A stretch of DNA of 60,516 bases. Origin: Gemmatimonadota bacterium (GTDB lineage: Bacteria; Gemmatimonadota; Gemmatimonadetes; Gemmatimonadales; GWC2-71-9). Shown here in pieces: positions 1 to 60,516 of this stretch. Numbering within the stretch: position 1 is the first letter of the stretch; every line of letters starts with the position of its first letter. The notes below the pieces were generated by a model that made no database searches, was not told the DNA's origin, and was given only the letters and a program-made list of their open reading frames with translations. Both the position numbers and the translations under genes were made by a program. Where the stretch lies: contig JBGPPG010000005.1 of the NCBI GenBank assembly GCA_041488455.1, forward strand, positions 1 through 60,516. The letters run 5' to 3'.

Positions 1-204
1 GGCCTCGGCGATGTCCCGCAGCCGCTCGAGCTCGGTCGCGTCGCCCCCGCGCAGCACCACCTTCGGCATGCCCTCCTCCAGCCAGCGACGCCGGGCCGGG
101 TCCGTCGCGGCGAGGAACCCCGCCACCGCGGCATGGGCGACCTGGGCCGCGAGCTTTCCGGCAGGCAGCTCCAGCGCGCCATTGACGACGATCACCTGTT
201 TCAT
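1..204 (-). CDS. peptidyl-tRNA hydrolase, PTH2 family (3' end beyond window edge)
   Basis: Not in ORF track. ATG at 204-202; translation MKQVIVVNGALELPAGKLAAQVAHAAVAGFLAA... has the PTH2 KLAAQxxHAAV core. Start overlaps upstream stop (ATGA at 201-204). Confidence 0.75.
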   Translation of the reverse strand, partial: MKQVIVVNGALELPAGKLAAQVAHAAVAGFLAATDPARRRWLEEGMPKVVLRGGDATELERLRDIAEA

Positions 205-512
205 GCCCGGGGCCGGGATGCTTCCCAGGCGGAGAGCGCGACGATGAGAGCGACCGACGCTGCCGTGGTCAGGATCACCTGGAGCGGCCCGGCCCGACCG
301 CTAAGGACGACGAGGAGCGTGGGCCCGGCGGCGAGAACGACCGAGCCGAGCAGCACCGGCCATGCCGCTCGGCGGGCGAAGTTGAGCGTCCAGCCGGCCC
401 AGCGGATGCGCTTGGGCACGACGATCCGCGGATCAAGTGGGCAGCGATAGATGCCGATCGGACTCCAGAAACGCGGGTCCTGCCAGAGGCGATCGAGCTC
501 TTCGGGAGTCAT
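201..512 (-). CDS. DUF5808-like membrane protein
   Basis: Track ORF 201..539. DPRIVVPKRIRWAGWTLNF motif followed by TM helices. ATG 512 preferred because it forms an ATGA overlap with the stop at 509. Confidence 0.65.
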   Translation of the reverse strand: MTPEELDRLWQDPRFWSPIGIYRCPLDPRIVVPKRIRWAGWTLNFARRAAWPVLLGSVVLAAGPTLLVVLSGRAGPLQVILTTAASVALIVALSAWEASRPRA

Positions 513-907
513 GGGACGTCGGTGACGCCGGCTTTCCATGGGCGCCAGTGCTTCTTGGCGTCGGCGGTGTAGACGATGACCTGATACTGCTTCTGCTTGA
601 GGCCGGAGACGGTGGCCTTGTAGGTCTCGATCTTCTGGCCGGGGCAGCGGCGGTCCGTCGGCGGACCGATCAGACGGATCTTCACGACAGCGCCGTGCGG
701 TTGCTGCGTGGCGGTGATCTTCGCCTGACAGGGGTTGTCCACGCCGAGCACGATGTCGATCGTCCCCGGGGACGGCGTCAACGTGAGCCCGACCGCGGCG
801 GCGCTGTCAGGTGCGGGCTCGACCGGCGCAAGCACGAGCGGCTTCCACTCGTCCTGGAGCCCCGCGGCGCCCAGCATGCCGATCAGAAAACCGACTGCAA
901 GCTTCAT
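509..907 (-). CDS. small secreted protein, hypothetical
   Basis: Last 132 aa of track ORF 509..1936, starting MKLAVGFLIGMLGAAG (signal-like). ATGA overlap with the permease stop (904-907). The upstream 343 aa of that ORF is Arg/Pro shadow of the permease. Confidence 0.6.
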   Translation of the reverse strand: MKLAVGFLIGMLGAAGLQDEWKPLVLAPVEPAPDSAAAVGLTLTPSPGTIDIVLGVDNPCQAKITATQQPHGAVVKIRLIGPPTDRRCPGQKIETYKATVSGLKQKQYQVIVYTADAKKHWRPWKAGVTDVP

Positions 908-2223
908 TCGGGTTTCTCCCTCCGCGTTCGATGACGTGCCGCGCCGTAGATGGCGAAACCTAGCAGGTTCACGCCGACGAGCACGCTGACGATCTTGGCC
1001 GTGAAGACGTGCCAGCTCGCGACCTCGATGATCGGGAAGACCGAGAGAACCGAGTACAGCACGCTGACGCCGAATCCGGCCGCGGCGGCTGCCCGAAGCC
1101 AGAGCGGGGGCCGCTGGGGCAGACGTGCCGCCGCGAAGAGCGGGATCGCGAAGAGCGCCATGTAGGTGAACCCGTAAAAGATACCGCCGGCGTTCTCGAG
1201 CAGCTGAAACGCCTCCTGCACCCCCACGCCCGCCTGTCCCGCGAGCGTGAAGGCCAGCGTGACCGCTCCCACGAAGAGAACCGAGTTGGTCGGCGTGCGG
1301 AAACGCGGATGAATGCGCGTGAACCAGCTCGGTAGGAGGCCGTCCCACCCGGCGACGAGCGGAAGTCGGGTGCTGCCCCCGAAGATCAGCGTCATGGTTC
1401 CCAGCTGGCGCAGGATGAGCAACAGGATCAGCGCGGGTGCGACGAGGGCCGCCGCACCGAAACCGCCGAGACCGGCCGTGATCGCCTGGGGGATGGGGCT
1501 CACCAGGTCGATGCGGTCGCCGGGCACGAGCGCCAGCACACTGCTGGTGCCGAGGATGAACATGACCGCGATCAGCGGCGCGGCGATCAACACCGACTGA
1601 CCTATCGCCCGCCGGGGGCTTCGGCACTCTCCGGCGAGGATGGCGACGTACTCGAACCCGCTGAAGGCGCCGAGCGCCAGCTTGCCGAAAATGTTGAGGT
1701 TGAACGGCGTCAACGTCGGGAGGGAGGCCGCGAACGGGTGGTACGCCGGCAGCGTCCCCCGGGCGACGGCCGCGAACGGAATGATGATGAGGGCGCCGAA
1801 CGTGAGGAGCTGGCCCGCCGCCCCCAGGTTCTGCACCCACTTGCCGGTGCGCAGACCCAGGAGCGACACCAGGGTGGTCGCGGCGATGGCGAGAACGCTG
1901 ATCGCCGCGGTGTACCACGGCGTGCCCGTGAGCCACGCGCCGCCGGGCCCCAGAACGTAGGAGAGATTAGTCGCGACGATGACGCCGAAGGTGGCCAGGA
2001 TGAGAATGGCGTAGGCCCACAGGTTCCAGGCCACCAGGAACCCGCAGAACCCGCCCAGCCCCACGGTGGCCCACTGGTAAAGCCCACCCTCCAGCGGCAT
2101 GAGCCGGTTGAGGAAGATCACCACCGCCGCCTGCGGCAGGTAGAAGAGCGCCGCAGCCAGCAACCAGAACGCCAGATGTAGCGAGCCGAGCTTGGCCGCA
2201 GTGCCGACCCAGCCCGAGCCCAC
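904..2223 (-). CDS. amino acid/polyamine (APC family) permease; true start probably upstream of 2223
   Basis: 439-aa polytopic membrane protein with a GSG TM1 motif and APC-like helices. Conserved-looking residues (RRELGLLDLVLIQVLYI) continue upstream of the first GTG. Confidence 0.85.
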   Translation of the reverse strand: MGSGWVGTAAKLGSLHLAFWLLAAALFYLPQAAVVIFLNRLMPLEGGLYQWATVGLGGFCGFLVAWNLWAYAILILATFGVIVATNLSYVLGPGGAWLTGTPWYTAAISVLAIAATTLVSLLGLRTGKWVQNLGAAGQLLTFGALIIIPFAAVARGTLPAYHPFAASLPTLTPFNLNIFGKLALGAFSGFEYVAILAGECRSPRRAIGQSVLIAAPLIAVMFILGTSSVLALVPGDRIDLVSPIPQAITAGLGGFGAAALVAPALILLLILRQLGTMTLIFGGSTRLPLVAGWDGLLPSWFTRIHPRFRTPTNSVLFVGAVTLAFTLAGQAGVGVQEAFQLLENAGGIFYGFTYMALFAIPLFAAARLPQRPPLWLRAAAAAGFGVSVLYSVLSVFPIIEVASWHVFTAKIVSVLVGVNLLGFAIYGAARHRTRREKPE

Positions 2224-2327
2224 GATGTAGAGAACCTGGATCAGGACGAGGTCGAGCAGCCCGAGCTCCCGGCGGAACCCGGCGCTCTTGGCCTCGACGT
2301 CGCGGACCCGGTCCGCGGCGGCGGTGG

Positions 2328-2546
2328 TTATTTCTTGCCGCCTTCGTACTTGAACGAAACTTTGACCTTGGCCCGGTAGCTCTGGACCTTGCCGTCCTTG
2401 AGCGCGATGTCCAGCGCGGAGATCTCGGCGACCCGGAGATCCCGCAGGGTCTGGCCGGCGCGTCTGATCGCCGCGGCGGCGGCCTTCTCCCAGGACTCGG
2501 TGCTCGTGCCGATCAGCTCGATGACCTTGTACACGCTCTCCGGCAT
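2328..2546 (-). CDS. dodecin family flavin-binding protein
   Basis: 72 aa. VYKVIELIGTSTESWEKAAAAAI...DGKVQSYRAKVKVSF matches the dodecin pattern. Confidence 0.85.
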   Translation of the reverse strand: MPESVYKVIELIGTSTESWEKAAAAAIRRAGQTLRDLRVAEISALDIALKDGKVQSYRAKVKVSFKYEGGKK

Positions 2547-2591
2547 GGTGGGTCTCCTTGAGTGCGGGAAGCCAGCAACCGCGGACGCCGG

Positions 2592-3299
2592 TCAGACCGG
2601 CGCGGGCGGCAAGATCTCGGTCATGGCGCGGTCCACGTGAATCCGCGTGGTGTCGAGGAAGGGGATCCCGGTGTCGCCGGCATCGCGCAGGAGCAGCGGC
2701 AGCTCGGTTCCGCCCAGGACCAATCCCTCGATGCCCTCGGTTTCCTTCAAGCGGCGGACAATCGTGAACAGGCGGTCGCGGGTGGCGGGAAGGAAGACGC
2801 CCGGGACTAGCTCGCCCATGTACTTGTCGTGAATGTACGCCTGATTCTCCGGGTCGGGGATCCGCACGGCGATGCCCCGCCGCGCGAAGACGTCAAGGTA
2901 GAAGCGGCCCTGCATCGTGAACCGGGTGCCGAAGAGGCCGACCCGGCGGAGTCCCAGGGCATGGGCCTCGTCGGCAGCGGCTTCGACGATGCTGATGAGC
3001 GGCAGCGGAGATTGCCGCTGAACGTCATCGAAGACGATGTGGGGCGTGTTGGAGGCGAAGAGGGCGACCTCCGCCCCGGCCCGGGCCAGTCGCTCCACCT
3101 CGGCCGCCAGGTACCGGGTGAGGTCGGCCAACCGGCCGGCGGCGACCAGGTCGAGCAACCGTTTGAGATCGATGCTGTTGATGATGATCGGCGGGTAGCT
3201 CCCATCGCGGACGCGCTCACGGTACGTGGCGATCAGGAGCCGGTAGTACTCGACCGTGGACTCCGGGGCGATGCCTCCGATGATGCCGAGGACCCTCAT
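2592..3299 (-). CDS. aspartate/glutamate racemase family protein
   Basis: C-terminal 235 aa of track ORF 2592..3665, from MRVLGIIGGIAPESTVEYY; also has the GGTELPLL motif. ATG 3299 overlaps the upstream stop (ATGA). Confidence 0.8.
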   Translation of the reverse strand: MRVLGIIGGIAPESTVEYYRLLIATYRERVRDGSYPPIIINSIDLKRLLDLVAAGRLADLTRYLAAEVERLARAGAEVALFASNTPHIVFDDVQRQSPLPLISIVEAAADEAHALGLRRVGLFGTRFTMQGRFYLDVFARRGIAVRIPDPENQAYIHDKYMGELVPGVFLPATRDRLFTIVRRLKETEGIEGLVLGGTELPLLLRDAGDTGIPFLDTTRIHVDRAMTEILPPAPV

Positions 3300-3715
3300 C
3301 CCGGCCGTCGCCGGCGGGTCAGCGCGAGCAGCATCGATCCGAGGTTGACCACGGCCAGCCCCGCGCCGGCCACGATGAGCCACCGCGCCGTGATGCGCAG
3401 GATGGTGAGCCGGTCGATGCCGACGAGCACGAGCGCGACCTTGGTCGTCAGAAGGACCGCCGCCGCGGAGAAGATGACCAGCTGGAGCAGGAGCAGCGCC
3501 TGATATCCCAGTCCGGCATAGAGCCAGTACACCGCGAGGACCACCAGCAGCCAGGCGAAGAGCCCGGTGCGGGACGTCTGGCCCAGCGGGAGCTGCCGTA
3601 CGAGGGGCACGACGAGCAGCGCCAGGGCCAGGCACATCAGCAGCAGGCGCAGGCTGGCTCGCCACAGCTCGGATCGGGTGGCGTCATCCGCCGTGTGGGG
3701 GGCAGGGGCACGCAT
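3296..3715 (-). CDS. membrane protein, hypothetical
   Basis: Part of track ORF 3296..3925. ATG 3715 is preceded by AAGGAGG about 10 nt upstream. Several TM helices. Confidence 0.6.
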   Translation of the reverse strand: MRAPAPHTADDATRSELWRASLRLLLMCLALALLVVPLVRQLPLGQTSRTGLFAWLLVVLAVYWLYAGLGYQALLLLQLVIFSAAAVLLTTKVALVLVGIDRLTILRITARWLIVAGAGLAVVNLGSMLLALTRRRRPG

Positions 3716-3788
3716 GGGACTCGCGGACCTCCTTCTTGCAAGAGCGCCGTCGGTGGAGCGAACCCAATTGTAGGGCGGAACCCGGTGC

Positions 3789-4172
3789 TCAGGCCAGGCC
3801 GAGCCGGCGGAGTATAAGCGCGATCCGCCGGTCGCGGGCGTCGGCGCGCTTTGCGGCGCCCAACCATGCCAGGACCTCGCGGCGGCGACCCGGGGGCCAG
3901 GCGTCGAAGGCAGGCCGTCCCCCACGCACGCGGCCCAGTGCCTCCGCCAGCTCCGCCGGCAGTCCAGGGACGGGGTGCGGAGGTGCCTGGCGCAGGCTCA
4001 TGACCACATCGTCGCCCGCCTCCACGTCGTCGGCCTCCCGCCGAAGTCTCGCGTTCAACGCGAGGCGATACCCGCCTTCCCCACGGGGCACCAGCGTTCC
4101 GAGGAAGACGGCCCCGGCTTGAATCCTTTCCCCGGCCAGACCCGTCACGGTTAGTGACCCCTTTGGCGACAC
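3789..4172 (-). CDS. DUF1905 / YdeI-OmpD-associated family protein
   Basis: Track ORF 3789..4271. DUF1905-like GTLVPRGEGGYRLALNARLRREADDVEAGD and a YdeI-like C-terminus (EVLAWLGAAKRADARDRRI). Start uncertain (GTG 4172 or GTG 4148). Confidence 0.6.
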   Translation of the reverse strand: MSPKGSLTVTGLAGERIQAGAVFLGTLVPRGEGGYRLALNARLRREADDVEAGDDVVMSLRQAPPHPVPGLPAELAEALGRVRGGRPAFDAWPPGRRREVLAWLGAAKRADARDRRIALILRRLGLA

Positions 4173-4198
4173 TCCCCACTCGAGACGACTTCCACCCC

Positions 4199-5290
4199 AT
4201 GCTGCGTGGACTGCGGGCCTGCCTGCTCCTGCTGGCGACCCCCCTCTGGGCCCAGGGGCACGCGCAACCAAAGAAGATTCAGGCGGCGGACGGAATATTC
4301 CTCTTCGTCACGCCGCCGTACGGCGACGTCGGGCTCGACGGCAACGCCGTCGTCATTCTGTCGGACGACGGCGTTCTCGTGTTCGACGCGAACGGGACTC
4401 CCGCCGCCGCCTCCGCGGTGCTGGCCGAAATCCGGAGGATGACGCGGCAGCCGGTCCGCTATCTGATCCTCTCACACTGGCACTGGGACCACTGGTACGG
4501 GGCGGAGGTGTACCGGCAGGCCTTCCCCGGAATCCAGATTATCGCGCACGAAACGACCAGGCGACTCATGATGGGGCCGGCGCTCGCGTTCAACCAGCCC
4601 GGCATCGACGAGCAGCTGCCCCAGCACGTCCAGGAAGTCGAAAACGCCCTCTCTGCCGCCAGAGCCAAGAAGACCGACCCGGCCAGGCTGGCGCGCCTGG
4701 AGGCACACCTCCGGGAAGACCGGTTCTTCCTGGCCCAGAAACGCGGCGTGCACCACACCTTCCCGAACCTGACCTACAGCGACTCGCTCACGCTCTATCT
4801 GGGCAGGCGCCGCATCCAGGTACTGCACTACGATCGCGCGGTGACGCCGGGCGACACTTTTCTCTATCTGCCGGACGACAAGGTACTCATCACAGGGGAC
4901 CTGCTCATCAACCCGATCACATTCGCGCTCGGGTGCTACCCCACCGGCTGGATCAACACGCTCGAACGGCTCGACCACCTCGATGCGCGCGTGATCATCC
5001 CGGGACACGGCGAGCCGCTCCACGACAAGGCGCTCCTGGAGACGCACCTCGCCCTCCTGCGCGAGCTGTCACGGTTGGGCAAGGCGGCGAAAGGACAGGG
5101 GCTCACGGTGACGCAAGCCACTGCGCTCGTCAAAGACAGCGTGCAGGACCTCAGGCGGCAGCTCACGCACGACGATGCCGGGCTGGACGAGGCCTTCGGG
5201 GTTTACATCGTGAGCTGGTATCTCCACCGGGTGTACGACGAGCTCGACGGTCCGCTCTCGGACGAGATCGGGGCGATTCCGGCGGACTAG
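4199..5290 (+). CDS. secreted metallo-beta-lactamase fold hydrolase
   Basis: Track ORF 4154..5290. HWHWDH zinc motif. Signal peptide starts at MLRGLRACLLLLATPLWAQG (ATG 4199). Confidence 0.8.
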   Translation: MLRGLRACLLLLATPLWAQGHAQPKKIQAADGIFLFVTPPYGDVGLDGNAVVILSDDGVLVFDANGTPAAASAVLAEIRRMTRQPVRYLILSHWHWDHWYGAEVYRQAFPGIQIIAHETTRRLMMGPALAFNQPGIDEQLPQHVQEVENALSAARAKKTDPARLARLEAHLREDRFFLAQKRGVHHTFPNLTYSDSLTLYLGRRRIQVLHYDRAVTPGDTFLYLPDDKVLITGDLLINPITFALGCYPTGWINTLERLDHLDARVIIPGHGEPLHDKALLETHLALLRELSRLGKAAKGQGLTVTQATALVKDSVQDLRRQLTHDDAGLDEAFGVYIVSWYLHRVYDELDGPLSDEIGAIPAD

Positions 5291-5309
5291 CGGGCGGCCC
5301 GAAGCGGCC

Positions 5310-5846
5310 TCACTTGCGGCGCAGGGTGTAGGACGCGAACTCCTGCCAGACCCCTCCGGGGCCCCGATCCTCCATGAGGACTGTCCAGACCCGATCCCTG
5401 GGGTCCCAGGTGAAGGTCGTGTGGAACGGGCCGTCCGGGTACTCGAAGACCAGACGGATCGCGCTTCCAGCCCGCTGGCCGTAGCCCAGCGTCTCGGAGA
5501 ACCGCCCGCCGAAGGCATCGAGCCAGTGGCTGACGTAGCGCTCGCTGGCGTTGTCGTAGCCGAGATACACCGTGGCCTGATACGCCGGCGGCTCGGCCAC
5601 GTCGCGCATCTTCAGCTCCAGAAACTGATGGTTGAGCACCCACTCCGCGTGGAATGCGTAGGTGGCGGGACGACCGCGCACGCGTCCGGCCATGGACCAG
5701 TCGCCGGCGAGCCGGTCGAGCAGGGAGTCCTGGAGGGTGTTGCGGGGCCCGTCGAGCGGCGGGTCCGGCGCCTGGGCGGTCGCGGGAACCGCGCAGACGA
5801 TTGCCGCAAGCAGCAAGGCGGGGAGTGTCCGGACTCTACTTGGCAT
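5310..5846 (-). CDS. DUF1579-like secreted protein
   Basis: 178 aa. Signal peptide ending ATAQA, then LAGDWSMAGR...YLGYDNASERYVSHWLD pattern. Confidence 0.65.
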   Translation of the reverse strand: MPSRVRTLPALLLAAIVCAVPATAQAPDPPLDGPRNTLQDSLLDRLAGDWSMAGRVRGRPATYAFHAEWVLNHQFLELKMRDVAEPPAYQATVYLGYDNASERYVSHWLDAFGGRFSETLGYGQRAGSAIRLVFEYPDGPFHTTFTWDPRDRVWTVLMEDRGPGGVWQEFASYTLRRK

Positions 5847-6201
5847 ACTTGTCCGCGCCGAGGAAGTGGAGCGAGACGTACGGCTCGGTGCCCACGACCC
5901 AGCTGTCGTGCGGGTCGGGAGGGACGTAGAAGAGGTCGCCCGGCCTCATCTCGATCACCCGGTCGGCGAACGCGACGGTGGCGACTCCCGCCAGCACAAG
6001 CCCGACGTGCTCGACCGAGCAGCGGGTGGCGCCCACGGTGGGCCCGACATGCTCGGACCAGCGCCAGCCCGGCTGATACGTGGCCCGCCCGACGGTGAGC
6101 CCGCCCAGGCGCACGATCTCGAAGCGACCCTTGACCATCTCACGAACCTCGTCCGGCCGCTCGAACCGCTTGAGAATAACGCCGAGCACGGGCTCAGCCA
6201 C
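5836..6201 (-). CDS. cupin domain protein
   Basis: 121 aa. EHVGLVLAG...MRPGDLFYVPP cupin motifs. Confidence 0.75.
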   Translation of the reverse strand: MAEPVLGVILKRFERPDEVREMVKGRFEIVRLGGLTVGRATYQPGWRWSEHVGPTVGATRCSVEHVGLVLAGVATVAFADRVIEMRPGDLFYVPPDPHDSWVVGTEPYVSLHFLGADKYAK

Positions 6202-6544
6202 CGGTGTGATGGTCGTCCAGCTGCTCGACCACGACGGCGGTGCCGTAGCAGAGTACCTCGGTCACGCCGGCCATCACCTCGGCCGCGTCGTAGCGCACCC
6301 CGACGACCGCGTTGGCGCCCCGGTGCTGCGCGTGCGCCAGCATGATCTCGAACGCGTCCTCGCGGGCGCGCTCGCAGAGCGTGGTGAGCAGCGTGATGTG
6401 ACCGCCCAGGATGGTCTGGAGCTTGGCGCCGAGCGTGCCGACGATCGAGCGGGACCGAACGGTTACTCCCCGAACGACGCCGAGCGCGTGGACGATCTGG
6501 TATCCATCGAGATTGAAGGTCGTGCTGGTCATCTCCGGTCCCAT
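6194..6544 (-). CDS. YbjQ (UPF0145) family protein
   Basis: 116 aa. LGVVRGVTVRSRSIVGTLGA...ANAVVGVRYD matches YbjQ. GAGGA lies 5-6 nt upstream of ATG 6544. Confidence 0.8.
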   Translation of the reverse strand: MGPEMTSTTFNLDGYQIVHALGVVRGVTVRSRSIVGTLGAKLQTILGGHITLLTTLCERAREDAFEIMLAHAQHRGANAVVGVRYDAAEVMAGVTEVLCYGTAVVVEQLDDHHTGG

Positions 6545-6594
6545 GGCCGTCCTCGATCCGAGCGCGGGTTACGGTTCACGATCTGGGCGACACC

Positions 6595-6951
6595 TTACGC
6601 CGTGCCGCGACGGGTGTCAACCGCGGGCGCGGAGGAGGCGATTGGCCAGCCGCCATCCGCGGACGGTGAAGGCGATCGAGCCAGAAGCGCCGCGCACACG
6701 GTTGTGTACGCGGGCCGTGAAAGCGGGAGAAACCGGGGCAGGCCGAGCGCCACGAGCAGAAGGGCGCAGCCGAGCAGGATGAGGTCTCGGCCACACGCGG
6801 CGTTCGCCTCGTACCAGACGTACTCGTCCGCACAGGTCGCGGGGATGCGAAGTCCGTACCAGCGATTGGGGCGGACGCGCCGGCGAGCCAGGGGGATGCC
6901 CGAGAGGATGGAGGTCACGCCGATTCCGGAGAAGAGGATCTGCTCACGCAT
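6595..6951 (-). CDS. SdpI/YhfL-family membrane protein, C-terminus possibly frameshifted
   Basis: PNRWYGLRIPATCADEYVWYEAN motif flanked by TM helices. The last expected TM continues in another frame (GSIAFTVRGWRLANRLLRARG*, stop 6617-6619). Confidence 0.65.
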   Translation of the reverse strand: MREQILFSGIGVTSILSGIPLARRRVRPNRWYGLRIPATCADEYVWYEANAACGRDLILLGCALLLVALGLPRFLPLSRPAYTTVCAALLARSPSPSADGGWPIASSAPAVDTRRGTA

Positions 6952-6969
6952 GGGTCAGGTGGTCCGCCT

Positions 6970-7375
6970 CTATCGGCGCCCGAAGGTCCAGTCGGTGTAC
7001 AGGCCGACCCACACCATTACCGCCGACAGCGCCAGGTACAGCACCGCTGTCGGTCCATCCCCGATGGCGTCGCGGAGCCACCGCGCCTTGTAGTTCTCCC
7101 AGAACCACCACGGGCGGCTGATCGTCATGAGCGCCAGGAAGATCCCGAGCCCCGATCCACATCACGCGGTCGCGATGCCAGCCCAACGAGTCGGCGCCGA
7201 CCCACAGGGAACCGACGAGCAGCAGGGAGACGGTGAACAGGATGACCGCACCGCGCCAGCCGGCGGTCGGCGGGCGTTCGCCATCTCGTGCCTGCGGGCC
7301 CGACGGCCACCGGGCCGCCGCGACCGCAAGGAGTATGAGGCTCGCAGCCCCGAGCGCCACTGCCGCGGCGATCAA
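6970..7375 (-). pseudogene. 4-TM membrane protein interrupted by an apparent 1-nt frameshift at a C4/G4 run (7150-7153)
   Basis: TTG 7375 overlaps the upstream stop (TTGA). Frame A encodes ...SLLLVGSLWVGADSLGWHRDRVMWIG. The next frame encodes GIFLALMTISRPWWFWENYKARWLRD...LYTDWTFGRR* with third-position GC about 90 percent. Confidence 0.6.
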
Positions 7376-7704
7376 GCCGGCATCTTGGCGGCCAGGATCT
7401 CGACCTTCTCGATGCTCGGGGGACTCGACAGGAGGTCGGGTGCCTTCTCCATCAGCGCCGCCGCCACCTGTCCGGCGAGGTGCGCCTGGCGGCCGGCGTC
7501 GTCGGGGAAAGTATCGAAGATGCCGAACGTCGAGGGGCCGAGCTTGATCGCATACCACGTGATCGTGGCCGGTTCCCGCTGGACGATCGCGAGACCCCTC
7601 TGGAGGAAGCTCGCCACCGCCGCCTCCTTGCCTGGCTTTGCCTCGAGCCGGACCAGGAGAGCTGCGCGGACGGGCGGTGCTGGGGCCTTGGTTGCGGTTG
7701 GCAT
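7372..7704 (-). CDS. antibiotic biosynthesis monooxygenase (ABM) family protein
   Basis: Part of track ORF 7372..7788. ATG 7704 has AAGGAG 7 nt upstream. LLVRLEAKPGKEAAVASFL...WYAIKLGPSTFGIFDTF ferredoxin-like ABM pattern. Confidence 0.7.
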   Translation of the reverse strand: MPTATKAPAPPVRAALLVRLEAKPGKEAAVASFLQRGLAIVQREPATITWYAIKLGPSTFGIFDTFPDDAGRQAHLAGQVAAALMEKAPDLLSSPPSIEKVEILAAKMPA

Positions 7705-7858
7705 ATGGGTGCTCCTTGAAACAGGATCGGAATCGGAATCGGACGACCGGGCCATGATGAAGGTGGGGCGCGCGCCGTCACCGGTCAAACGGGGACTCCA
7801 AGACCCTCTTCCTCGCCGTCGATCTGCTCTTCCGCCCGGTGTCCGGGACCGACGGCTC

Positions 7859-8293
7859 CTAGCGCTTCAGGCTCAGCAGCAGGGCCCCCGCACCGACGAG
7901 TCCGATCCCGACCCATTCGCGCGGGGTCGGACGCTCGCCCAGGAAGGCGGTGGCGAACAGGGCCACGAGCACGACGCTGAGCTTGTCGATCGGTGCCACG
8001 CGCGACGCATCGCCGGCCTTGAGCGCGCGGAAGTAACACAGCCACGACGCCCCGGTCGCGAGTCCTGAGAGAATCAGGAACGTCACGGAGCGCGGCGGCA
8101 GCTGGGTCGGGTCGCGCCACTTGCCCAGCGCCGCGATGAGTACGCCGAGTGTCAGGAGGATCACGACGGTGCGGAGGAAGGTGGCGTAGTCGGAATCGAT
8201 GCCCTCGAGTCCGACCTTGGCGAAGATCGCGGTGAGCGCCGCGAACGTGGCCGAGAGAAGCGCCCAGGCGAGCCAGTTCTGTGTATCCGGCAT
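7859..8293 (-). CDS. EamA/DMT family small transporter
   Basis: 144 aa, 4-5 TM helices, EamA-like FAKVGLEGIDS...APIDKLSVVLVALF. Confidence 0.75.
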   Translation of the reverse strand: MPDTQNWLAWALLSATFAALTAIFAKVGLEGIDSDYATFLRTVVILLTLGVLIAALGKWRDPTQLPPRSVTFLILSGLATGASWLCYFRALKAGDASRVAPIDKLSVVLVALFATAFLGERPTPREWVGIGLVGAGALLLSLKR

Positions 8294-8319
8294 CTCTTAC
8301 CTTGGAAAGTCGGTCGGGC

Positions 8320-8544
8320 TCAGGATACGTCACCTTCCCCGCCCGCGCTACGGTCGGGCCGGGCGACCGCAAAGACGATGTGCGTCAGGCCGTGGAACTG
8401 GACTTCCTCGATCGGCCGCATCCCCAGGCGCGTTGCCACCCGCTGCGACGGCGCGTTCTCCGGCAGCTCGCGCAGGGTGAGCCGTGCAGTGGTCGGGAGC
8501 ATGGAACCGCTCAGGGGAAACCGTCGTTCTTTGCGGTCGGACAA
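8320..8544 (-). pseudogene. GNAT acetyltransferase remnant (internal deletion)
   Basis: 74-aa ORF. It joins a RimJ-type N-terminus (TARLTLRELPE) directly to a GNAT C-terminus (NAPSQRVATRLGMRPIEEVQFHG). The acetyl-CoA-binding core is absent. Confidence 0.55.
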
Positions 8545-8567
8545 GATGACTGCTGAACGGGGGATGC

Positions 8568-8858
8568 ATGGTTCCGAAGTCCGAAGTGCTTGCCGAGCTG
8601 GCCCGGCTGCTCCAGCGGGCGGCTACCGCGCATCATCGCGCGTTCGCCGCCACCGACGGGGCCGACCCCAACTGGCCCGACTGGTACGGCGCCTATCTCG
8701 TCACGCCCCTCGGCATGCTGCTCGGCGTCGAGGTCGTCCCAGAGCGCCTGGCGCGGGAGCTGGTCGAAGTGGATGAGGAGCACCGTCGGCGGGCGCCCGC
8801 GGTGGCCTGGCCGACCTACTACGCCGGCTGGCTCGTCGCCCGCCACCTCCGGGCCTAG
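8568..8858 (+). CDS. hypothetical protein
   Basis: 96 aa, high third-position GC, non-repetitive composition (HHRAFAATDGADPNWPDWYGAYL). Confidence 0.6.
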   Translation: MVPKSEVLAELARLLQRAATAHHRAFAATDGADPNWPDWYGAYLVTPLGMLLGVEVVPERLARELVEVDEEHRRRAPAVAWPTYYAGWLVARHLRA

Positions 8859-8866
8859 CCCCTCAC

Positions 8867-9460
8867 CTACGGGAGCTGGATGCTGAGCGTTGCGGGGATG
8901 GTCCATCGGGGCAGAGCCCCGTCGGAAAGCCACGCCTCCGCGCCCACGCGCACGCCGAGACGCGGGCCGGAGCCGATGAGCCAGCCGGCCCACGCGCCGA
9001 ACATCGGAGAGATGGCGCGGGTTCCCGATGGGCGAGTGAAGAGCCACAGGACGCCGGGCCCTACGGTGAACGAGAGCTTCTCGTGAGGGGTGATCCGGTA
9101 GAGCTGGATTCCCGGAGCGAGCGTCAGGCCGGTAGCGTCACTCTGGCTCGGGGTGATGCAGCCCGTCACCGGGCAGAGCATCGGATCGGCAAAAACGAGG
9201 CTGGGGTGGCCGACCGACGTCAGCTCGAGCTGCGCCACGCCGGCCACATGCGGCGCCAGCCGGCGACCGAGCGATCCAGACACCTGAAACCCGGTTCCGT
9301 TGAGCACGTCGCCGGGCCTGACATCCACGAACGCAAAGCCTGCGCTGAACGCGGCGAATACGGGAGAAGGCTCCTGCGCCTCCGCCAGCGCCGGGTCCGC
9401 GAGACGGGGAACGGCAGCGGCCAGCACGACCAGGAGCGGAAGACGCGCGCGGCCCGTCAT
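8867..9460 (-). CDS. outer-membrane beta-barrel-like secreted protein
   Basis: 197 aa. Signal peptide (LLVVLAAAVP...ALAEAQ) and alternating beta-strand pattern. Confidence 0.6.
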   Translation of the reverse strand: MTGRARLPLLVVLAAAVPRLADPALAEAQEPSPVFAAFSAGFAFVDVRPGDVLNGTGFQVSGSLGRRLAPHVAGVAQLELTSVGHPSLVFADPMLCPVTGCITPSQSDATGLTLAPGIQLYRITPHEKLSFTVGPGVLWLFTRPSGTRAISPMFGAWAGWLIGSGPRLGVRVGAEAWLSDGALPRWTIPATLSIQLP

Positions 9461-9918
9461 GATTCACGCCGCCTGAGGTGGTAGATCAGGTAAGCGACCA
9501 CGGCGAGGTTGAGCACCAGCGCCGCGACGCCTGGGAGGCCTGGACGGCGCACCAGCTCGTAGATCTCGAACGGGACGAACGAGCCCGTCGCGATCACGGT
9601 CAGGTACTCGGCCCATCGCTTCCCCAGCCACAGACCCACGCCCTCGGTCGTGAACAGTCCGGCGTACAGAAAGGCCCCGACGCCAAGGGCCTCGAGGCGC
9701 TCGGGGGTCAGCCGGCTCACCAGTACCAGCACGCCCTGCACCGCGCGGCGGTCCGAGCTCGTGGCGAGCGCCCGCAGCCCCTCCTGCGCTCGCGCCGCGA
9801 CGGACGGGTCGAGCAGCTTGAGGGCGCCCATGCCGACCGCGACCAGAAGAAGCGCCTTCAGGAACTTGAACAGCGCGATGAGCCGCAGGACTCCGGCCTG
9901 TCGGCCGTGCTCGGTCAT
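9457..9918 (-). CDS. DUF2127 family membrane protein
   Basis: 153 aa. LRLIALFKFLKALLLVAVG...EIYEL pattern. Its stop (9457-9459) overlaps the downstream gene's ATG 9460 (tcat 9457-9460); its own ATG 9918 overlaps the upstream stop. Confidence 0.7.
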   Translation of the reverse strand: MTEHGRQAGVLRLIALFKFLKALLLVAVGMGALKLLDPSVAARAQEGLRALATSSDRRAVQGVLVLVSRLTPERLEALGVGAFLYAGLFTTEGVGLWLGKRWAEYLTVIATGSFVPFEIYELVRRPGLPGVAALVLNLAVVAYLIYHLRRRES

Positions 9919-10484
9919 CGAAGGCCGCCCGCTTCGGCTCGGGCGGTCTCCGCGATCCAGTAGTCACCGTAGCGCGTGACGAGCCCGAAGGCATCCACCT
10001 CGAGCGAGGCGACGAACCGCCCGCCGTCGCTCTCGTACCGGTAGCGGTGCTCCCCTTCCCGGCGGTAGAGCTGAGGCAGGGGCTCGAATCGGAGCTCGGG
10101 GAACCGGAGCCACGCGGCACGAGTGGAACTCTCCTCCCCGACGTTCAGCGCGAGCCGTCGCACGGCCAGCAGGTTGGTGGACGGCGTGAAGCCGAGGTCA
10201 ACGTCCAGGCATCCGGCGACCGGATCCCAGTCGACGCCGTTGAGCTGCCAGCCGCCCGCGGTGTCCGCAACGATCTCGAGCCGGACCGTCTCACCGGCGG
10301 CGGTGCCGCGGATCGCGGCGCGGCGTGTCCGCCACCGGTCATCGCAGGCGACCGAGTAGTGCAGATCGTACGGCCGCCCGGCGTAGACCACGAGCACGGC
10401 GCCCTCGATCCGGTACTCCCGCCCCGCCTGGAAGACGCGGGCCAGCTCAGCTCCCGGCACGTCGAGCCGTCGCCAGTAGATCAT
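9915..10484 (-). CDS. putative glycolipid-binding domain protein
   Basis: C-terminal part of track ORF 9915..10724, from MIYWRRLDVPGAE. An alternative GTG 10508 would give a GTGA overlap with the upstream stop. Confidence 0.6.
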   Translation of the reverse strand: MIYWRRLDVPGAELARVFQAGREYRIEGAVLVVYAGRPYDLHYSVACDDRWRTRRAAIRGTAAGETVRLEIVADTAGGWQLNGVDWDPVAGCLDVDLGFTPSTNLLAVRRLALNVGEESSTRAAWLRFPELRFEPLPQLYRREGEHRYRYESDGGRFVASLEVDAFGLVTRYGDYWIAETARAEAGGLR

Positions 10485-10504
10485 CCGGTCGTCGCCCGCA
10501 TCGC

Positions 10505-10891
10505 TCACTGATGGACCCCCGCGGGATAGTGCCTGTGACAGCGGTCGCGCTCCTGCCGCAGCCGGATCGGGTCGAACTCGGTCCACCCCTCCGACTCCTC
10601 GGGCTCGACCCACCACTCGGGCGGCGGGTTGGCCTGGCTGAGCTGAAGCCGGCTGATCTGGCCCATGTTGAGGATGACGACGGGATGCTCTTCCGGCGTC
10701 GTGGCAACCGTGACGACCCGGCACCCCTCGCTGGACTGCACGAGGTGCCCCGGATGCCAGCCGGCAGGGAGGTCGGGAGCAATCACCCTGACCCGAACGT
10801 CCACAGGCACGTCCCCGGGCAGGACGGGCCGAGGGATCTGCACGCAGGCGAACAACGCCGGTGCCGCGAGCACGGGGATCAGGCGCTTCAC
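10505..10891 (-). CDS. lipoprotein, hypothetical
   Basis: 128 aa. Lipobox LFAC after MKRLIPVLAAPA. GTG start overlaps the upstream stop (GTGA). Confidence 0.6.
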   Translation of the reverse strand: MKRLIPVLAAPALFACVQIPRPVLPGDVPVDVRVRVIAPDLPAGWHPGHLVQSSEGCRVVTVATTPEEHPVVILNMGQISRLQLSQANPPPEWWVEPEESEGWTEFDPIRLRQERDRCHRHYPAGVHQ

Positions 10892-11343
10892 GAGCCGAGA
10901 CCGAGGGTCCGCCGAACTTCCGCGTCGTCGGGGACGACCTCGAACGCCCCGATCAGCTCCTGGGGAATCGGGCGGCGCCGGCCCGTTGCGGCGTCAACGA
11001 AGACCCAACGGGTTTCCGCCTCTACCAACACCTGCCGGTCGGCATCTCGAACGAAGAGATAGCGCCTGGGGGTGAACCGCTGATCGAACTGGGGAACCCA
11101 GGTGTGCAGGCTCAGAAGCTCACCGGAGAAGGCCGGCCGGAGGTACTCGATGAAGTGCGACCGGACGACCCAGCCAGCGCCGATCTCGCGGTAGCGCTCC
11201 AGCGGCCACCCGGCCGCCGTCGAGTGCTCGATAGCGATCTCCTGCATCCACGCGACGTAGGCCAGATTGCCAACGTGCCCGTTCGCGTCGATCGCCTGCG
11301 GAGGGACGGCGAACCGCCTGGAATGGATGCGCGATCTGATCAT
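10888..11343 (-). CDS. acyl-CoA thioesterase (4HBT/YbgC-like hotdog fold)
   Basis: 151 aa. DANGHVGNLAYVAWMQE...GWVVRSHFIEYLRPA hotdog thioesterase pattern. Confidence 0.8.
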   Translation of the reverse strand: MIRSRIHSRRFAVPPQAIDANGHVGNLAYVAWMQEIAIEHSTAAGWPLERYREIGAGWVVRSHFIEYLRPAFSGELLSLHTWVPQFDQRFTPRRYLFVRDADRQVLVEAETRWVFVDAATGRRRPIPQELIGAFEVVPDDAEVRRTLGLGS

Positions 11344-11371
11344 GAGGCACCGCGGGGCGCGTGGCGCGCGC

Positions 11372-11749
11372 TCAGCTGCCGGTGGGTACGATCCCCGCCC
11401 CCTCCACCATCAGAATGACCGTGCGCTCCGGCGCCCGTGGCCGGTGCCGGACTCCGCGCGGCACGACGAATCCCTGCCGGGGCAGCAGCTCCACGGTCCG
11501 GTCCTCCAAATCGATGATGAAGCGGCCATCGACGACGTAGAAGAACTCGTCCTCCTCCGCGTGCTCGTGCCAGTGATACTCCCCCTCGACGACGCCGAGG
11601 CGGACGACCGAATCGTTCACCCGGCAGAGGGTCTGGTTGTACCACTTGTGGGTGCACGCATCGACCAGCCCCTGGACATCGATGAGGTCCAGCGCCGGGT
11701 GGAGAACATTGAGGCGGGTCTCGTAGGGGTACGCTGCTGCGTCGGGCAT
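11372..11749 (-). CDS. cupin domain protein
   Basis: Part of track ORF 11372..11890. ATG 11749 has GGAG upstream. GEYHWHEHAEEDEFFYVVDG cupin motif. Confidence 0.75.
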   Translation of the reverse strand: MPDAAAYPYETRLNVLHPALDLIDVQGLVDACTHKWYNQTLCRVNDSVVRLGVVEGEYHWHEHAEEDEFFYVVDGRFIIDLEDRTVELLPRQGFVVPRGVRHRPRAPERTVILMVEGAGIVPTGS

Positions 11750-11867
11750 TGGGTACTCCGGCAGGATAGGTGTTGGGTCGTCCAGGCGCGACGCGTTCCG
11801 CAACGATACCCGCGTCCTCCGGGGTGCCGCCAGCGCGTCCCGGGTTGGGACGCGCCGGCGGCTCGCG

Positions 11868-12416
11868 TCAGGGCGCCCGCTCGTGCCCACCGACCCAGGA
11901 GCTTGGCAGCTTGTTGTTCGTACGCTCGTCGTCCCATACGGCTCCGGTAATCCACCAGCGGGTGCCGTCCCAGTAGAGCGTGAGGTAGTTCACGCCGCGG
12001 CCGAGCAGCGGGCCGCTTGCCGTGTGCCGGGTCTCGTACGCGCTCCGGACCTGGGCCACGTTGCCGAATCGCTCGATGCGGGAGCCGATCTCGGTCTCGT
12101 AGAAGCCCTTCGCGACGAAGCCGTCGTTGGTGGCGCGACGGAACTGCTCCGGCGTCTGGATGGTCGCGACGGGCTTGCCGTTGCGCTCGTCCATGGCGAC
12201 GAACGTGGCCTGGGTCGTGTAGAGCGTGCTGTCCCGGCGCCACTGCCGCGGCGCACCCGGCGGACCGTTGATGACGTCATAGTAGGCGTGGACGATGCCC
12301 TCGATCGTACCCACGTCTGCGGCATCGGCGGCCGGCATCTGGCCGGAAGCGACCGGCACGGAGACAATGGCGGAGAGCGCCCAGAGCGACGTGAGAACGC
12401 GGGTACCGACTGGCAT
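11868..12416 (-). CDS. secreted NTF2/SnoaL-like (DUF4440-type) protein
   Basis: 182 aa. Signal peptide, then IVHAYYDVING...LTLYWDGTRWWITG pattern. Confidence 0.6.
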   Translation of the reverse strand: MPVGTRVLTSLWALSAIVSVPVASGQMPAADAADVGTIEGIVHAYYDVINGPPGAPRQWRRDSTLYTTQATFVAMDERNGKPVATIQTPEQFRRATNDGFVAKGFYETEIGSRIERFGNVAQVRSAYETRHTASGPLLGRGVNYLTLYWDGTRWWITGAVWDDERTNNKLPSSWVGGHERAP

Positions 12417-12476
12417 TGAGGCTCCTCGTATGGGTGGAGTTCGATCGCAGCGACGTCGGGCGTCACCCTCGGCGGA

Positions 12477-13109
12477 TCACTCCGCCCGCAGTCGCGCCAG
12501 GTGCTCTTCTGCCTCTGCCACGAGCGGCTGCAGCTCGGGATCGGCATCCTTCCACAGATCCACGAACCGCGCGTAATGGTGCGCGGTACTCGCGGCCGGA
12601 CGCCACTCGTCCGCCAGCAGCGCCCAACGCTCGTGATCCCGCCAGCGGCCGGCGATCTTGAGGTACCGCAGCGACCGTCCCTCGCAGCGGAAGCCGGCCC
12701 GGCGGACGAGTGCCAGCGACGCCTGATTCTCGGGCAGGATGTTGGCTTCCACCCGATGAAGTCGCAGTCTGCGGAAGGCCAGGCGGAGCATCAGGTGAAG
12801 CGCCTCGGTCATGTAGCCCTGCCCCGCATACGCCTCGCCGATGTAATAGCCGAGATAGCCGCTCTTAAAGAATCCCCAGACGATCTCGCTGATGTTGATC
12901 GCGCCGAGCAGCGCATCGTCGCCCCGGCGCCAGATCAGGCGGCAGACGGCCGTCGGGGTCTTCGCCCGGGCCAGGTAGGCCCGAAACGCGGCGGTCGTGC
13001 CCCTGGTGGTGATCCGGCCGGTGTAGAATCCGCGGCTGCCGCGGACGAGATCGCACCAGGCCGCGCGATCCTCCGGACGGGGCGGCCGCAGCAGGATCCG
13101 GCTAGACAC
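12477..13109 (-). CDS. GNAT family N-acetyltransferase (RimJ/RimL-like) with C-terminal extension
   Basis: C-terminal 210 aa of track ORF 12477..13499. GTG 13109 gives MSSRILLRPPRPED. HRVEANILPENQASLALVRRAGF GNAT motif. Confidence 0.75.
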   Translation of the reverse strand: MSSRILLRPPRPEDRAAWCDLVRGSRGFYTGRITTRGTTAAFRAYLARAKTPTAVCRLIWRRGDDALLGAINISEIVWGFFKSGYLGYYIGEAYAGQGYMTEALHLMLRLAFRRLRLHRVEANILPENQASLALVRRAGFRCEGRSLRYLKIAGRWRDHERWALLADEWRPAASTAHHYARFVDLWKDADPELQPLVAEAEEHLARLRAE

Positions 13110-13548
13110 CGAACTGAGTGAAGTGATGATCCACGTGCCGGTAGCCCAGCACACCCCAGGCCCGCGACGACAGGCGTCCGAACGCGGGATGCAGCGGCCA
13201 ATCGCGCCGGCCCGCGCAGGCGCCCACCCGCTCGAGGAGCCCGGGGAACGCGGCGACCTCGGCGTCCCACTGGGCATTGTCGACGCGCGCGAGCAGCTCG
13301 CGGGACGTGGGCGCGCCTTTGGGAAAGGGAAGCACGTAGACGAGGAGCTGCTTGAGCGGCGGATAGCGGAGGGGCAGGTCCATCGGGGCGGTAGGCAGGT
13401 CGCCCAGCGCCATGCGCAGGCCGTCGTTGACGTGGGCGAGCATCTGGGGTGCGGTGAATCGTCCCCACCGGGGCGGCGCGTCCGATTGCAGGTGGGCAAG
13501 ACGCTCGCTCAGCGCCCTGCGCGCATCAGTCTGGAAGAGACTCGGCAT
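13102..13548 (-). CDS. DinB-superfamily protein (DUF1569-like)
   Basis: 148 aa. WGRFTAPQMLAHVND...HVDHHFTQFGV pattern. Confidence 0.7.
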   Translation of the reverse strand: MPSLFQTDARRALSERLAHLQSDAPPRWGRFTAPQMLAHVNDGLRMALGDLPTAPMDLPLRYPPLKQLLVYVLPFPKGAPTSRELLARVDNAQWDAEVAAFPGLLERVGACAGRRDWPLHPAFGRLSSRAWGVLGYRHVDHHFTQFGV

Positions 13549-13569
13549 GGACCGTCCCGCGCCGCAGCG

Positions 13570-14004
13570 TCACTTCGGCCGAATGTAGTACCCCGAGACC
13601 CGCCACTTGCCGTCCGGGTCTTTCATCGGCGTCACCGTCTCGACCACGGTCAGGCCGCCCCCCGCCTTGGTCTCGTACTGAATGACCACGTACGCGCCGC
13701 GCGGCGCGTTCGGCAGGGTCGTGGCGAAGGTGGCGCTGAGCAGTTTCCGCGGACCGAGAGGCTCGATCGGCCCGCGCGTCTTGCGCACTGTGCTTCCCCA
13801 GGCGGGTTTCTCCACCCGGGTCCGGAAGACGAGCGCCGCGTTGTCCCAGCTCGCGTCGTAGTTTCCCGCATCGACCAGCGCCAGCCATGCCTTTGCAGCC
13901 GATTGCGCCGCGGACACCGCAGCGGCGGCATCCGGCGCCTGGGCGCGCACCGGCCGGGTGAAGAGCAGTGCCGCCAGCAGGATCAGCGCGTCGCGGGGCC
14001 TCAT
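13570..14004 (-). CDS. DUF4019-like secreted protein
   Basis: 144 aa. Signal peptide ending VRAQA, then WLALVDAGNYDASWD...WRVSGYYIRP. Confidence 0.65.
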   Translation of the reverse strand: MRPRDALILLAALLFTRPVRAQAPDAAAAVSAAQSAAKAWLALVDAGNYDASWDNAALVFRTRVEKPAWGSTVRKTRGPIEPLGPRKLLSATFATTLPNAPRGAYVVIQYETKAGGGLTVVETVTPMKDPDGKWRVSGYYIRPK

Positions 14005-14037
14005 GCTTCCTCCTTGTCGCCTGAAGTATACTCTGCC

Positions 14038-15156
14038 TCAGCGATGCGGTGCGCGCGAACCCAGCACGATCTTGGTGAGATCGCCCGCGAGATCGCCGCG
14101 ATCGGGCACCGCCTCGAGATTCATCATGAAGGCCACGACGAATCGCTTCTCCGGAAGCAGGTAGAGGAGGGCGCAAGCCTGCGGCGTACCCCCGCCATGC
14201 ATGACCTCCTGCACCCCGTACCAGTCCGAGATAGCCCATCCGAGGGCGTACGAATCGTTTTCGAGCGGCTGCCCGCTCGCGCCGTTCGGGATGCGGAACA
14301 TGAGCTGCCGGGTGCTGTCGCGGACCAGCGTCCCATCGAGCACGCTCGTGCCGAAGCGCACGAGGTCCTCGGCCGTTGACACGAACCCGCCGGCAGGGAT
14401 CCGGTTGCTCATGTCGTCGTGCACCGAGTTCCGGAGCCGCCCCGCATCGTCCAGGGCGTAGCCGCTGACGCGGTGTGGAATGATCTCGCGGGCGTCGTCC
14501 AGCCGGGTGTGGCGCATGCCGGCCGGGCCGAACACGTGTCGGGTCATGTAGTCCAGGTAGGCTGTTCCCGCGGCGCCCTCGATCACGCATCCGAGGACGT
14601 CATAGCCATACGACGTGTATCCGAACGCCGTGCCCGGCTGAAAGATCAGCGAATCGGCGCCGAAGATGGAGAGCGCGGCCACGATCGTGTCGAAGTGGCG
14701 GTAGTTGGTTTCCTCGTCCGGCGTCTTGTCCCGAACGCCCGCCATGTGGGCCAGGAGCTGGCGGGGGGTCACCGGCCAGGGCTTGCTCGGAAAGGCCGGG
14801 CAGTAGGTCTGCACCGGCGCATCGAGATCCAGTTTGCCGTCCTGCCAGAGCTGCATGACCGCGGTCGCGGTCATGGGCTTGCCGATCGAGCCGGTACGGA
14901 ACGCGGAGACCGTCGTCACCGGCACGTTGTTCTCGAGGTCGGCAGAGCCGTACCCGCGCGCCCAGGTGACCCGCCCCTCCTCGCCGATCGCCAGCGACAA
15001 GCCCGGCACGTGGTGCGCGGCCATGTAGGCCGCCACGGTCGAGTCTACGCGGCGGATGACTGGGCCGGACAGGGTGGGGGAGCGCTGCCCGAACGCGACC
15101 GTGAGGGGCGCGACGAGAAGCACGGCGGTGAGCTGGAGCGAGGAAGCGGGGCGCAT
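14038..15156 (-). CDS. secreted serine hydrolase (class C beta-lactamase/PBP family)
   Basis: C-terminal 372 aa of track ORF 14038..15930, from MRPASSLQLTAVLLV. SIGK (SxxK) active-site motif. Confidence 0.8.
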   Translation of the reverse strand: MRPASSLQLTAVLLVAPLTVAFGQRSPTLSGPVIRRVDSTVAAYMAAHHVPGLSLAIGEEGRVTWARGYGSADLENNVPVTTVSAFRTGSIGKPMTATAVMQLWQDGKLDLDAPVQTYCPAFPSKPWPVTPRQLLAHMAGVRDKTPDEETNYRHFDTIVAALSIFGADSLIFQPGTAFGYTSYGYDVLGCVIEGAAGTAYLDYMTRHVFGPAGMRHTRLDDAREIIPHRVSGYALDDAGRLRNSVHDDMSNRIPAGGFVSTAEDLVRFGTSVLDGTLVRDSTRQLMFRIPNGASGQPLENDSYALGWAISDWYGVQEVMHGGGTPQACALLYLLPEKRFVVAFMMNLEAVPDRGDLAGDLTKIVLGSRAPHR

Positions 15157-15218
15157 GGCGGGACGATAGCCGCACCCGCACGGCGCGTCTATCAAGATCG
15201 CAAGGGCGTGATACGTCC

Positions 15219-16046
15219 CTAAGGTTTCCCGGTGAGCCGGCGGTAGCCGAGCGGCGTGAGGCCGGTCACCCGCCGGAAGACACCGGTGAAGTGCGATTGG
15301 CTGGAGAAGCCGTGCGTGAGGGCGATTTCGCTGATGCGGCGGGCGGGATCCCGAAGCGCCAGGCGCGCGGCGTCGAGCCGGCGCGCCCGCACGTACGAGC
15401 CGACCGACGCGCCGAACGCCTTCCGGAATGCCGCCGCCAGGTACACGGGATGCACGCCCGCGTCCGCGGCGAGGCCGGAAAGCGTGATTCGCGTGCTGAA
15501 CCCGGCATCCAGCGACTCGCGCGTGCGCAGGAGCCATGGTGGGCAACGCCGGTCCAATCGTGGCTCCCGGGCGCGGACGAACTCCGCCCCCAGCGCGAGC
15601 ACGAGTCCCTCGAGCGCCAACGGCGTCGTCTCGTCCGGGTTTCTGAACTCTCGCAGGGCGTGCTCCAGGAGCCATCGGGGCCGCGGCCCTGCATGATCGA
15701 TCGCGCAATCGCGGTCGAGCCGCTCCAGGCCTACGTCCCCGAGCCAGGCGGGGTCGGGCTCGACGATGAAGCAGGCCGCGCCGCGGGGCGAGATGCGATC
15801 GGAATGCTCGACGCCGGAAGGTCGGAAGACCGCCACCGACGACCGGTAGACGACCTCGCGCCGGCGGAACCGCTGGACATACCGTCCCCGCAGCACGAGG
15901 CAGAAGGCCGGCGCCTCGTGCGCGTGCCACGGAGTCCGTAGCCCGGCCGGATAACGTGCATCCGTGAGGATGAAGCGGCCCAGGCCGCTGCTTCGGTCGG
16001 CGGTGCCGAAGTGCCAGCCGGGGCGGACGGAGCGCGACGCCTGCAT
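15219..16046 (-). CDS. AraC family transcriptional regulator
   Basis: 275 aa from ATG 16046 in track ORF 15219..16196. C-terminal AraC HTH (ISEIALTHGFSSQSHFTGVFRRVTG). Confidence 0.8.
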   Translation of the reverse strand: MQASRSVRPGWHFGTADRSSGLGRFILTDARYPAGLRTPWHAHEAPAFCLVLRGRYVQRFRRREVVYRSSVAVFRPSGVEHSDRISPRGAACFIVEPDPAWLGDVGLERLDRDCAIDHAGPRPRWLLEHALREFRNPDETTPLALEGLVLALGAEFVRAREPRLDRRCPPWLLRTRESLDAGFSTRITLSGLAADAGVHPVYLAAAFRKAFGASVGSYVRARRLDAARLALRDPARRISEIALTHGFSSQSHFTGVFRRVTGLTPLGYRRLTGKP

Positions 16047-16048
16047 GC

Positions 16049-16702
16049 TTACCGCCGCCGGGCGAGCAGCAGCCCGTCTCTGATCGGGACCACGGACGCG
16101 GTCCACGCCGGGTCGGAGGTGACGAGCCGGGTCAGCTCCCGCACGCCTTCGGTGTCGGCGGAGCGGTCGGCAGCATCGAAGATCTGCCCGTGCCACAGGA
16201 GATTGTCCACCAGCAGCACGCCGCCGGGACGCAGCCGCTCCCGGATGACCGGCAGGGCCGCGGGATAGCCGGCCTTGTCGATGTCGTTGAAGACGAGATC
16301 GAACGGGCCGGGCGTGTCGCGCAGCGTCTGCACCGCCTCGCCGACGTGGAACTCGACGAGATCGGCGAGACCCATTGCGCCGAGGTGCACGCGGGCCCGC
16401 TCGGAGAGGGCGGCATCCCAGACCGTGTGGTGCACGACACCGCCACCACTACCGCCACCGCTCTCCCGGACGGCGCGGGCAAACCACGCTGTGGAATAGC
16501 CGAAGCCGGAGCCGAGCTCGAACACGCTCCTGGCCTGGACCAGGCGGGCGATGAGATAGCAGAAATACCCGGCGGCCGGGCCGATGATCGGAAAATCAGT
16601 CTCGGCCGCCTCGGCCTCCATCGCGGCGAGCCGGGCGTCTCTCGCCGGGACCAGCGAGTCCAGGTAGGCGGTGACCGCGGGATGGATCGGCTCGAGGGGC
16701 AT
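16049..16702 (-). CDS. class I SAM-dependent O-methyltransferase (family 3)
   Basis: 217 aa. VFELGSGFGYST SAM motif and DLVFNDIDKAGY. Confidence 0.8.
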   Translation of the reverse strand: MPLEPIHPAVTAYLDSLVPARDARLAAMEAEAAETDFPIIGPAAGYFCYLIARLVQARSVFELGSGFGYSTAWFARAVRESGGGSGGGVVHHTVWDAALSERARVHLGAMGLADLVEFHVGEAVQTLRDTPGPFDLVFNDIDKAGYPAALPVIRERLRPGGVLLVDNLLWHGQIFDAADRSADTEGVRELTRLVTSDPAWTASVVPIRDGLLLARRR

Positions 16703-16720
16703 GGCGCCGGCGTCAGGCCG

Positions 16721-17200
16721 CTATCGTGCGCCCGTCGCCGTCGGCGACGGGAGCACGGCGACCGCCTCGATCTCGATGAGCAGGTCCGCCCGGGCCAGGG
16801 TGGCGACCGGGATCAGCGTGTTGGCGGGTGGGTGCTCCTGATCGAAGTAGCGCGCTCTGAGCTCGCGCAGCGCCGCGACCTGCTTGATATCCGTGATGAG
16901 CGTGGTCGTCTTCACCACATCGGAAAAGCTTCCGCCGACGCTCGCGAGCGCGAGGCGCAGGTTGGCGAACACCTTCTCCGCTTGCGCGTGGAAGTCGCCG
17001 GCCCCGACCACCTGACCCGTACTGTCGAACGCGACCTGGCCCGCGATGTACACCGTGCGCCCGTCGGCGGCCACGACCACGTGGGTGTACCCGGTGGGCT
17101 TGGTGAGGCCCGGGGGGTTAACGTAGCGAACGGGGGCCTGCGCCTCCGCCATCGATCCGGGCAGCAGGGCCAGCATGATGAGGAGCGCCCGATGCAGCAT
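16721..17200 (-). CDS. RidA/YjgF family protein with signal peptide
   Basis: 159 aa. VYIAGQVAFD...VVKTTTLITD...IEIEAVAV pattern. Confidence 0.8.
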   Translation of the reverse strand: MLHRALLIMLALLPGSMAEAQAPVRYVNPPGLTKPTGYTHVVVAADGRTVYIAGQVAFDSTGQVVGAGDFHAQAEKVFANLRLALASVGGSFSDVVKTTTLITDIKQVAALRELRARYFDQEHPPANTLIPVATLARADLLIEIEAVAVLPSPTATGAR

Positions 17201-17295
17201 CAGTGGAGCCTTTCAGCAGGGGTGGAATCCCGGTTCTCGGCCTCGGAACACTACGGCGAAGGCGCCGTGGGAGTGTCCGCCCCTCCGGAGATCCT

Positions 17296-17571
17296 ATGAC
17301 CGTTCAGCACGACCCGGCCGGCCAGCGCTTCGTGGCCGACACACCGGGCGGCCAGGCGGAGCTGGTGTACAGCTTCTTCAGCGAGACGGTGCTCAACATC
17401 GAGCATACCGAGGTGCCGGCGGGCGCCCGCGGCCTCCACGTCGGCGACGCCCTCATCCGTGCGGCGCTGGCCTATGCCCGGGAGCGGGGGTATCTGGTGA
17501 TGGCCACCTGTCCGTTCGCGCAGCGCTGGCTCGCGGCACATCCCGGGGAACGGCCGCCTGGCCCGTCGTGA
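17296..17571 (+). CDS. small GNAT-like acetyltransferase (YjdJ type)
   Basis: 91 aa from ATG 17296 (GGAG 5 nt upstream) in track ORF 17203..17571. HTEVPAGARGLHVGDALIRAALAYARERG...CPF. Confidence 0.7.
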   Translation: MTVQHDPAGQRFVADTPGGQAELVYSFFSETVLNIEHTEVPAGARGLHVGDALIRAALAYARERGYLVMATCPFAQRWLAAHPGERPPGPS

Positions 17572-17586
17572 CCGCTCCCGCTGGCG

Positions 17587-18018
17587 CTAGGCTTGCTCCC
17601 AGGGGTCGTACGTGCCGATGGTCCAGAGGTGCCCCTCGAGATCCCGGCAGCTGAAGCCGCGCCCGCCGTAGTCCTCATCCTTGATGTCCAGAACGATTTC
17701 GGTCTTCGCGGCCTTCACCCGGGCGTAGACCGCGTCCGCGTCCGGGACGATCACGTACGAGCTCTGGGTCTCGGCGCCTCCGATCTCATCGGGCTGCCGC
17801 ATCAGGCGCCCGAAGGGCGAGTCGACGACCGACCCCACCATGATCATCCCCCCGCCGAGTCTGAGCTGTGAGTGGGCGATGGTCCCGTCCGGATTGGGCA
17901 CGACGAGCTGCCGCTCGAAGCCGAACACCCGGCAGAGCCAATCGATCGCCGCGGGCGCGTCGCGGTATCGCAGGCAGGGGATCACCGTCGTTCTGGTTGC
18001 TCTGGCGATGGCTGGCAT
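17587..18018 (-). CDS. VOC (glyoxalase/bleomycin-resistance) family protein
   Basis: 143 aa. VIPCLRYRDAPAAIDWL...DLEGHLWTIGTY pattern. Confidence 0.8.
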   Translation of the reverse strand: MPAIARATRTTVIPCLRYRDAPAAIDWLCRVFGFERQLVVPNPDGTIAHSQLRLGGGMIMVGSVVDSPFGRLMRQPDEIGGAETQSSYVIVPDADAVYARVKAAKTEIVLDIKDEDYGGRGFSCRDLEGHLWTIGTYDPWEQA

Positions 18019-18068
18019 GCTGGTTCTCCTTTCGGACTAGTGGCGCCGCCCCCCGATCACGTATGTGC

Positions 18069-18383
18069 TCATCGAGCGTCGCCTCCCCGGGCGCGTCGCC
18101 CGCGGGCCCGCCACCACGCCACGAGCCCGACCCCGGTTGCGATGTACAACACGGGGCCCAGCAGCAGGAGGTCGACGCGGATCGGGGCGGTGACGGTCTT
18201 GGACCAGAAGTACATGTAAGTCTCGTACGCGGCGTAGAGGGCCCAGAGCACCGCGACGCCAACGAGCAGGCGGGGCGCGCGGGGACGGACCGCCCGATAG
18301 CCCAGCCAGAAGAGCAGCGCCGGGACCAGCGCGAGGTAGGGCCGCTCGAGGAGCAGCCGCATCGGGGCGTAGAAGAGGTCCAC
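18069..18383 (-). CDS. membrane protein, hypothetical
   Basis: 104 aa, three predicted TM helices. Confidence 0.5.
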   Translation of the reverse strand: MDLFYAPMRLLLERPYLALVPALLFWLGYRAVRPRAPRLLVGVAVLWALYAAYETYMYFWSKTVTAPIRVDLLLLGPVLYIATGVGLVAWWRARGRRARGGDAR

Positions 18384-18396
18384 GGCGGCTCCGGAA

Positions 18397-19254
18397 CTAC
18401 GGACGCGCGGCGCCCACCGCCGCCTCTGTTCGCGTCCATAGCTCCTGTGCGAGCGCCGGGTCTCGCGCGAGCCGGGAGGGCGTCGCTTCGCGGCACTTGT
18501 CGTAATAGCCGCCGGTCACGCTCGCCAGCTCCGGGGTTGTAGCGCAGTAGAGGGGAGTCTTCGCCCCCTCCTCGTTCGAGAGCATGAACAGCTTCATGAG
18601 CCACTGCACCGGCTGGGGGATGGCGCGCCAGATGTTCGAGGCTACGGCGCCGGGATGAAGCGCGTACGTCGTCACCGCGGTGCCGGCGAGCCGGCGGGCC
18701 AGCTCCTTCGCGTGCAGCACGTTCATGAGCTTCGTGACCGCGTACTCGGGAAAGGCACTGCGCTTCGGGGTTGTGCGGCGCTCGAGGCCGGACCAGTCCA
18801 TCTCTCGCACCCGCGTGTGCGCGGCGCTGGAGACGTTCACGATCCGGCCCTGAGGGGAGGCGAGCAGCAGGGGCAGGAGCAGGTTGGACAGCAGGAAGGG
18901 ACCGATGTGATTCGTCGCGTAGGTGAGATCGAAACCGTCCGGGCTCAGGGCGCGCGTGCCCGCCACCCCGGCGTTGTTCACCAGAACGTCGATCGGACGG
19001 CCGCCCGCGAGGACCCCGGCGGCGGCGCGCCGGACCGAGGCGAGATCGGCGACGTCAATCTGGACGAACTGCGGGTTGGCCCTCGGGTCCTGCCGGCGAA
19101 TGGCGTCGAGGACGGGCCGGGTCCGTTCCTCCGAGCGCGACGCGAGGACGACGCTCCCACCGCGGGCGGCGAGGGCCTCGACCATCGCCCTGCCGATGCC
19201 CGAGCTCGCCCCGGTCACAAGAAAAGTGCGACCTTCGAGATCCGTCATAGTCAC
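18397..19254 (-). CDS. SDR family oxidoreductase
   Basis: 285 aa. TGASSGIG and NNAG motifs. Confidence 0.85.
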   Translation of the reverse strand: MTMTDLEGRTFLVTGASSGIGRAMVEALAARGGSVVLASRSEERTRPVLDAIRRQDPRANPQFVQIDVADLASVRRAAAGVLAGGRPIDVLVNNAGVAGTRALSPDGFDLTYATNHIGPFLLSNLLLPLLLASPQGRIVNVSSAAHTRVREMDWSGLERRTTPKRSAFPEYAVTKLMNVLHAKELARRLAGTAVTTYALHPGAVASNIWRAIPQPVQWLMKLFMLSNEEGAKTPLYCATTPELASVTGGYYDKCREATPSRLARDPALAQELWTRTEAAVGAARP

Positions 19255-19269
19255 GCGGAGGAAGCTACG

Positions 19270-19638
19270 TCAGGGCCCGGTAACCCGCACCTCGCCGACC
19301 CCCAGGACGCGGGTACTGTCCGGCGCGTGCACGCTCACGCCCGTCCGGCCGGGACTGCGGCCGGTCACCAGGCCGGCGGTCGAGTCGATGGTCACGATCG
19401 TGGTGTCGTCCGCCTGCCAATGCAGGGCTGACGCCGGGACGTTGGGGATGCAATCGGTGGACACCTGGTTGTAGCTCGCGGTCAGCTGGATGGTCTGGCC
19501 GACGGCCACCGTCGTCGTGACCGGGTCGATCGCGGCCACGAGAATGAAACACCCATCCGGGCTTATGCTGGCGGCGGTCGAGCAGCCGGCCAGCGCGACG
19601 AGGGCGGCGAGCCCAAGAGCGGTGTGACCGACGAACAT
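19270..19638 (-). CDS. lipoprotein with Ig-like (Big_2-type) domain
   Basis: 122 aa. Lipobox LAGC. VAVGQTIQLTAS...VTIDSTAGLVTG pattern. Confidence 0.65.
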   Translation of the reverse strand: MFVGHTALGLAALVALAGCSTAASISPDGCFILVAAIDPVTTTVAVGQTIQLTASYNQVSTDCIPNVPASALHWQADDTTIVTIDSTAGLVTGRSPGRTGVSVHAPDSTRVLGVGEVRVTGP

Positions 19639-19641
19639 GCG

Positions 19642-19863
19642 CTAGACCGCGGCCTCCGTCTTCCGGGGCGACTCCAGTGCCTGGAACAAGGTCCGGCCCG
19701 CTGATGCCACCTCCTGCACCGCGCTGTCGAACGCCGCCTGGTTGGCCCGCGACGGAGCCCGGAAGCCGCTGATCTTGCGCACGAACTGGAGTGCTGCGTC
19801 CTGGAGCTCCTGGTCGGTCGGCTCGCGGTCGGCCTGACGCAGGCGCTTGATGTTTCGGCACAT
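19642..19863 (-). CDS. DUF2277 family protein
   Basis: 73 aa from ATG 19863 (GGAGG upstream). MCRNIKRL...AALQFVRKISGF signature. Confidence 0.75.
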   Translation of the reverse strand: MCRNIKRLRQADREPTDQELQDAALQFVRKISGFRAPSRANQAAFDSAVQEVASAGRTLFQALESPRKTEAAV

Positions 19864-19886
19864 TGTCGTTCCTCCTCGTCCCCTCG

Positions 19887-20543
19887 TCAAACGCCTCCGG
19901 GCGGCGGCGTCGAGTCACCGCGCCCCTGTGCCCACGGCACCGGCGGGACCGGCCGCCGCTCACGGGCGCGGTCCTCCGCGGCCGGCAGCTCCTCATCGAG
20001 CAGATCGCGGATCGAGGGCCACTCCTGGAGCACCTCGCCGTCTTTGCGCCGGCTCCGGAGTTGCCCGTCCGGCGTAAGGAAGTATCCCACGTTCTCGGTC
20101 GCCGTCCAGGTACACCCACCGAAATGGAACTCGCCGTCGGCGCCCCGGTACTCACGCGCCCAGTAACGGTTCGCGGCTTCGAGGTCGAGCGGCTCGAGCT
20201 GATGGCGGCCGGGGAGGGGCGTCCGCCCCCGGAGCGACGGCGGGAACCCGAAGAGCGCCAGTCCGAACGCGAAGCAGCCGTTCAGCGCCGCGAGCACCGG
20301 GGCATAGCCCTCGGGCACCGCCCCGCCGTTCCGCTCGGCGAACGCCGACAGCCAGGCGGGCTCGGGCGGCGGGTAGAGTACGAAAGCAAAGGCTTCGGGG
20401 CCGACCCAGGGCATGGGTGCGACCTGCACCGTGCCATCGGGCTGCACGCTCGCACCGCGGGAATAATGCCGCCGTACGGCCCTCTCCAGCGGCAGCAGCT
20501 GCGGCGGAAGGTTGCCAAGACGGTCGGCTACGGACGGCAGCAC
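19887..20543 (-). CDS. SMI1/KNR4 (SUKH-1)-like protein
   Basis: 218 aa. PEGYAPVLAALNGCFAFGLALFG and a C-terminal WPSIRDLL pattern resemble SUKH immunity-type domains. Confidence 0.5.
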   Translation of the reverse strand: MLPSVADRLGNLPPQLLPLERAVRRHYSRGASVQPDGTVQVAPMPWVGPEAFAFVLYPPPEPAWLSAFAERNGGAVPEGYAPVLAALNGCFAFGLALFGFPPSLRGRTPLPGRHQLEPLDLEAANRYWAREYRGADGEFHFGGCTWTATENVGYFLTPDGQLRSRRKDGEVLQEWPSIRDLLDEELPAAEDRARERRPVPPVPWAQGRGDSTPPPGGV

Positions 20544-20651
20544 GGCATGGTCCCTCGAAGCAGGAACAGCGATCCGGGCTCAGCCCGGAGAAAGGTCGAG
20601 CGGGCGTCCCGCCTCGTCGACGGTCGCTCCCACAGTCTTGCGTCTCCCGCC

Positions 20652-22487
20652 TTACCAGCCCGGGGGCTTGTCGAAGCAGTAGTGCCGCCAGACCAGCTCT
20701 TTCGTCACCTGCGGGCGCGGCTGTCCCGGTGGTGGCGTGGGCTCGAACATGAAGTTGATGTAGATGAGGTTCAGCCGCTCGCCCCCCACGTGCCGCGCAT
20801 TCCAATTGCGGCAGAGGTATCGCCCGAAATACAGCCGATGATCGCTGTAGCTGCGGAGCCAGATATTGCCGAGATACTTGCGCCATTGCGCGTTGCGATA
20901 GGTCACGGACGGGTCCGCTGGCCTCGCATCCGTCAGCTTTCCTCCCCCGTTCCACAGATCGAATCTGGTGCCGTCCATCTTCACGCCTTCAATGACGTAC
21001 CACCCCCCGTCCGTGGTCGGGTAGGGCGCGAACAGCCTCCACTGCTGTTGCAGCTGCGTCAGCGCGCCCAGGGCGCGCCAGACAGGAGGGAGCCGGCGAG
21101 CCTGCAGCGTCGAGACATTCCAGAAGAGGACAAACACCAGAGCCGCGATGGCGACCACGCTCGAGAAGGCCCCAAAATGCTCGCGGGGCGGCGGCGGCGT
21201 CACCGAGCGAAGGAACCGTCCCGCATCTGTCCGGTGAGTAGCTACCCAACGATACGCTGCCTCCCCCAGCCGGCGCGCGGGTGCGCATGCAATCACCCCT
21301 GCGAGCCGCCGGGTCACAACCGAGCGCCGGGACAGCTCGACGAACGCGTCATAGCCGGTGTGGAGACCGCCGGCCGGGTCGCGTACGACCCATGCGTTCC
21401 GGGCCTGCATGAGGGCCTCCGCCTGGGCGTCGCTCTGCGCCTCGCGAATCTCCGTCTGGTTCAATCGGAGGAGACTGCGCAGGATCAGCACCATCCGGCG
21501 GCAGAACCCGCAAGTCGCATCGAAGAAGACGATCGTGCCCCGATCCGCGCTCGTGGCCGCGCGGCTCTCGAGGATCTGCCAGGCGAGCCCCGGGAGAAGC
21601 GCCAGCCAGGCGCTCGCACAGACCCAGGGGAAGTTGCCGAGCCGCAAGGAGAGGCCGAGGCCTGTGTGAAATCCGATGAAGATCAGCACGATGACCAGGC
21701 GCACCGCGCCGCCGAGGAACGGACAGAAGGCCAGCATGGGTCCGACCAGCTCCAGCGCCACGGTACCGAAGGTCATCAGCCGAAGGAGGCGAGGGAACTG
21801 GAGCAGAAACGTCCCGAACGGTGTCGCGAACTGGCCGAGGCTCAAGGCGTAGTAGATCGCCGAGCCTTCGACGTTCCAGACCGGATGCCACTTGGCGATC
21901 GCCGCGAACCAGTAGACGGAGCAGATCTGGAGCACCAGACCAAGGCTGCCCGCGGAGAAGTGAGTCGGCTCGCCTGGTGGCGCGGCGGGGTTCAGCGCCC
22001 GGTCGAGCGAGAATCGCGCATTGAGCGGCACGAACATGCACCAGAACAGAAGCAGTCGCAGTATGTCGTCGCCGCCGTGAAGAATGACCGGGTTGCGCAC
22101 CTGTATCGAGCAGAGGAGAAGCCAGGAGCCGGCGGCGCAGACGCGCGTCCGGTAGCCGGCCACCAGGCCGAGCGCGAGGACGATTGCGATCAGGAGGAGA
22201 GCGAGCTGGACGACATATTGTCCGCTCACCAGATGGAGGCTCACGGCCCACGGCTGGCCGAACTGGCTGATCAGTGCATCGCGGGGCAGGATCCCGGCAT
22301 CGGTGTAGAAGTCGTCGATTTCGGGAATGTGGCCGGCCAGCTCGACGACCAGGCACGTGCCGAGCGCGACGCGGAAGAGGGCGAGCGATCGCAGGTCCAC
22401 GGCCAGCATGTGCCACCAACGCCAACTGTCGGACGCTGCTCGTCCCGAGTCAGTCATTGCGGCCCCAGGTTCACCCGTTGCGATCAT
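20652..22487 (-). CDS. HTTM (gamma-carboxylase-like) membrane domain fused to a DCC-type thiol-disulfide oxidoreductase and a conserved C-terminal region
   Basis: 611 aa. N-terminal HTTM-like polytopic region (LRSLALFRVALG...). Central FFDATCGFCRR ... YRWVATHR (DCC/DUF393). C-terminal QQQWRLFAPYP region. Confidence 0.75.
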   Translation of the reverse strand: MIATGEPGAAMTDSGRAASDSWRWWHMLAVDLRSLALFRVALGTCLVVELAGHIPEIDDFYTDAGILPRDALISQFGQPWAVSLHLVSGQYVVQLALLLIAIVLALGLVAGYRTRVCAAGSWLLLCSIQVRNPVILHGGDDILRLLLFWCMFVPLNARFSLDRALNPAAPPGEPTHFSAGSLGLVLQICSVYWFAAIAKWHPVWNVEGSAIYYALSLGQFATPFGTFLLQFPRLLRLMTFGTVALELVGPMLAFCPFLGGAVRLVIVLIFIGFHTGLGLSLRLGNFPWVCASAWLALLPGLAWQILESRAATSADRGTIVFFDATCGFCRRMVLILRSLLRLNQTEIREAQSDAQAEALMQARNAWVVRDPAGGLHTGYDAFVELSRRSVVTRRLAGVIACAPARRLGEAAYRWVATHRTDAGRFLRSVTPPPPREHFGAFSSVVAIAALVFVLFWNVSTLQARRLPPVWRALGALTQLQQQWRLFAPYPTTDGGWYVIEGVKMDGTRFDLWNGGGKLTDARPADPSVTYRNAQWRKYLGNIWLRSYSDHRLYFGRYLCRNWNARHVGGERLNLIYINFMFEPTPPPGQPRPQVTKELVWRHYCFDKPPGW

Positions 22488-22567
22488 CCGAGTCCAAGCC
22501 GGTCCGCGAGCCTCAACCGTCCGGGCCGCATCAAGCTAGAACGACAATCGAGCGAGCGCCAACGCCC

Positions 22568-24196
22568 CTACCGGGATGCACGCGCCGGGGCCGTCGGAAG
22601 CCCGAAGACGAGAACGGTCGGCGCTCCCGGGTCTCTTCCGATCGAGAAGCGGGACGGCCGCCCCGACATGACCGCGACGTACTGGGTCCCGTCAACCGAG
22701 TACGAGACGACGCCACCCCCGATCGGGCCGCCAGTGTTGAAGCGGTACAGCACCTCGCCGGTCCGCGCGTCCAGCGCGAGCAGATCGCCTGTAAGCTCGC
22801 CGGTGAACACCAGGTCGCCGGCTGTCGCGACGATCCCGGCGATCAGCGGGGCCGGCGACCGGTAACGCCACCGGATGCGGCCTGTGCCGGCGTCCACCGC
22901 CGTTAGCCATCCCGCCGCCTTCTCGCCCGGCTCCTGCCCGGCCGTGCCGCCCAGGTTATTCCGACGGGCTGCGCGACCGATCCCCTGATCGAGCTTGTAT
23001 GTCGCGCACCAGTCCACCGCGTTGACGAACAGTGTCTGAAGCCGTGGGCTGTATGCGGGGCCGTTCCACTGCACGCCTCCCCAGAAGCCGGGACAGACGC
23101 GTGTTGCCGTCGTGGTGACGGGGACTTCTACGGCCTCGCGCGTCGTGACGGCGGTTTCGTAGAGCACCTCGTGCGTCTTCCGATCCACCGTGCGCAACAT
23201 CCCGTCCTTCCCCGCGGTGGCGATCAGATCCCGCGGTTTGCCGCCGATGATGCTGCTGAACAGCGGACCCGCATGGGTAAGGTCCCAGTCGTGAGTGTCG
23301 TGAGCCACGATCTGCCGGTACCAGCGCAGCGTCCCGCGGCGCACATCGAGCGCGATGAGCGAATTGGAGTAGAGGTTCTCACCCTCGCGCGCGTGGCCGG
23401 CGAAGTCAGGGATCGGGTTCCCGGTCGCGACGTAGAGGGTGCCGGTGGCCTGGTCGAGCGCAAGCGGAGTCCACACGGCGGCTCCGCCGCCGACCACGGA
23501 ATCGTTCGCGCGCCAGGTCGCCCGATCCCGGGTCGTCTCGAAGCGCCAGACCGCCTGGCCGTCGGTGAGCCGGAATGCGCCGACCCAGCCCGCGATGCCG
23601 TGCTCGCCTATGCCCGGGCCGATCAGCACGAGATCCTCGTAGATCAGCGGCGGCATGGCGAACGTCTCCCCGGCCTGGGGGTCGGCCACCCGGCGGGTCC
23701 AGAGGGTCCGGCCGGTCGCCGCATCGAGCGCGATCAAGTAGCCATCGGTCGTGCCCCGAACGATGCGGCCGTCCTTGATCGCCACGCCCCGGCTCCGCGG
23801 CCAGGTTTCCGTTCCCGTCCCGGGCCATTCATGCTTCCACCGCAAGCGGCAGGTACGGGCGTCGAGCGCCAGCGTGAGGCGAGCGGTGGTAACGTACATG
23901 ACGCCGCGGTGGACGATCGGCATGGCCTGGAAGTTCTCCAGACTACTTACCTGGTACACGCACACCGCCTGCAATCGGGTTACCGTGGCTCGCGTGAGCT
24001 GGCCAAGCGGACTGTACTTGGTTCCGGCGTAGTCATGCTCCGGCGTGAGCCAGTCGGAGGCGCCGGCGGCGCGGTCGAGCTCGGCCTGGGTCGGTGCTTC
24101 GGTGGATGGCGATGGGTGCTGCGCACCGGCCGGGTCGGCCCCGGCCGCGGCGAGAAGCACCAAGCCGGCGAGAACGCTCTCAACTGCGTGATCCAT
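22568..24196 (-). CDS. secreted PQQ-dependent dehydrogenase-like beta-propeller
   Basis: 542 aa from ATG 24196 in track ORF 22568..24331. Signal peptide and repeated propeller blades (GVMYVTT, LIALDAATG, LTAVDAGTG, LLALDARTG). Confidence 0.75.
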   Translation of the reverse strand: MDHAVESVLAGLVLLAAAGADPAGAQHPSPSTEAPTQAELDRAAGASDWLTPEHDYAGTKYSPLGQLTRATVTRLQAVCVYQVSSLENFQAMPIVHRGVMYVTTARLTLALDARTCRLRWKHEWPGTGTETWPRSRGVAIKDGRIVRGTTDGYLIALDAATGRTLWTRRVADPQAGETFAMPPLIYEDLVLIGPGIGEHGIAGWVGAFRLTDGQAVWRFETTRDRATWRANDSVVGGGAAVWTPLALDQATGTLYVATGNPIPDFAGHAREGENLYSNSLIALDVRRGTLRWYRQIVAHDTHDWDLTHAGPLFSSIIGGKPRDLIATAGKDGMLRTVDRKTHEVLYETAVTTREAVEVPVTTTATRVCPGFWGGVQWNGPAYSPRLQTLFVNAVDWCATYKLDQGIGRAARRNNLGGTAGQEPGEKAAGWLTAVDAGTGRIRWRYRSPAPLIAGIVATAGDLVFTGELTGDLLALDARTGEVLYRFNTGGPIGGGVVSYSVDGTQYVAVMSGRPSRFSIGRDPGAPTVLVFGLPTAPARASR

Positions 24197-24675
24197 CAGG
24201 CGGCAGGCAGGTAGGAGCGCCACTCGTCGGATTCGGCGACCCGCTTGATGATCTCCCCCCGTTCGACCAGGAAACGCCGCAGGTACCGGCCCAGCACCAG
24301 GCGCTCGACGAGCCAACCGATCGGGCCACACGGTGCGGCGAAGCGGCAGGTGTCGGTCATGAGCGTGCCGCCGAGTTCAGGCGTGAACGTGTGGTCGTGA
24401 ACGAAGTACCGGAAAGCGCCCCGCACCATCTCGTCCCGGAAGTGCTCCGGCCAGGTGTAGGCCGTGATGCGGCTCGTCAGCTCCTGCCAGACCCCGAAGT
24501 GCCGGCCGCGCCAGGTGACCTCCTGGCCCGGGCCGATCAACCCGCTCGTGACGCCGGCGACGGCGGTCTCGCCCGTCTCCGCCGCGGTGCGCACGTGCAG
24601 GTCGACGCTCCGGGCGAGGTCGAAGCACCGGGCACCCGGCGCCCGGATGTGGGCGTGCGTCTCCAAAATCAACAT
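24196..24675 (-). CDS. SRPBCC (START/polyketide cyclase-like) family protein
   Basis: 159 aa, SRPBCC-like pattern. Its stop overlaps the downstream ATG by 1 nt. Confidence 0.7.
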   Translation of the reverse strand: MLILETHAHIRAPGARCFDLARSVDLHVRTAAETGETAVAGVTSGLIGPGQEVTWRGRHFGVWQELTSRITAYTWPEHFRDEMVRGAFRYFVHDHTFTPELGGTLMTDTCRFAAPCGPIGWLVERLVLGRYLRRFLVERGEIIKRVAESDEWRSYLPAA

Positions 24676-24702
24676 CGGCTCGGCGCGGGCGCGTCGCGCG
24701 CC

Positions 24703-26118
24703 TCAGGGGAAGATCCCGAGCTGCTCGTAGCTGAGCGCCACCTTGTCGATGGCGAGGATCATCGCGGCTGTGCGCAGGTCCACCTTGCCCTGCTGCCGCT
24801 TCCACACGCTCCGGATCGGATGGTAGGCGCTGATCATGGTCTCCTCCAGCCCGGAGTTCACCAGATCCTCCTCGCTCGCGCCGTGGGTGATCCGCTCGAT
24901 CTCCTCGTTGGTGAACTGCCGGCCCGTAACCCCCTCGACGGCATGGAGCAGCCGGCCATAGGCGCCCTGCTCGAACCGCTTCTGCATCCGGCCGAACCGG
25001 ACGTGGCCCAGGTTCTTCACCCACTCGAAGTAGGAGACGGTGACGCCGCCGGCGTTGATGAACGTGTCCGGGACGATCATCACGTTGCGGCGCGCCAGAA
25101 TGTCGTCCGCTTCCGGCGTCGTGGGGCCGTTCGCGGCCTCGACCACGATCTTCGCCTTGATGCGCGGCGCGTTCTCCGCGGTGACCTGGCGCTCCAGCGC
25201 CGCGGGGATGAGGATGTCGCACTCCAGCTCGAGGGCGTCCTCCCGCCGCGCCAGTGTCGTGGCGCCGGGGAAGTCGCGGAGGCTGCGGCGCTCCTGGCGG
25301 TGGGCCATCACCTTCTCGAGGTCGAGGCCCTTGGGATTCGCGATCGCGCCCTCGGCTTCGGCCAGCCCGACCAGCACCGCCCCGCCCTCCTGGAAGAACT
25401 TGGCCGCGAAGTATCCGACGTTGCCGAGGCCTTGGACGACCACGCGCTTGCCGTCGAGCCCGGGCGAGAGCCCGAGCGGCTTCATGTCCTCTGCGACGCT
25501 CACGACCTCGCGGGTCCCGAAGAAGACGCCGCGTCCGGTCGCCTCGGTCCGGCCGCGGATGCCGCCTTGACTCACCGGCTTGGCCGTGACGCAGCCGAGC
25601 GCGTCCAGCTCCCCCGGTCGGAGCTGAGTGTAGGTGTCGGCCACCCACGCCATCTCCCGCGGACCGGTCCCGACGTCCGGGGCCGGAACGTCGAGCCCGG
25701 GCCCGATGAAGTTCTTGCGCACCAGCTCGAAGACGTAGCGCCGGGTGATCCGCTCCAGCTCATCCGGCGTGTAGCTCTTCGGATTGAGCCGGATGGCGCC
25801 CTTGGCACCGCCGAACGGCACATCCACCAGCGCGCACTTGTAGGTCATCAGCGCGGCGAGCGCTTGCACCTCGTCCGCGTCCACGTCGAGGGCGTACCGG
25901 ATGCCCCCTTTGCAGGGCAGCTTGTGATGGCTGTGCTCCGCCCGCCAGGCGTGCATCACCTCGATGCGGCCGTCGTCGCGCTTTACGGGGAAGCTGGTGT
26001 AAAAGAGGTTCTTGCAGGCCTTGATGTTGGCCAAGAGGGTGGCATCGTGATGGGTGAATCCGGCGGCACGGTCGAACGCCTGGTTCACCTGCTCCAGAAA
26101 GCTGGCGCCCACGGACAC
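24703..26118 (-). CDS. gdh: glutamate dehydrogenase (Glu/Leu/Phe/Val dehydrogenase family)
   Basis: 471 aa. KGGIRY, PFGGAKG and GLGNVG Rossmann motifs. Confidence 0.9.
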   Translation of the reverse strand: MSVGASFLEQVNQAFDRAAGFTHHDATLLANIKACKNLFYTSFPVKRDDGRIEVMHAWRAEHSHHKLPCKGGIRYALDVDADEVQALAALMTYKCALVDVPFGGAKGAIRLNPKSYTPDELERITRRYVFELVRKNFIGPGLDVPAPDVGTGPREMAWVADTYTQLRPGELDALGCVTAKPVSQGGIRGRTEATGRGVFFGTREVVSVAEDMKPLGLSPGLDGKRVVVQGLGNVGYFAAKFFQEGGAVLVGLAEAEGAIANPKGLDLEKVMAHRQERRSLRDFPGATTLARREDALELECDILIPAALERQVTAENAPRIKAKIVVEAANGPTTPEADDILARRNVMIVPDTFINAGGVTVSYFEWVKNLGHVRFGRMQKRFEQGAYGRLLHAVEGVTGRQFTNEEIERITHGASEEDLVNSGLEETMISAYHPIRSVWKRQQGKVDLRTAAMILAIDKVALSYEQLGIFP

Positions 26119-26172
26119 GGACAGCTCCTGAGACGGTGGGTGGAGAGTGATAGCCGGGCCGGGTGCGTCCCG

Positions 26173-26573
26173 CTAGGGGGAAGGCGGCGGCATTCCATAG
26201 CCGCGGGCCATCGCGGTGGCCGCCAGGACCATGAGGATCACGAGGACCGCCTGGAGAAAGCTGACCTGGGCGAACCGGGCGGCTGCCCGGGTATCGGGCG
26301 TCGCGCCGCGCGCCAGGGCGACCCGCCAGCGAAATGAGGGAGATCATTGGGCTCCGCTCGTAGCACGAGGATCAGCCCGAGCAGGCCCATCTTGGTCCAG
26401 AACAGGTGGTTGTGGAGGTAGTAAGCGCTTCCCTTCTCCAGCCCGCCGAAAGCGCGGACCAGGCCCGTCCCGATCCAGAGCACCGCGGCGATCCCCCACA
26501 CAGCGCCGAGGCCCACGCCCAAGCCGAGGAGGTGCACCGCCGCGAAGAGCCAGCGGACGAGGATCGAGTTCAT
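26173..26573 (-). pseudogene. DUF2214-like membrane protein with apparent 1-nt frameshift near 26340-26347
   Basis: Track ORF 26238..26573 loses protein character after LGLILVL. The adjacent frame reads SPSFRWRVALARGATPD...VLVILMVLAATAMARGYG* (stop 26173-26175). Total length is 401 nt, not a multiple of 3. Confidence 0.6.
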
Positions 26574-26587
26574 GGGTCCAGCCGGAG

Positions 26588-26866
26588 CTAGTGCCGGTTG
26601 TCGAACTCGATGCCGGCCTCGGTCTCCTTGATCGCGTCGTCCACAAGAGCTATCGCCTTGACCCGGTGCCCACCCTTGTCCGGCTCGGCCTTATCCAGAT
26701 GGGCCCGGGCCGCACGCAGTGACGTAAGGGCCGCCCGCATGTGGGGCTGGGGTACGGCGCCCGCCAAGGCAGATGCCGCGGCGGCTCGACGAGGGGTTAA
26801 TGCCAGACTGAACGGAAGCGCGGTGAGAAACGCGACGACCGACCGACGGGACGAAAGCGATGACAT
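26588..26866 (-). CDS. small secreted protein, hypothetical
   Basis: 92 aa. Signal peptide (RRSVVAFLTALPFSLALTP...), then a helical region DKGGHRVKAIALVDDAIKE. Confidence 0.6.
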   Translation of the reverse strand: MSSLSSRRSVVAFLTALPFSLALTPRRAAAASALAGAVPQPHMRAALTSLRAARAHLDKAEPDKGGHRVKAIALVDDAIKETEAGIEFDNRH

Positions 26867-26901
26867 GAGGCTCTCCGCGTTGAGAGGTTGAAGTTCGCCA
26901 T

Positions 26902-26955
26902 CGGCCGAATCTTAGGCTCGCCGACGGCTATTGGGCCACTCCCGCCCGCGGGCGG
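26902..26955 (-). repeat. diverged copy (G) of the intercistronic repeat family plus a 14-bp perfect palindrome
   Basis: CGGCCGAATCTTAGGCTCGCCGACGGCTATTGGG aligns with the CCGAATTCTACGCTCC...GCCACCGGCTATGAGG copies. CCGCCCGCGGGCGG lies at 26942-26955. Confidence 0.45.
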
Positions 26956-27024
26956 CACCATCCGGATTCTGGTGAACCGTGCGGCGGTGGTGCGGACGGA
27001 CCGGGCCGAGGTGCCCGGGTACTG

Positions 27025-27352
27025 CTAGCGTCCGTGTGAAGTCTGCCGGGAGACCGCCTCGCGGACGGTCCACACTGTTGCCTTCGCTCCATCCGGCCGA
27101 ATCTCCACCAGGTTGTCGGCTGTGCTCACCAGGTAGACCGTTACCCCGCTCTTGAGAAATTCGCAGTGGTTGGCTCGGTCGGCGACGAACGCATCGGCGC
27201 CGCGCGCGTTGTGGTCGTTGCTGAGCCCGAGCGCCTTTTCCGTGTTGGCCTTGTCGGAGCACGCGACGTAGCCGCGCCTAGGTCTCCTGCTGTCCCAGCC
27301 CGATTGTCTGGATAGAGGCAATCAGACAGCCGGCGATGACTCCCGCTCGCAT
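27025..27352 (-). CDS. small secreted/lipoprotein candidate, N-terminus in a different frame (possible frameshift near 27280)
   Basis: Track ORF 27025..27321 has strong coding signal only from ...RRGYVACSDKANTEK. ATG 27352 (GGAGAG 8 nt upstream) opens MRAGVIAGCLIASIQTIGLGQQET and hits TAG at 27278-27280, one frame off. Confidence 0.45.
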
Positions 27353-27369
27353 GGCGATTCTCTCCAGGG

Positions 27370-28029
27370 TTAGCGCAGCTCAAGCCGCCCTCGCGGTGTT
27401 TCCAGCGTCGCGATCAGCGCCGGGTCGGGCCCCACGCTAACCTCCAGATCCACGCCAAGCTGTAACAACTGCGCCCCAATTCGGTCACCGTCGGGGTGCT
27501 CCGCCCGGAGTCCGACGAGCGCGATTTCCCGGGGGCCCGCGCCGGCCGGGTGCGGGCTGGTGCCCCAGTCGATAAAGAACGGCACGACGCCGTCCCCGAC
27601 GACCGTGAGGGGGTCGGTGAGCTGCCAGGTCAGAATGGTTCCGTCAGGTCGATGCCGGCTCCCCGCGCGGACGGGGCCGAGCGACAGGCCCACCCGCTCG
27701 GCCGTGACGACCAACTCGTCCAGCCTAGTGCCCTTTGCGGCCCAGGTGGCGAGGCGAGGCGCGGCAAGCGTGTCGATGCCGAACCACCGGGGCCTGGGCG
27801 GAGAGGGCTGACTCGGGTCGGGGGCCACGATCTCGAGGTAGACGGCCGACCCCAGCGGGATGAGCGCGTTGCGGGTTCCTTCTCCCGGGTGCTGGCCTCC
27901 GGGTGTGGCGCGGACCCCGAGCCGCCGCTCCAGGTCGCTGACCGCGGCGTCCAGGGCCGGCGCCGCGTAGACGAGGTGGTCGACGCACCTAGGAGTCCGG
28001 CGCCACGACGGCGGCGGCGCAGGCATCAC
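27370..28029 (-). CDS. VOC/glyoxalase-like domain protein
   Basis: 219 aa. VDHLVYAAP...GTRNALIPLGSAVYLEIVAPDP pattern. Confidence 0.7.
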   Translation of the reverse strand: MMPAPPPSWRRTPRCVDHLVYAAPALDAAVSDLERRLGVRATPGGQHPGEGTRNALIPLGSAVYLEIVAPDPSQPSPPRPRWFGIDTLAAPRLATWAAKGTRLDELVVTAERVGLSLGPVRAGSRHRPDGTILTWQLTDPLTVVGDGVVPFFIDWGTSPHPAGAGPREIALVGLRAEHPDGDRIGAQLLQLGVDLEVSVGPDPALIATLETPRGRLELR

Positions 28030-28381
28030 AGATCCCGTGCGTGGTCCGGGCGTGGTGCTGGCGTGCGAGAAACTGCTCCATGCTCAACCACTGATCTCCC
28101 TCGCGGACTCGGCGGCACCAGGCGCACATCACGACCAACGACTCAAGATACAGAATCCGCCGGAACGCACTCCGGGTAACCGCGACGACCGCGGCGCCAA
28201 GCAGGATGGTCAGCAGGGACTCGAACGCACACTCGGCCAGCCTGGGCACGGAGTGAGGTGCGCCGAAGAGGAGGTGCGGCAGGTCGATGAGCTCGTCCAG
28301 CCAGAGGACGGTGGCGACGAGGAGGAAGGCCACGGCCTCCAACGCCAGGATGCGGCCGAATACGACGCGACGGACGACCAC
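27989..28381 (-). CDS. 2-TM membrane protein with C-terminal CxxC...CxxC motif
   Basis: Track ORF 27989..28513. GTG 28381 preferred (GGAGA 8 nt upstream, coding third-position GC begins there). C-terminus CAWCRRVREGDQW...THGICDAC. Confidence 0.55.
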   Translation of the reverse strand: MVVRRVVFGRILALEAVAFLLVATVLWLDELIDLPHLLFGAPHSVPRLAECAFESLLTILLGAAVVAVTRSAFRRILYLESLVVMCAWCRRVREGDQWLSMEQFLARQHHARTTHGICDACAAAVVAPDS

Positions 28382-28477
28382 GAGCTCATCTCCGGGAAGA
28401 GGCAGTCGGGAGCAGCGCCGCCATACGACATTACGGCCAGCCTGCCGCCGGTGCTGCCGGCCCGCGCCCGGCATCGG

Positions 28478-28521
28478 TTGACGCCCGGCCGAACGCGTAC
28501 TACATTTAACCATATGGTTAA
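28478..28521 (+). promoter_or_regulatory. sigma70-like promoter plus 16-bp palindromic operator of the ArsR gene (leaderless layout)
   Basis: TTGACG (28478-83), N17, TACATT (28501-06), then 7 nt to the A of ATG 28514. The perfect palindrome TTAACCATATGGTTAA (28506-28521) spans the -10 end and the start codon. Confidence 0.6.
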
Positions 28522-28846
28522 GTCATCGGCGCACGATCTCGACCTGGTGTTCCGCGCGTTGGCCGATCCCACCCGGCGGGTCATCCTCAAGGAGCTCGCG
28601 GGACGGGAGCGCACGGTGACCCAGGTCGCCAAACCGTTCCGCATGTCGCTGGTCGCGGTGTCGAAGCATCTCAAGGTGCTCGAGCGGGCCCGGCTCATCC
28701 GGCGCCGCAGGGACGGGAGCTTCCACTACCTGCGCCTCAACCCGGAGGCGCTCCAGTCAGCCGAACAGTGGCTCCGGCACTACGAGCAGTTCTGGCATCC
28801 GCGGCTCGACTCGCTCAAGCAGCTTCTTGAACAGGAGACATCATGA
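28514..28846 (+). CDS. ArsR/SmtB family transcriptional regulator
   Basis: 110 aa from ATG 28514 in track ORF 28037..28846. FRALADPTRRVILKEL...VSKHLKVLERARL wHTH. Confidence 0.85.
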   Translation: MVKSSAHDLDLVFRALADPTRRVILKELAGRERTVTQVAKPFRMSLVAVSKHLKVLERARLIRRRRDGSFHYLRLNPEALQSAEQWLRHYEQFWHPRLDSLKQLLEQETS

Positions 28847-29280
28847 CATCCGCTCAGGCACAGACGTCATTGCGCATGACCCGACTTATCAAGGCCCAGC
28901 GCGAGAAGGTCTTCGAGGCTTGGACCCGGCCGGAAATCGTCAAGCAGTGGATGGGCCCCGGCCCCGTCACTGTCACCAGGGTTGAGGCGGACGCGAGGGT
29001 CGGAGGCGGCTATCGCATCGAGATGGAGAATGCCGGCACGAAGTACGTCACGTTCGGCGAGTATCTCGAGGTCGTTCCCAACCGGAAGCTCGTCTTCACC
29101 TGGGGGTGGGAAGGCCCCAACCGCTACGAGACGCGGGTCACGGTCCTGGTCGAGGACAAGGCCGACGGCACCGAGCTGACCCTGATCCACGAGCGGTTCG
29201 CGAACGCGGAGGACATGGGGCGCCACGAGCACGGCTGGACGGGCAGTCTGGAGAAGCTGGCGGCGGCAGTCGAGCGGTAG
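28843..29280 (+). CDS. SRPBCC domain protein (AHSA1/Aha1-like)
   Basis: 145 aa. ATGA overlap with the ArsR stop. KVFEAWTRPEIVKQW...LVFTWGWEG pattern. Confidence 0.8.
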   Translation: MTSAQAQTSLRMTRLIKAQREKVFEAWTRPEIVKQWMGPGPVTVTRVEADARVGGGYRIEMENAGTKYVTFGEYLEVVPNRKLVFTWGWEGPNRYETRVTVLVEDKADGTELTLIHERFANAEDMGRHEHGWTGSLEKLAAAVER

Positions 29281-29286
29281 GAACGT

Positions 29287-29829
29287 TCAGGCCTGCGTCA
29301 GGGCGGCCAGCTTGAGGACCGTGTTCCAGTTCCGGCAGGTGCCACTGGTGCCGAGCTTCTTCTCGATCAGTGCGGACGTGAGGCGCGAGCGGCCGATCCC
29401 GTCAGGGTAGACGAGATAGGCCGCTCGCCCCTTAGCGCGAACGATCTCCCGCCCCCGGATGGCGTCCTGGAGCGCGTTCACGTCGGGGGCTGCTGGCGCG
29501 TCCTTCAGGCACATCACCAGCAGATGTCCCGGGTCGCGCTTGGCTTCGTCCGGGAACGGGTTGTTCTCCACGATCTCCTGCCACTCCGCGGCGCTCCGGA
29601 CGAAGAAGTCCGTCTCGAGGCCGAGCCGCTTCGCGGCCTCGGTCTCGAGCACGCGCTCCAGTGTTGCTCCACTGCGCGTGTCGCTGCGAAACACGAGATT
29701 GCCGCTCTGAAGCAGCGAGCGCGCGTCGCGGAATCCCAGTTCCGTCAGGAAGTCGCGCAGGTCAGGCATGGCGACCCGCTTGCTCCCGCCGACGTTGATG
29801 GCCCGGAGCAGGGCGATGTGGACCGTCAC
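29287..29829 (-). CDS. DUF1697 family protein
   Basis: 180 aa from GTG 29829 (GTGA overlap). ALLRAINVGGSKRVAMPDLR signature. Confidence 0.75.
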   Translation of the reverse strand: MTVHIALLRAINVGGSKRVAMPDLRDFLTELGFRDARSLLQSGNLVFRSDTRSGATLERVLETEAAKRLGLETDFFVRSAAEWQEIVENNPFPDEAKRDPGHLLVMCLKDAPAAPDVNALQDAIRGREIVRAKGRAAYLVYPDGIGRSRLTSALIEKKLGTSGTCRNWNTVLKLAALTQA

Positions 29830-30350
29830 GGCGCGCCGGCTGCGGTGGGTCTTGAGCCCGATCTCTGGACCGCAACCCAGATCTCCAGTCCTCCACCGTC
29901 GGCGTCGTAGACCTCGATGTCGGCGGTGTAGGCACGCTTGGGTGCGCCCGGCCGGGCGAAGAACTCCCACACCCGGCCCCAGCCCTCCACTACCACGCCG
30001 GGCAGCGGTCCGCGACAGCGAAAGACGAGATAGTCGCCCCCGGGGACCTCCGCGATCTCGATGGGCGACGCGTGCGTTCCCGGCGTGGCGACCCCGCGCC
30101 CCACGAGCAGCCGGTACCCCCCGGACACGTCGCTCTCGTAATCGGAGTACACGGCGAGCAGCGGACCCTCCGCCCCCAAGCGCCCCAGCCGCCCGAACCA
30201 GTCCTCGCCAACGACGCGGCCCCAGAGGCCCGGGATCCGCGCCTTATCACGCTCGCCTTCCTCGGCGTTCGTGGTTCGGATCGCGAGGCCCGCCACTCGG
30301 CGGGTCCGGCCGCGTCGTGCCTCGGGCGGCTCGAAGCTCGTTCCCGTCAT
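29826..30350 (-). CDS. GyrI-like small-molecule-binding domain protein
   Basis: 174 aa. GLAIRTTNAEE...IPGLWGRV...YSDYESD...GYRLLVG pattern. Confidence 0.7.
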   Translation of the reverse strand: MTGTSFEPPEARRGRTRRVAGLAIRTTNAEEGERDKARIPGLWGRVVGEDWFGRLGRLGAEGPLLAVYSDYESDVSGGYRLLVGRGVATPGTHASPIEIAEVPGGDYLVFRCRGPLPGVVVEGWGRVWEFFARPGAPKRAYTADIEVYDADGGGLEIWVAVQRSGSRPTAAGAP

Positions 30351-30375
30351 CGCTTCGTCGGCATCGCGGGCCGCT

Positions 30376-30777
30376 CTAGATGCCGCCCGGGGGCGGCTGC
30401 CACAGCTCGAAGCGATTGCCCTCCGGATCGGTCGCCCAGCCGAAGCGCCCGAACTCGGACTCCTCGATCCGGTCGTCCACCGGCGTGCCGGCCGCCTCGA
30501 GCTGCGCCAGCATCGCGTCGAGATCGGCGACCCGGTAGTTGATCATGAAGCCGGCCGTTCCCGGGCCGAAATAGCCCGTCTCCGTGGGGAATGCCGACCA
30601 CACGGTTTGTGCGGGCGCTCCCGTGGCGTCCGGGCCCCGCGCGGTGAAGAGCGCATGGGTCTCCCCGTCCGGCGCGGGCACGCCGAGGTGCGCGCGATAC
30701 CAGGCGGCCAGCGCGCCGGGATCCCGGGCCTTGAAGAACACACCGCCGATCCCGGTGACCTGTTGCTCGTCGCTCAT
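30376..30777 (-). CDS. VOC/glyoxalase family protein
   Basis: 133 aa. GIGGVFFKARDPGALAAWY...DPEGNRFELWQP. Confidence 0.8.
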   Translation of the reverse strand: MSDEQQVTGIGGVFFKARDPGALAAWYRAHLGVPAPDGETHALFTARGPDATGAPAQTVWSAFPTETGYFGPGTAGFMINYRVADLDAMLAQLEAAGTPVDDRIEESEFGRFGWATDPEGNRFELWQPPPGGI

Positions 30778-30832
30778 TGTGAATACCTGGCTGCGCGATG
30801 CCCGGGATCCACCGCCGGCGCACGTGCGCTGG

Positions 30833-31108
30833 TCATTTCGACAGCCTCCAGAGGATCAGGAGCGCCACCGCCGCCGGCACCGCGAAAACGACGGCGAAGG
30901 TCGGGGCCTCTTCGGCGACCGAGTAGCCGGCCTTGGAGACGCCGATCCACATGTTGATCCCGGCCCCGACGAGCCACAGCGGGATGAAGATCCTGGCCGC
31001 CCTGGCCATTCCCGCGACCGGATCGGGGTCGCCCAGCCAGGGCCCGATGAGCAGGCACAGGCCGAGAAGAACGAAACCGCCCGCGATGACCTTGATCGTA
31101 TGCATCAA
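30833..31108 (-). CDS. membrane protein, hypothetical
   Basis: 91 aa, three TM helices. Confidence 0.55.
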   Translation of the reverse strand: MMHTIKVIAGGFVLLGLCLLIGPWLGDPDPVAGMARAARIFIPLWLVGAGINMWIGVSKAGYSVAEEAPTFAVVFAVPAAVALLILWRLSK

Positions 31109-31123
31109 GTCACTCTCGCTGCG

Positions 31124-31522
31124 TCACCTGAGACCCGAGACCACAATGGCGTCGCCGTCTTTCGTCAGCTCGATCCACGCATGCTCGCCCGCATGCTTGT
31201 GGATGAGAAGCGTCTGCGGCACGCCCACGTAGTTGAGATGGTACGTCGTGGTGTGGCTGCCGGAGCTCGGGCCTCCAATGGAATCCTGGCACCACACCAG
31301 CAAGGCCGACTCCTGACTCAGCTGAAGGGTGTAGTCGCCGGGGCAGCCCTCCGGAGTCGCCTCGGGGACGTGCTCGACGGTGAGCGTGCGCTCGGTGGAG
31401 GCCCGTAGCCGCTTGGCGCCTCCCTCGAGATCATAGGCCACGCGGGTCGCCGCGTCGGTGAAGGCCCCGCAGGCGGCCGTTGCGCTCAGGGCGAGAAGAT
31501 ACCGGCGAAACCGTCGGGTCAT
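31124..31522 (-). CDS. lipoprotein, hypothetical
   Basis: 132 aa. Signal with SATAAC lipobox-like site. Confidence 0.55.
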   Translation of the reverse strand: MTRRFRRYLLALSATAACGAFTDAATRVAYDLEGGAKRLRASTERTLTVEHVPEATPEGCPGDYTLQLSQESALLVWCQDSIGGPSSGSHTTTYHLNYVGVPQTLLIHKHAGEHAWIELTKDGDAIVVSGLR

Positions 31523-31540
31523 AGCGGCTCCCGCGGACGG

Positions 31541-32005
31541 TCAGGCGCCGTGGCCGGCACCCGCGTGGTGATCCCGCCGCTGAAAAGCCAGGAACTCGTG
31601 GATCGCGCGGACGGCCGCCGTGTCCGCGCTTGAGAGGCGAACCGCGGCCCCCCGAGGCAACACCTCGACGCGGTACGTGATCACGTCGCGCTTGGCGGCC
31701 ATCACCGCGGTGCCCGGGACGTCCTGGGCATGCACGAAGCCGGGGAGCGAGAAGTCGCCCGCGCCGAAGGCCGCGGCGATGTGACGCATGTGCTGCCGGA
31801 TCTGTTCGGTGCCCGCACTGTCGGCCTGATCCCGCTGTAATTCGATGCGACCGCCATCGGCGAGCGGCTCGAAGATGTGGGTGGACGTGTACTGGTCCAC
31901 GCCCATCGCTTGCCCGCCTCGGGACTGAAGCCCCGCGAAGCGGCTATCGCCGCGACCGCACGCGGCCGCGAGCACGAGAAGGGTGGATAATGCGATCACG
32001 CGCAT
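31541..32005 (-). CDS. lipoprotein, hypothetical
   Basis: 154 aa. LAAAC lipobox and His-rich C-terminus. Confidence 0.55.
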   Translation of the reverse strand: MRVIALSTLLVLAAACGRGDSRFAGLQSRGGQAMGVDQYTSTHIFEPLADGGRIELQRDQADSAGTEQIRQHMRHIAAAFGAGDFSLPGFVHAQDVPGTAVMAAKRDVITYRVEVLPRGAAVRLSSADTAAVRAIHEFLAFQRRDHHAGAGHGA

Positions 32006-32050
32006 GCCAGATCTTACATCCGCCAGCCGTGGCCCGGCAGCCGCACCGGC

Positions 32051-32392
32051 TCAGCGCACATCCACCGTGTCGATCACCGGGGACGTCTGGATAGTGTGCT
32101 CGAAGGTGATGATCGCGCGCCCCGGCGCGACAGCCAGGAAGTGAAACAACTGGGTTTCGCCGGCGGGGACCGCCGGAGTGACCAGCTCGACGCTGCGGAA
32201 CCGAACCGCGCCGGAGGAGATCGTCGGTGGCGCCCGGTACTCGCCGGGGCCGATGTTCTGGAGCCGGAGGTCGAGTCCCTGCCCGAGGACGACCGAAAAC
32301 GTGCGGCCTGGAATAGCGCTGACACCGGTGGGCGTATCGCCGCACCCCGCGAGCAGCAGCACTGCCGCGGCCAGGGCGCCGGCGGTCGGCAA
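32051..32392 (-). CDS. lipoprotein, hypothetical
   Basis: 113 aa. LLAGC lipobox. Confidence 0.55.
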   Translation of the reverse strand: MPTAGALAAAVLLLAGCGDTPTGVSAIPGRTFSVVLGQGLDLRLQNIGPGEYRAPPTISSGAVRFRSVELVTPAVPAGETQLFHFLAVAPGRAIITFEHTIQTSPVIDTVDVR

Positions 32393-33136
32393 TCAGACCG
32401 CCCGGACGAGCCCGCCGTCCACGAGCAGGCTCGCCCCAGTGACGTAGCTCGCGTCGCTCGACACGAGGAAGGCGGCGGCGCGGGCCACCTCATCCGCCGT
32501 CCCCGGGCGGCCCGCCGGAATTCTGGCCATGGCTTCCGCATCCACCGGGTACGTGTCGATCCATCCGGGCAGAAGATTGTTCATCCTGAGTCCGCGGCCG
32601 GCATACTGCTGGCTGTACAGCTTCGCGAAATTGCCGAGGGCCGACCGGAGCGTCGCCGAGACCGGGTGGCGGAGTCCCGGCTCCACGGCCGCGAAGCTGG
32701 AGATGTTGACGAATGCGCCACCGCCCCCGGCCAGCATCAATGGCGTGGCGAGCCGCGCCATGCGGACCACGCTCAGGAGCAGAAGATCGATCCCCTCCTG
32801 CCACTCCGCGTCGGTGAGGCTCAGGAGATCGCCCTTGGGGGCGTGCCCCGTGTTGTTGATCACCGCGTCCAACCGTCCGAACCGCGACCGCGCCGTCTCG
32901 ATCACGCGGGCCAGATCGTCGGCTACGGCGACCGATCCGCGGACGGGCATGCCGCCGAGCTCCGCTGCGAGCGCTTCAACGTCGGCCGACCGCGCCATCA
33001 GGATGAGACGGAAGCCGCGGCGGCCCAGCTCGCGGGCGCAGGCGGCACCCATTCCGCGGCTGGCCGCAGTCACGACCGCTACCGGACCATCGCGAGCGGA
33101 CGCGGCGGCGGTCAGGCGGCGGCCCCGCGCTCGCAA
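32393..33136 (-). CDS. SDR family oxidoreductase
   Basis: 247 aa, TTG start. VVTAASRGMG, NNTG and C-terminal YVTGASLLVDGG. Confidence 0.8.
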   Translation of the reverse strand: MRARGRRLTAAASARDGPVAVVTAASRGMGAACARELGRRGFRLILMARSADVEALAAELGGMPVRGSVAVADDLARVIETARSRFGRLDAVINNTGHAPKGDLLSLTDAEWQEGIDLLLLSVVRMARLATPLMLAGGGGAFVNISSFAAVEPGLRHPVSATLRSALGNFAKLYSQQYAGRGLRMNNLLPGWIDTYPVDAEAMARIPAGRPGTADEVARAAAFLVSSDASYVTGASLLVDGGLVRAV

Positions 33137-33318
33137 TACGCCGTCACCGAGTCCATGTGTCCCTCGAGCGCCTTGATGGCACGCGCGCGGCGATGCTTCT
33201 CGAAACGACCCAGCGGGACACGTTGCCTCCCGGTCACGGTTGAGCTGAGCCTTCGACGGTGAAAGTATCCGGACTCCACCGCCGCGCCAGGGTCGGTCAA
33301 GATGCGGGCATGCTCCAC
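33112..33318 (-). CDS. small hypothetical ORF (weak)
   Basis: 68 aa, third-position GC about 76 percent, no recognisable family. It fills an otherwise empty gap. Confidence 0.3.
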   Translation of the reverse strand: MEHARILTDPGAAVESGYFHRRRLSSTVTGRQRVPLGRFEKHRRARAIKALEGHMDSVTAYCERGAAA

Positions 33319-33569
33319 ATCTCGCGGACCTCGCTCTCGCCCCCGCGCACCACCGAGAGGAAGCGCTTCGTCAGCTCGATCGCTTCTGCTTTCGACTTCG
33401 CCTCGAGGATCGCGTAGCCGCCGACCAGCTCCTTCGTCTCGGCGTCGATCAGGATGCCGGCCTTGGTCATCTCCTCGATCAGCCGGCCCATGTCGGCCAT
33501 CTCCCGCTCGTTGGGCGGCGGGCCCCCATCTGCGCCCGGCTTGTACAGCGTCAGGAAGCGCATGGTCAT
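33297..33569 (-). CDS. YciI/DGPF-like protein, shortened paralog (internal in-frame deletion)
   Basis: 90 aa. Aligns with the next paralog at both ends, but ...KAGILID joins directly to AETKELVGGY. About 27 residues including the DGPF motif are missing. Confidence 0.6.
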   Translation of the reverse strand: MTMRFLTLYKPGADGGPPPNEREMADMGRLIEEMTKAGILIDAETKELVGGYAILEAKSKAEAIELTKRFLSVVRGGESEVREMWSMPAS

Positions 33570-33997
33570 TTCCCCCGTTTGGCGGCCACCTGCGCGCGCA
33601 TCCGCTCCTCCGCCTCCCGGAGCTCGGGCGTGAACCCCTCCCCGAGATCCTCCGCCTCGAACACCTGGCGGATCTCGATCTCGGAATCCCCGGCCAGCGG
33701 ATTGGGGCAGCGCTTGATCAACTCGATCACCTCTTCCTTGGACTTGGCCTGAAGCAGCCAGAAGCCCGCGATCAGCTCCTTGGTTTCCGCGAAGGGCCCG
33801 TCGATGACGGTCCGCTTCGTGCCGGAGAACTTGACGCGCGCGCCCTTCGAGCTCGGCTGGAGCCCCTCGGCGCCGAGCAGCATGCCGGCCCTCATCAGCT
33901 CTTCGTTGAACTTCCCCATCTCGGTCAGCAGCTCCTCGCTCGGGAGGACGCCTGCCTCGGTGTCCTTGTCGGCCTTCACCATGGCCACGAATCGCAT
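33566..33997 (-). CDS. YciI-like DGPF domain protein
   Basis: 143 aa from ATG 33997 (AAGGAGA 7 nt upstream). VIDGPFAETKELIAGFWLLQAKS motif. Confidence 0.8.
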   Translation of the reverse strand: MRFVAMVKADKDTEAGVLPSEELLTEMGKFNEELMRAGMLLGAEGLQPSSKGARVKFSGTKRTVIDGPFAETKELIAGFWLLQAKSKEEVIELIKRCPNPLAGDSEIEIRQVFEAEDLGEGFTPELREAEERMRAQVAAKRGK

Positions 33998-34075
33998 GGG
34001 ATCGTCTCCTTCAGGCATCGGGTTCGGAGCCGGCCGCCGGGTGATCCCCGCGGCTGGCCTTGGCTCTACACAATT

Positions 34076-34102
34076 GTCGAATGAGGGGCGGTGAAATCGA
34101 CA
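34076..34102 (-). promoter_or_regulatory. ECF-type promoter candidate TGTCGATTT-N14-CGAC upstream of the DGPF gene
   Basis: Coding-strand sequence TGTCGATTTCACCGCCCCTCATTCGAC. It has the same architecture and the same 9-mer as the site at 35985-36011. Confidence 0.55.
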
Positions 34103-34115
34103 GGCGGGCGAACCT

Positions 34116-34475
34116 TCACTTCTCCGGGGGCATCCCCGGGATGTCTATGACGGGGCGGACCTCGATGGTCCCCCGGCGTGCGATGGGGATCTGCGCCGCG
34201 ATAGCGATCGCCTCATCCAGGTCCCCGGCCTCAATGAGGAAATAGCCACCCAGCTGCTCGTGCGTCTCCGCAAACGGACCGTCGGTCACGAGTCGCTTGC
34301 CGCCCCGGACCCGGACGCTCGTCGCCGTCGCTGTAAGATGCAGCGGAGCGGCGGCGAGATATCGGCCGGCCTGCTCCAGCTGGTGCGCGAGCTGCGTGGA
34401 CTCCTGGTAGCATTGCTCCCGCTCGGCCTCGTCCAGGACCTGCTCGTCCAGGTAGATCAGCAGCATGTATCGCAC
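34116..34475 (-). CDS. YciI family (DGPF) protein
   Basis: 119 aa. MRYMLLIY...VTDGPFAETHEQLGGYFLIEA...IEVRPV. Confidence 0.85.
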   Translation of the reverse strand: MRYMLLIYLDEQVLDEAEREQCYQESTQLAHQLEQAGRYLAAAPLHLTATATSVRVRGGKRLVTDGPFAETHEQLGGYFLIEAGDLDEAIAIAAQIPIARRGTIEVRPVIDIPGMPPEK

Positions 34476-34499
34476 GCGTGTGCCTCCATTCCAGTCCGG

Positions 34500-34796
34500 C
34501 TAGCCGCCGGCCATGGCCCCCACGACGAGGAAGGGCTCGGCCCCCGTCTCCACCGCGCCGGGCAACGGCGCATCCGGCGGCTCATGGGACAGATCCTGCC
34601 CGCAGGCGAAGAACCTCACGAACGGCCTGCGCCTGAGGGTGCCATGGTCGCGGATCGTCCCGCGCAGCACCGGAAATGCGGCTTCCATGGCGTCGAGGAC
34701 CGTGCGCTGCGTCACCGGACCCTCGACCTGGAGCTGCACCTCGCCCTCGAGGTGCGCCAGCCTCCGCAGATGCTCGGGCAGCACCACGCGGATCAT
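34500..34796 (-). CDS. MoaD/ThiS-like beta-grasp protein ending in Gly-Gly
   Basis: 98 aa. Pattern [14 protein letters not shown]...; C-terminus ...VVGAMAGG*. Start overlaps the upstream stop (ATGA). Confidence 0.7.
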
Positions 34797-35914
34797 GACA
34801 GCGTCTGGACCTCGACGGAAAGGACGGCCGGAAAGTCGCGGACGATGGGGGCCCAGGTGTCACCGGCGTCGGCCGTCGCGTACACCTGCCCGCCGGTGGT
34901 ACCGAAGTAGAGGCCGCAGGAGTCGAGCGAATCCACGGCCATCGCGTCGCGCAGCACGTTCACGTAGCAGTCGCGTTGCGGCAGCCCGTGGGTGAGCGGC
35001 TCCCACTCGTCACCGCCCGACCGGCTGCGGTACACGCGCAGCTTGCCCTCGGGCGGGTAGTGCTCCGAGTCGCTCTTGATCGGGACGACGTAGATGGTGT
35101 CCGGCTCGTGCGCGTGCACCGCGATCGGGAAGCCGAAGTCGGTCGGGAGGTTCCCGCTCACCTCGCGCCACGACTCGCCGGCGTTGTCGCTGCGCATGAC
35201 ATCCCAGTGCTTCTGCATGAACAGCACGCCCGGGCGCGACGGGTGCATCGCGATGCGGTGGACGCAGTGACCGACCTCCGCGGTCGGGTCGGGCAGCTCG
35301 TGCGGGGACTTGAGGCCCCGGTTCGCCGGCCGCCACGTCTTGCCGGCGTCGTCAGTTCGGAACACGCCCGCGGCCGAGATGGCGACGAAGATCCGCTTCG
35401 GGTCGCGCGGGTCCAGCACGATCGTGTGCAAACCCATCCCGCCAGCGCCTGGCTGCCAGAGGTGTCCCTTCGCGGCCCGCAGCCCGGGAAGCTCCTCCCA
35501 CGTCTGCCCCCCGTCCACCGAGCGAAAGAGCGCTGCGTCCTCCACCCCCGCATAGACGGTATCGGGATCCGTGAGCGATGGCTCGAGATGCCAGACGCGC
35601 TTGAACTCCCAGGGGTGCTGGGTGCCGTCGTACCACTGGTGGGTGCCGGGGACCCCGTCGTACGCGAACTTATTGCCGACCGGCTCCCAGGTCTTGCCCC
35701 CGTCGTTGGAGCGCTGGATCAGCTGGCCGAACCAGCCGCTGGTCTGCGACGCGTACAACCGGTCGGGGTCCGCGGGCGAGCCCTGGAGGTGGTAGATCTC
35801 CCACCCCGCGAAGTGGGGGCCACTGATGTCCCACCGCTTGCGCTTCGCGTCCGCCGTCAGGACGAACGCCCCCTTGCGGGTGCCAACCAGCAACCGTACT
35901 CGGCTCATCCCCAT
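34793..35914 (-). CDS. BNR/Asp-box repeat beta-propeller protein (sialidase-fold, function unknown)
   Basis: 373 aa. Repeated SxDxGxTW boxes ([45 protein letters not shown]). Confidence 0.8.
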
Positions 35915-35984
35915 CTCCTTCCTCTAGTTCCGGCCCTTCTTCCCGACTCGATGCCGGGCTCCCGAACGGCTGTTATGAGAGGTA

Positions 35985-36011
35985 GTCGTTCGGCGGCGCT
36001 TCAAATCGACA
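35985..36011 (-). promoter_or_regulatory. ECF-type promoter candidate TGTCGATTT-N14-CGAC upstream of the BNR gene
   Basis: Coding-strand sequence TGTCGATTTGAAGCGCCGCCGAACGAC, about 70 nt upstream of ATG 35914. Confidence 0.55.
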
Positions 36012-36020
36012 ACGGTCCTG

Positions 36021-36039
36021 CGGGGCCCGGAAGGCCCCG
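36021..36039 (-). terminator. GC-rich hairpin just downstream of the sigma factor stop
   Basis: CGGGGCC / GGCCCCG 7-bp stem with a 5-nt loop, 10 nt after the stop at 36049. No U-tract, so terminator function is uncertain. Confidence 0.35.
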
Positions 36040-36048
36040 TCGGCGGCG

Positions 36049-37311
36049 TCAGGCCGACAGGTCGCGCAACCGGCGCTCGAGAAACCGCCGCTCCGGCTCC
36101 TGGCGCGTGAGAGAGAGCGCCCGTTGGTAGGAGACCCGGGCGTCCGCCGTCCTTCCCAGTCGCCGGCACAGCTCCGCCCGCGCCGAGTGCGCCAGGTAGT
36201 AGTCAGCCAGATCGCCGCGGTCGAGGATGGCGTCGATGAGGGCGAGGCCAGCCGCCGGACCGTCGCGCATCGCGACCGCCACGGCGCGATTCAATTCGAC
36301 TACGGGCGAAGGACTCGTGAGCGCCAGTACATCGTACAGCCCGACGATGCGGGCCCAGTCCGTCGCGGCCGGGTTGGGTGCCTGAGCGTGCACCGCGGCA
36401 ATGGCCGCCTGGGCGGCGTACGGGCCGAGCCGGCCCGACGACAGGGCGTCTTCCACCAGCGCGGATCCCTCCGCGATCTGATCCCGGTTCCAGAGGGAGC
36501 GGTCCTGGTCGTCCAGGAGGATCAGGTCGCCCGTCGGCGACGCACGCGCCGCGCGCCGCGATTCGTGCAGCAGCATCAGCGCCAGGAGCCCGGCCGCCTC
36601 GGGCTCGGGCAGCAGCTCGACGAGCAGCCGCCCCAGGCGGATGGCCTCACCCGAGAGATCGGCCCGCGTGAGCGACGCGCCCGCCGATGCCGAGTAGCCC
36701 TCGTTGAACACCAGGTAGATCACCTGGAGGACCGTGTCCAACCGTTCCGGCAGGTCGGTCCGCGACGGCACCTGGTAAGGGATGCCCGCGTTGCGGATCT
36801 TTGACTTGGCCCGCACGATCCGCTGCGCGACCGTAGCGGGAGCGGTAAGGAAAGCGCGCGCGATCTCCTCGGTCGTGAGCCCGCACACCTCCCGGAGCGT
36901 CAGCGCGACCCGGGCCTCCGGTGGAAGGGCGGGATGGCAGCAGGTGAAAATCAGCCGAAGGTCGTCGTCGGGGACGTCCTCGTACTCCCATCTGGCGGTG
37001 GCCCGGGTGTCGGCGTCGAGCTGGTCGGCGAGCGTCGTCGCCGCGGCGTCGAACCGGGTGCGGCGGCGCAGGGTGTCGATGGCCTTGAAGCGACCGGCCG
37101 ACACGAGCCACGCCCGGGGATTGGCGGGGACGCTGTCCCGCGGCCACTGCTCCAGCGCCGAGGTGAAGGCATCCTGGAGCGCCTCTTCGGCGAGGTCGAT
37201 ATCGCCAAGCAGGCGGATCAGGGTGGCGAGGACGCGGCGCGACTCGGAGCGGTAGACCGCTTCTACCTTCTCGCGAAACCGCTCGGCCTCAGTCCCGCTC
37301 GTGGTATCCAT
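36049..37311 (-). CDS. ECF sigma factor with long C-terminal extension (ECF42-type)
   Basis: 420 aa. N-terminal sigma2/sigma4 regions (VLATLIRLLGDIDLAEEALQDAF; REVCGLTTEEIARAF) plus a helical-repeat tail of about 230 aa. DGPF genes are adjacent. Confidence 0.8.
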   Translation of the reverse strand: MDTTSGTEAERFREKVEAVYRSESRRVLATLIRLLGDIDLAEEALQDAFTSALEQWPRDSVPANPRAWLVSAGRFKAIDTLRRRTRFDAAATTLADQLDADTRATARWEYEDVPDDDLRLIFTCCHPALPPEARVALTLREVCGLTTEEIARAFLTAPATVAQRIVRAKSKIRNAGIPYQVPSRTDLPERLDTVLQVIYLVFNEGYSASAGASLTRADLSGEAIRLGRLLVELLPEPEAAGLLALMLLHESRRAARASPTGDLILLDDQDRSLWNRDQIAEGSALVEDALSSGRLGPYAAQAAIAAVHAQAPNPAATDWARIVGLYDVLALTSPSPVVELNRAVAVAMRDGPAAGLALIDAILDRGDLADYYLAHSARAELCRRLGRTADARVSYQRALSLTRQEPERRFLERRLRDLSA

Positions 37312-37325
37312 CGAGCCGATGAACG

Positions 37326-37487
37326 CTACTCGACCGGCGGGCCGCCCTCGGAAGTGGGCTGTTCGGGCAGCTCTGCCTCGGCGGAGGCTTTGGCCCGGTC
37401 CAGCTTGCGCTGGGCTTTCTCTTCCTTCTTGCGCTGCTTCGTCAGTTCCTTCTGACGCTTCTCGAATCCGTAGTTACGCTTCGGCAA
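37326..37487 (-). CDS. small Lys/Glu-rich protein (53 aa), below ORF-track cutoff
   Basis: TTG 37487 with GGAG 8 nt upstream. Translation (M)PKRNYGFEKRQKELTKQRKKEEKAQRKLDRAKASAEAELPEQPTSEGGPPVE*. Stop at 37326-28, 14 nt upstream of the sigma start. Confidence 0.6.
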   Translation of the reverse strand: MPKRNYGFEKRQKELTKQRKKEEKAQRKLDRAKASAEAELPEQPTSEGGPPVE

Positions 37488-37618
37488 AAGAGACGCTCCG
37501 CAGTGAGGGCTGGTGATGTGGAGGAGCCAAGCGGCGCCCCAGGGGGTAGCGACGCAGCCGTGGCAAGATAGCTCGCCGGAGGCGGCTGCGCGTTCAGGAG
37601 TCCCGTGCTCGCGTAGCG

Positions 37619-38086
37619 CTACGGCTTCGGCGCTTGCTGCTGAGGATCGTCAGCCGGATTCACATAGGTCATCGCAAAGGGGCCCATCGCGCTCACGGCG
37701 ACGATGGTTGCGCCCTTCGCGGCGGCGAAGTGGTGCGCGTTGGCCGGCACCAACCCCTTGTCGCCAACTTTCATGGGCTTCGTCTGCGCGGCGTCGAACT
37801 TGTCGCCCATGCCGACCAGAAACGTGCCCTGCTTTACCTCGACGCTCTCATCGGTGGGATGAAAGTGTGGCGGGATCTTGTAGCCGGAAGGCATGGACAG
37901 CTCGATGCTGAACGGCGCGGCCTTTCCGGGATCACCGCTCACCACCGCCATCTTGGCGCCCTTCGGGAAGACAGCGGGTGCGGGACCCCAGTGGAGTGCA
38001 GCCGGTTTGGCCGCGGGGCCCGCCTGAGCCTGGACCACGGAGGCGCCCAGGAGCAGGAAGTACGGAAGAGTGGCGAGGGACCGCAT
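37619..38086 (-). CDS. secreted cupin domain protein
   Basis: 155 aa from ATG 38086 (GGAGG 5 nt upstream). Signal peptide; YKIPPHFHPTDESVEVKQG cupin motif. Confidence 0.75.
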   Translation of the reverse strand: MRSLATLPYFLLLGASVVQAQAGPAAKPAALHWGPAPAVFPKGAKMAVVSGDPGKAAPFSIELSMPSGYKIPPHFHPTDESVEVKQGTFLVGMGDKFDAAQTKPMKVGDKGLVPANAHHFAAAKGATIVAVSAMGPFAMTYVNPADDPQQQAPKP

Positions 38087-38219
38087 GGAACCTCCGAGCG
38101 GTGGGAGTGGTGGGCTAAGGCGAGCCCGGGCGTCCGCCCGGCGACCCCGCAAAGCTGCCGGCCGGAGCACGCGGAGGCAAGACTGACGCGAGCCGTGCAG
38201 CCTGGGCCTGGAGCCTGTC

Positions 38220-38747
38220 TCAGCGAGGCGGTGCCCCGGGAGGAGCCGCGGGCCGAAGGTCGGTCCGCCGAGTGCAGGGGAGCGCCGCTTCGGCCCCCCA
38301 CGTGATCGTCCCGCTGTCCTCCCACTTGTACGAGCGCCGGACCGACGCGCAGGCGCCGTCGGCGCTCTCGTAGTGGAAACGTGCGCCGAGGGTGTCCGAA
38401 GCCAGAGTATCGTCGCGCGGAATGATGTCCACGAGCCAGGCGACCGCTCGGGCGCGGGGGTAGAGGTGTCGCGTTCCCACGGCGAGACTGTCTTCCCACT
38501 CCTGGGGTGGTGCGGTGAGGGCGGGCCACTTCTCCGGCGTGAAGCCCCACTGCTTCCCGGCTGTGTCCACGTAGGCGCCCACGGCGTAGAACGTCTCGCC
38601 GGACCGCTCGAGAAACGCCTTGGCCTGATCCATCAGGGCGGCATAGAGCACCGGTTGGTCCCGATGGGCGGGGCTCTGAGCCGGGGCCCGGGCTGGTGCA
38701 AGCCCTGCGAGAAGGCCGAGCAGGCGGACGGTCGTCCCTGAGCGCAT
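38220..38747 (-). CDS. secreted protein, hypothetical
   Basis: 175 aa. Signal peptide ending APAQS; non-repetitive sequence. Confidence 0.55.
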   Translation of the reverse strand: MRSGTTVRLLGLLAGLAPARAPAQSPAHRDQPVLYAALMDQAKAFLERSGETFYAVGAYVDTAGKQWGFTPEKWPALTAPPQEWEDSLAVGTRHLYPRARAVAWLVDIIPRDDTLASDTLGARFHYESADGACASVRRSYKWEDSGTITWGAEAALPCTRRTDLRPAAPPGAPPR

Positions 38748-38783
38748 GGGGCCGCTACCGCTGGATCCGCGCGATGCCGAAGA

Positions 38784-39404
38784 TCACCATGCCCCGTCGA
38801 AGAACTCGACGACGCCGGTCTCCAGAGAATACTCGGCCCCAACCACGAGCAGGCCATCCTCCTGGATCAGCTGCTCGAGCACCTGCGAGCCATGCCGGAG
38901 CTGGTTGGCGGAGGCGCGAATGTTAGCTCGCACCGCCTGCTTCACCAGAGCGTCCGAATCGTGGCTGAGGTCGGTCGTGAGCAGACCCTCGACCGACGGC
39001 CGTACGCGGTCCACGATCGACTGCAGGTTGCGGGACTGGTTCTCCGTCGGCCTTCGCAGCTCCTCGAGGGTGGCCAGAATGACGCCGCACTGGGAGTGGC
39101 CTAGGACCACGACCAGCCGCGTGCCGAAGCGCGCGGCGGCGAATTCGACGCTGCCGACCTGAGAGGGCGCCACGATGTTACCGGCGACGCGAATGACGAA
39201 CAGGTCGCCCAGGCCTTGATCGAACACGATCTCTGCCGGGACCCGCGAATCAGAGCAGCCGAGGACGATCGCGAACGGCTGCTGCCCGGCAGCCAGGTCG
39301 GCTCGGCGCGTGTGGCTCAGGACGGCATCGGAGCCGCGCACGTTGGAAACGAACCTGAAATTGCCGTCTCGCAGCCGGGCGAGCGCTTCACGCGCCGAAG
39401 CCAT
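38784..39404 (-). CDS. beta-class carbonic anhydrase
   Basis: 206 aa. CSDSR and GHSQCG zinc-ligand motifs. Confidence 0.9.
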   Translation of the reverse strand: MASAREALARLRDGNFRFVSNVRGSDAVLSHTRRADLAAGQQPFAIVLGCSDSRVPAEIVFDQGLGDLFVIRVAGNIVAPSQVGSVEFAAARFGTRLVVVLGHSQCGVILATLEELRRPTENQSRNLQSIVDRVRPSVEGLLTTDLSHDSDALVKQAVRANIRASANQLRHGSQVLEQLIQEDGLLVVGAEYSLETGVVEFFDGAW

Positions 39405-39443
39405 CGATGCTCCTCCTGTGGGCGTCGCCGGCCGCGCCGAAAG

Positions 39444-39755
39444 TCAGCGGGATCCCAGCGCCTCCATCGCCGCCGTGCCGGCAACGATGCGCAGCGCCTC
39501 GTCGCGGGTGAAGCCCTTGTGGACGAGGGCGTCAAAGTAGTTGCGCGTGAACGTCGCGAGCTGCTCCGCGACGTCGGCGCGGGTCAGGACAGTCAGACGC
39601 GCCTGAATTTGGGCCTGTACCCGCATCTCCGGTGAGCCGAGGGAATCCCTGCGCTGCTGCGCCGATGCGCGGCTCGGTGCTACGAGCAGCAGCGCCAGCG
39701 CGCACGGCAGCGAGAGGGAAGCGAAGATGCGGGAGGCTGGACGTGGCGCGCTCAT
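39444..39755 (-). CDS. small secreted protein, hypothetical
   Basis: 103 aa from ATG 39755 (GGAG 7 nt upstream). Signal peptide ending ASAQQ. Confidence 0.55.
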   Translation of the reverse strand: MSAPRPASRIFASLSLPCALALLLVAPSRASAQQRRDSLGSPEMRVQAQIQARLTVLTRADVAEQLATFTRNYFDALVHKGFTRDEALRIVAGTAAMEALGSR

Positions 39756-39778
39756 TGGCCGCTCCTGTTCTCGCCGGA

Positions 39779-40354
39779 TCACTCGGCGTTGGGAAAGTTG
39801 GTCGTCACTCCGCCCCGTTGCACCGTGCGGGCGACTCGCTCCGCAAAGATCCGCGTGCCGACCCGTACCATCTGATCGGGCTCGCCTTTCAGCTCGGTCG
39901 AGTCATCCAGCAGGATCTCGCCCGTGGAGACCTGGATCAGCTGTCCGGTGAACAGCCAGATGAGGTTGCTCGTCTTGCTGACCTTGGCCATGACGACCCA
40001 GGGCGCGTGGAGCGCCTCGCCCACCAGCCGCGCGCAGGCGACGATGACGCTACAGGACTGATCACCGGAGCGCGCCCGCGCGGCCGGTGATGCCGCGACG
40101 GCAGCCACGCTATCGGCCGCAAGCAGCTGCTTGCCCAGGAGCTCCTGGAGCCGGGTGCGCAGTACGTCGGTGGCGAGCCCCGACTTGCCCGAATCTGAAA
40201 TCTCCTGGAGGTTCGCTTGCGCAGTGTAGAGGGCGACGGGCAAGACCGCCACGGGTGCGGTGGGCAGCTCCCGAGGGCCGGTGGTCCGGGACTGGCCCGC
40301 AACCGCTGGAGGGAGGAGGACGGCGGCGAGCAGAGCAAAGGGCACGAGACGCAT
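39779..40354 (-). CDS. secreted protein, hypothetical
   Basis: 191 aa from ATG 40354 in track ORF 39779..40750. Signal peptide MRLVPFALLAAVLLPPAVAGQ. Confidence 0.6.
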   Translation of the reverse strand: MRLVPFALLAAVLLPPAVAGQSRTTGPRELPTAPVAVLPVALYTAQANLQEISDSGKSGLATDVLRTRLQELLGKQLLAADSVAAVAASPAARARSGDQSCSVIVACARLVGEALHAPWVVMAKVSKTSNLIWLFTGQLIQVSTGEILLDDSTELKGEPDQMVRVGTRIFAERVARTVQRGGVTTNFPNAE

Positions 40355-40398
40355 GGATGGCAGATTGACAGTGAGTGGCGGCCGGCGGAATGCCCGTC

Positions 40399-40689
40399 GT
40401 CTCGAATTATATAATCCGTTGGACGGAGGTCGGCTGGATCGACCGTCGCGAGCCGCACGAGGACGGTGGGATAGCCGCGGTAGTGGTCCGTGGTGAAGAA
40501 CGTCTCCGGATCGGCCCGGATGCGAAAATCCCGCTCTTCGAACCCGCACTTGATGGCCAGGAACTCCCCGTCTTCCCGCAAGCGGAAAAGAAAACTCCCG
40601 CGCACGCGAAAGGGCGGCGTGCCGTACGAGGTGCCTTCCTCGACCGCCGGGAACGCGAGCGCAAGCCGGCGCGCGGCCTCGAAGGTCAC
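40399..40689 (-). pseudogene. MmcQ/YjbR family gene, C-terminally truncated or replaced
   Basis: The first 97 aa or so of track ORF 39937..40689 fit YjbR (EGTSYGTPPFRVRGSFLF...HYRGYPTVLVRLATVDPADL). The expected C-terminal helix is absent in all frames. The open frame then runs through the next gene. Confidence 0.5.
40406..40415 (-). promoter_or_regulatory. AT-rich 10-bp palindrome containing a TATAAT box
   Basis: ATTATATAAT in an otherwise GC-rich stretch, about 50 nt upstream of ATG 40354, at the point where YjbR similarity ends. Confidence 0.35.
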
Positions 40690-41393
40690 TTGAGCGTCGC
40701 CAGATAGGCGCGAATGCGTGCGGCGTTCGTGCCGACATCACTCTTTCCAACCCGGGACACCGAGCGCACGTCGATCCGGCTCCCGATCGGAGCAGGTGTG
40801 ACCCGGACTACGATGTCGTCCTTGAAGCCGAACCAGCGTGTGGTGGCCGTGGCTTCGATACGGCCCCCGGCGGAGTCCGCGGCGACGAGGGCCCATCCCA
40901 TGCCCCTCGCCGCGTCGAGCGCCCGGGCAAAGGCCGCTGGAGGCGGTGCGGAGAGAGTGAGCGGCTGAATGTCCGGGTAGCCTCGGCGTTGCGCCTCGGC
41001 GACCTCGGCACCGCCGTATGCGCTGGGGTTCGGCGCGTCGGCGCGCAGCGGGAGCACCGCGACGAAGTCGGGCGGATGCTCGAGGTCCGTGCTGATGTCG
41101 TGGATCGGCGGCACAGCGCGCGCCCGCTGCCGCCAGTGCCAGGGAAGGTAGGCTACGCCAAGGCCCAGCCCAATCGCCACGACCAGGCTGGCGGGTGCTC
41201 CGGCCCGCGCCTTCGGGATCAGCAGCCCGACAACCGCGATGCCGGCCGCCGCCAGGCCCAGGTAGGCGGTCCAGCGAAGCAGCTGGAAACCGGCGCCGAA
41301 TGACCAGAGGCCCAGCCGGACGCCGGTCCCCGAAATGCCGAGCAGCGCGGCGGCGAGCACCGCGAGCGTGAGAGCGAGCTTAGCGAGTCTCAT
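40686..41393 (-). CDS. DUF1499 domain membrane protein
   Basis: 235 aa. N-terminal TM helices; C-terminal RWFGFKDDIVVRV...SRVGKSDVGTNAARIRAYL signature. Confidence 0.75.
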   Translation of the reverse strand: MRLAKLALTLAVLAAALLGISGTGVRLGLWSFGAGFQLLRWTAYLGLAAAGIAVVGLLIPKARAGAPASLVVAIGLGLGVAYLPWHWRQRARAVPPIHDISTDLEHPPDFVAVLPLRADAPNPSAYGGAEVAEAQRRGYPDIQPLTLSAPPPAAFARALDAARGMGWALVAADSAGGRIEATATTRWFGFKDDIVVRVTPAPIGSRIDVRSVSRVGKSDVGTNAARIRAYLATLK

Positions 41394-41433
41394 TGGTACC
41401 CCCCGTTCAGACCGTGCCGGCCGCTCACGGCTA

Positions 41434-41823
41434 TCACGCGGCGCCGGGATCGGGTTGCATCATGCCGACGATGTTGCCTTCGGTGTCCTTCACGTAGGCG
41501 AGCCAGCCCACCCCGGGGATCGGCATCTTGGCAACGGCGAGCGCGGCGCCGAGCCCGGCCGCCCGAGCCAGCAGGGCGTCGAGGTCCGCGACCTGCACGG
41601 TGCAGACGTAGGCATTCACCGGCTGACCGTCGTCGGGTGCAGGGCCCCGGCGGGACAGCAGACCGCCGTCGATACCGGGCTCGGTCGGCGGCCCGGTGCG
41701 AATCAGCCAGTAGTCCTGGGGCCCCGCCCAGTGGGTGAACTCCCAGTTGAAGAGGGTGCTGTAAAAGCGGATCGCCCGTGGCGGGTCTCCGGCGTGGATC
41801 TCGAAGTGAACGACGCGAGCCAT
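41434..41823 (-). CDS. VOC/glyoxalase family protein
   Basis: 129 aa from ATG 41823 (GGAGAG upstream). VVHFEIHAGDPPRAIRFY...VKDTEGNIVGMMQ. Confidence 0.8.
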   Translation of the reverse strand: MARVVHFEIHAGDPPRAIRFYSTLFNWEFTHWAGPQDYWLIRTGPPTEPGIDGGLLSRRGPAPDDGQPVNAYVCTVQVADLDALLARAAGLGAALAVAKMPIPGVGWLAYVKDTEGNIVGMMQPDPGAA

Positions 41824-41843
41824 CGGCTCTCCGGGGTAGGGGG

Positions 41844-42155
41844 TTAAGGTTGTGCCGGCGCCGGCTCCCGATCGCCATGACTGGGCGGCTGCGAGACCAC
41901 TAGGAAGTCGACCGGGTCCGCCGAGTCGTTGCGCGCTTCGTGGGGCACCCCGGGCTCGATCTCCAGCCCTTGTCCGGAGCTGAGTCGGTGGTGGCGGCCG
42001 GCGCACTCGAGGGTCAGCTGCCCCCGGAGCACATAGAAGAACTGCCGAGCTCGCCCATGGCGATGGCGCGACTCGCTCGCGCCGGGAGGCATGCGCTCCT
42101 GGATGATGCTGAGCTCGCCGCCTCTGAGCTGATCCAGTAGTCGCAGGCGTCTCAT
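41844..42155 (-). CDS. cupin domain protein
   Basis: 103 aa from ATG 42155 (ATGA overlap). ESRHRHGRARQFFYVLRG...GVPHEARN. Confidence 0.7.
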   Translation of the reverse strand: MRRLRLLDQLRGGELSIIQERMPPGASESRHRHGRARQFFYVLRGQLTLECAGRHHRLSSGQGLEIEPGVPHEARNDSADPVDFLVVSQPPSHGDREPAPAQP

Positions 42156-42532
42156 ACCCGGAGGGACGCGCGCAGTGGCTCGTTGTCCGCATATACCTGC
42201 CACTCGGCCACCTGGCCATCCCGCACGACGGCGCGCCACGCGGCCGGCACGGTCCAGGCTACGCCATTCGAGCGCCCGGCCGCTTCACCCACCAGCAGGA
42301 CGCCCGCCGCCAGCTCCGCCAGCGAGTGGACGGAGACGTGGTAGTCGTGGACGAGGGCAAAGTACGCCTCCCACCCCTGCCGCAGCGTCTCGCGCCCCAC
42401 GTAGATGGCGCCCAGCGAGTCGATCAAGCGATGATCGGTGCTGAGACATTCAGTCAGCCCTTCCACGTCATGGGCGTTGATGCGCTCGATGAAGGCGCGC
42501 ACGACAGTGCCGGGTGAGTCCGCCATGCGCAT
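42152..42532 (-). CDS. NTF2/SnoaL-like protein
   Basis: 126 aa. VRAFIERINAHDVEGLTECLSTDH pattern. Confidence 0.75.
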   Translation of the reverse strand: MRMADSPGTVVRAFIERINAHDVEGLTECLSTDHRLIDSLGAIYVGRETLRQGWEAYFALVHDYHVSVHSLAELAAGVLLVGEAAGRSNGVAWTVPAAWRAVVRDGQVAEWQVYADNEPLRASLRV

Positions 42533-42565
42533 CAGCTGCTGGTGACGGTGGAGTCTGAGTTGATG

Positions 42566-42615
42566 GGCCGCAGAGCCAATTCTACGCTCCGACGGCGCCC
42601 GCGGCTATCAGGGAC
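42566..42615 (-). repeat. intercistronic repeat family, copy A
   Basis: Exact 13-mer AATTCTACGCTCC at 42578-42590 and GGCTATCAGGG at 42603-13. Lies 35-80 nt upstream of ATG 42532. Confidence 0.6.
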
Positions 42616-42638
42616 GGGCGGAAGTCCACGATCGTCCG

Positions 42639-43106
42639 CTAGCCACACGCCATGCGTACCGGACGCCACGCCGCAGTGAACCGGCCCCGGATGGCTTGGC
42701 GACCGCGGAACTGCAGCTCGTAGCGGCCCCTCAACGCTGAATCGGCCGGGTCGCCCTCGAGGAGGATCCAGCCGCCCTGGGCCGGCTCGCAGGCGCTCTC
42801 GGCTGGACACCAGGCGGCCCTCCCCCGGTACCCGTCGCCGGACGCCTGGGCCTGTACCTCGAAGCGATGGCCGAGGCTCCGCGTGCGACTCGCGTAAACC
42901 GCGAGATCGAGGGCCGGGCGGCTCGGAGTGAACACGACCGAATCGGGAACCGGGGTCGGCGTCAGCACGATCCGAACCGCTGGGCCATCCCAGGGCGCGC
43001 AGTCGGCGTGGGCGTAGGCATGGGGCAGGGCGACGGGCGCCGTTTGGGCGGCGCACGTCCCGGCGGCGGCGAGCATCGCGGCAACGATTCCCGGGTGCGT
43101 TCGCAT
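42639..43106 (-). CDS. secreted Cys-containing protein, hypothetical
   Basis: 155 aa. Signal peptide ending CAAQT. Confidence 0.55.
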   Translation of the reverse strand: MRTHPGIVAAMLAAAGTCAAQTAPVALPHAYAHADCAPWDGPAVRIVLTPTPVPDSVVFTPSRPALDLAVYASRTRSLGHRFEVQAQASGDGYRGRAAWCPAESACEPAQGGWILLEGDPADSALRGRYELQFRGRQAIRGRFTAAWRPVRMACG

Positions 43107-43463
43107 TCAGGCACTGCCGCTGCGCGGCTGGCGACCCTTCTTGCGCCGGGCAACCGCCAGGGCGCGATCGACCCATGGTCGCAGAGCCTCCGGATCCTCG
43201 AGCAGGTCCTCCGGCACCGCATAGTACTGCATGACCTCTCCTTCGGGGCCCGCCGGGCGAAACGGACCCATCCCGCGCGCCTCGAAGTCGGGGCGGTTGG
43301 TGTCGTCGACCTTGAAATAGACGGTGTCCTCGTCAATCAGCGCGAAGAAAAGATCGCCACTGTAGATCCCGACCCCGCCGAACATGGCGCGGTCGCGCAC
43401 ATTCGTCACAGCGCGCGCGAGCTGTTCGAGCACAAGGGTCCGGAAGCTTGGGCTAACGCTCAC
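43107..43463 (-). CDS. TfoX/Sxy N-terminal domain protein
   Basis: 118 aa. RAMFGGVGIYSGDLFFALIDEDTVYFKVDD signature. Confidence 0.8.
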   Translation of the reverse strand: MSVSPSFRTLVLEQLARAVTNVRDRAMFGGVGIYSGDLFFALIDEDTVYFKVDDTNRPDFEARGMGPFRPAGPEGEVMQYYAVPEDLLEDPEALRPWVDRALAVARRKKGRQPRSGSA

Positions 43464-43929
43464 TTCGGCGAGCCAAAGGCCGGTTCAGCTCCGTGCGCCA
43501 TGCGGCCGGATCGGGGCTCGACTCCGGGCCCGCGACGTAGCACTCCCATAGATCCGGGGCCGGCGCGTGTCCCTCGGCGGCAAGCCACGCTTCAAACTCA
43601 GCCCAAGCGGGGCCGAGGCCCTCGTAGGGCCCGTGGTAGACCGTGCGCGCCACCGTCGCAGCGGGCAATTGGCTCGCCTTCACGCGGCCGGCGGCGGAGA
43701 CCGCTACGGTGACCGGCACGCCGATCTCGAAATCAAAGGTCTCGGGGTCCATCCTCAGGTGGTGCGAGAAGACCGGACCCGCGGAGACAATGCCCTGTGC
43801 GCCAACGGTTGCCATCACCTCGGCGATGGCCGGACCCATGACATGTCGGATCTCGGCCCGGGGGATGGTGAGTCGGATGATGGCGGTGAGCTGGGCGCCG
43901 GTTTGTACGATCCGAGGTTTATCGAGCAT
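43453..43929 (-). CDS. GyrI-like effector-binding domain protein
   Basis: 158 aa from ATG 43929 (GAGGAG upstream) in track ORF 43453..44238. ARTVYHGPYEGLGPAW...WECYV pattern. Confidence 0.7.
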   Translation of the reverse strand: MLDKPRIVQTGAQLTAIIRLTIPRAEIRHVMGPAIAEVMATVGAQGIVSAGPVFSHHLRMDPETFDFEIGVPVTVAVSAAGRVKASQLPAATVARTVYHGPYEGLGPAWAEFEAWLAAEGHAPAPDLWECYVAGPESSPDPAAWRTELNRPLARRSER

Positions 43930-43952
43930 GGGAGACTCCTCACCCCTCCGCG

Positions 43953-44177
43953 TCAGTTTGCGGGCGAAGCGCCCGCGCTTCCGGGAGTCTGCGGACCGGT
44001 GAGAAGCCGCCAGGCCCAGACGCTCAGGCCCGCGGTGACCACCAAGACGACGAGCGATGCCAGGGCGGGCAGCGGGTACCCCGCGATGAGCAGGGGCCAG
44101 CGCGCCAGCACGCGGACCAGATGCGCGACCGCGACGAGTGCGAACAAGATGCCTGAGAGCTGAACGTAGGTTCGCAT
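43953..44177 (-). CDS. small membrane protein, hypothetical
   Basis: 74 aa, two TM helices. Confidence 0.5.
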   Translation of the reverse strand: MRTYVQLSGILFALVAVAHLVRVLARWPLLIAGYPLPALASLVVLVVTAGLSVWAWRLLTGPQTPGSAGASPAN

Positions 44178-44218
44178 GACTGCCTCCGGATTCCGAATTC
44201 AACGTGACCGCCCATTCC

Positions 44219-44689
44219 CTATTCGACACGCAACACATGAAACATGCCCAGCGCGGCGTGCTGCGGCATCCCCGTCGAGTCCCGAAGCTGGCAAAACAGG
44301 ACGTAGGATCGGCCGCGGCGAAGGTCGAACGTCACGCTGGCCGGGGACGTCTTGCCCGGCCAGGCAAACAGGGCAGCGCTGACCTCGCCGTCCAGGTAGA
44401 CGTTCTGGAGCTGCCGAAAACCGACTCCCTGCTGGTGGGCGGCAAGGATCTCCGCGCTCGCGACACCTGGGCGCAGCAGGCCGATGAGCAGCTCATGTTG
44501 CTTCGTGCCACGATTCTCGAACGTGAGCGTCGTCGGTCCCGGCGGCGCTGCCTTTGGAGCGGTGAACGCATAGTCGTGAGCGATGACGTGAATGGTGGCG
44601 CGCGACGCCGCCGGAATACACGCGCTCACGAGCATCATGGCCGTGCTGAGGGGCAATGGCCATGCGCCATGAATCGGCAAGAGTTGCAT
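44219..44689 (-). CDS. secreted cupredoxin-like protein, hypothetical
   Basis: 156 aa. Signal-like N-terminus; IHVIAHDYAFTAP...FENRGTKQHEL...YVLFCQ pattern. Confidence 0.5.
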   Translation of the reverse strand: MQLLPIHGAWPLPLSTAMMLVSACIPAASRATIHVIAHDYAFTAPKAAPPGPTTLTFENRGTKQHELLIGLLRPGVASAEILAAHQQGVGFRQLQNVYLDGEVSAALFAWPGKTSPASVTFDLRRGRSYVLFCQLRDSTGMPQHAALGMFHVLRVE

Positions 44690-44702
44690 TCAGGCTCCGT
44701 TC

Positions 44703-45341
44703 TCATCGTGCTGGACCTCTGGGAGTCTCGGCGCGTGCTGCGTGGCTCGCGAGGACGAGCCACGCCGCAACAGTGGCCGCTTTGTCGTCGGCGCGCCAGC
44801 CGGCAAACCGGCCTCGGCCCAGCGCCGTGACCGCTTGTTTCACTGATGCCTCGGAGCCGTTCAAGAGCGGCGCGGCCGTCGAATACAAAGCACGCTCGAC
44901 CACAACGATCCAGGTGACCCCGCCTTCCTGAAGGCCGCCCTCGAGCGCGGTGCGGAACAGCTGCCCCTCGGAAGCGTGGGCCCGAATGTGGGGGTTCACG
45001 ATGCGCTCGGGTGGGGCGTCGCTCCCCACGACGATGCCGGCCCCAAGGACCCCGTATCCCGCGGCCCGATGACGCTCGAGGAGTTCGGCCACCGAACGCC
45101 GGGCACAGCGGTGGACGACTTCGATCAACCGGGCCAACACGGCGCTGTCGGTTTGTGCCACCCCGGTGGCCGCGTGGTATGGCTGCCGGGAGTGTGGGAC
45201 GGCGGGGTCGGAGAGCGCGATCTGGCTGCGCTCGGCGACAGCCGGCTCCCCGGCCGCGCCGGACAGGAGCACGGCCGTTGCCCAACCCGACTTCACCCGG
45301 AAGCCGAGCGCGCCGGCGACCTGGGTTCCGGCTGCGGGCAA
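44703..45341 (-). CDS. hypothetical protein
   Basis: Part of track ORF 44703..45458; TTG 45341 guessed. GFRVKSGWATAVLL...NPHIRAHASEGQLFR looks like a globular conserved protein. Confidence 0.5.
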   Translation of the reverse strand: MPAAGTQVAGALGFRVKSGWATAVLLSGAAGEPAVAERSQIALSDPAVPHSRQPYHAATGVAQTDSAVLARLIEVVHRCARRSVAELLERHRAAGYGVLGAGIVVGSDAPPERIVNPHIRAHASEGQLFRTALEGGLQEGGVTWIVVVERALYSTAAPLLNGSEASVKQAVTALGRGRFAGWRADDKAATVAAWLVLASHAARAETPRGPAR

Positions 45342-45358
45342 TTCCGCTTCACCCGTGT

Positions 45359-45829
45359 CTATCGGGGCTCGTACGCGCCAACCCCACAGACATCCTCGCC
45401 GACCTTCGTCACAAAGCTGACCTTCGCCTCGACTTTTCCCGAGACCGGGTTCAGCCATCGGTACCGCACCGAGCCTCCGCCCTTACCCTCGGCGGCGTCT
45501 AGGATGGCCTTCCCCAGGGGCTTGCCGTCGGCGTCCTTGAGCGCGTCAGCCGAGGACCCGACGTACGATGCGGTGGCTCCGTGAGCGGAAATCACGCGGT
45601 TCGAGCCGATGCAGAAGACGTAGAGGTCGCGGTCGGCGAAGGGCGCTTTCTTGCCGGTGAAATCCGCGAGGGCCTGGGTGCGGCCGGCCTCCTGGTAGTG
45701 CGCCACCGCCTTCTCCAAGAGCGCCTTGGCTTCGGTCGGGGTCCCGCGCTGAGCGGGGGCGGGTCGCGCGGCTGCCGGGATGGCCAGCGTGGCGAGCAGT
45801 AGTGCGGCGGTGCATCTGGTCATGGTCAT
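45359..45829 (-). CDS. secreted single-Cache (sCache_2-like) domain protein
   Basis: 156 aa. EAKALLEKAVAHYQEAG...DLYVFC...LKDADGKPL...VRYRWLNPVSG...GVGAY pattern. Confidence 0.7.
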   Translation of the reverse strand: MTMTRCTAALLLATLAIPAAARPAPAQRGTPTEAKALLEKAVAHYQEAGRTQALADFTGKKAPFADRDLYVFCIGSNRVISAHGATASYVGSSADALKDADGKPLGKAILDAAEGKGGGSVRYRWLNPVSGKVEAKVSFVTKVGEDVCGVGAYEPR

Positions 45830-45847
45830 GTGTCCTTCCTGTGCTCG

Positions 45848-46261
45848 TCAGCGGATCTGCTCAACATACTCTGGTGGCAGAGCCAAACGGTTCGCAAGAT
45901 CTCGCAAGGCCGCGGCGTACTTGGGATTGGCTTCGTCGGCCGATGGCGGAGTCACCAGATTGAAGCAGAGGGCGGAGACTGGCGGGCCCTCGGCAACGGC
46001 AGCAGCGACCGCCTCGGGCCGGTACGCCTCGAGTCCGGGCGCGGAATACAACAGCTCGATCTCCGCGTGGGTGAGGTTCATGAGGAGTCCGTGGGCCGAC
46101 GATCCCGGCGCCGGCCATAGCGTTGCCCGCTGCCCGATCCGAATGGCGAACCCCGCAACGGAGGCCACGCGCGGGTCGGTCGGATGGACTCCCTTCGACC
46201 GAAGCGCGTCGAGGTCCATGAAGAGTCCGTAGAAGAAGACGGGAATCCTTCGATCGGGCAT
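45848..46261 (-). CDS. gamma-glutamylcyclotransferase-like (AIG2/GGCT) protein
   Basis: 137 aa from ATG 46261. IPVFFYGLFMD N-terminus. Confidence 0.65.
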   Translation of the reverse strand: MPDRRIPVFFYGLFMDLDALRSKGVHPTDPRVASVAGFAIRIGQRATLWPAPGSSAHGLLMNLTHAEIELLYSAPGLEAYRPEAVAAAVAEGPPVSALCFNLVTPPSADEANPKYAAALRDLANRLALPPEYVEQIR

Positions 46262-46347
46262 CGGCCCGACTCCCCAGTTCTCGTGCGGGCTAACGCCGCG
46301 CGCGCTCTGCAGCATCTCCTGCCGAGAGATCAGTGTCCGCCTGGTGG

Positions 46348-47028
46348 TCAGGCGGCTTGGGTGACGGCCCCTGCGGCGGGACCCCGGCCTGCCCCTGGCT
46401 CGGCGAAGCGCCGGCGAGCCCACCAGATGATCGCGATGCCGACGACCGCGGGGATCAGCACTCGGGCTGCCGACGGCAGCATTCGGATGTACAGCCCGAA
46501 GATGAACGACCAGACCACCGTGTAGGCCGCGAGGAGACTCGTGAGGTGCTCCACCCGCCAGCGGGAGGGGTCCGCCGGCCCACGCCACCGCGCATGGGCC
46601 GCCGCGACCCCCAGCCCGAGCCCCCCAAGCACCAAGCCTTCCTGGACCGGCGCCGCGCGCGTGAACTCCAGCAGGCCATCATAAATCAGGGCGAGGCTCG
46701 CGAGGCCGCCGGCCGCCGTCAGCGCCCGGTCCCACCGATAGCTGCTCCGGGATCCCCGCCCGATGCGCGGAGCCAGATACCCGGTCGCGGTAAAGAACAG
46801 CGCCACAAGGCCCAGCAGGAACAGCCCGACGACGGGGTCGGGACGAATCCCCGCGAGGAGGACGCCGGCGGTCGCTCCCGTCCCCATGCCGAGCGTGAAG
46901 AAGCGTCCTGCGAGGATGTGCCGGCGACTGCCCTTGATGGCGAGCAAGGCCAGCGGGGCTGCGGCGAAGGCCAGGAAGGAGCCGCCGACGTGCAGGACCC
47001 TGAACACGGTGTACAAGGGCTCGACCAT
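46348..47028 (-). CDS. polytopic membrane protein, hypothetical
   Basis: 226 aa from ATG 47028 in track ORF 46348..47100; 5-6 TM helices. Confidence 0.55.
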   Translation of the reverse strand: MVEPLYTVFRVLHVGGSFLAFAAAPLALLAIKGSRRHILAGRFFTLGMGTGATAGVLLAGIRPDPVVGLFLLGLVALFFTATGYLAPRIGRGSRSSYRWDRALTAAGGLASLALIYDGLLEFTRAAPVQEGLVLGGLGLGVAAAHARWRGPADPSRWRVEHLTSLLAAYTVVWSFIFGLYIRMLPSAARVLIPAVVGIAIIWWARRRFAEPGAGRGPAAGAVTQAA

Positions 47029-47060
47029 GTTGTCCCCGCAGGGATGTCGGGTGGAGCGAC

Positions 47061-47543
47061 CTAACGGCCCAGCGGAAGCGAATCCTGAACGCTGGACCAA
47101 CGGTCCTTTCTCTCTTGTTCCGTAGTCTCTTCAATCCGTGTAGCGATGGTCCACACATGCCCCGACGGATCCATGATCCATGCGGTGCGGTCGCCCCAGA
47201 ACTGGTTCTGTGCTGGAATCAGGATGCTTGCCCCGCCGGCAACCGCCCGCTCCACTGTCTGATCCACGTCCTCGACATAGACATACAGCACGACGGGTGA
47301 GCTTCCGTCCGGCTTGGGCGCACGGCTCGTCAAAGTCGGCCACTCTCCCTCGATCATGACCATCGCGGTGCCAATCGTCATCAACGCATGCGCCACGGTC
47401 CCGTCAGGAGCAGGCCGTCGGACCCGCTCGACCGCACTGAATGTACGTGCGCAAAACTCAATCGCAGCGGCTGGGTCCCGGCACACTAATCTCGGGATGA
47501 CGACTGACGCGCCATCGGGAATGCCCTTCACCTTACTTGCCAC
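47061..47543 (-). CDS. VOC/glyoxalase (PhnB-like) family protein
   Basis: 160 aa. VIPRLVCRDPAAAIEFC...FWGDRTAWIMDPSGHVWTIA. Confidence 0.8.
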   Translation of the reverse strand: MASKVKGIPDGASVVIPRLVCRDPAAAIEFCARTFSAVERVRRPAPDGTVAHALMTIGTAMVMIEGEWPTLTSRAPKPDGSSPVVLYVYVEDVDQTVERAVAGGASILIPAQNQFWGDRTAWIMDPSGHVWTIATRIEETTEQERKDRWSSVQDSLPLGR

Positions 47544-47606
47544 GTTGTCCTCCCGGATCTCAGCGGCCGGTATCAGCGGAGCCGAGGTGGATCACCAGGC
47601 GGGTAC

Positions 47607-47723
47607 CTAGCGCTTGTCGAAAACCGTGACGTTGTTGACCGCCTGGCCTTTCGCGTTCGTCCCCTTCGTGGTCAGCGTCAATGTCTTCCCGTCCTTGGAT
47701 AGAGCATGGCGAGCCCACGAGGA
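47607..47723 (-). pseudogene. 3' fragment of a gene (C-terminal beta-strand region only)
   Basis: Only the last 38 aa or so of track ORF 47607..48758 look protein-like (SSWARHALSKDGKTLTLTTKGTNAKGQAVNNVTVFDKR*). The rest is antisense shadow of the + strand gene. Confidence 0.4.
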
Positions 47724-47879
47724 TCTCGTGGCCGGCGCGGTCCGATGATCCCAATCCTCATGGGCTCGACGTTTCACGAGTGATGAGGTCCGGCCTCTCA
47801 ACTTTAACCGAACCCGGCCATCGGTGACGCAGGAGGCCGGGGACTTCGATCGGCTGACGCCCGGCCTCGGGTCCGGGGC

Positions 47880-47918
47880 TTGACAGGTGACCATACGGTC
47901 ACATATACTGGCCGTATG
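47880..47918 (+). promoter_or_regulatory. sigma70-like promoter with palindromic operator (leaderless layout)
   Basis: TTGACA (47880-85), N18, TATACT (47904-09), then 7 nt to the A of ATG 47916. Palindrome GTGACCATACGGTCAC (47887-47902) lies in the spacer. A second inverted repeat is CATACGG (47892-98) / CCGTATG (47912-18). Confidence 0.6.
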
Positions 47919-48704
47919 GACGCAGTGTTCAGGGCGCTGGCCGATCCAACGCGGCGGGGCCTGCTCGACGAGCTGTTCAAGCAGGACGGGCAGACCCTCA
48001 GCGCGCTCGGGCGGCGGCTGACGATGACGCGATTCGGCGTCATGAAACACCTCCGCGTCCTCGAGGAAGCGGGCCTGGTGATCACTAAGCGGCGCGGCCG
48101 CGAGAAGCTGCACTTCCTGAACCGCGTGCCAATCCGCCTGATCCATGACCGATGGATCGACAAATACACGGAACCTTGGGCCGCTATGCTCAGCGGACTC
48201 AAGAAAAGCATCGAGGGGGGGCCCATGGAAAAGATCTACGAGATCTATATCAAGACGACGCCGGAGCGCCTGTGGCAGGCGATCATCGACCCCGAGCTGA
48301 GGCGGAAGTACACCTTCGGCGTGGGCGTCTACTCGGACTGGAAGCCCGGATCCTTCTACCAGGGGCGCGCCACGGGCATGACGCTCGCTCCGAACATGCC
48401 GATCGTCGAAGGCGAGAACCTCGAGGTCGAGCCGCCGCGTCGGCTGGTCCAGAGTTTCCGAGCCCTTTGGAGCGACGACGTGAAGCGCGAGGGGACCTCG
48501 CGGGTGACGTGGGAGATCGAGCCGGTCGGCGATTCGTGTCGCCTGACGGTCGTTCACGACCAGCTGCGTGAGGGCGCGAACTCCGAGCTCTACGGTGGCT
48601 GGCCGATGGTCCTGTCGGGTCTCAAGACCCTGCTGGAGACCGGCGAAATGCTCACGACGCCTGGCTCCTTGCGCTATCTGGGGTCGCAACCGTCCGGCGT
48701 TTGA
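47916..48704 (+). CDS. ArsR-family HTH fused in frame to an SRPBCC (AHSA1-like) domain
   Basis: Track ORF 47880..48704. FRALADPTRRGLLDEL...VMKHLRVLEEAGL, then from MEKIYEIYIKTTPERLWQAI an SRPBCC domain. A G7 run (48215-48221) sits at the junction. Confidence 0.75.
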   Translation: MDAVFRALADPTRRGLLDELFKQDGQTLSALGRRLTMTRFGVMKHLRVLEEAGLVITKRRGREKLHFLNRVPIRLIHDRWIDKYTEPWAAMLSGLKKSIEGGPMEKIYEIYIKTTPERLWQAIIDPELRRKYTFGVGVYSDWKPGSFYQGRATGMTLAPNMPIVEGENLEVEPPRRLVQSFRALWSDDVKREGTSRVTWEIEPVGDSCRLTVVHDQLREGANSELYGGWPMVLSGLKTLLETGEMLTTPGSLRYLGSQPSGV

Positions 48705-48754
48705 AATTGCGAAGTGAGGCTGAAGCCCGGTCAGGTGGCACACTGCTGCGTGCC

Positions 48755-49048
48755 TCATGAGTCCTGGTCCAGGTTCTCCTGCTGAAAGCGCGGATGGAGG
48801 TGGATATCGAGCTGTAGGAGCGGAACGTCGCCCGGGCCGGCCTCAAGGTCTTCTCCATTGACCGTCCAGCGAGCACGACCCTCTCTCACAAATACCACCT
48901 TGTCATAAGGATGGCGATGGCGACGGGGTCCACGCCCCGGTGGGGCGTTCACGAAATACGCCGAGATCCCGACGTCGGCATTGTCCGCTCCCACGAACTG
49001 ATGCGACATCCCCTGAAAGGGAAGCTGCTCCTGACGGATGAGGTACAT
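48755..49048 (-). CDS. cupin-like protein lacking the second cupin motif
   Basis: 97 aa. PRRHRHPYDKVVFVREGRARWTVNGE motif 1 is present. The segment normally carrying the second His motif appears missing before LLQLDIHLHPRF. Confidence 0.5.
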   Translation of the reverse strand: MYLIRQEQLPFQGMSHQFVGADNADVGISAYFVNAPPGRGPRRHRHPYDKVVFVREGRARWTVNGEDLEAGPGDVPLLQLDIHLHPRFQQENLDQDS

Positions 49049-49093
49049 GCTGCTCCGCTCCTTGGGTGTGCGTCGGCCACCTGCATGCGCGTG

Positions 49094-49753
49094 TCAGGCG
49101 GCTCCCTTTGGCGGCAGCTGCCGCCGCTCCAGACGCGCCGCGACCGCACTAAAGACCGCGTAGGCGGCCAGCGCCGTCCAGGCGGCGGCTCTGTCCGATA
49201 CCGGGGGCGGGCCGAAGAAGACGTAGACCTGAATAGCGAACATGACCACGCCGAACACCACCATCGGCCAACGGGGCGGGGCGACGACGCCGAAGTAGAG
49301 CCACATGCCCCCGAACAGCAGCGTTGCTTCAAGGCCCAGGGCGGCCACGGGCAGATTCCACAGCCCCAGCCCGACCTTCACCGCATCGTCGTACAACGGC
49401 AGGTCAGGGCGATGGACCAGAAGGTCCAGGAGCCAGTGCGACAGGACGGCGAGTCCGACCACGACTGCCGCCATGGGCTTGCCGCGCCGCTGGCCGAGTA
49501 CTCTGTAGACCAGCAGCGCTCCGGCCGACCAGAGAAGTGCCGCAAGCAGGCTGTGGGTATAGGGCATGTAGTAGAGATCGAGCGGATTCGAGGCCGTGAT
49601 GCCGGGAACGATCCTGACCTTTTCGATGCCGAGCAGGACGAAGGGTGCCCAGAACCCGTCGAGCAACTGGACCGCGACAAACAGACCCCACAACGGGATC
49701 GAGGGGTCGACTCTCTTCGCGGCGAAGCTAACGCCGTAGTGTCCGATGAACAT
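49094..49753 (-). CDS. membrane-bound metal-dependent hydrolase-like protein (YdjM/DUF457 type)
   Basis: 219 aa. MFIGHYG...YTHSLL...SHWLLDLLVH pattern; multiple TM helices. Confidence 0.65.
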   Translation of the reverse strand: MFIGHYGVSFAAKRVDPSIPLWGLFVAVQLLDGFWAPFVLLGIEKVRIVPGITASNPLDLYYMPYTHSLLAALLWSAGALLVYRVLGQRRGKPMAAVVVGLAVLSHWLLDLLVHRPDLPLYDDAVKVGLGLWNLPVAALGLEATLLFGGMWLYFGVVAPPRWPMVVFGVVMFAIQVYVFFGPPPVSDRAAAWTALAAYAVFSAVAARLERRQLPPKGAA

Positions 49754-49769
49754 TGCGCCGGCTGCCCCC

Positions 49770-49794
49770 CGTTCCGCTATCCGCCACCGCCGGC
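49770..49794 (-). repeat. intercistronic repeat family, partial copy J
   Basis: CGTTCCGCTATCCGCCACCGCCGGC closely matches CGCTCCGCTATCCGCACCGGCCGC of copy D. It overlaps the 3' end of the DHFR-like gene. Confidence 0.45.
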
Positions 49795-50307
49795 AACCAC
49801 ATACTCACTCTGAACGAGGCCGCTGGCGAACTGCCGCGTCCCGACGTGCCTGAGCACGACGTCGCGCTGTAGAGAGCCGAAGAGTGGGATGCCGGCACCG
49901 AGGAGCACAGGAATGCGCGTGATAATAAGGCGCTGGATAAGTCCGGCCTGGAGAAACCCCTGAATCGTGACCCCGCCATCCACGTATGCATGTCGCACGC
50001 CGCGCACGGCCAGCTGCGCCACGATCTCGGCCGGAGCCCCCGACATCCGCTCTACCACAGCCCCGGGGAGGGCAGGGGCGAGCGGGCGAGTGCTCAGCAC
50101 GAAAACGGGCTTCTCGCCATATGGCCACGCGTCGAAGGTCAAGACCGTCTCGAAGGTCTTGCGGCCGATCACAAGCGCATCCACGGTGGCCATGAACTCA
50201 TCGTAGCCGTGAGGTTCACCACCGCCCCGCGGTAGCCAGTCGAGGTCACCATTGACTCGAGCGATGAAGCCGTCGAGGCTCGTGGCAATAAAGACGGATG
50301 CCCTCAC
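49777..50307 (-). CDS. dihydrofolate reductase-like (RibD C-terminal domain) protein
   Basis: 176 aa from GTG 50307 (GAGGA 7 nt upstream). FIATSLDGFIARVNGDLDWL...ALVIGRKTFE pattern. Confidence 0.75.
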   Translation of the reverse strand: MRASVFIATSLDGFIARVNGDLDWLPRGGGEPHGYDEFMATVDALVIGRKTFETVLTFDAWPYGEKPVFVLSTRPLAPALPGAVVERMSGAPAEIVAQLAVRGVRHAYVDGGVTIQGFLQAGLIQRLIITRIPVLLGAGIPLFGSLQRDVVLRHVGTRQFASGLVQSEYVVAGGGG

Positions 50308-50329
50308 TGCGGAGTCCTCATGTTGCCGC

Positions 50330-50743
50330 CTAACGAAACGGCGCATCACCCGCGGCCACTCCACGGCCGCGTAGCAAGTACGCCAGGTACCCCGCTGCCA
50401 CGACATCGTACGCGAGGCAGAACTGTGGCCACCACACCGGTACTCCTGGATTGGCTATCAGCTGATCGTGAAAAGCATCAAAGATGCCGTGTGCTGCCAG
50501 GGCCGCTACGACGAACCAGAGAGAGTACTTGAACCCAACAATTGACGCCGCAAGAAAGAGTGTGATGACTGCGGTCTCAACGCCCAACGCGTGGTCGGAG
50601 CCACCCATAACCGCAAACAAGAGGTAGTATGAGGCAATGACGGCCATCATGGTGGGATAAAACGCCCGATCGCGATCAAGACGAATGAGCGTGGCCGCAC
50701 CGCTCACCGCGAGCGCGAGAAACGCGCCGATTAGATACGCCAA
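50330..50743 (-). CDS. membrane protein, hypothetical
   Basis: Track ORF 50330..50755, 4 TM helices. Second TTG (50743) preferred because GGAGG lies 5-6 nt upstream. Confidence 0.55.
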   Translation of the reverse strand: MAYLIGAFLALAVSGAATLIRLDRDRAFYPTMMAVIASYYLLFAVMGGSDHALGVETAVITLFLAASIVGFKYSLWFVVAALAAHGIFDAFHDQLIANPGVPVWWPQFCLAYDVVAAGYLAYLLRGRGVAAGDAPFR

Positions 50744-50791
50744 CTGGCCCTCCAATCATGTCATGCGCTCTAACGACTCTGCCTGCGCGTG

Positions 50792-51298
50792 TTACGTGGC
50801 GGGACACGCATCGTCCCGCGTCACCCCCTCCAAAGGGGCCGGCAGCCCCTCGGCATCGAAGGGCTGCGCGAAACTGAACGCGTGGGGCGTTGATCCGTGA
50901 GCCTCGAGATGCGCGACACGCGCCACGGCTTCCTCCACCGACGGACGATGCCCCGCCGGCACCCACCAGAGCGCGACGTAGACCCCTTCGAACCGCTCGA
51001 ACCACTCGCGCCGACGCCGCATCACCGAGGCATGAGCGCTGCGGTAGACATAGGCCCGCAAGGCGGCGAGATCAGCCCAGACTGACAGGTTGATGAGAAT
51101 GCGCTCGTCGGCGTAGGGCCGGACCGCCGTCGCGTCGCCATCCTCGGTCTGGAGACGCCACACGAATCCCCGAGCCTGATCGGCGAGCGCGTTGATCCCC
51201 GGCAGCTTGGCGACGAACTCCGCCATGATGGGGTCATTCATTTCGGCCCGTACTCGGCCAATGTTGACTTGGGCTACCTGCCACCGGGATTCTGTCAC
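50792..51298 (-). CDS. DUF3291 domain protein
   Basis: 168 aa from GTG 51298 (GGAG upstream) in track ORF 50792..52045. AQVNIGRVRAEMNDPIMAEF...GFVWRLQ...LWWVPAGHRPSVEEA signature. Confidence 0.75.
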   Translation of the reverse strand: MTESRWQVAQVNIGRVRAEMNDPIMAEFVAKLPGINALADQARGFVWRLQTEDGDATAVRPYADERILINLSVWADLAALRAYVYRSAHASVMRRRREWFERFEGVYVALWWVPAGHRPSVEEAVARVAHLEAHGSTPHAFSFAQPFDAEGLPAPLEGVTRDDACPAT

Positions 51299-51390
51299 GG
51301 TTCCACTCCGCAGTTCGAGACTGTCACCCCACCACCTACCGACAGCTGCATGCGCTGGCTGGGCCGCAGGGCCGGAGCAGGTCCGGCCCG

Positions 51391-51513
51391 CTACCACCGT
51401 TCTTGGTACGGCAGCAGCGGCGGCACGTCGCTCCGGATGCAACCGGACGAAATAGCGAGGAACACGGCTCCTGCAGCACGGACGCCTGCGAGCGACAGCT
51501 CTAGGGCGGGCAT
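51391..51513 (-). CDS. 40-aa ORF with good SD (weak; possibly a gene remnant)
   Basis: ATG 51513 with GGAG 6 nt upstream. Translation MPALELSLAGVRAAGAVFLAISSGCIRSDVPPLLPYQERW*. It lies in a 270-nt gap with no other candidate. Confidence 0.3.
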   Translation of the reverse strand: MPALELSLAGVRAAGAVFLAISSGCIRSDVPPLLPYQERW

Positions 51514-51555
51514 GTGATCTCCAACGGGTGAACCGGCACTTTGGCCTCTCGATGT

Positions 51556-51570
51556 CCCGCCACCGGGTTA
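51556..51570 (-). repeat. CCCGCCACCGG module (copy I) at the 3' end of the 51568..51828 gene
   Basis: CCCGCCACCGGGTTA here versus CCCGCCACCGGCTAT at 51910-51924. The two copies flank one small gene as direct repeats. Confidence 0.4.
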
Positions 51571-51828
51571 GTCCACCTGGACCTCGATACCGCCAACCAG
51601 ACCCGCCACGAAGTTGTACAGGGCGCAGCCAATGGCCGAGAAGATGAAGCCGCCGATGCCATAGAGGACCGGGAGGACGATCGCGAACCCGACGCTGAAG
51701 CGGCGCTCCGGCGAGAACAGTGCCGCGAGGATGAAAAAGGGAACGAGGATCAGCCCCATCAACGCGTAGAGGACGCCACAAACCTTCGCCGTTTGCCCGA
51801 CGGAAAAGCGGCTGAGACGCTGCACCAT
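51568..51828 (-). CDS. small membrane protein, hypothetical
   Basis: 86 aa from ATG 51828 (GGGAGG 6 nt upstream) in track ORF 51568..51948; 2-3 TM helices. Confidence 0.6.
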   Translation of the reverse strand: MVQRLSRFSVGQTAKVCGVLYALMGLILVPFFILAALFSPERRFSVGFAIVLPVLYGIGGFIFSAIGCALYNFVAGLVGGIEVQVD

Positions 51829-51863
51829 GTGGGCCTCCCTGGGCTGGGTTGAAGGGCGAGTGA

Positions 51864-51928
51864 CAGCTGCGGGCGAGGCACCCGCGGATCCGAATTCTAC
51901 GCTCCACTGCCCGCCACCGGCTATGAGG
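51864..51928 (-). repeat. intercistronic repeat family, copy B (most complete)
   Basis: The + strand reads CAGCTGCGGGCGAGGCACCCGCGGATCCGAATTCTACGCTCCACTGCCCGCCACCGGCTATGAGG. That is hairpin, core, then the CCGCCACCGG module. Confidence 0.65.
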
Positions 51929-51932
51929 AACC

Positions 51933-51970
51933 TTGACGGGCTGCACATAGCTGACTAAAGTCAGAGAATG
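51933..51970 (+). promoter_or_regulatory. sigma70-like promoter with inverted repeat (leaderless layout) for the MarR-GNAT gene
   Basis: TTGACG (51933-38), N17, TAAAGT (51956-61), then 7 nt to the A of ATG 51968. Inverted repeat CTGAC-TAAA-GTCAG (51951-51964) overlaps the -10. Confidence 0.55.
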
Positions 51971-52852
51971 TTGGCCGACGAGATTGCTCAGGTCCGGCGC
52001 TTCAATCGACTCGTTACGCAGCGCGCCGGAGCATTGAACGATCATTTCCTTGGGCGCGATCGCCCGCTGGGGGAGTCGCGCCTGCTTTACGAGATCGGTC
52101 CTGACGGAGCAGACCTCCGCGACCTGCGGCAGCGTCTCGGGCTCGATTCCGGCTACGTCACGCGTCTAGTCCAGGCCCTTGAGGAGAAGGGACTCGTCCG
52201 ACTGACCCAGGGAACGGCCGACCGACGGGTACGGAAGGCTCGGCTGACGTCGGCAGGGCGGCGGGAGGTCAGGGAAATGAACGAGCGTTCCGACGAGGTC
52301 GCTGCGGCCCTTCTCAATTCTCTGACGTCGGCTCACCGCCCCCGCTTGGTCGCCGCGATGGCGGAGGTCCATCGACTCCTGCAGCTGGCCGGCCTCCAGA
52401 TCGAGAGAGTCGATCCCGCAAGCCCGCCCGCCCGATGGTGCGTCGAGCAATACTTCGACGAGCTGGACCGGCGTTTCAAGTCCCGATTCGACCCGGCCGC
52501 CAGTCTGTCTGCCGAGGACCATGACCTCATCCCGCCTCGAGGCGCGTTCCTCGTGGCTTCCGCGGATGGGGAGGCGGTCGCCTGTGGCGCGGTGAAGTCG
52601 ATCTCCCCCGGTGTCGGGTCGCTCAAGCGAATGTGGGTTGCCGACACGGTACGTGGACTGGGTATTGGTCGGCGGATGCTGGATGCGCTGGAGGCCCAGG
52701 CACACGAGCTCGGGCTGACGACCCTTCGGCTCGAGACGAATCAAGCGCTTCAAGAGGCCATTCGCTTGTACCGAAGCGCTGGCTTTCGGGAGGTGGCTCC
52801 CTTCAACTCCGATCCCTACGCCCATCATTGGTTCGAGAAGAGCCTCGCCTGA
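51968..52852 (+). CDS. bifunctional MarR-family HTH / GNAT N-acetyltransferase
   Basis: 294 aa. N-terminal MarR wHTH (LRQRLGLDSGYVTRLVQALEEKGLV). C-terminal GNAT (LKRMWVADTVRGLGIGRRMLDALE...AIRLYRSAGF). Confidence 0.8.
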   Translation: MLADEIAQVRRFNRLVTQRAGALNDHFLGRDRPLGESRLLYEIGPDGADLRDLRQRLGLDSGYVTRLVQALEEKGLVRLTQGTADRRVRKARLTSAGRREVREMNERSDEVAAALLNSLTSAHRPRLVAAMAEVHRLLQLAGLQIERVDPASPPARWCVEQYFDELDRRFKSRFDPAASLSAEDHDLIPPRGAFLVASADGEAVACGAVKSISPGVGSLKRMWVADTVRGLGIGRRMLDALEAQAHELGLTTLRLETNQALQEAIRLYRSAGFREVAPFNSDPYAHHWFEKSLA

Positions 52853-52910
52853 CCCCGTTCCTCCGCTGAACTCCGTCTGAGTCGCAGGGCTCGTACGCAT
52901 ATTCCCGATG

Positions 52911-53633
52911 CTAGCGCGAGTGCGCCATGGCCTTCGTGCCCTTGGAGGCCTTAGCGATGAGCCCGGCCGCCGCGGCGGGCTGGGAAACGTAGATTGCGTG
53001 ACTTCCCGCCACCTCGACGACGGTCGCCCCTGCGCGCTTGGCCATGAACCGCTGGGCTGGCGGTGGAATCATGCGGTCATCGGTGGCGACCAGGTACCAG
53101 CTCGGCTTGGACCTCCAGGCTGGCTCGCTGATCGTCCCGCCGAGCGCCTCGAGGCCCCAAGGGACCTGGGCGTCTGCCATGAAGGCCGCCCGCTCTGGGT
53201 CGACGTCAGCCGCGAAGGAAGCGGCGAACTTTCCCCTGTCTAGGAGGAGATAGCCGTCCGTAGGCGGCAGGATTGGTGGGACCGGCGCGCCAGGTGGCGG
53301 ATCCTTGATTAGGGTGGACACCGACTCGCCCTTGTCCGGAGCGAAGGCGGCGATGTAGACGAGACCCACCACCTTGGGATCGTTGCCGGCTTCGGTGATC
53401 ACCGCGCCGCCGTACGAGTGACCAACGAGGATCACAGGGCCACTCTGCGCGGCCACAACGCGTCTAGTCGCGTTGACATCGTCGGCCAGCGAGATCGTCG
53501 GATTCTGGACAATGCTGACTGTAAGACCATCGCTGCGTAGGGCTTTGTAGACGGCCTCCCAGCCAGAGCCATCCACGAAACCGCCATGGACGAGAACGAT
53601 GTTCCTTGCCGCCGAGCCAGGTGTTTCAGGCAT
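52911..53633 (-). CDS. alpha/beta hydrolase
   Basis: 240 aa. NIVLVHGGFVDGSGW and the GHSYGG nucleophile elbow. AAGGAG 7 nt upstream. Confidence 0.85.
   Translation of the reverse strand: MPETPGSAARNIVLVHGGFVDGSGWEAVYKALRSDGLTVSIVQNPTISLADDVNATRRVVAAQSGPVILVGHSYGGAVITEAGNDPKVVGLVYIAAFAPDKGESVSTLIKDPPPGAPVPPILPPTDGYLLLDRGKFAASFAADVDPERAAFMADAQVPWGLEALGGTISEPAWRSKPSWYLVATDDRMIPPPAQRFMAKRAGATVVEVAGSHAIYVSQPAAAAGLIAKASKGTKAMAHSR
52912..52945 (-). repeat. copy 1 of a 34-35 bp duplication (3' end of the hydrolase gene)
   Basis: TAGCGCGAGTGCGCCATGGCCTTCGTGCCCTTGG here versus TAGCGCGAGTGCGTCCATGGCCTTCGTCCCTTTGG at 54753-54787. Confidence 0.7.
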
Positions 53634-53662
53634 GATGAGCTCCTTTCAAAGACACTGGGCAT

Positions 53663-53725
53663 CACCTGCGGGCGCAGGGCCCGCGGATCCGAGTTCTATG
53701 GTCCACCGCGGGCCGGCGCTCCGGC
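53663..53725 (-). repeat. intercistronic repeat family, copy C (diverged)
   Basis: CTGCGGGCGCAGGGCCCGCGGATCCGAGTTCTATGGTCCACCGCGGGCCGGCG aligns with copy B at roughly 80 percent. The TAG stop of the upstream gene lies inside the core. Confidence 0.6.
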
Positions 53726-54652
53726 CCGCACGGTTCTCCGGTACACATCGGTGCTCAAATATTTAAGGCCAGAGTCGGCCATGAGCGTGACCACCTTGGC
53801 ATCTGGCCCGAGCCGCTCCGCGACTCGAATCGCAGCGACGACGTTCGCTCCGGAAGACGTCCCCGCGAAGAGGCCCTCCTCCCGCGCGATGCGCCTCGCC
53901 ATGTCCTTCGCGTCGTCGGTGCTGACGGGCAGGATGTCGTCCACGAGCGTCGGCTCCCAGAGCGGAGGAGTGTAGCCAATCCCGACGCCTTCGATCTTAT
54001 GAGGGCCTGCCTGCCCTCCCAGCAACACCGAGGATTCCGCGGGTTCGACGACGACGCTCTTGATGCTCGGTTTGTATCGCTTCAGCACCGTGGCGACCCC
54101 ACGCGAAGAGGCCGCCGTACCCACGCAGTGAACGAAGGCGTCGATCTCCCCCTTCGTTTGACTCCAGATCTCCTCGCCCAGCGAGTAGTAGCCCGCGATG
54201 CTGTCCTGGTTGTTGAGCTGGTCGGTCCAGTAGGTGCGAGGCGCTTGGCTCAACCCGCGGGCAACCTCGATCATGTCCAGGATCAGCTTCTTGGTGGTGC
54301 GGCCTCCCTCGCTCGGGACGAGCGTCAGCTCAGCACCAAGCGCCGCCATGTGATCCAGCTTCTCCTGGCTGAACGCATCGGAGCTGACGATCAGGAGACG
54401 GTAGCCTCTGGCGGCGCAGACCAAGGCAAGCGATGCCCCTGTGCTGCCACCGGTGTAGTCGACGACCGTGTCTCCGGGCTTCAGGCGACCGTCCTCCTCC
54501 GCCCGTAAAATCACGGCCTGTGCCATCCGGTCCTTGACGCTGCCGGTTGGGTTCTCCCACTCGAGCTTCACGAAGATGTCCGCACAATTGGGTGGAACGA
54601 CCTTACGAAGTCGAACCATCGAGGTGTTTCCAATGGCATGGACAATGTCCAT
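53696..54652 (-). CDS. cysteine synthase / PLP-dependent beta-synthase family protein
   Basis: 318 aa. NPTGSVKDR (PLP lysine) and GTSSGAN motifs. Confidence 0.85.
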   Translation of the reverse strand: MDIVHAIGNTSMVRLRKVVPPNCADIFVKLEWENPTGSVKDRMAQAVILRAEEDGRLKPGDTVVDYTGGSTGASLALVCAARGYRLLIVSSDAFSQEKLDHMAALGAELTLVPSEGGRTTKKLILDMIEVARGLSQAPRTYWTDQLNNQDSIAGYYSLGEEIWSQTKGEIDAFVHCVGTAASSRGVATVLKRYKPSIKSVVVEPAESSVLLGGQAGPHKIEGVGIGYTPPLWEPTLVDDILPVSTDDAKDMARRIAREEGLFAGTSSGANVVAAIRVAERLGPDAKVVTLMADSGLKYLSTDVYRRTVRAGAPARGGP

Positions 54653-54655
54653 GGG

Positions 54656-54739
54656 TCAGGCTCCGAAAAAGATCTTCCGCTCCAGGAACAGGAACACGGC
54701 GACGTGGACGACGTTGATAGCGAGGATGAGCCCGAACAA
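54656..54739 (-). CDS. short hydrophobic ORF just upstream of the cysteine-synthase-like gene (start unclear)
   Basis: Frame ...TVAELFGLILAINVVHVAVFLFLERKIFFGA* has third-position GC about 88 percent. Its stop is 4 nt before ATG 54652. There is no convincing start or SD, so it may be a remnant. Confidence 0.3.
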   Translation of the reverse strand: MFGLILAINVVHVAVFLFLERKIFFGA

Positions 54740-54752
54740 CTCCGCGACGGTG

Positions 54753-54787
54753 TTAGCGCGAGTGCGTCCATGGCCTTCGTCCCTTTG
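54753..54787 (-). pseudogene. orphan 3' end of a paralogous alpha/beta hydrolase gene (last 12 codons or so plus stop)
   Basis: Near-identical to 52912-52945 with one 1-nt indel. It abuts repeat copy D directly. Confidence 0.6.
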
Positions 54788-54845
54788 GTTGCGAATTCTA
54801 CGCTCCGCTATCCGCACCGGCCGCGAAGGTGCGCCCTATCGAGTG
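54788..54845 (-). repeat. intercistronic repeat family, copy D
   Basis: GCGAATTCTACGCTCCGCTATCCGCACCGGCCGC; exact 13-mer at 54794-54806. Confidence 0.6.
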
Positions 54846-54857
54846 ATCGGGGTCGGG

Positions 54858-55199
54858 CTAACTACTTTGGTGGACGTACACCCACGCTTGTCTGCCGGAC
54901 GCGAGCATGGCGGCAACTCGCTTATATAGGAAGGCTGCTTCGTACTCGTCGACGCTGGCGAGTTCAGCGTCGGTGATCTCGAACACCATGCCGGGTACGC
55001 GGCTAGCTTCGTTTCCGTTGAACTTTGCGTTGGCGTGGTGTGTCTTCCCGCTTGTGATCACTACGTGTGGATCTTCGATCCTCACTAACGATTGCTCAAA
55101 CCTAAGAAGCTCGTCCCTCTGTCCATTGAGCCGTCTGCCAAGCGTCGATAGCTGCACATTTTCTTGTTGCAGGGTGCCGTATGAAAAGAGCAGTGGCAT
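54858..55199 (-). CDS. gamma-glutamylcyclotransferase-like (GGACT/AIG2) protein
   Basis: 113 aa. MPLLFSYGTLQ N-terminus. Visibly lower GC than its surroundings. Confidence 0.7.
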   Translation of the reverse strand: MPLLFSYGTLQQENVQLSTLGRRLNGQRDELLRFEQSLVRIEDPHVVITSGKTHHANAKFNGNEASRVPGMVFEITDAELASVDEYEAAFLYKRVAAMLASGRQAWVYVHQSS

Positions 55200-55236
55200 A
55201 GCGCGCGCGGTCCACTACATCGGGTTGCTTCGGACC

Positions 55237-55560
55237 CTAGCGCTGCGGGTCCACTCGGCGCATCTCCGATCCCTGCGCCAGCACCCGTTCGGCGAAGTCC
55301 AGGCGCTCCTGCGTCTCGCTCAGCTCCTGCCGCAGCTGGCTTGCGTCGGCCTCGAGCGCTTCGAGCCGAGCCTGGAGCTCGCTCCCGCCGGGAGGACCCT
55401 GCCGCAGGCGCTGGGCCCATAACCCGAACGCCACCGCGAGCGCCGCGTGAATCGTGGCATGCCACGGCTGGGCTTGCCCGGCCGCGAACCCGGCTCCGGC
55501 CAAGTTGATGACGCTCAGCACGACGGCGATCGGGTACCAGATCGCGGGCTTGAAGGTCAT
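55237..55560 (-). CDS. membrane-anchored coiled-coil protein, hypothetical
   Basis: 107 aa. Two TM helices, then LQARLEALEADASQLRQELSETQERL. Confidence 0.55.
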   Translation of the reverse strand: MTFKPAIWYPIAVVLSVINLAGAGFAAGQAQPWHATIHAALAVAFGLWAQRLRQGPPGGSELQARLEALEADASQLRQELSETQERLDFAERVLAQGSEMRRVDPQR

Positions 55561-55590
55561 GGCGAGATCCTTTCGAGTCTGCCTCGCGTG

Positions 55591-55944
55591 TTAGGCCGCC
55601 GGAGTTCCGGACTCACCGGGCGGCCCCTCGATCTCGAACTTCAAACGCCCCGGCCCCTCAACGTATGCAGCCCGCACGCCCCACGCCTTGTCGCTCGGAG
55701 GGTCCAGGGCCGCTGCACCCCGCTCGAGAACGGCGCGGAAGTCACGATCGCAGTCGTCAGTCTCGAAGCCAATCGTGGCGACACTGTCTGCCTCGGCGGC
55801 ATCCAGGATCAGCAAGAAGGCCCCGAAGCGGATGGTGGCCATCCGGTCGTTCTGGAACTGAGGCTCCAGCTGCCAGACCCGGTCGAGCCAGTCGAGGGCT
55901 GAACGGAGGTCGCGGACACCGAGGTGAATGTGATTGAGGTTCAT
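55591..55944 (-). CDS. VOC/glyoxalase family protein
   Basis: 117 aa. LNHIHLGVRDLRSALDWL pattern. Confidence 0.75.
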   Translation of the reverse strand: MNLNHIHLGVRDLRSALDWLDRVWQLEPQFQNDRMATIRFGAFLLILDAAEADSVATIGFETDDCDRDFRAVLERGAAALDPPSDKAWGVRAAYVEGPGRLKFEIEGPPGESGTPAA

Positions 55945-55959
55945 AGGGCGGTAAACTGG

Positions 55960-56221
55960 TTAGACAGCCACTGCAGAAGACGAATTGCAGGACTGCTCGG
56001 TCCTACGCTTATCGCGATCGCTGGATCCGAAGCGATCAATCTTCCAAATTCTCACCAACAACCCCCTGTCGTGTACCTCAACGGCACTTTGCTCTTTGTG
56101 GCTGGCCTCTCGATCGTCCGTGAGCAGCTCGAACGCCGTGTTCGCGTTGCTCATCGTTCTTCTCGCGATCGGGGTCGTCCTGACCTTCAAAGCGTATGGT
56201 TCCACGCAGGATCGTGAGTGA
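55960..56221. CDS. unresolved small ORF: either + 55985..56221 (tail-anchored TM peptide) or - 55960..56205 (hydrophilic)
   Basis: These two frames share the same wobble positions (about 71 percent GC), so codon bias cannot separate them. No family recognised. Confidence 0.3.
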
Positions 56222-56227
56222 CAGCGT

Positions 56228-57094
56228 TCACCCCTCGAGGCGGGCGTCCATGCCGAAATCAGCCTTCAACCGATCATACCAGGCATCGTCGTCCAAGGCT
56301 CCCCAGTCGACCCACTCCTCGTCGCTCATCGCCTTGCGCCATCCGAGAAACCCCTCCGCGTCAGGCCCCACCGGATGCCGCAGCCGCCACGTGCCGCTTT
56401 CGACGATTTCAACCACCTTCTCTCCCACCACTGAGGGCGGGGCGGGGTTCTTCAGCGAGGCTGTAAACATCGCGGCAAACCGGCGTTGCTGAGGATACGG
56501 CGATGGGTTCTGTGGCGTCTCGATGCGTCTGGCCATCGGTGTGTCGATGATGCCCGGCTCCACGATCGCGACCCGCACGTTGAACGGCTTCATTTCCTGG
56601 GCCAGCGACTCGCTGAGCGCCTCCAGGGCAAATTTCGAGGCCGTGTAGGGAGCCATGGGTGAACAAGCGACGTGACCTGCGACCGACGCGATATTGATGA
56701 TGCAGCCGCTACGGCGTTCCCGCATTGCCGGCAGCACACCCTGGATACAGCGGAGCGCGCCAAAGTAGTTCGTCTCCATCACCGCCCGGAACTCGGCCAA
56801 GGCAAGCTCCTCCACCGAGCCGGTGCGCTCAATACCCGCATTGTTGACGAGCACGTCGATTGCCCCGGCCTCGTTCACGATACGCTCGATCCCTGCCCTC
56901 ACCGACTCGTCGGAATCGACATCCATGGTGGCAATCGTGATGGGGAGCCCCTCTGATGCGGCGCGGTGCCCGAGCTCGGGGGCGCGACTTGGATTGCGCA
57001 TCGTCGCATAGACCTTGTGGCCGGCCTTGGCGAAGGCCACTGCGGTGGCCAACCCGATGCCCGAGCTGGTTCCTGTAATGAGGACTCGTGCCAT
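56228..57094 (-). CDS. SDR family oxidoreductase
   Basis: 288 aa from ATG 57094 (GGAG upstream). TGTSSGIG, NNAG and YTASK motifs. Confidence 0.85.
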   Translation of the reverse strand: MARVLITGTSSGIGLATAVAFAKAGHKVYATMRNPSRAPELGHRAASEGLPITIATMDVDSDESVRAGIERIVNEAGAIDVLVNNAGIERTGSVEELALAEFRAVMETNYFGALRCIQGVLPAMRERRSGCIINIASVAGHVACSPMAPYTASKFALEALSESLAQEMKPFNVRVAIVEPGIIDTPMARRIETPQNPSPYPQQRRFAAMFTASLKNPAPPSVVGEKVVEIVESGTWRLRHPVGPDAEGFLGWRKAMSDEEWVDWGALDDDAWYDRLKADFGMDARLEG

Positions 57095-57223
57095 CACCGA
57101 TCTCCTCTTGCATGGGACTTATGCGCCGGCACTGGCCTGATCGGGCGAAGGGTCTTCATTGTGGCAGCTCGCCCGGCGTGGCGATTCGCTTCTCAACCCG
57201 CGCACCTTCTTGAAGGAACCGTC

Positions 57224-57579
57224 ATGCACACCACTCTCAAGGATCTGGCCGCCATGGCCGCCTGCACCCTGCTCGCCACCAGGGCCGCCGCGCCCAGAGC
57301 GCCAAGGACATTCGCGGCCCGTCACCGTTGGTCGCCATCGAAAACGAAGCGGCGGCCAAGCTGATTGTCGATCCGCCGCTGCCCGAACCCCTGGCCCTGG
57401 GCCGCGTCTACATCCAGTACCGGACGGAGAACCTGCGCGTGGTGCCGGTGTTCGGCAAGGGCGCTCTCGACGTGTCGCCGCGCATCGGCCATATCCACAT
57501 CACCGTCGACGACGCGCCGTGGAGTCATCACCAGCGAAACGGTGAAGTTCACGCTCCCGATCCGAAAGCCCCAGAGTGA
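57224..57579 (+). pseudogene. DUF6130-like gene with N-terminal frameshift and internal deletion
   Basis: ATG 57224 (AAGGA upstream) opens the signal peptide MHTTLKDLAAMAACTLLATRAAA. The mature part (AQSAKDIRGPSPLVAIENEAAAKLIVDPPLPEPLA...HITVDDAPW) is in another frame. After DDAPW the coding signal jumps frame again (SETVKFTLP). Confidence 0.6.
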
Positions 57580-57588
57580 GGATCACTC

Positions 57589-57699
57589 ATCCCCAAAGAA
57601 AACAAGCTCGATCGTCGACGCTTTCTGGGAACCGCCGCTGCAAGCATCGTTGCCGCAGAGATGTCATTCGTGGGAGCTGCGTACGGGAACGCCTGCTGA
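57589..57699 (+). pseudogene. orphan twin-arginine signal peptide remnant
   Basis: Translation IPKENKLDRRRFLGTAAASIVAAEMSFVGAAYGNAC*. GAGGA lies 6 nt upstream of an ATC where ATG would be expected. A stop follows about 36 codons later. Confidence 0.45.
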
Positions 57700-57779
57700 G
57701 CCCACCTGGGCGTGGCGCTGTCCGCGCACGGGCGCGTTCCTGAACCATGACGTGGGGGGCTACCTGCTGCATGCCTGTG

Positions 57780-58016
57780 TTAGGCTCCGCCCCTGGTCCC
57801 CACGCCGAGGAGGCGCACGATCAGATAGACGCACCCCAGCGCGATCGCAATCTGCCCCGCCACGGTAAACCAAAACCATCCCGGCTGCCCCGCGCGATCG
57901 AAGTGGGCGCCGCGACTGGCCCGGGCTATCCCGGTGGTCAGGGCCCGAGCCGCATGGTAGGCGACCCAGAGGCCGAGGACGAGTGCGAGGATCACAGCGG
58001 CGCTTGTCGCGAGCAT
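57780..58016 (-). CDS. small membrane protein, hypothetical
   Basis: 78 aa from ATG 58016 in track ORF 57780..58088; two TM helices. Confidence 0.5.
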   Translation of the reverse strand: MLATSAAVILALVLGLWVAYHAARALTTGIARASRGAHFDRAGQPGWFWFTVAGQIAIALGCVYLIVRLLGVGTRGGA

Positions 58017-58050
58017 GGGATTCGGCGCTCCTGAAGCAGACACCGGCGGG

Positions 58051-58899
58051 TTAGGCGCCGTTGGCCACAATGGCATCAATCGCGGCAAAGGCTGCCCGAC
58101 AGACCCCTTGATCGTGGTCGTCTTCGGGCGAGTAGGAGGTGAGCGCGGCAGCGGCGAGCGGAACCCGGGCGCGGATTGCGGCCACGGCGGCGGTCAGCTG
58201 GGGAAGGGAGAGGCCGTTGGGGACCGGCAGGTAGTTCGCGTGGCCGACGGCGGGATCCAGCACATCGAGGTCCAAGTGGAGATAGCCGAGGGTATCCGCC
58301 AACGGCGTCCGCGCCAGGAGGCCCGGGAGCCCTTCCGGGATCTGCCCGACTGGGATGGCGGTAATGGCCGACCCCTGGAGAAGCGCCGCCTCTGGCCCAT
58401 CGAGGTCCCGGGCACCCAGCAGAAAGGTGGCCTCGGCCGCGACGGGCTGAAATCCCGGCACGGTGGCTCCCAGGTGATGCCAACACAGGCCCGTCGTCAT
58501 GGCGAGGCCCATGCCATCCAGGAAGCCGGTCGTGGTAGTCTCCGGCGTATTGCAGTCGCCGTGGGCATCGAACCAGAATGTGGCGCGGCGCGCGGGCGTC
58601 AGGCCGCTCAGGGTGCCCACTGCCGTGTTGCAATTGCCGCTGAGCACCAGCGGAAAGTGACCGGCAGTCCGAGCGGACCGAACGGCAGTGGCTAGTCGCC
58701 GGGCCAGTTCGAACGCGGTCCGGATTTCGGCGGGTGGGTACGCCGGGTCATCCTCGACGATGTGGATGGCGGTAACGACGTGTCCCTGACGGTGGAGGTG
58801 AGCAGGGAGCCCGGCACGGAGGAGGTGCTCGGGGCCGGCCCCGCAGCGCCAGGCGCGCTGGCCGGAATCGTATGGGACGAGCAGAAGTTGGATATCCAT
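58051..58899 (-). CDS. arginase family hydrolase (arginase/agmatinase/formimidoylglutamase-like)
   Basis: 282 aa from ATG 58899. DAHGD and HLDLDVLDP manganese-ligand motifs. Confidence 0.8.
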   Translation of the reverse strand: MDIQLLLVPYDSGQRAWRCGAGPEHLLRAGLPAHLHRQGHVVTAIHIVEDDPAYPPAEIRTAFELARRLATAVRSARTAGHFPLVLSGNCNTAVGTLSGLTPARRATFWFDAHGDCNTPETTTTGFLDGMGLAMTTGLCWHHLGATVPGFQPVAAEATFLLGARDLDGPEAALLQGSAITAIPVGQIPEGLPGLLARTPLADTLGYLHLDLDVLDPAVGHANYLPVPNGLSLPQLTAAVAAIRARVPLAAAALTSYSPEDDHDQGVCRAAFAAIDAIVANGA

Positions 58900-58939
58900 G
58901 CGGGAGATCAGGGAAGACGGAAGGCGCCCAACGACGCTG

Positions 58940-59003
58940 TTCGCCACCGGCTATCGGGGCCAGACAGAGCTGATGCGTTCCGCGCCCCGCAGCTGCATCC
59001 GCG
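58940..59003 (-). repeat. intercistronic repeat family, partial copy E (modules rearranged)
   Basis: TTCGCCACCGGCTATCGGGG (58940-59), then GAGCTGATGCGTTCCGCGCCCCGCAGCTGCATCCGCG. The hairpin module is inverted relative to copy B. Confidence 0.45.
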
Positions 59004-59020
59004 TGTTAGACGCCGGCGGA

Positions 59021-59191
59021 TCATGGATGCTTCGAATCTCCAGGGTTGACCTCAGCACCAACCTCCGGGGGCGACCCAGGCCTTGTCGCGATGCGCCAGG
59101 TCAGGACGAGCGAGATCGCACCGATGCCGATGAGCGCGAGCAGGGTCATGTAGAAGACCGGATCCCCAAAGCGCGGGGGTTTGCGGTTCAT
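59021..59191 (-). CDS. small membrane protein, hypothetical
   Basis: Track ORF 59021..59221; one TM helix (FYMTLLALIGIGAISLVL). Start uncertain (ATG 59191 or GTG 59221). Confidence 0.45.
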   Translation of the reverse strand: MNRKPPRFGDPVFYMTLLALIGIGAISLVLTWRIATRPGSPPEVGAEVNPGDSKHP

Positions 59192-59268
59192 GGTTTCGTG
59201 CTCGGCCGCTGAAGTCGGCACTGCTCAATTGGGCGAAGCCGAGTCCCGGCCGTGCGCCTAACGAAAAT

Positions 59269-59303
59269 GCGTATCAGCTGCGGGCGATCGTGCCCTCGCG
59301 CGG
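59269..59303 (-). repeat. hairpin module of the repeat family (copy H)
   Basis: GCGTATCAGCTGCGGGCGATCGTGCCCTCGCGCGG here versus CAGCTGCGGGCGAGGCACCCGCGG in copy B. Confidence 0.45.
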
Positions 59304-59311
59304 CAGCAAGC

Positions 59312-59818
59312 TCAGCGGGATACCCGAAATGGCTCCGCCTCGGCCAAGTATGTCTCGAACTCCTGATCCAAAGCCACCCGGCGTTCGCGCCACAATGCGC
59401 GCATTGCCCGCTCGTCGGGCACCCTCCAGTACCCGGGCGAGACCAGCGCCGCTGCCCGGTCTAGCGCCAAGAGGATGACGGCCGCGACCGGATACGAGCT
59501 CTGCTCCGCGCTCTGCACCCGCCGTATGGCTTCCTCGAAGACCGCATCCCCCACGTGCAATGTGACGGGCCCGAAGAAGCGATAGCCTCGCCGGGACAAC
59601 TGGTCGACCACATTGAGCTCCATCCAGGGCCGGGCTTGAAGGTTCGCCCGAGTTCCGGGCGAAGCGATGTCCAAGAAGAATAGGTGCTGGTCATCCCAGA
59701 CTCGAATGGTCCCTTTCGGCGACACGTTCGGCTTGCCGTCCGGCGACACGGTACCGGCAAAGCACAGGTGGGCGGCCTGAATTACGGCCCGCATGTCGGC
59801 AGTCAGCGTCACGCTCAT
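59312..59818 (-). CDS. pyridoxamine 5'-phosphate oxidase family protein
   Basis: 168 aa from ATG 59818 in track ORF 59312..59896. CFAGTVSPDGKPNVSPKGT...LFFLDIASPGTRANL pattern. Confidence 0.75.
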   Translation of the reverse strand: MSVTLTADMRAVIQAAHLCFAGTVSPDGKPNVSPKGTIRVWDDQHLFFLDIASPGTRANLQARPWMELNVVDQLSRRGYRFFGPVTLHVGDAVFEEAIRRVQSAEQSSYPVAAVILLALDRAAALVSPGYWRVPDERAMRALWRERRVALDQEFETYLAEAEPFRVSR

Positions 59819-59850
59819 CTTGGCCTCTCGTGCTAGGTGCCTGACGACAC

Positions 59851-59890
59851 GGCGCATCAGCTGCAGGCTCTCAAGCCCGCGCCTGCGCTG
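59851..59890 (-). repeat. hairpin module of the repeat family (copy K)
   Basis: GGCGCATCAGCTGCAGGCTCTCAAGCCCGCGCCTGCGCTG. It shares the CAGCTGC...stem layout and lies 35-70 nt upstream of ATG 59818. Confidence 0.4.
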
Positions 59891-59949
59891 ACTCACGTTC
59901 GGCAGCGTGCGTGATGGTTAGCTCGCGCTCCGGGTGGTATCCCTCGCTC

Positions 59950-60456
59950 TCACTCCGCGCGACTCCACGGGAGGGTACGGTTCGCGAAGCTGGTCTCGCC
60001 TCGCAATAGATGATAGAGATAGGAGCCCAGGCAGAATCGGCCAAGCACGAGAGCGCCCAGAGCGACAGCAACCAGTCCCTCAAGGATCCAGGCAAGGCGA
60101 GGCCATCCGGTGAGTAACGCGAGCCCGGCGCCGCCGAGGATCGTCCCGGCCATCCCCTGGGCAAAGCGGCGTGGCGGTGGGGCTGGGGTGAGCGAGGGGA
60201 GGTGCCGGGGCCCTGCGATGGCCCGATTGTAGAGCGCGTCAAACGGATTTCGGCGGGGAATCAAGACATTCCACAATAGAATGCCGGCCAAAACCAAAAA
60301 CATCGCCGCGGACTGGAGCAGGATGGCCAGCAGGACAATGGCGGCCAAAAGGCGCGGCTGGAACATGAGGGCCGCGTACTGGTACGCGCAGCTCGCCGCG
60401 GGGGCGTCGCCAGCGCCCTGCTGGCGGACGAACTGACGCTTCGCGATTTCGGACAT
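59950..60456 (-). CDS. DUF4395 family membrane protein
   Basis: 168 aa from ATG 60456 in track ORF 59950..60513. NPFDALYNR...PRRFAQGMG...CLGSYLYHLL pattern. Confidence 0.7.
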   Translation of the reverse strand: MSEIAKRQFVRQQGAGDAPAASCAYQYAALMFQPRLLAAIVLLAILLQSAAMFLVLAGILLWNVLIPRRNPFDALYNRAIAGPRHLPSLTPAPPPRRFAQGMAGTILGGAGLALLTGWPRLAWILEGLVAVALGALVLGRFCLGSYLYHLLRGETSFANRTLPWSRAE

Positions 60457-60516
60457 TTGATCCTCGGCGCTCCACGGTTGGCGTCTCATCGTCGCGGCGT
60501 GCAGCCGCCTCACGAA

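Follow-up and report, generated by a model that had tools for sequence, protein, structure and literature searches.

Two candidate ECF42-type promoters directly downstream of an ECF sigma factor gene in a Gemmatimonadota contig

The window, by which we mean the whole 60.5-kb stretch of DNA that was analysed, carries on its minus strand a gene for an ECF sigma factor of 420 aa (36049..37311). Pfam places Sigma70_r2 at residues 20-86 and Sigma70_r4_2 at residues 121-172, with no match to region 1 or region 3, and the protein scores above the cut-off of the NCBIfam sigma70-ECF superfamily. Past region 4 lies an extension of ~240 aa (residues 176-420) that contains DUF6596 at 190-289 (E 1e-37) and a TPR_2 match at 373-402 (E 6e-5, below the Pfam gathering score). 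This is the build of the ECF42 group; i.e. a core limited to sigma regions 2 and 4, followed by a C-terminal extension of ~200 aa with tetratricopeptide repeats. The YCII-related (DGPF) neighbours of that group are also present, with three YCII genes no more than 2.8 kb downstream, two of which have the DGPF motif, and YCII homologues occur in 69-71 of 80 related loci. The assignment to ECF42 is supported by the architecture, the gene context and the promoter described below, rather than by the group's classification models.

The sigma factor is 64-78% identical to the sigmas encoded at the 80 related loci, which come from many phyla, and the identity rises to 89% with the sigma found in a set of syntenic contigs (L082-L087); its closest matches include Gemmatimonadales. 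Its neighbours are a 53-aa Lys/Glu-rich ORF without a Pfam match, a cupin-like gene and a BNR gene. In the syntenic relatives, the place directly upstream of the sigma gene is taken instead by a gene for a bPH_2 membrane protein. By Pfam and by reading, no neighbour resembles an anti-sigma factor, an absent match being no proof.

Downstream of the sigma gene and on the same strand is a gene for a BNR/Asp-box beta-propeller of 371 aa (34793..35908; Pfam BNR and Sortilin-Vps10), or of 373 aa if the alternative start at 35914 is used. The protein matches PDB 3b7f, 'Glycosyl hydrolase, BNR repeat' (E 1e-69), and by eye, without a predictor, a signal peptide is not apparent at its N-terminus. The stop codon of the BNR gene is overlapped by 4 nt (ATGA) by the start of a gene for a 98-aa MoaD/ThiS-like protein with a Gly-Gly end (34500..34796). 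This protein has no Pfam or PDB sequence match and is named here after its homologues, which are 80-92% identical and are called 'MoaD/ThiS family protein' or 'molybdopterin synthase sulfur carrier subunit' (NCBI, JGI). A YCII gene begins 24 nt past the MoaD-like gene (34116..34475; 119 aa; Pfam YCII E 7e-24). Two further YCII genes follow. One encodes a DGPF protein of 143 aa (33566..33997; Pfam YCII E 2.5e-16; VIDGPFAE) and has a Shine-Dalgarno-like GAAGGAG 8 nt upstream of its ATG at 33997. The other (33297..33569; 90 aa), whose start overlaps the stop of the 143-aa gene, encodes a truncated paralogue in which Pfam detects only the C-terminal half of YCII; alignment with the 117-aa orthologue from L082 revealed an internal deletion of 27 residues that removes the DGPF segment.

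Between these genes lie two copies of a composite motif. On the minus strand, direct reading of the letters gives TGTCGATTTGAAGCGCCGCCGAACGAC at 36011-35985 and TGTCGATTTCACCGCCCCTCATTCGAC at 34102-34076, exactly where an earlier note on this DNA had placed them. That note had also described an identical 9-mer, a 17-nt spacing and a common orientation, and the minus-strand sequence bears this out: the 9-mer TGTCGATTT is common to both sites and the gap from TGTCGA to CGAC is 17 nt in each. Its statement that the 9-mer is found nowhere else in the window holds as well, an exact search returning these two places only. Both sites are intergenic and point in the direction of the genes that follow them. 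Site 1 begins 37 nt past the sigma stop codon and site 2 begins 13 nt past the stop of the first YCII gene (34475-34116). The earlier note had put the gene distances at about 70 and 80 nt; from the last C of the site 1 CGAC (35985) we measured 70 nt to the ATG at 35914, or 76 nt to the ATG at 35908, which is the BNR start used in six gene-called syntenic relatives, and from the C at 34076 in site 2 we measured 78 nt to the ATG at 33997. The gene at 33997 is a DGPF gene, as had been claimed, but the designation is not unique to it since the YCII protein encoded at 34475-34116 has a DGPF motif too (LVTDGPFAE).

Both sites fit the pattern described for ECF42-type promoters, TGTCG(A/G)-N16-18-CG(A/T)C, in the form TGTCGA-N17-CGAC, and we refer to them as candidate promoters P1 and P2. 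P1 (35982..36013, minus strand) consists of a -35 element TGTCGATTT at 36011-36003, a CCG at 35993-35991 and a -10 element CGACTA at 35988-35983. From the CCG onwards (CCG-AA-CGACTA), it agrees at every position with the extended consensus derived from other genomes (below). P2 (34073..34104, minus strand) has the same -35 element at 34102-34094 and a -10 element CGACAA at 34079-34074. It departs from the extended consensus in having TCA for CCR and CGACAA for CGACTA, and is partly palindromic (TGTCGA...TCGACA).

The pair stands out clearly from the rest of the window. With a matrix built from other genomes only, site 1 scored 34.3 bits and site 2 scored 32.3 bits, and the next unrelated match in the 60.5 kb scored 10.8 bits; a two-block matrix gave 37.0 bits for P1 and 33.3 bits for P2. 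The simple pattern TGTCGA-N17-CGAC has three matches in the window versus 0.30 expected, the third being the plus-strand reading of the partly palindromic site 2. Upstream of the sigma gene there is no copy of the motif. Within 37290-37700 no site scores above 1.5 bits with the matrix, in agreement with the earlier remark that autoregulation is not evident. A scan of the minus strand from 32300 to 38300 for sigma-70-type promoters and terminators found none, and Rfam gave no RNA family matches over the whole window. When the predicted 5' UTRs and the spacer between the sigma gene and P1 were folded, nothing stood out (z-scores of -0.6 to -1.6).

To compare the motif between genomes, we used the 80 loci, each of which encodes a sigma 64-78% identical to that of the window. 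At a threshold of at least 18 bits, the matrix gave 104 matches, spread over 73 of the 80 loci. The sigma strand carries 94 of them and the opposite strand 10, and across genomes the motif co-occurs with its presumed cognate sigma. The extended consensus across the loci is TGTCGAWTT-N9-CCR-WW-CGACTA. The same form is kept in Gemmatimonadota, Acidobacteriota, Planctomycetota, Cyanobacteria, Pseudomonas and plasmids, and across phyla only the -35 block, the -10 block and the ribosome-binding site are conserved, in flanks that may be AT-rich or GC-rich alike. Dinucleotide shuffles gave 2.45 matches of at least 18 bits against 105 observed and 0.1 matches of at least 25 bits against 86 observed, a comparison that is partly circular as the matrix was trained on the same loci. 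The scoring of the window, with a matrix from other loci, is not circular, and nor is a search with the strict pattern TGTCGAWWT-N14-CGACWA, taken from the two sites of the window. The latter matched exactly at 35 places, distributed over 33 of the 80 loci and all on the sigma strand; we estimate that fewer than 0.01 matches would be expected by chance.

The position of the motif relative to the sigma gene takes two main forms. Among the matches of at least 25 bits, 30 loci resemble the window in having the motif no more than 150 nt past the sigma gene, and 24 other loci have it 400-1430 nt upstream of the sigma gene on the same strand. Wherever an annotation or gene call exists, the motif lies between genes and is co-directional with them. 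A RefSeq-annotated Pseudomonas aeruginosa plasmid illustrates this, with three intergenic copies (sigma-YciI, YciI-NTF2 and VOC-glyoxalase) that all point with the genes. In the syntenic contigs L082-L087 both sites are retained: P1 is at the same place despite a changed spacer, and P2 is kept with CGTCGA at its -35.

The families of the genes behind the motif are also recurrent. Of 106 matches (the 104 above and the two in the window), 60 precede YCII/DGPF genes and three precede BNR genes, P1 and P2 being counted. Nine representative other targets were scanned, and the domains found were Glyoxalase/VOC, 3-dmu-9_3-mt, RibD_C, AHSA1 and SnoaL_3. In this count 40 downstream ORFs were left 'unclassified', a number that overstates the truly unknown genes because the longest-ORF heuristic chose wrong frames in several GC-rich loci (e.g. 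L004, L005 and L016). The pairing of a BNR gene with a MoaD-like gene occurs in 5 of the 80 loci. The BNR homologues in L001 (80% identical) and L021 (76% identical) also have the motif directly in front of them. No motif was found upstream of the BNR genes of L015, L078 and L018; these genes either lie deep inside a long co-directional cluster or are not controlled by the motif. Control of the BNR operon by the sigma is not universal, because Litorilinea-type BNR/MoaD clusters (L088-L090) are without the motif.

ECF42 is among the largest ECF groups, with >10 000 members (bioRxiv version of Casas-Pastor et al.), and its sigmas are local regulators with conserved synteny (PMC7776599). The closest point of comparison is RpoE10 of Sinorhizobium meliloti, an ECF42 sigma that induces SMc01149 and SMb20475 from mapped promoters of the form TGTCGG-N17-CGTC, which precede SMc01149-SMc01148 and SMb20475-SMb20474; among its targets are glyoxalase-like proteins and one that binds hydrophobic ligands, and a YCII gene adjoins the sigma gene (PMC6180224). 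The two systems share a -35 of TGTCG followed by a purine, a 17-nt gap and a -10 of CG(A/T)C, as well as small cytoplasmic target proteins, a target operon directly downstream of the sigma gene, an adjacent YCII gene, a tiny local regulon and no sign of autoregulation. They differ in the letters of the promoter (TGTCGA and CGAC(T/A)A in the window versus TGTCGG and CGTC in S. meliloti) and in the first target of the window, since S. meliloti has no target made up of a BNR propeller and a MoaD/ThiS-like protein. Moreover, the YCII genes of the window lie downstream of the sigma gene and have a promoter, whereas the YCII gene of S. meliloti lies upstream of the sigma gene and is not induced.

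Streptomyces venezuelae has the ECF42 sigmas SVEN_0747, SVEN_4377 and SVEN_7131 (Liu et al. 2018 and Wu et al. 2019, cited in PMC8999054). They are like the window's sigma in having regions 2 and 4 and a C-terminal extension of ~200 aa that contains TPRs, and DGPF/YCII genes are their conserved neighbours and targets; they are reported to have no anti-sigma factor. The window represents a different phylum and its targets include the BNR and MoaD-like proteins. The published S. venezuelae motif reportedly has TGTCGA at -35 and CGA/TC at -10. ECF-10 of Pseudomonas putida is likewise an ECF42 sigma (PMC8999054, PMC6180224). Pseudomonas sigmas of the same architecture are 66-71% identical to that of the window, and we infer that their genes are orthologues of ECF-10. 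Their SnoaL-like gene is preceded by the motif, which here sits 0.9-1.4 kb ahead of the sigma gene on the same strand, whereas the window's sites follow the sigma gene. In Pseudomonas the motif probably heads an operon that includes the sigma gene, an arrangement that would give autoregulation.

We consider it very probable that both motifs serve as promoters for RNA polymerase with the ECF42-type sigma encoded at 37311-36049. The earlier suggestion that they are ECF-type promoters resembling the ECF42 motif agrees with the architecture of the sigma, the conservation between genomes and the S. meliloti RpoE10 promoters. One could instead read the motif as an operator rather than a promoter, at which a dimeric factor would bind the inverted repeat GTCGA-N15-TCGAC to repress or activate. 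Site 2 does read TGTCGA on both strands, GTCGA and the -10 variant (T)TCGAC are reverse complements of one another, and sites in L010, L032 and L074 score on both strands. However, site 1 is not palindromic (ACGACT), and outside GTCG/CGAC the motif is asymmetric, with TTT after the left half, CCR-WW before the right half and TA after it. Reverse readings with the same matrix reach only 10.5 bits (site 1) and 15.0 bits (site 2), compared with 34.3 and 32.3 bits forward. In every case the asymmetry is directed at the gene that follows, with the 35/35 strict and 94/104 matrix matches being co-directional with the sigma gene, and the sigma is the only co-occurring candidate for a DNA-binding regulator. 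We therefore regard an operator of this kind as extremely improbable.

It is very unlikely, too, that the sites are genuine ECF-type promoters read by some other ECF sigma, such as an ECF41-like one, with the adjacent sigma being irrelevant or just one of the readers. The motifs of the two groups are alike, the ECF41 promoter of S. meliloti RpoE9 being TGTCACA-N16-CGTC (PMC6180224), and our view is limited to 60.5 kb of a genome in which further sigmas are possible. ECF41 systems also resemble the window in the TGTC-type -35, the CGTC-type -10, a local one-operon regulon and a C-terminal extension on the sigma. In ECF41 this extension is SnoaL-like, though, whereas that of the window's sigma is of the ECF42 type (TPR/DUF6596), and the ECF41 motif has TGTCACA at -35 and a spacing that is one base shorter. 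Against another reader, moreover, the motif travels with the sigma orthologue in 73 of the 80 loci, across many phyla and on plasmids, and usually lies no more than 150 nt from the sigma stop or heads an operon containing the sigma gene; tblastn of the window gave no second sigma homologue. As for a chance repeat, or a duplicated segment of which a functionless remnant is left, the two sites have just 9 nt plus 4 nt exactly in common, and in shuffled windows (mean of 0.16 matches) two copies of the 9-mer were reached in 1 of 100 shuffles. Yet the three matches to the composite pattern were reached in 0 of 100 shuffles, no larger repeat was found around the two sites beyond the motif itself, and dozens of unrelated genomes have the composite motif at the homologous position. 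This recurrence effectively refutes the chance reading, to which we give next to no weight.

Under the preferred reading, in which the ECF42-type sigma recognises both sites, general knowledge of ECF sigmas suggests that region 4 would bind the -35 element and that region 2 would bind the -10 element CGAC(T/A)A, 17 nt past TGTCGA. Transcription would start ~9 nt after CGAC, with predicted starts at ~35976 for P1 and ~34067 for P2, both an A. P1 would then drive the BNR propeller, MoaD/ThiS-like and first YCII genes and P2 the 143-aa YCII gene and its truncated paralogue, so that the two units might form a small local regulon directly downstream of its regulator. From published ECF42 work, no anti-sigma factor is to be expected and the activity of the sigma is thought to depend on its own TPR-containing C-terminal extension. 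The motif, its statistical specificity, its conservation, orientation and placement, and the families of the genes behind it are observations, whereas the identity of the reader, the start positions and the activating signal are things that we infer. As the sigma gene has no such promoter in the window, it would not be positively autoregulated through the motif.

A bolder version of this scheme, which we consider unlikely, is that the promoter has three parts, with the CCR contacted by the DUF6596/TPR extension, and that the BNR and MoaD-like pair is an unreported output of the ECF42/DGPF system. The CCR lies 2 nt upstream of CGAC and is conserved at 0.82-0.87 bits per position across phyla, AT-rich genomes included, which is as strong as the conservation of the T-run behind the -35. 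ECF42 sigmas, unlike those of ECF41, need their extension for activity, and contact between the CCR and the extension, if true, would explain this need. Similarly, if true, an output of BNR and Gly-Gly MoaD/ThiS-like proteins would link ECF42/DGPF to ubiquitin-like or sulfur-carrier chemistry.

Overall, this is a local gene switch of a well-known type, and the finding is correct but ordinary, as a specialist would expect; what is modestly new is the BNR/MoaD-like operon as a target and the conserved CCR element in the spacer. Two transcription units of an uncultured sediment bacterium can be tentatively assigned to a specific regulator from their letters alone, and the BNR/MoaD-like operon joins the short list of genes apparently under ECF42 sigmas. 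The extended consensus is sharply defined and offers a practical way to predict ECF42 regulons from metagenomic sequence.

The window itself comes from a sediment metagenome whose sequencing runs are all of DNA. Four soil metatranscriptomes contained only diverged homologues, on contigs that match the coding parts and stop aligning at the start codon. Among the related sites, the 9th nucleotide after CGAC is a purine in 61 of 81. In the published S. meliloti promoters, the printed sequence ends at this 9th nucleotide.

On the minus strand of the window, TGTCGATTTGAAGCGCCGCCGAACGAC lies at 36011-35985 (P1) and TGTCGATTTCACCGCCCCTCATTCGAC at 34102-34076 (P2). The two copies share an identical 9-mer, TGTCGATTT, and the same 17-nt spacing, and every detail that the earlier note had recorded of their coordinates, strand, 9-mer and spacing was confirmed in the sequence. 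Its remark that the 9-mer is absent elsewhere was also borne out: these are the only two copies in 60.5 kb, against a mean of 0.16 in shuffles. The pattern TGTCGA-N17-CGAC matched three times (0.30 expected); besides P1 and P2 themselves it picked up the plus-strand reading of P2, a partly palindromic site. Both copies are intergenic. P1 lies 37 nt past the sigma stop codon and ends 70-76 nt short of the BNR-repeat gene; P2 lies 13 nt past a YCII stop codon and ends 78 nt short of the next YCII gene, in agreement with the ~70 and ~80 nt first estimated for the BNR and DGPF genes. We found no similarity around P1 and P2 beyond the sites themselves, so they are not parts of a duplicated segment.

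The sigma factor (420 aa; 37311-36049, minus strand) carries Sigma70_r2, Sigma70_r4_2, DUF6596 and a TPR repeat, and P1 stands between its gene and that of a BNR/Asp-box propeller (35908-34793; homologous to PDB 3b7f). There follow, all on the minus strand, genes for a 98-aa protein with a Gly-Gly end (34796-34500), whose homologues at 80-92% identity carry the name MoaD/ThiS family protein (NCBI, JGI), and for a YCII protein with a DGPF motif (34475-34116); then P2, a second YCII/DGPF gene (33997-33566), a truncated third YCII gene (33569-33297) and, after a gap of ~160 nt, a short-chain dehydrogenase gene. The window has one detectable sigma homologue and no detectable YCII genes outside this cluster, which argues that P1 and P2 head the cluster's two transcription units. 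The third YCII protein has 90 aa versus 117 aa in the syntenic contigs L082-L087; an in-frame 27-residue internal deletion takes out the DGPF-bearing segment, and it may be a decaying paralogue.

Judged by architecture and gene neighbourhood, the sigma factor is probably an ECF42: it has the defining regions 2 and 4, C-terminal TPR-containing extension and DGPF/YCII neighbours, and no recognisable anti-sigma gene adjoins it in the window. The original ECF42 papers reportedly give the motif as TGTCGA and CGA/TC. In published work ECF42 sigmas are portrayed as local regulators whose synteny is conserved and whose regulons are small (PMC7776599), and their C-terminal extension is reported to be essential for activity (PMC8999054; bioRxiv version of Casas-Pastor et al.). 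In S. meliloti, overexpression of the ECF42 factor RpoE10 switches on SMc01149-SMc01148, immediately 3' of rpoE10, and SMb20475-SMb20474. These targets code for glyoxalase-like and hydrophobic-ligand-binding proteins, the mapped promoters of both read TGTCGG-N17-CGTC, and the operon of rpoE10 itself is not induced by RpoE10 (PMC6180224).

A search with the sigma protein gave 80 loci from species-representative genomes, labelled Gemmatimonadota, Acidobacteriota, Planctomycetota, Verrucomicrobiota, Nitrospirota, Chloroflexota, Cyanobacteria, Bacteroidota and Alpha-, Beta- and Gammaproteobacteria (the last including many Pseudomonas). The encoded proteins are 64-78% identical over ~410 aa across at least eight phyla, unusually well conserved for an ECF sigma, and copies ~70% identical occur on plasmids of P. 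aeruginosa and Acinetobacter, among them an IMP plasmid. The pattern points to strong constraint, to horizontal transfer or to the two together; such cross-phylum conservation of the subgroup goes a little past the literature we consulted.

A plain regular expression found the motif in nearly every one of the loci. We then aligned 81 sites chosen for TGTCGA, the 17-nt gap and CG(A/T)C, with other positions free to vary. The alignment has T-rich bases after the -35 (TGTCGAWTT), CC(G/A) 2 nt ahead of the -10, A/T at both bases before CGAC, TA after it, and a purine at the ninth base past CGAC in 61 of the 81 sites. P1 (CCG-AA-CGACTA) agrees with the extended consensus throughout and P2 (TCA-TT-CGACAA) in part. 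The spacer trinucleotide (motif positions 18-20) carries 0.82-0.87 bits per position across these related sites, equal in strength to the T-run that follows the -35; P1 has it (35991-35993) and P2 lacks it. This conserved spacer element and the -10 in its CGACTA form again go slightly beyond the literature consulted.

Two tests of specificity were non-circular. With training confined to the other loci, a matrix scored P1 at 34.3 bits and P2 at 32.3, and no unrelated site in the window rose above 10.8; and the strict pattern TGTCGAWWT-N14-CGACWA, written from the window's two sites, matched exactly 35 times in 33 loci, always on the strand of the sigma gene. When the loci were scanned with a two-block matrix allowing 16-18 nt spacing, 73 of the 80 had at least one site (94 sites on the sigma strand, 10 opposite). 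Dinucleotide shuffles gave 2.45 hits at the lowest threshold versus 105 observed, and almost none at 25 bits versus 86, a control that is partly circular because the matrix was built from the same loci. A subset of Acidobacteriota loci (e.g. L019, L030, L031, L035, L057, L059 and L069) has a 16-nt gap, not 17, with a near-identical site (TGTCGATTTTCCGTCTCCCCAACGACTAT) common to distinct genomes; the spacing appears to be clade-specific.

The cross-genome recurrence of the motif rules out a chance repeat. The dyad GTCGA...TCGAC within the site suggests the operator of a dimeric regulator, but this is unlikely: the conserved flanks are asymmetric, the asymmetry is consistently directed at the downstream gene, and reverse readings score 10-15 bits versus 32-34. 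With only 60 kb of sequence in view, P1 and P2 might instead be read by another ECF sigma; this too is unlikely given the tight linkage of the motif to this sigma factor across phyla and on plasmids. The sigma architecture, the recurrence across genomes and the published S. meliloti promoters all support the ECF42-like reading offered in the earlier note, with P1 and P2 as a putative new instance of the ECF42-type promoter element.

Given the ECF42 architecture and the published promoters, the mechanism is most likely the standard ECF one. Region 4 of the sigma factor would read TGTCGATTT and region 2 CGAC(T/A)A. The layout of the S. meliloti table suggests that the final base shown is the mapped start, in which case transcription would begin 9 nt past the -10 tetramer, i.e. 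at ~35976 (P1) and ~34067 (P2), both adenines, giving 5' UTRs of ~68-70 nt. A scan of the cluster region found no competing sigma-70-type promoter. The sample is a sediment metagenome with DNA runs only, and soil metatranscriptomes held only diverged homologues; in four of the latter, homologues of the BNR and second YCII (33566-33997) genes were covered 10-100x deeper than homologues of the sigma gene. Between the sigma stop codon and P1 lies a GC-rich hairpin (36019-36037, minus strand; 8-bp stem, CGGGGCCUUCCGGGCCCCG). No U-run follows it directly, its z-score is -1.6 and it was not called in a terminator scan, so transcription from the sigma gene may read through into the BNR operon.

Position was tallied for hits of at least 25 bits. 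A site lies within ~150 nt 3' of the sigma gene in 30 loci, as in the window; in 24 it lies 400-1430 nt 5' in the same orientation, at the head of an operon that begins with YCII or SnoaL and continues into the sigma gene. Among 106 hits, two of them in the window and 104 in the loci, the gene next after the site is YCII/DGPF for 60 and BNR for three (window, L001 and L021); nine representatives of the remaining downstream genes, when scanned, were Glyoxalase/VOC, 3-dmu-9_3-mt, RibD_C, AHSA1/SRPBCC and SnoaL_3. The propeller and MoaD/ThiS-like gene would be a directly motif-preceded target in those three loci, also a small step past the consulted literature.

In the comparison across phyla, conservation is confined to the -35 block, the -10 block and the ribosome-binding site, in AT-rich or GC-rich flanks alike. 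Six gene-called metagenome contigs share the window's gene order, with an 89% identical sigma factor and both sites at the same positions; their P1 has an intact -35 and -10 and ~8 of the 14 spacer bases between 9-mer and CGAC changed, and the -35 of their P2 is CGTCGA. A RefSeq-annotated P. aeruginosa plasmid (sigma factor 70% identical) has three motif copies in annotated intergenic gaps (sigma-YciI, YciI-NTF2-family protein and VOC-glyoxalase), all pointing with the genes.

The BNR and 98-aa genes (34500-35908) are an overlapping pair that five of the 80 loci keep, and a sixth locus has a distant BNR homologue. The 98-aa protein has at least 8000 database homologues, the best 120 listed being 79-100% identical. 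In the Litorilinea-type contigs L088-L090, the pair is embedded in a long run of co-directional Glyoxalase, GyrI-like, 3-dmu-9_3-mt, ABM, RibD_C, SnoaL and AHSA1 genes, largely the families found 3' of the ECF42 motif elsewhere; these contigs have no motif match of at least 15 bits and no sigma gene within 4 kb.

No motif was found 5' of the sigma gene in the window (best matrix score 1.5 bits), and the earlier note's remark that autoregulation is not evident holds there. In about a third of related loci the motif heads an operon that includes the sigma gene, so autoregulation through the motif is lineage-specific. The segment directly 5' of the sigma gene is variable (window 37312-37618 versus 912-1481 in the syntenic contig L082). 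Close relatives, with a sigma factor 89% identical, have a 189-aa bPH_2 (bacterial PH domain) membrane protein ending 18 nt before the sigma start; at this position the window has ~300 nt holding only an unannotated, Lys/Glu-rich 53-aa ORF (37326-37487, minus strand; TTG start; MPKRNYGFEKRQKEL...). This ORF stops 14 nt short of the sigma start codon, has GGAG 7 nt 5' of its own start and gave no Pfam match. One homologue (41% identical) sits 1.3 kb 3' of the sigma gene in L007, so the ORF is not consistently tied to the sigma factor. The cupin-like and carbonic anhydrase genes flanking the variable segment are syntenic with the relatives.

What the first reader, a model, noticed from the sequence alone, without database searches (positions are those of the whole stretch)
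49770..59890. Modular intercistronic repeat family concentrated in the last 11 kb (outliers at 26.9 and 42.6 kb)
Sequence:
- Three gene-gene gaps contain the exact 13-mer AATTCTACGCTCC on the + strand (42578-90, 51893-905, 54794-806). A fourth has a diverged version (GAGTTCTATGGTCC, 53691-704).
- Read on the coding (minus) strand, the fullest copy (B, 51864-51928) is CCTCATAGCCGGTGGCGGGCAGTGGAGCGTAGAATTCGGATCCGCGGGTGCCTCGCCCGCAGCTG.
- It has three modules: a CCGGTGGCGG module, a GGAGCGTAGAATTCGGAT core, and a CCGCGGG..CCCGCAG hairpin followed by CAGCTG.
- Copies B and C align over about 60 nt at roughly 80 percent.
- Other gaps carry subsets of the modules: J 49770-94, I 51556-70, D 54788-845, E 58940-59003 (hairpin inverted), H 59269-303, K 59851-90, G 26902-55.
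- A possibly related CTAACACGCG context follows the stop at 55591 and recurs at 59002-59011 (intergenic, inside the attC-like candidate 58926-59011).

Placement: all copies have the same orientation relative to the minus-strand genes and sit between a stop and the next start.

Possible roles:
- A promoter (TAGAAT or TAAGAT as -10) plus a 5' stem-loop.
- A REP/BIME-like element stabilising mRNA.
- Recombination or cassette boundaries.

Evidence for the cassette-boundary idea:
- One small gene (51568..51828) is flanked by direct CCCGCCACCGG repeats.
- A truncated hydrolase 3' end abuts copy D.
- One gap (58926-59011) has an attC-like layout: GTCTAAC ... GTTGGGC, 86 bp, with pairing flanks and one bulged base.

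Evidence against it: no integrase is present in the window, and most gaps are too short for attC sites.
Basis: seen in the sequence. Interest (0 to 1): 0.7.

Follow-up and report, generated by a model that had tools for sequence, protein, structure and literature searches.

The report
Eroded integron attC sites, cassette array
The repeats between these genes are worn-down pieces of one ~140-base integron recombination site (attC), so the last 20 kb of the window is an old gene-cassette array, probably of a Gemmatimonadales bacterium; this is a known kind of element, not a new one.

Summary
The repeat family is real. It is not a set of independent modules. Every significant copy aligns, in order and only on the minus strand, to part of one ~140-nt element that is abundant in soil and sediment metagenomes: GCCTAAC-CNGCGCATGCAGCCGAC...CCGGTGGCGG..GGAACGTAGGTTTGTGCGGGCG...CGCCYGCAGCTGATGCGCNNGTC-GTTAGGC.

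In relatives this element:
- ends each single-gene unit of same-strand arrays;
- folds as an attC site, with R''/R' and L''/L' pairing, bulged bases on the R''-L'' arm and compensatory changes;
- lies directly downstream of integron integrases that pass TIGR02249 in three loci.

In the window no junction keeps a complete site. Each is a deletion derivative: 5' arm only, centre only, 3' arm only, or both R boxes with the middle removed. My covariance model gives at most 27.9 bits here, against 50-137 bits for intact sites.

Single window cassettes recur in other loci with different neighbours and order, and homology starts exactly at G|TTAGGC.

Relics reach down to 40.4 kb. The 26.9 kb outlier is at chance level. 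No intI lies in the window; it would be expected beyond 60516.

Verdict: a decaying integron cassette array, a new member of a known kind, of modest interest.

The parts
40351..60516 (-). Integron-type cassette array. It runs off the window end. Small, functionally unrelated genes lie almost all on the minus strand. G+C falls to 63-67% over about 48-60 kb, against about 69% upstream.
   Evidence: In order down the minus strand they are: DUF4395, PNPOx-like, arginase family, SDR, glyoxalase, GGACT, PALP, alpha/beta hydrolase, MarR-GNAT (+ strand), DUF3291, RibD_C, cupin, ArsR-AHSA1 (+ strand), glyoxalase, GyrI-like, SnoaL, glyoxalase, DUF1499 and DUF3280. G+C profile. attC-derived relics lie at the junctions.
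60507..60513 (-). R' core variant GTGAGGC, the 5' boundary of the DUF4395 cassette.
   Evidence: homology of window, L003 and L063 upstream of DUF4395 begins exactly here. L003 has GTTAGGC and L063 has GTTGGGC. Coordinates.
59839..59923 (-). Relic K. It keeps the 3' 72 positions of the attC (model 69-140) and ends in R' GTCAGGC. The true 5' arm is deleted.
   Evidence: nhmmer E = 2.2e-9. The same cassette in L151 keeps the full attC. The covariance model gives 27.9 bits with many non-standard pairs.
59256..59301 (-). Relic H. Only the 3' arm is left (model 96-140), with an intact R' GTTAGGC.
   Evidence: E = 1.1e-7; E = 2.9e-6.
58926..59011 (-). Relic E. R'' GTCTAAC and the 5' half (model 2-77) are joined to ..AACAGCGTC-GTTGGGC. 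The L' arm is missing.
   Evidence: searches (E = 8e-4; E = 6.4e-7), (15.8 bits).
58017..58056 (-). R'' GCCTAAC holding the arginase-family stop codon, followed by a 33-nt stub before the next ATG.
   Evidence: Read by eye; too short to score on its own.
57758..57785 (-). 5'-arm relic GCCTAACACAGGCATGCAGC (model 1-28). The stop codon lies inside R''.
   Evidence: (E = 2.3, weak alone), family D5.
55577..55596 (-). 5'-arm relic GCCTAACACGCGAGGCAGAC. The glyoxalase stop codon lies inside R''.
54788..54837 (-). Relic D. Only the centre is left (model about 51-96), including GGAGCGTAGAATT.
   Evidence: (E = 4.7e-3).
54752..54790 (-). Last ~12 codons of a lost hydrolase cassette plus its R''-like CGCTAAC.
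   Evidence: D10 (90% identity to 52925-52945).
53648..53715 (-). Relic C. It covers model 67-134. The 5' arm and the R' core are gone, and the relic is fused 15 nt upstream of the hydrolase ATG.
   Evidence: E = 8.3e-12. L138 has the same cassette at 96.6% identity behind an intact attC and a 118-nt leader.
52847..52881 (-). Shrunken attC of the hydrolase cassette, CTCAGAC..GTTCAGCGGAGGAACG..GTCAGGC.
   Evidence: (aligned with the full attC of L138).
51864..51924 (-). Relic B. It covers model 59-122. Neither R box is present.
   Evidence: E = 1.8e-11; E = 2.7e-3.
51556..51573 (-). Relic I. R'' GACTAAC (stop codon inside) is joined directly to CCGGTGGCGGG.
51339..51364 (-). 5'-arm relic GCCCAGCCAGCGCATGCAGCTGTCGG (model 2-26).
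   Evidence: E = 0.024; E = 0.014. Contigs of runs X1, X2 and X5 join this piece to the 3'-arm piece at 59256-59287.
50768..50797 (-). Thirty-nt mini-site ACGTAAC-ACGCGCAGGCAGAGTC-GTTAGAG. Both R boxes are present and about 110 nt of interior are deleted.
   Evidence: family D5.
50328..50356 (-). 3'-arm relic ..GGGTGATGCGCCGTTTC-GTTAGGC. It now encodes the last residues and the stop codon of ORF 50330..50755.
   Evidence: (E = 0.08). Homology to L194 (90%) stops at 50351.
49771..49794 (-). Relic J, CCGGCGGTGGCGGATAGCGGAACG (model about 59-82).
   Evidence: (E = 25), so not significant alone. It is supported only by co-linearity, strand and position.
49076..49099 (-). 5'-arm relic GCCTGACACGCGCATGCAGGTGGC (model 1-24). 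The stop codon lies inside R''.
   Evidence: (E = 0.9), family D5.
43946..44001 (-). Centre and 3' relic upstream of the GyrI-like gene.
   Evidence: (E = 9.8e-3), family D8.
42522..42623 (-). Relic A. It covers model 44-128 with a 17-27 nt insertion. The R' core is replaced by the SnoaL start region.
   Evidence: E = 3.9e-5; E = 2.8e-3.
40380..40423 (-). Lowest relic found (model 72-115). Its inner box reads TATAAT.
   Evidence: (E = 1.7e-3).

Best explanation
The repeats are remnants of attC sites. attC is the site, recognised in folded single-stranded form, at which an integron integrase (IntI) excises and inserts gene cassettes.

Window 40.35-60.5 kb is the promoter-distal, old part of a chromosomal cassette array, probably of a Gemmatimonadales bacterium. 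It could equally be a CALIN, that is an array without its integrase.

The intact site of this lineage is about 100-144 nt long. In order it has:
- R'' (GCCTAAC);
- L'' (GCGCATGCAGC);
- a long interior that includes CCGGTGGCGG and the box GGAACGTAGGWTTGTGCG;
- L' (GCAGCTGATGCGC);
- R' (G|TTAGGC).

In the window every site has lost one or more of these parts through internal or terminal deletions. Most copies therefore can no longer form the R/L stem that IntI needs. The cassettes are in effect fixed in place, and a few open reading frames now run into the remnants.

Shown here:
- homology of the copies to one element;
- the attC-like structure of that element;
- its linkage to intI in relatives;
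- reshuffling of single cassettes between genomes.

Inferred:
- loss of recombination activity;
- deletion by slippage at the hairpin-forming repeats;
- the position of intI beyond 60516.
For: 1. One element.
- HMMs built only from outside sequences hit the window solely on the minus strand, at gene junctions. Each hit covers a different, co-linear slice of the 140-position model.
- Contigs from three public runs join the window's 5'-arm piece (51339-51363) to its 3'-arm piece (59256-59287) through a middle that contains CCGAATTCTATGGTCC.

2. The element is an attC.
- There are 343 hits in 120 loci, 213 of them full length, and orientation is uniform in 119 of 120 loci.
- The RNAalifold consensus pairs R'' with R' over 6 bp. 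An unpaired spacer follows, then L''/L' with unpaired bases on the R''-L'' arm.
- 98.9% of cells are paired, against at most 47.5% in the slid controls. 42 cells have changes on both sides, against 14.6 in shuffles, with 0 of 500 shuffles as high.
- These features match the published definition of EHB, UCS and VTS (PMC2727003).

3. Link to integrase.
- L142, L160 and L183 carry ORFs scoring 426.5, 432.8 and 387.2 bits against TIGR02249, whose cut-off is 265.
- L142 reads intI, then GTTAGGC, then three cassettes, each ending in GYCTAAC..GCATGCAGCTG....CTGCAGCTGATGCGCGAGTCC-GTTAGGC.
- The model scores those three sites, which were not used to build it, at 50.7-61.3 bits.

4. Cassette behaviour.
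- The RibD_C, TM141, hydrolase, PALP, 107-aa and DUF4395 genes each have homologs in different loci, singly and in a different order.
- The shared sequence upstream of DUF4395 begins exactly at the R' core in window, L003 and L063.

5. Erosion.
- The model's best window scores are 27.9 and 15.8 bits, against 50-137 bits for intact sites.
- L151 keeps a full attC after DUF4395, where the window lacks model positions 1-78 and L003 has an independent deletion.
- L138 keeps the attC and a 118-nt leader upstream of the hydrolase gene, both of which the window has lost.

6. The gene content is typical of cassettes, and G+C drops over the array.
Against: - No intI or attI is in the window (tblastn). 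I could not read beyond about 61.2 kb, because L001 ends there. The link to an integrase therefore rests on relatives, not on this genome.
- The intact-site alignment was collected with a pattern for the 3' arm and a regular expression for the 5' arm. Much of the invariance of the arms is by construction, and real covariation sits in only three pairs.
- Loss of activity is inferred from structure only. K, E and the 30-nt mini-site keep two R boxes and might still recombine at a low rate.
- Partial sites also occur in the otherwise healthy array of L063, where 7 of 16 hits are partial. Some truncation may therefore be normal for this lineage.
- The taxonomic assignment rests on nearest relatives of mobile genes and on the attC family, not on marker genes.
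Confidence: 0.88

Rival explanations
1. The copies are working attC sites of an active integron, merely shorter and more variable than usual. The array is then still being shuffled.
For: - K, E and the 50768-50797 mini-site retain both an R''-like and an R'-like box.
- K folds into a stable hairpin of -32.1 kcal/mol.
- attC sites are known to tolerate great sequence variation (PMC2727003).
- Cassette order differs between relatives.
Against: - Most junctions lack R', R'' or the L partner altogether. Examples are B, C, H, D, A and the 5'-arm stubs.
- The model scores them far below intact sites.
- K's GCCGAAC is a deletion junction, not the original R''.
- Several R' cores are mutated in the GTT triplet, to GTC or GTG.
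Confidence: 0.1
2. The retained inner box (GGAGCGTAGAATT, or TAGGTTTG in relatives) together with the downstream hairpin acts as a promoter and 5' leader for the next gene. Remnants would then be kept by selection for expression and not only by chance. This can hold together with an attC origin.
For: - The box is conserved in all three length classes, inside what should be the variable part of the site. Column frequencies for TAGGWTTG run from 54% to 94%.
- A, B and D share the exact 13-mer while their flanks differ.
- In A, B, C and the 40.4 kb relic the box lies 50-66 nt upstream of an ATG, and at 40.4 kb it reads TATAAT.
- From my own knowledge, not tested here: TAnnTTTG is the -7 promoter motif of Bacteroidota, which belong to the same superphylum.
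Against: - No sigma-70-type -35/-10 pair is found at any copy.
- The conserved block is 18 nt long. It includes positions that a -10 element would not constrain, such as GRANCG and the GG of TAGG.
- No RNA data exist for this organism.
- No paper connects this motif with Gemmatimonadota.
- Sharing of the 13-mer can be explained by common descent within one array.
Confidence: 0.15
3. The copies are REP/BIME-like intergenic palindromes that stabilise mRNA or bind nucleoid proteins, unrelated to integrons.
For: - The copies are intergenic and G+C-rich, and they contain hairpins.
Against: - The copies are confined to one 20-kb stretch of a 60-kb window and all lie on one strand.
- The same family heads arrays next to intI.
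- The ends carry the integron core sites.
- The units they bound move as single genes.
Confidence: 0.02
4. The truncated copies are artefacts of metagenome assembly collapsing or mis-joining repeats.
For: - attC repeats do break assemblies. Logan contigs of run X1 are short and end near the repeats.
Against: - An independently assembled contig (L001) reproduces K, H and E at 99.7% identity over 1789 nt.
- Other X1 contigs span B (51120-53108, 2 differences), the 50.3-50.8 kb relics, J and A (table 8).
- A mis-join inside a repeat would give whole sites, not sites with interior deletions.
Confidence: 0.03

Closest known systems
attC sites of sedentary chromosomal integrons, for example the Vibrio cholerae repeats (VCR)
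   Same: - The sites are long, more than 100 nt, and resemble each other closely within a lineage.
- There is one site per cassette, all in one orientation.
- R''/R' core sites of RYYYAAC/GTTRRRY type are present.
- The L stem has extra bases on the R''-L'' arm, and a branched interior (VTS) follows (definition in PMC2727003).
   Different: - The sequence family is different, and the host is a soil or sediment Gemmatimonadales-type organism.
- In the intI-linked relatives, the integrase is read in the same direction as the cassettes.
- The interior carries a conserved 18-nt box.
- In this window no site is complete.
[quoted passage not shown] 2016 (PMC4889954)
   Same: - It is an array of cassettes with attC-derived sites and no intI within the sequence at hand.
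- The proposed origins include loss of, or separation from, the integrase (PMC8618304).
   Different: - A CALIN is defined by two or more sites that pass the IntegronFinder attC model within 4 kb. That model was not available here.
- With my own family model only one window site reaches E < 0.01.
- The window may simply be cut before its intI.
Integron remnants in Treponema phagedenis, and the 'atypical' Treponema integron layout (PMC3607928)
   Same: - attC sites and cassettes remain without intI, are described as static, and may include degenerate sites.
- In Treponema the cassettes have the same orientation as intI, as in L142, L160 and L183.
   Different: - The phylum and the attC family are different.
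- Here the erosion can be followed site by site against intact copies of the same cassettes in other genomes.
Promoter-bearing cassettes of Vibrionaceae superintegrons (PMC11014356)
   Same: - Both address how genes far from Pc in long arrays come to be expressed.
- The conserved inner box here could play such a part.
   Different: - There the promoters lie in gene-less cassettes and were measured.
- Here the candidate lies inside the attC itself and is untested. I saw only the abstract of that paper.

Membership tests
integron attC site: the full-length relatives of the window repeats | Inverse core R'' (RYYYAAC) at the 5' end and core R' (G|TTRRRY) at the 3' end. | tested here: met
   GCCTAAC/GTCTAAC ... 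GTTAGGC. Caveat: the copies were collected with patterns that require these ends. The three L142 sites next to intI show them independently at the 5' end.
integron attC site: the full-length relatives of the window repeats | An imperfect palindrome in which R''-L'' pairs with L'-R', with an unpaired central spacer and extra-helical bases on the R''-L'' arm. | tested here: met
   pairs 2-7/147-152 and 10-28/123-140, with unpaired columns 12, 16, 21 and 23 on the 5' arm; 98.9% of cells paired, compensatory changes at 25/127, 26/126 and 27/125, and 0 of 500 shuffles as high. Definition: PMC2727003.
integron attC site: the full-length relatives of the window repeats | One site at the 3' end of each cassette, with all sites of an array in one orientation. 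| tested here: met
   119 of 120 loci uniform; arrays of 4-7 pattern matches on one strand.
integron attC site: the full-length relatives of the window repeats | Physical linkage of the array to an integron-integrase gene and an attI-type junction. | tested here: met
   TIGR02249 at 387-433 bits against a 265 cut-off in L142, L160 and L183; GTTAGGC junction 236 nt after intI in L142; attC at L160 10-138, L183 8521-8660.
integron attC site: the full-length relatives of the window repeats | Recombined by IntI as folded bottom-strand DNA. | not testable with these tools
   The only evidence is indirect: single cassettes occur in different contexts, with the boundary at G|TTAGGC.
integron attC site: the copies in the window themselves | Complete R''-L''...L'-R' architecture able to form the R and L stems. 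| tested here: not met
   no hit spans the model; best scores 27.9 and 15.8 bits with many non-standard pairs, against 50-137 bits for intact sites. The copies are derived from attC sites but are not intact members.
integron attC site: the copies in the window themselves | Linkage to intI in the same replicon. | not testable with these tools
   No IntI-like ORF is in the window. The only further sequence (L001) adds 660 nt.
CALIN (Cury et al. 2016) | Two or more sites passing the IntegronFinder attC covariance model less than 4 kb apart on one strand, with no intI nearby. | not testable with these tools
   The IntegronFinder model is not available and Rfam has no match. My own model gives one site at E < 0.01. 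Definition.
REP/BIME-type intergenic repeats | Dispersed through the genome's intergenic regions, commonly in both orientations, and not tied to mobile single-gene units. | tested here: not met
   all significant copies lie on one strand within 40.4-60.5 kb, and none lies in 1-40 kb. Only this 60-kb window could be examined.
sigma-70-type promoter | -35 and -10 hexamers at 16-18 nt spacing. | tested here: not met
   two sites in 42-60.5 kb, both on the + strand, at the chance level of 2.1 expected, and none at the repeats. Promoter types of Gemmatimonadota are not covered by the scan.

The most novel reading that the evidence does not exclude
The 18-nt box inside the attC (GRANCGTAGGWTTGTGCG; GGAGCGTAGAATT in this genome, TATAAT at 40.4 kb) may be a promoter or protein-binding element carried by every cassette boundary of this lineage. 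When attC sites erode, the box and the hairpin behind it would then be kept as the expression signal of the now-fixed gene. On this reading the recombination sites have been converted into ordinary promoters and leaders.
Probability: 0.12. Interest if true: 0.55.

Novelty: new member of a known kind. Interest (0 to 1): 0.3.

Why it matters
The result turns an unexplained repeat into a clear annotation. About 20 kb of this genome is an integron cassette array, and its roughly 25 small genes came in as mobile cassettes.

It also defines an attC family of 100, 128 and about 140 nt that is common in soil and sediment metagenomes, with more than 120 contigs found before the scan hit its limit. Integrons of the likely host phylum, Gemmatimonadota, are only listed in reviews and not described.

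The window is a useful worked example of how cassette arrays decay. The same cassettes can be compared with intact and with eroded sites in different genomes. This shows independent deletions of the hairpin arms and reading frames extended into the remnants.

In practice, tools that need whole attC sites would probably miss or under-call this array.

Tried and rejected
- Rfam scan of the whole window: no family reached its gathering score.
- Looking up the PNPOx-like protein found only a 2.4-kb Logan contig. I could not walk to a possible intI.
- The genome-contig scan with the DUF4395 protein gave 80 loci. Only one has an intI within 10 kb: L072, from an Acidobacteriota MAG. The Gemmatimonadales loci L002, L003, L004 and L063 show none within reach.
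The ORFs were then validated with NCBIfam.
- A strict RYYYAAC...GTTRRRY search finds a single pair in the window. This first made the attC idea look weak. It was explained once the full-length element was known.
- I first read K (59903..59839) as a neat 65-nt attC. Comparison with L151 shows that its 'R''' is a deletion junction.
- G at 26.9 kb is rejected as a member (E = 22).
- Sigma-70 promoter and terminator scan: at chance level.
- No RNA runs hold the region.
- Joints in public contigs were examined as possible excision products. They are better read as full-length sites of other genomes that match two window fragments.
- A literature search for TAnnTTTG in Gemmatimonadota found nothing.

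Full report
**Observation.**
- The 13-mer AATTCTACGCTCC occurs exactly three times, at 42578, 51893 and 54794, with a diverged copy at 53692.
- B and C match at 79% over 52 nt.
- CCGGTGGCG flanks the small gene at 51571-51828.
- A fragment of a hydrolase 3' end abuts D (D10).
- 58926-59011 is the only strict RYYYAAC...GTTRRRY pair at attC spacing.

Two listed copies do not stand on their own. G at 26.9 kb scores E = 22 and J at 49.78 kb scores E = 25.

**Setting.** From about 48 kb to the end, G+C falls from about 69% to 63-67%. From 60.5 kb down to about 40 kb the genes are small, functionally unrelated and almost all on the minus strand. They include DUF4395, a PNPOx-like protein, an arginase-family protein, SDR, glyoxalases, GGACT, a PALP enzyme, an alpha/beta hydrolase, DUF3291, RibD_C, cupin, GyrI-like, SnoaL, DUF1499 and several short membrane proteins. 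This is the usual look of an integron cassette array. No integrase-like ORF is in the window.

**Relatives and the full-length element.**
- The nearest relatives of the DUF4395 gene are in Gemmatimonadales MAGs, at 76-87% identity.
- One of them, L063, carries about 16-20 copies of a repeat ending in GCAGCTGATGCGC...GTTAGGC, all on the gene strand.
- A scan of metagenome contigs for that 3' motif returned 120 stretches before it hit its limit. Many are arrays with all copies on one strand.
- Extending each match upstream to the nearest RYYYAAC..TGCAGC showed that the complete element comes in three sizes, about 100, 128 and 137-144 nt.
- The 140-nt class reads GCCTAAC CCGCGCATGCAGCCGAC ... CCGGTGGCGG.. 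GGAACGTAGGTTTGTGCGGGCG ... CGCCYGCAGCTGATGCGCAAGTC GTTAGGC.
- A subfamily (L088, L122, L144, L194) has GGACCGTAGAATTCGGA..CGGCGGGCATTCCGCCCGCAGCTG. This is nearly the sequence of window copies B and C.

**Link to integrase.**
- A tblastn probe found IntI-like ORFs in L142, L160 and L183, with partial hits in L106 and L121.
- The three full ORFs pass NCBIfam TIGR02249 (integron integrase) at 426.5, 432.8 and 387.2 bits, against a cut-off of 265.
- L142 reads as a textbook integron. It has intI (1282-2277), a GTTAGGC junction at 2513, then three short ORFs. Each ORF is followed by GYCTAAC-TAGCG(C/T)(A/T)TGCA(G/A)CTG...CTGCAG(C/T)TGA(T/A)(G/A)CGC..GTC(C)-GTTAGGC.
- In all of these loci the integrase is read in the same direction as the cassettes. 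This layout is already known from Treponema (PMC3607928).

**Structure.**
- On 63 full-length copies, RNAalifold pairs R'' with R' over 6 bp. It leaves a spacer unpaired, then pairs L'' with L' over 15 pairs, with unpaired bases at columns 12, 16, 21 and 23, all on the R''-L'' arm.
- 98.9% of cells form standard pairs, against at most 47.5% when the partners are slid.
- 42 cells carry changes on both sides, against 14.6 in shuffles, with 0 of 500 shuffles as high. These changes sit at pairs 25/127, 26/126 and 27/125.
- These are the features that define folded attC sites, namely UCS, EHBs on the R''-L'' arm and VTS (PMC2727003).
- Caveat: the arm sequences were partly fixed by the way the copies were collected, so most pairs cannot vary.

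**The window copies.**
- HMMs built only from outside sequences hit the window on the minus strand alone. Each hit covers a different slice of the model:

| Copy | Window coordinates | Model positions | E-value |
|---|---|---|---|
| C | 53715..53648 | 67-134 | 8e-12 |
| B | 51924..51864 | 59-119 | 2e-11 |
| K | 59911..59839 | 69-140 | 2e-9 |
| H | 59301..59256 | 96-140 | 1e-7 |
| E | 59010..58935 | 2-78 | 6e-7 |
| A | 42623..42524 | 44-128 | 4e-5 |
| (unnamed) | 40423..40380 | 72-115 | 2e-3 |
| D | 54820..54788 | 63-96 | 5e-3 |
| (unnamed) | 44001..43946 | 74-127 | 1e-2 |
| (unnamed) | 51363..51339 | 2-26 | 1e-2 |
| (unnamed) | 50355..50328 | 111-138 | 0.08 |

- Shorter stubs are readable by eye. 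R'' boxes that hold the stop codon lie at 58056, 57785, 55596, 51573 and 49099. A 30-nt site at 50797..50768 keeps both R boxes but has lost about 110 nt of interior.
- No junction keeps the whole site.
- A covariance model of the intact family scores the window at 27.9 and 15.8 bits at best, with many non-standard pairs.
- It scores intact sites at 50-137 bits. These include sites not used to build it: L142 at 50.7-61.3, L082 at 74-78, L160 at 80 and L151 at 83-99 bits.

**Cassette mobility and erosion seen directly.**
- Single window genes have homologs in different loci, alone and in a different order:
  - RibD_C in L002 and L046;
  - the 141-aa membrane protein in L194 (90%);
  - the hydrolase in L138 (96.6%);
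  - PALP in L036;
  - the 107-aa protein in L002 and L004;
  - DUF4395 in L151, L063, L003, L002 and L004.
- Upstream of DUF4395 the sequence shared by window, L003 and L063 begins exactly at the R' core. This reads GTGAGGC, GTTAGGC and GTTGGGC respectively, and the neighbours beyond it are unrelated.
- Downstream of the same gene, L151 keeps a full attC, the window lacks model positions 1-78, and L003 has a different deletion.
- Upstream of the hydrolase gene, L138 has an intact attC and a 118-nt leader. In the window the remnant C is fused 15 nt before the ATG.
- Some reading frames now end inside remnants, namely 50330..50755 and the tail of 53696..54652.

**Independent support.**
- A Logan contig (L001) reproduces K, H and E at 99.7% identity.
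- Other contigs of the same run span B, J, A and the 50.3-50.8 kb remnants (table 8).
- Contigs of three runs join the window's 5'-arm fragment to its 3'-arm fragment through a middle that carries the core motif. These are full-length sites in other genomes of the same communities (tables 5 and 5c).

**Alternatives.**
- REP/BIME-like repeats are contradicted by the clustering, the single strand and the integrase link.
- Assembly artefact is contradicted by the independent contigs.
- A sigma-70 promoter is not detected at the repeats, and no RNA data exist.
- One point stays open. An 18-nt box inside the supposedly variable interior is conserved in all three length classes. It is what survives in A, B, C and D and in the 40.4 kb relic, 50-66 nt upstream of an ATG in four of them, and it reads TATAAT at 40.4 kb.
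- From my own knowledge, TAGGTTTG fits the TAnnTTTG -7 motif of Bacteroidota. I found no paper that extends this motif to Gemmatimonadota. I give this reading a low probability.

**Limits.**
- Whether this genome still has an integrase is unknown.
- Loss of activity is inferred from structure.
- The taxonomic label comes from relatives of mobile genes and from the attC family.
- Partial sites are also common in L063, where 7 of 16 hits are partial.

**Novelty.**
- Integrons, CALINs and integron remnants are established (PMC4889954, PMC3607928).
- Gemmatimonadota are listed among integron-bearing phyla (PMC8618304).
- This is therefore a new member of a known kind. Its main value is as a correct annotation and as a clear example of attC decay.

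Noticed in passing
window 57200-57750 (+ strand): A broken DUF6130 gene lies on the + strand. It has a frameshift near 57300 and matches only profile positions 4-104 of 153. A short fragment with a twin-arginine-like signal (RRRFLGTAAAS) follows. The whole stretch sits in a 660-nt 'gap' of the minus-strand array, and a 71% DNA homolog is in L124.
   Followed up: partly
window 51929-51967: The only + strand cassette gene is a MarR-GNAT fusion (51968-52849). A perfect palindrome, CTGACTTTAGTCAG, lies just upstream of it and overlaps a promoter-like TTGACG-17-TAAAGT site at 51933-51961. This is probably a self-regulated operator.
   Followed up: no
alignment A1 columns 89-106; window 42579-42591, 51894-51906, 54795-54807, 40400-40415: An 18-nt box, GRANCGTAGGWTTGTGCG, is conserved inside the 'variable' interior of the attC in the 100-, 128- and 140-nt classes. 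It resembles the TAnnTTTG -7 promoter motif of Bacteroidota. In this genome it reads TAGAAT, and TATAAT at 40.4 kb.
   Followed up: partly
L142 1282-2519; L160 718-1743; L183 7198-8112; L072 669-1634: In every intI-linked locus of this attC family, the integrase gene is read in the same direction as the cassettes, not divergently as in class 1 integrons.
   Followed up: partly
window 50328-50356 and 53696-53715: Two reading frames run into attC remnants. The last residues and the TAG stop of ORF 50330..50755 are encoded by the 3' arm and GTTAGGC. The tail of the PALP ORF, beyond the Pfam domain, runs into relic C.
   Followed up: partly
window 5838-8283, 30864-31103, 36233-36966: Genes outside the detectable array have DNA homologs inside the cassette arrays, or in the flanks, of L201, L063, L036, L002 and L018, at 69-77% identity. 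No attC remnant is detectable next to them. They may be much older, fully domesticated cassettes, or simply widespread small genes.
   Followed up: no
window 55945-56230: A 285-nt stretch lies between the SDR and glyoxalase genes. It has no convincing ORF and contains a terminator-like hairpin at 56006..55987. A lone GTCTAAC lies directly before the glyoxalase ATG. This is possibly the remains of a lost cassette.
   Followed up: no
L002 and L004, around 9600-10000: In these Gemmatimonadales MAGs the DUF4395 gene has no attC at all upstream. In L004 it is preceded, after a roughly 30-nt gap, by a homolog of the window's 107-aa protein. This is a further stage of cassette fusion.
   Followed up: partly
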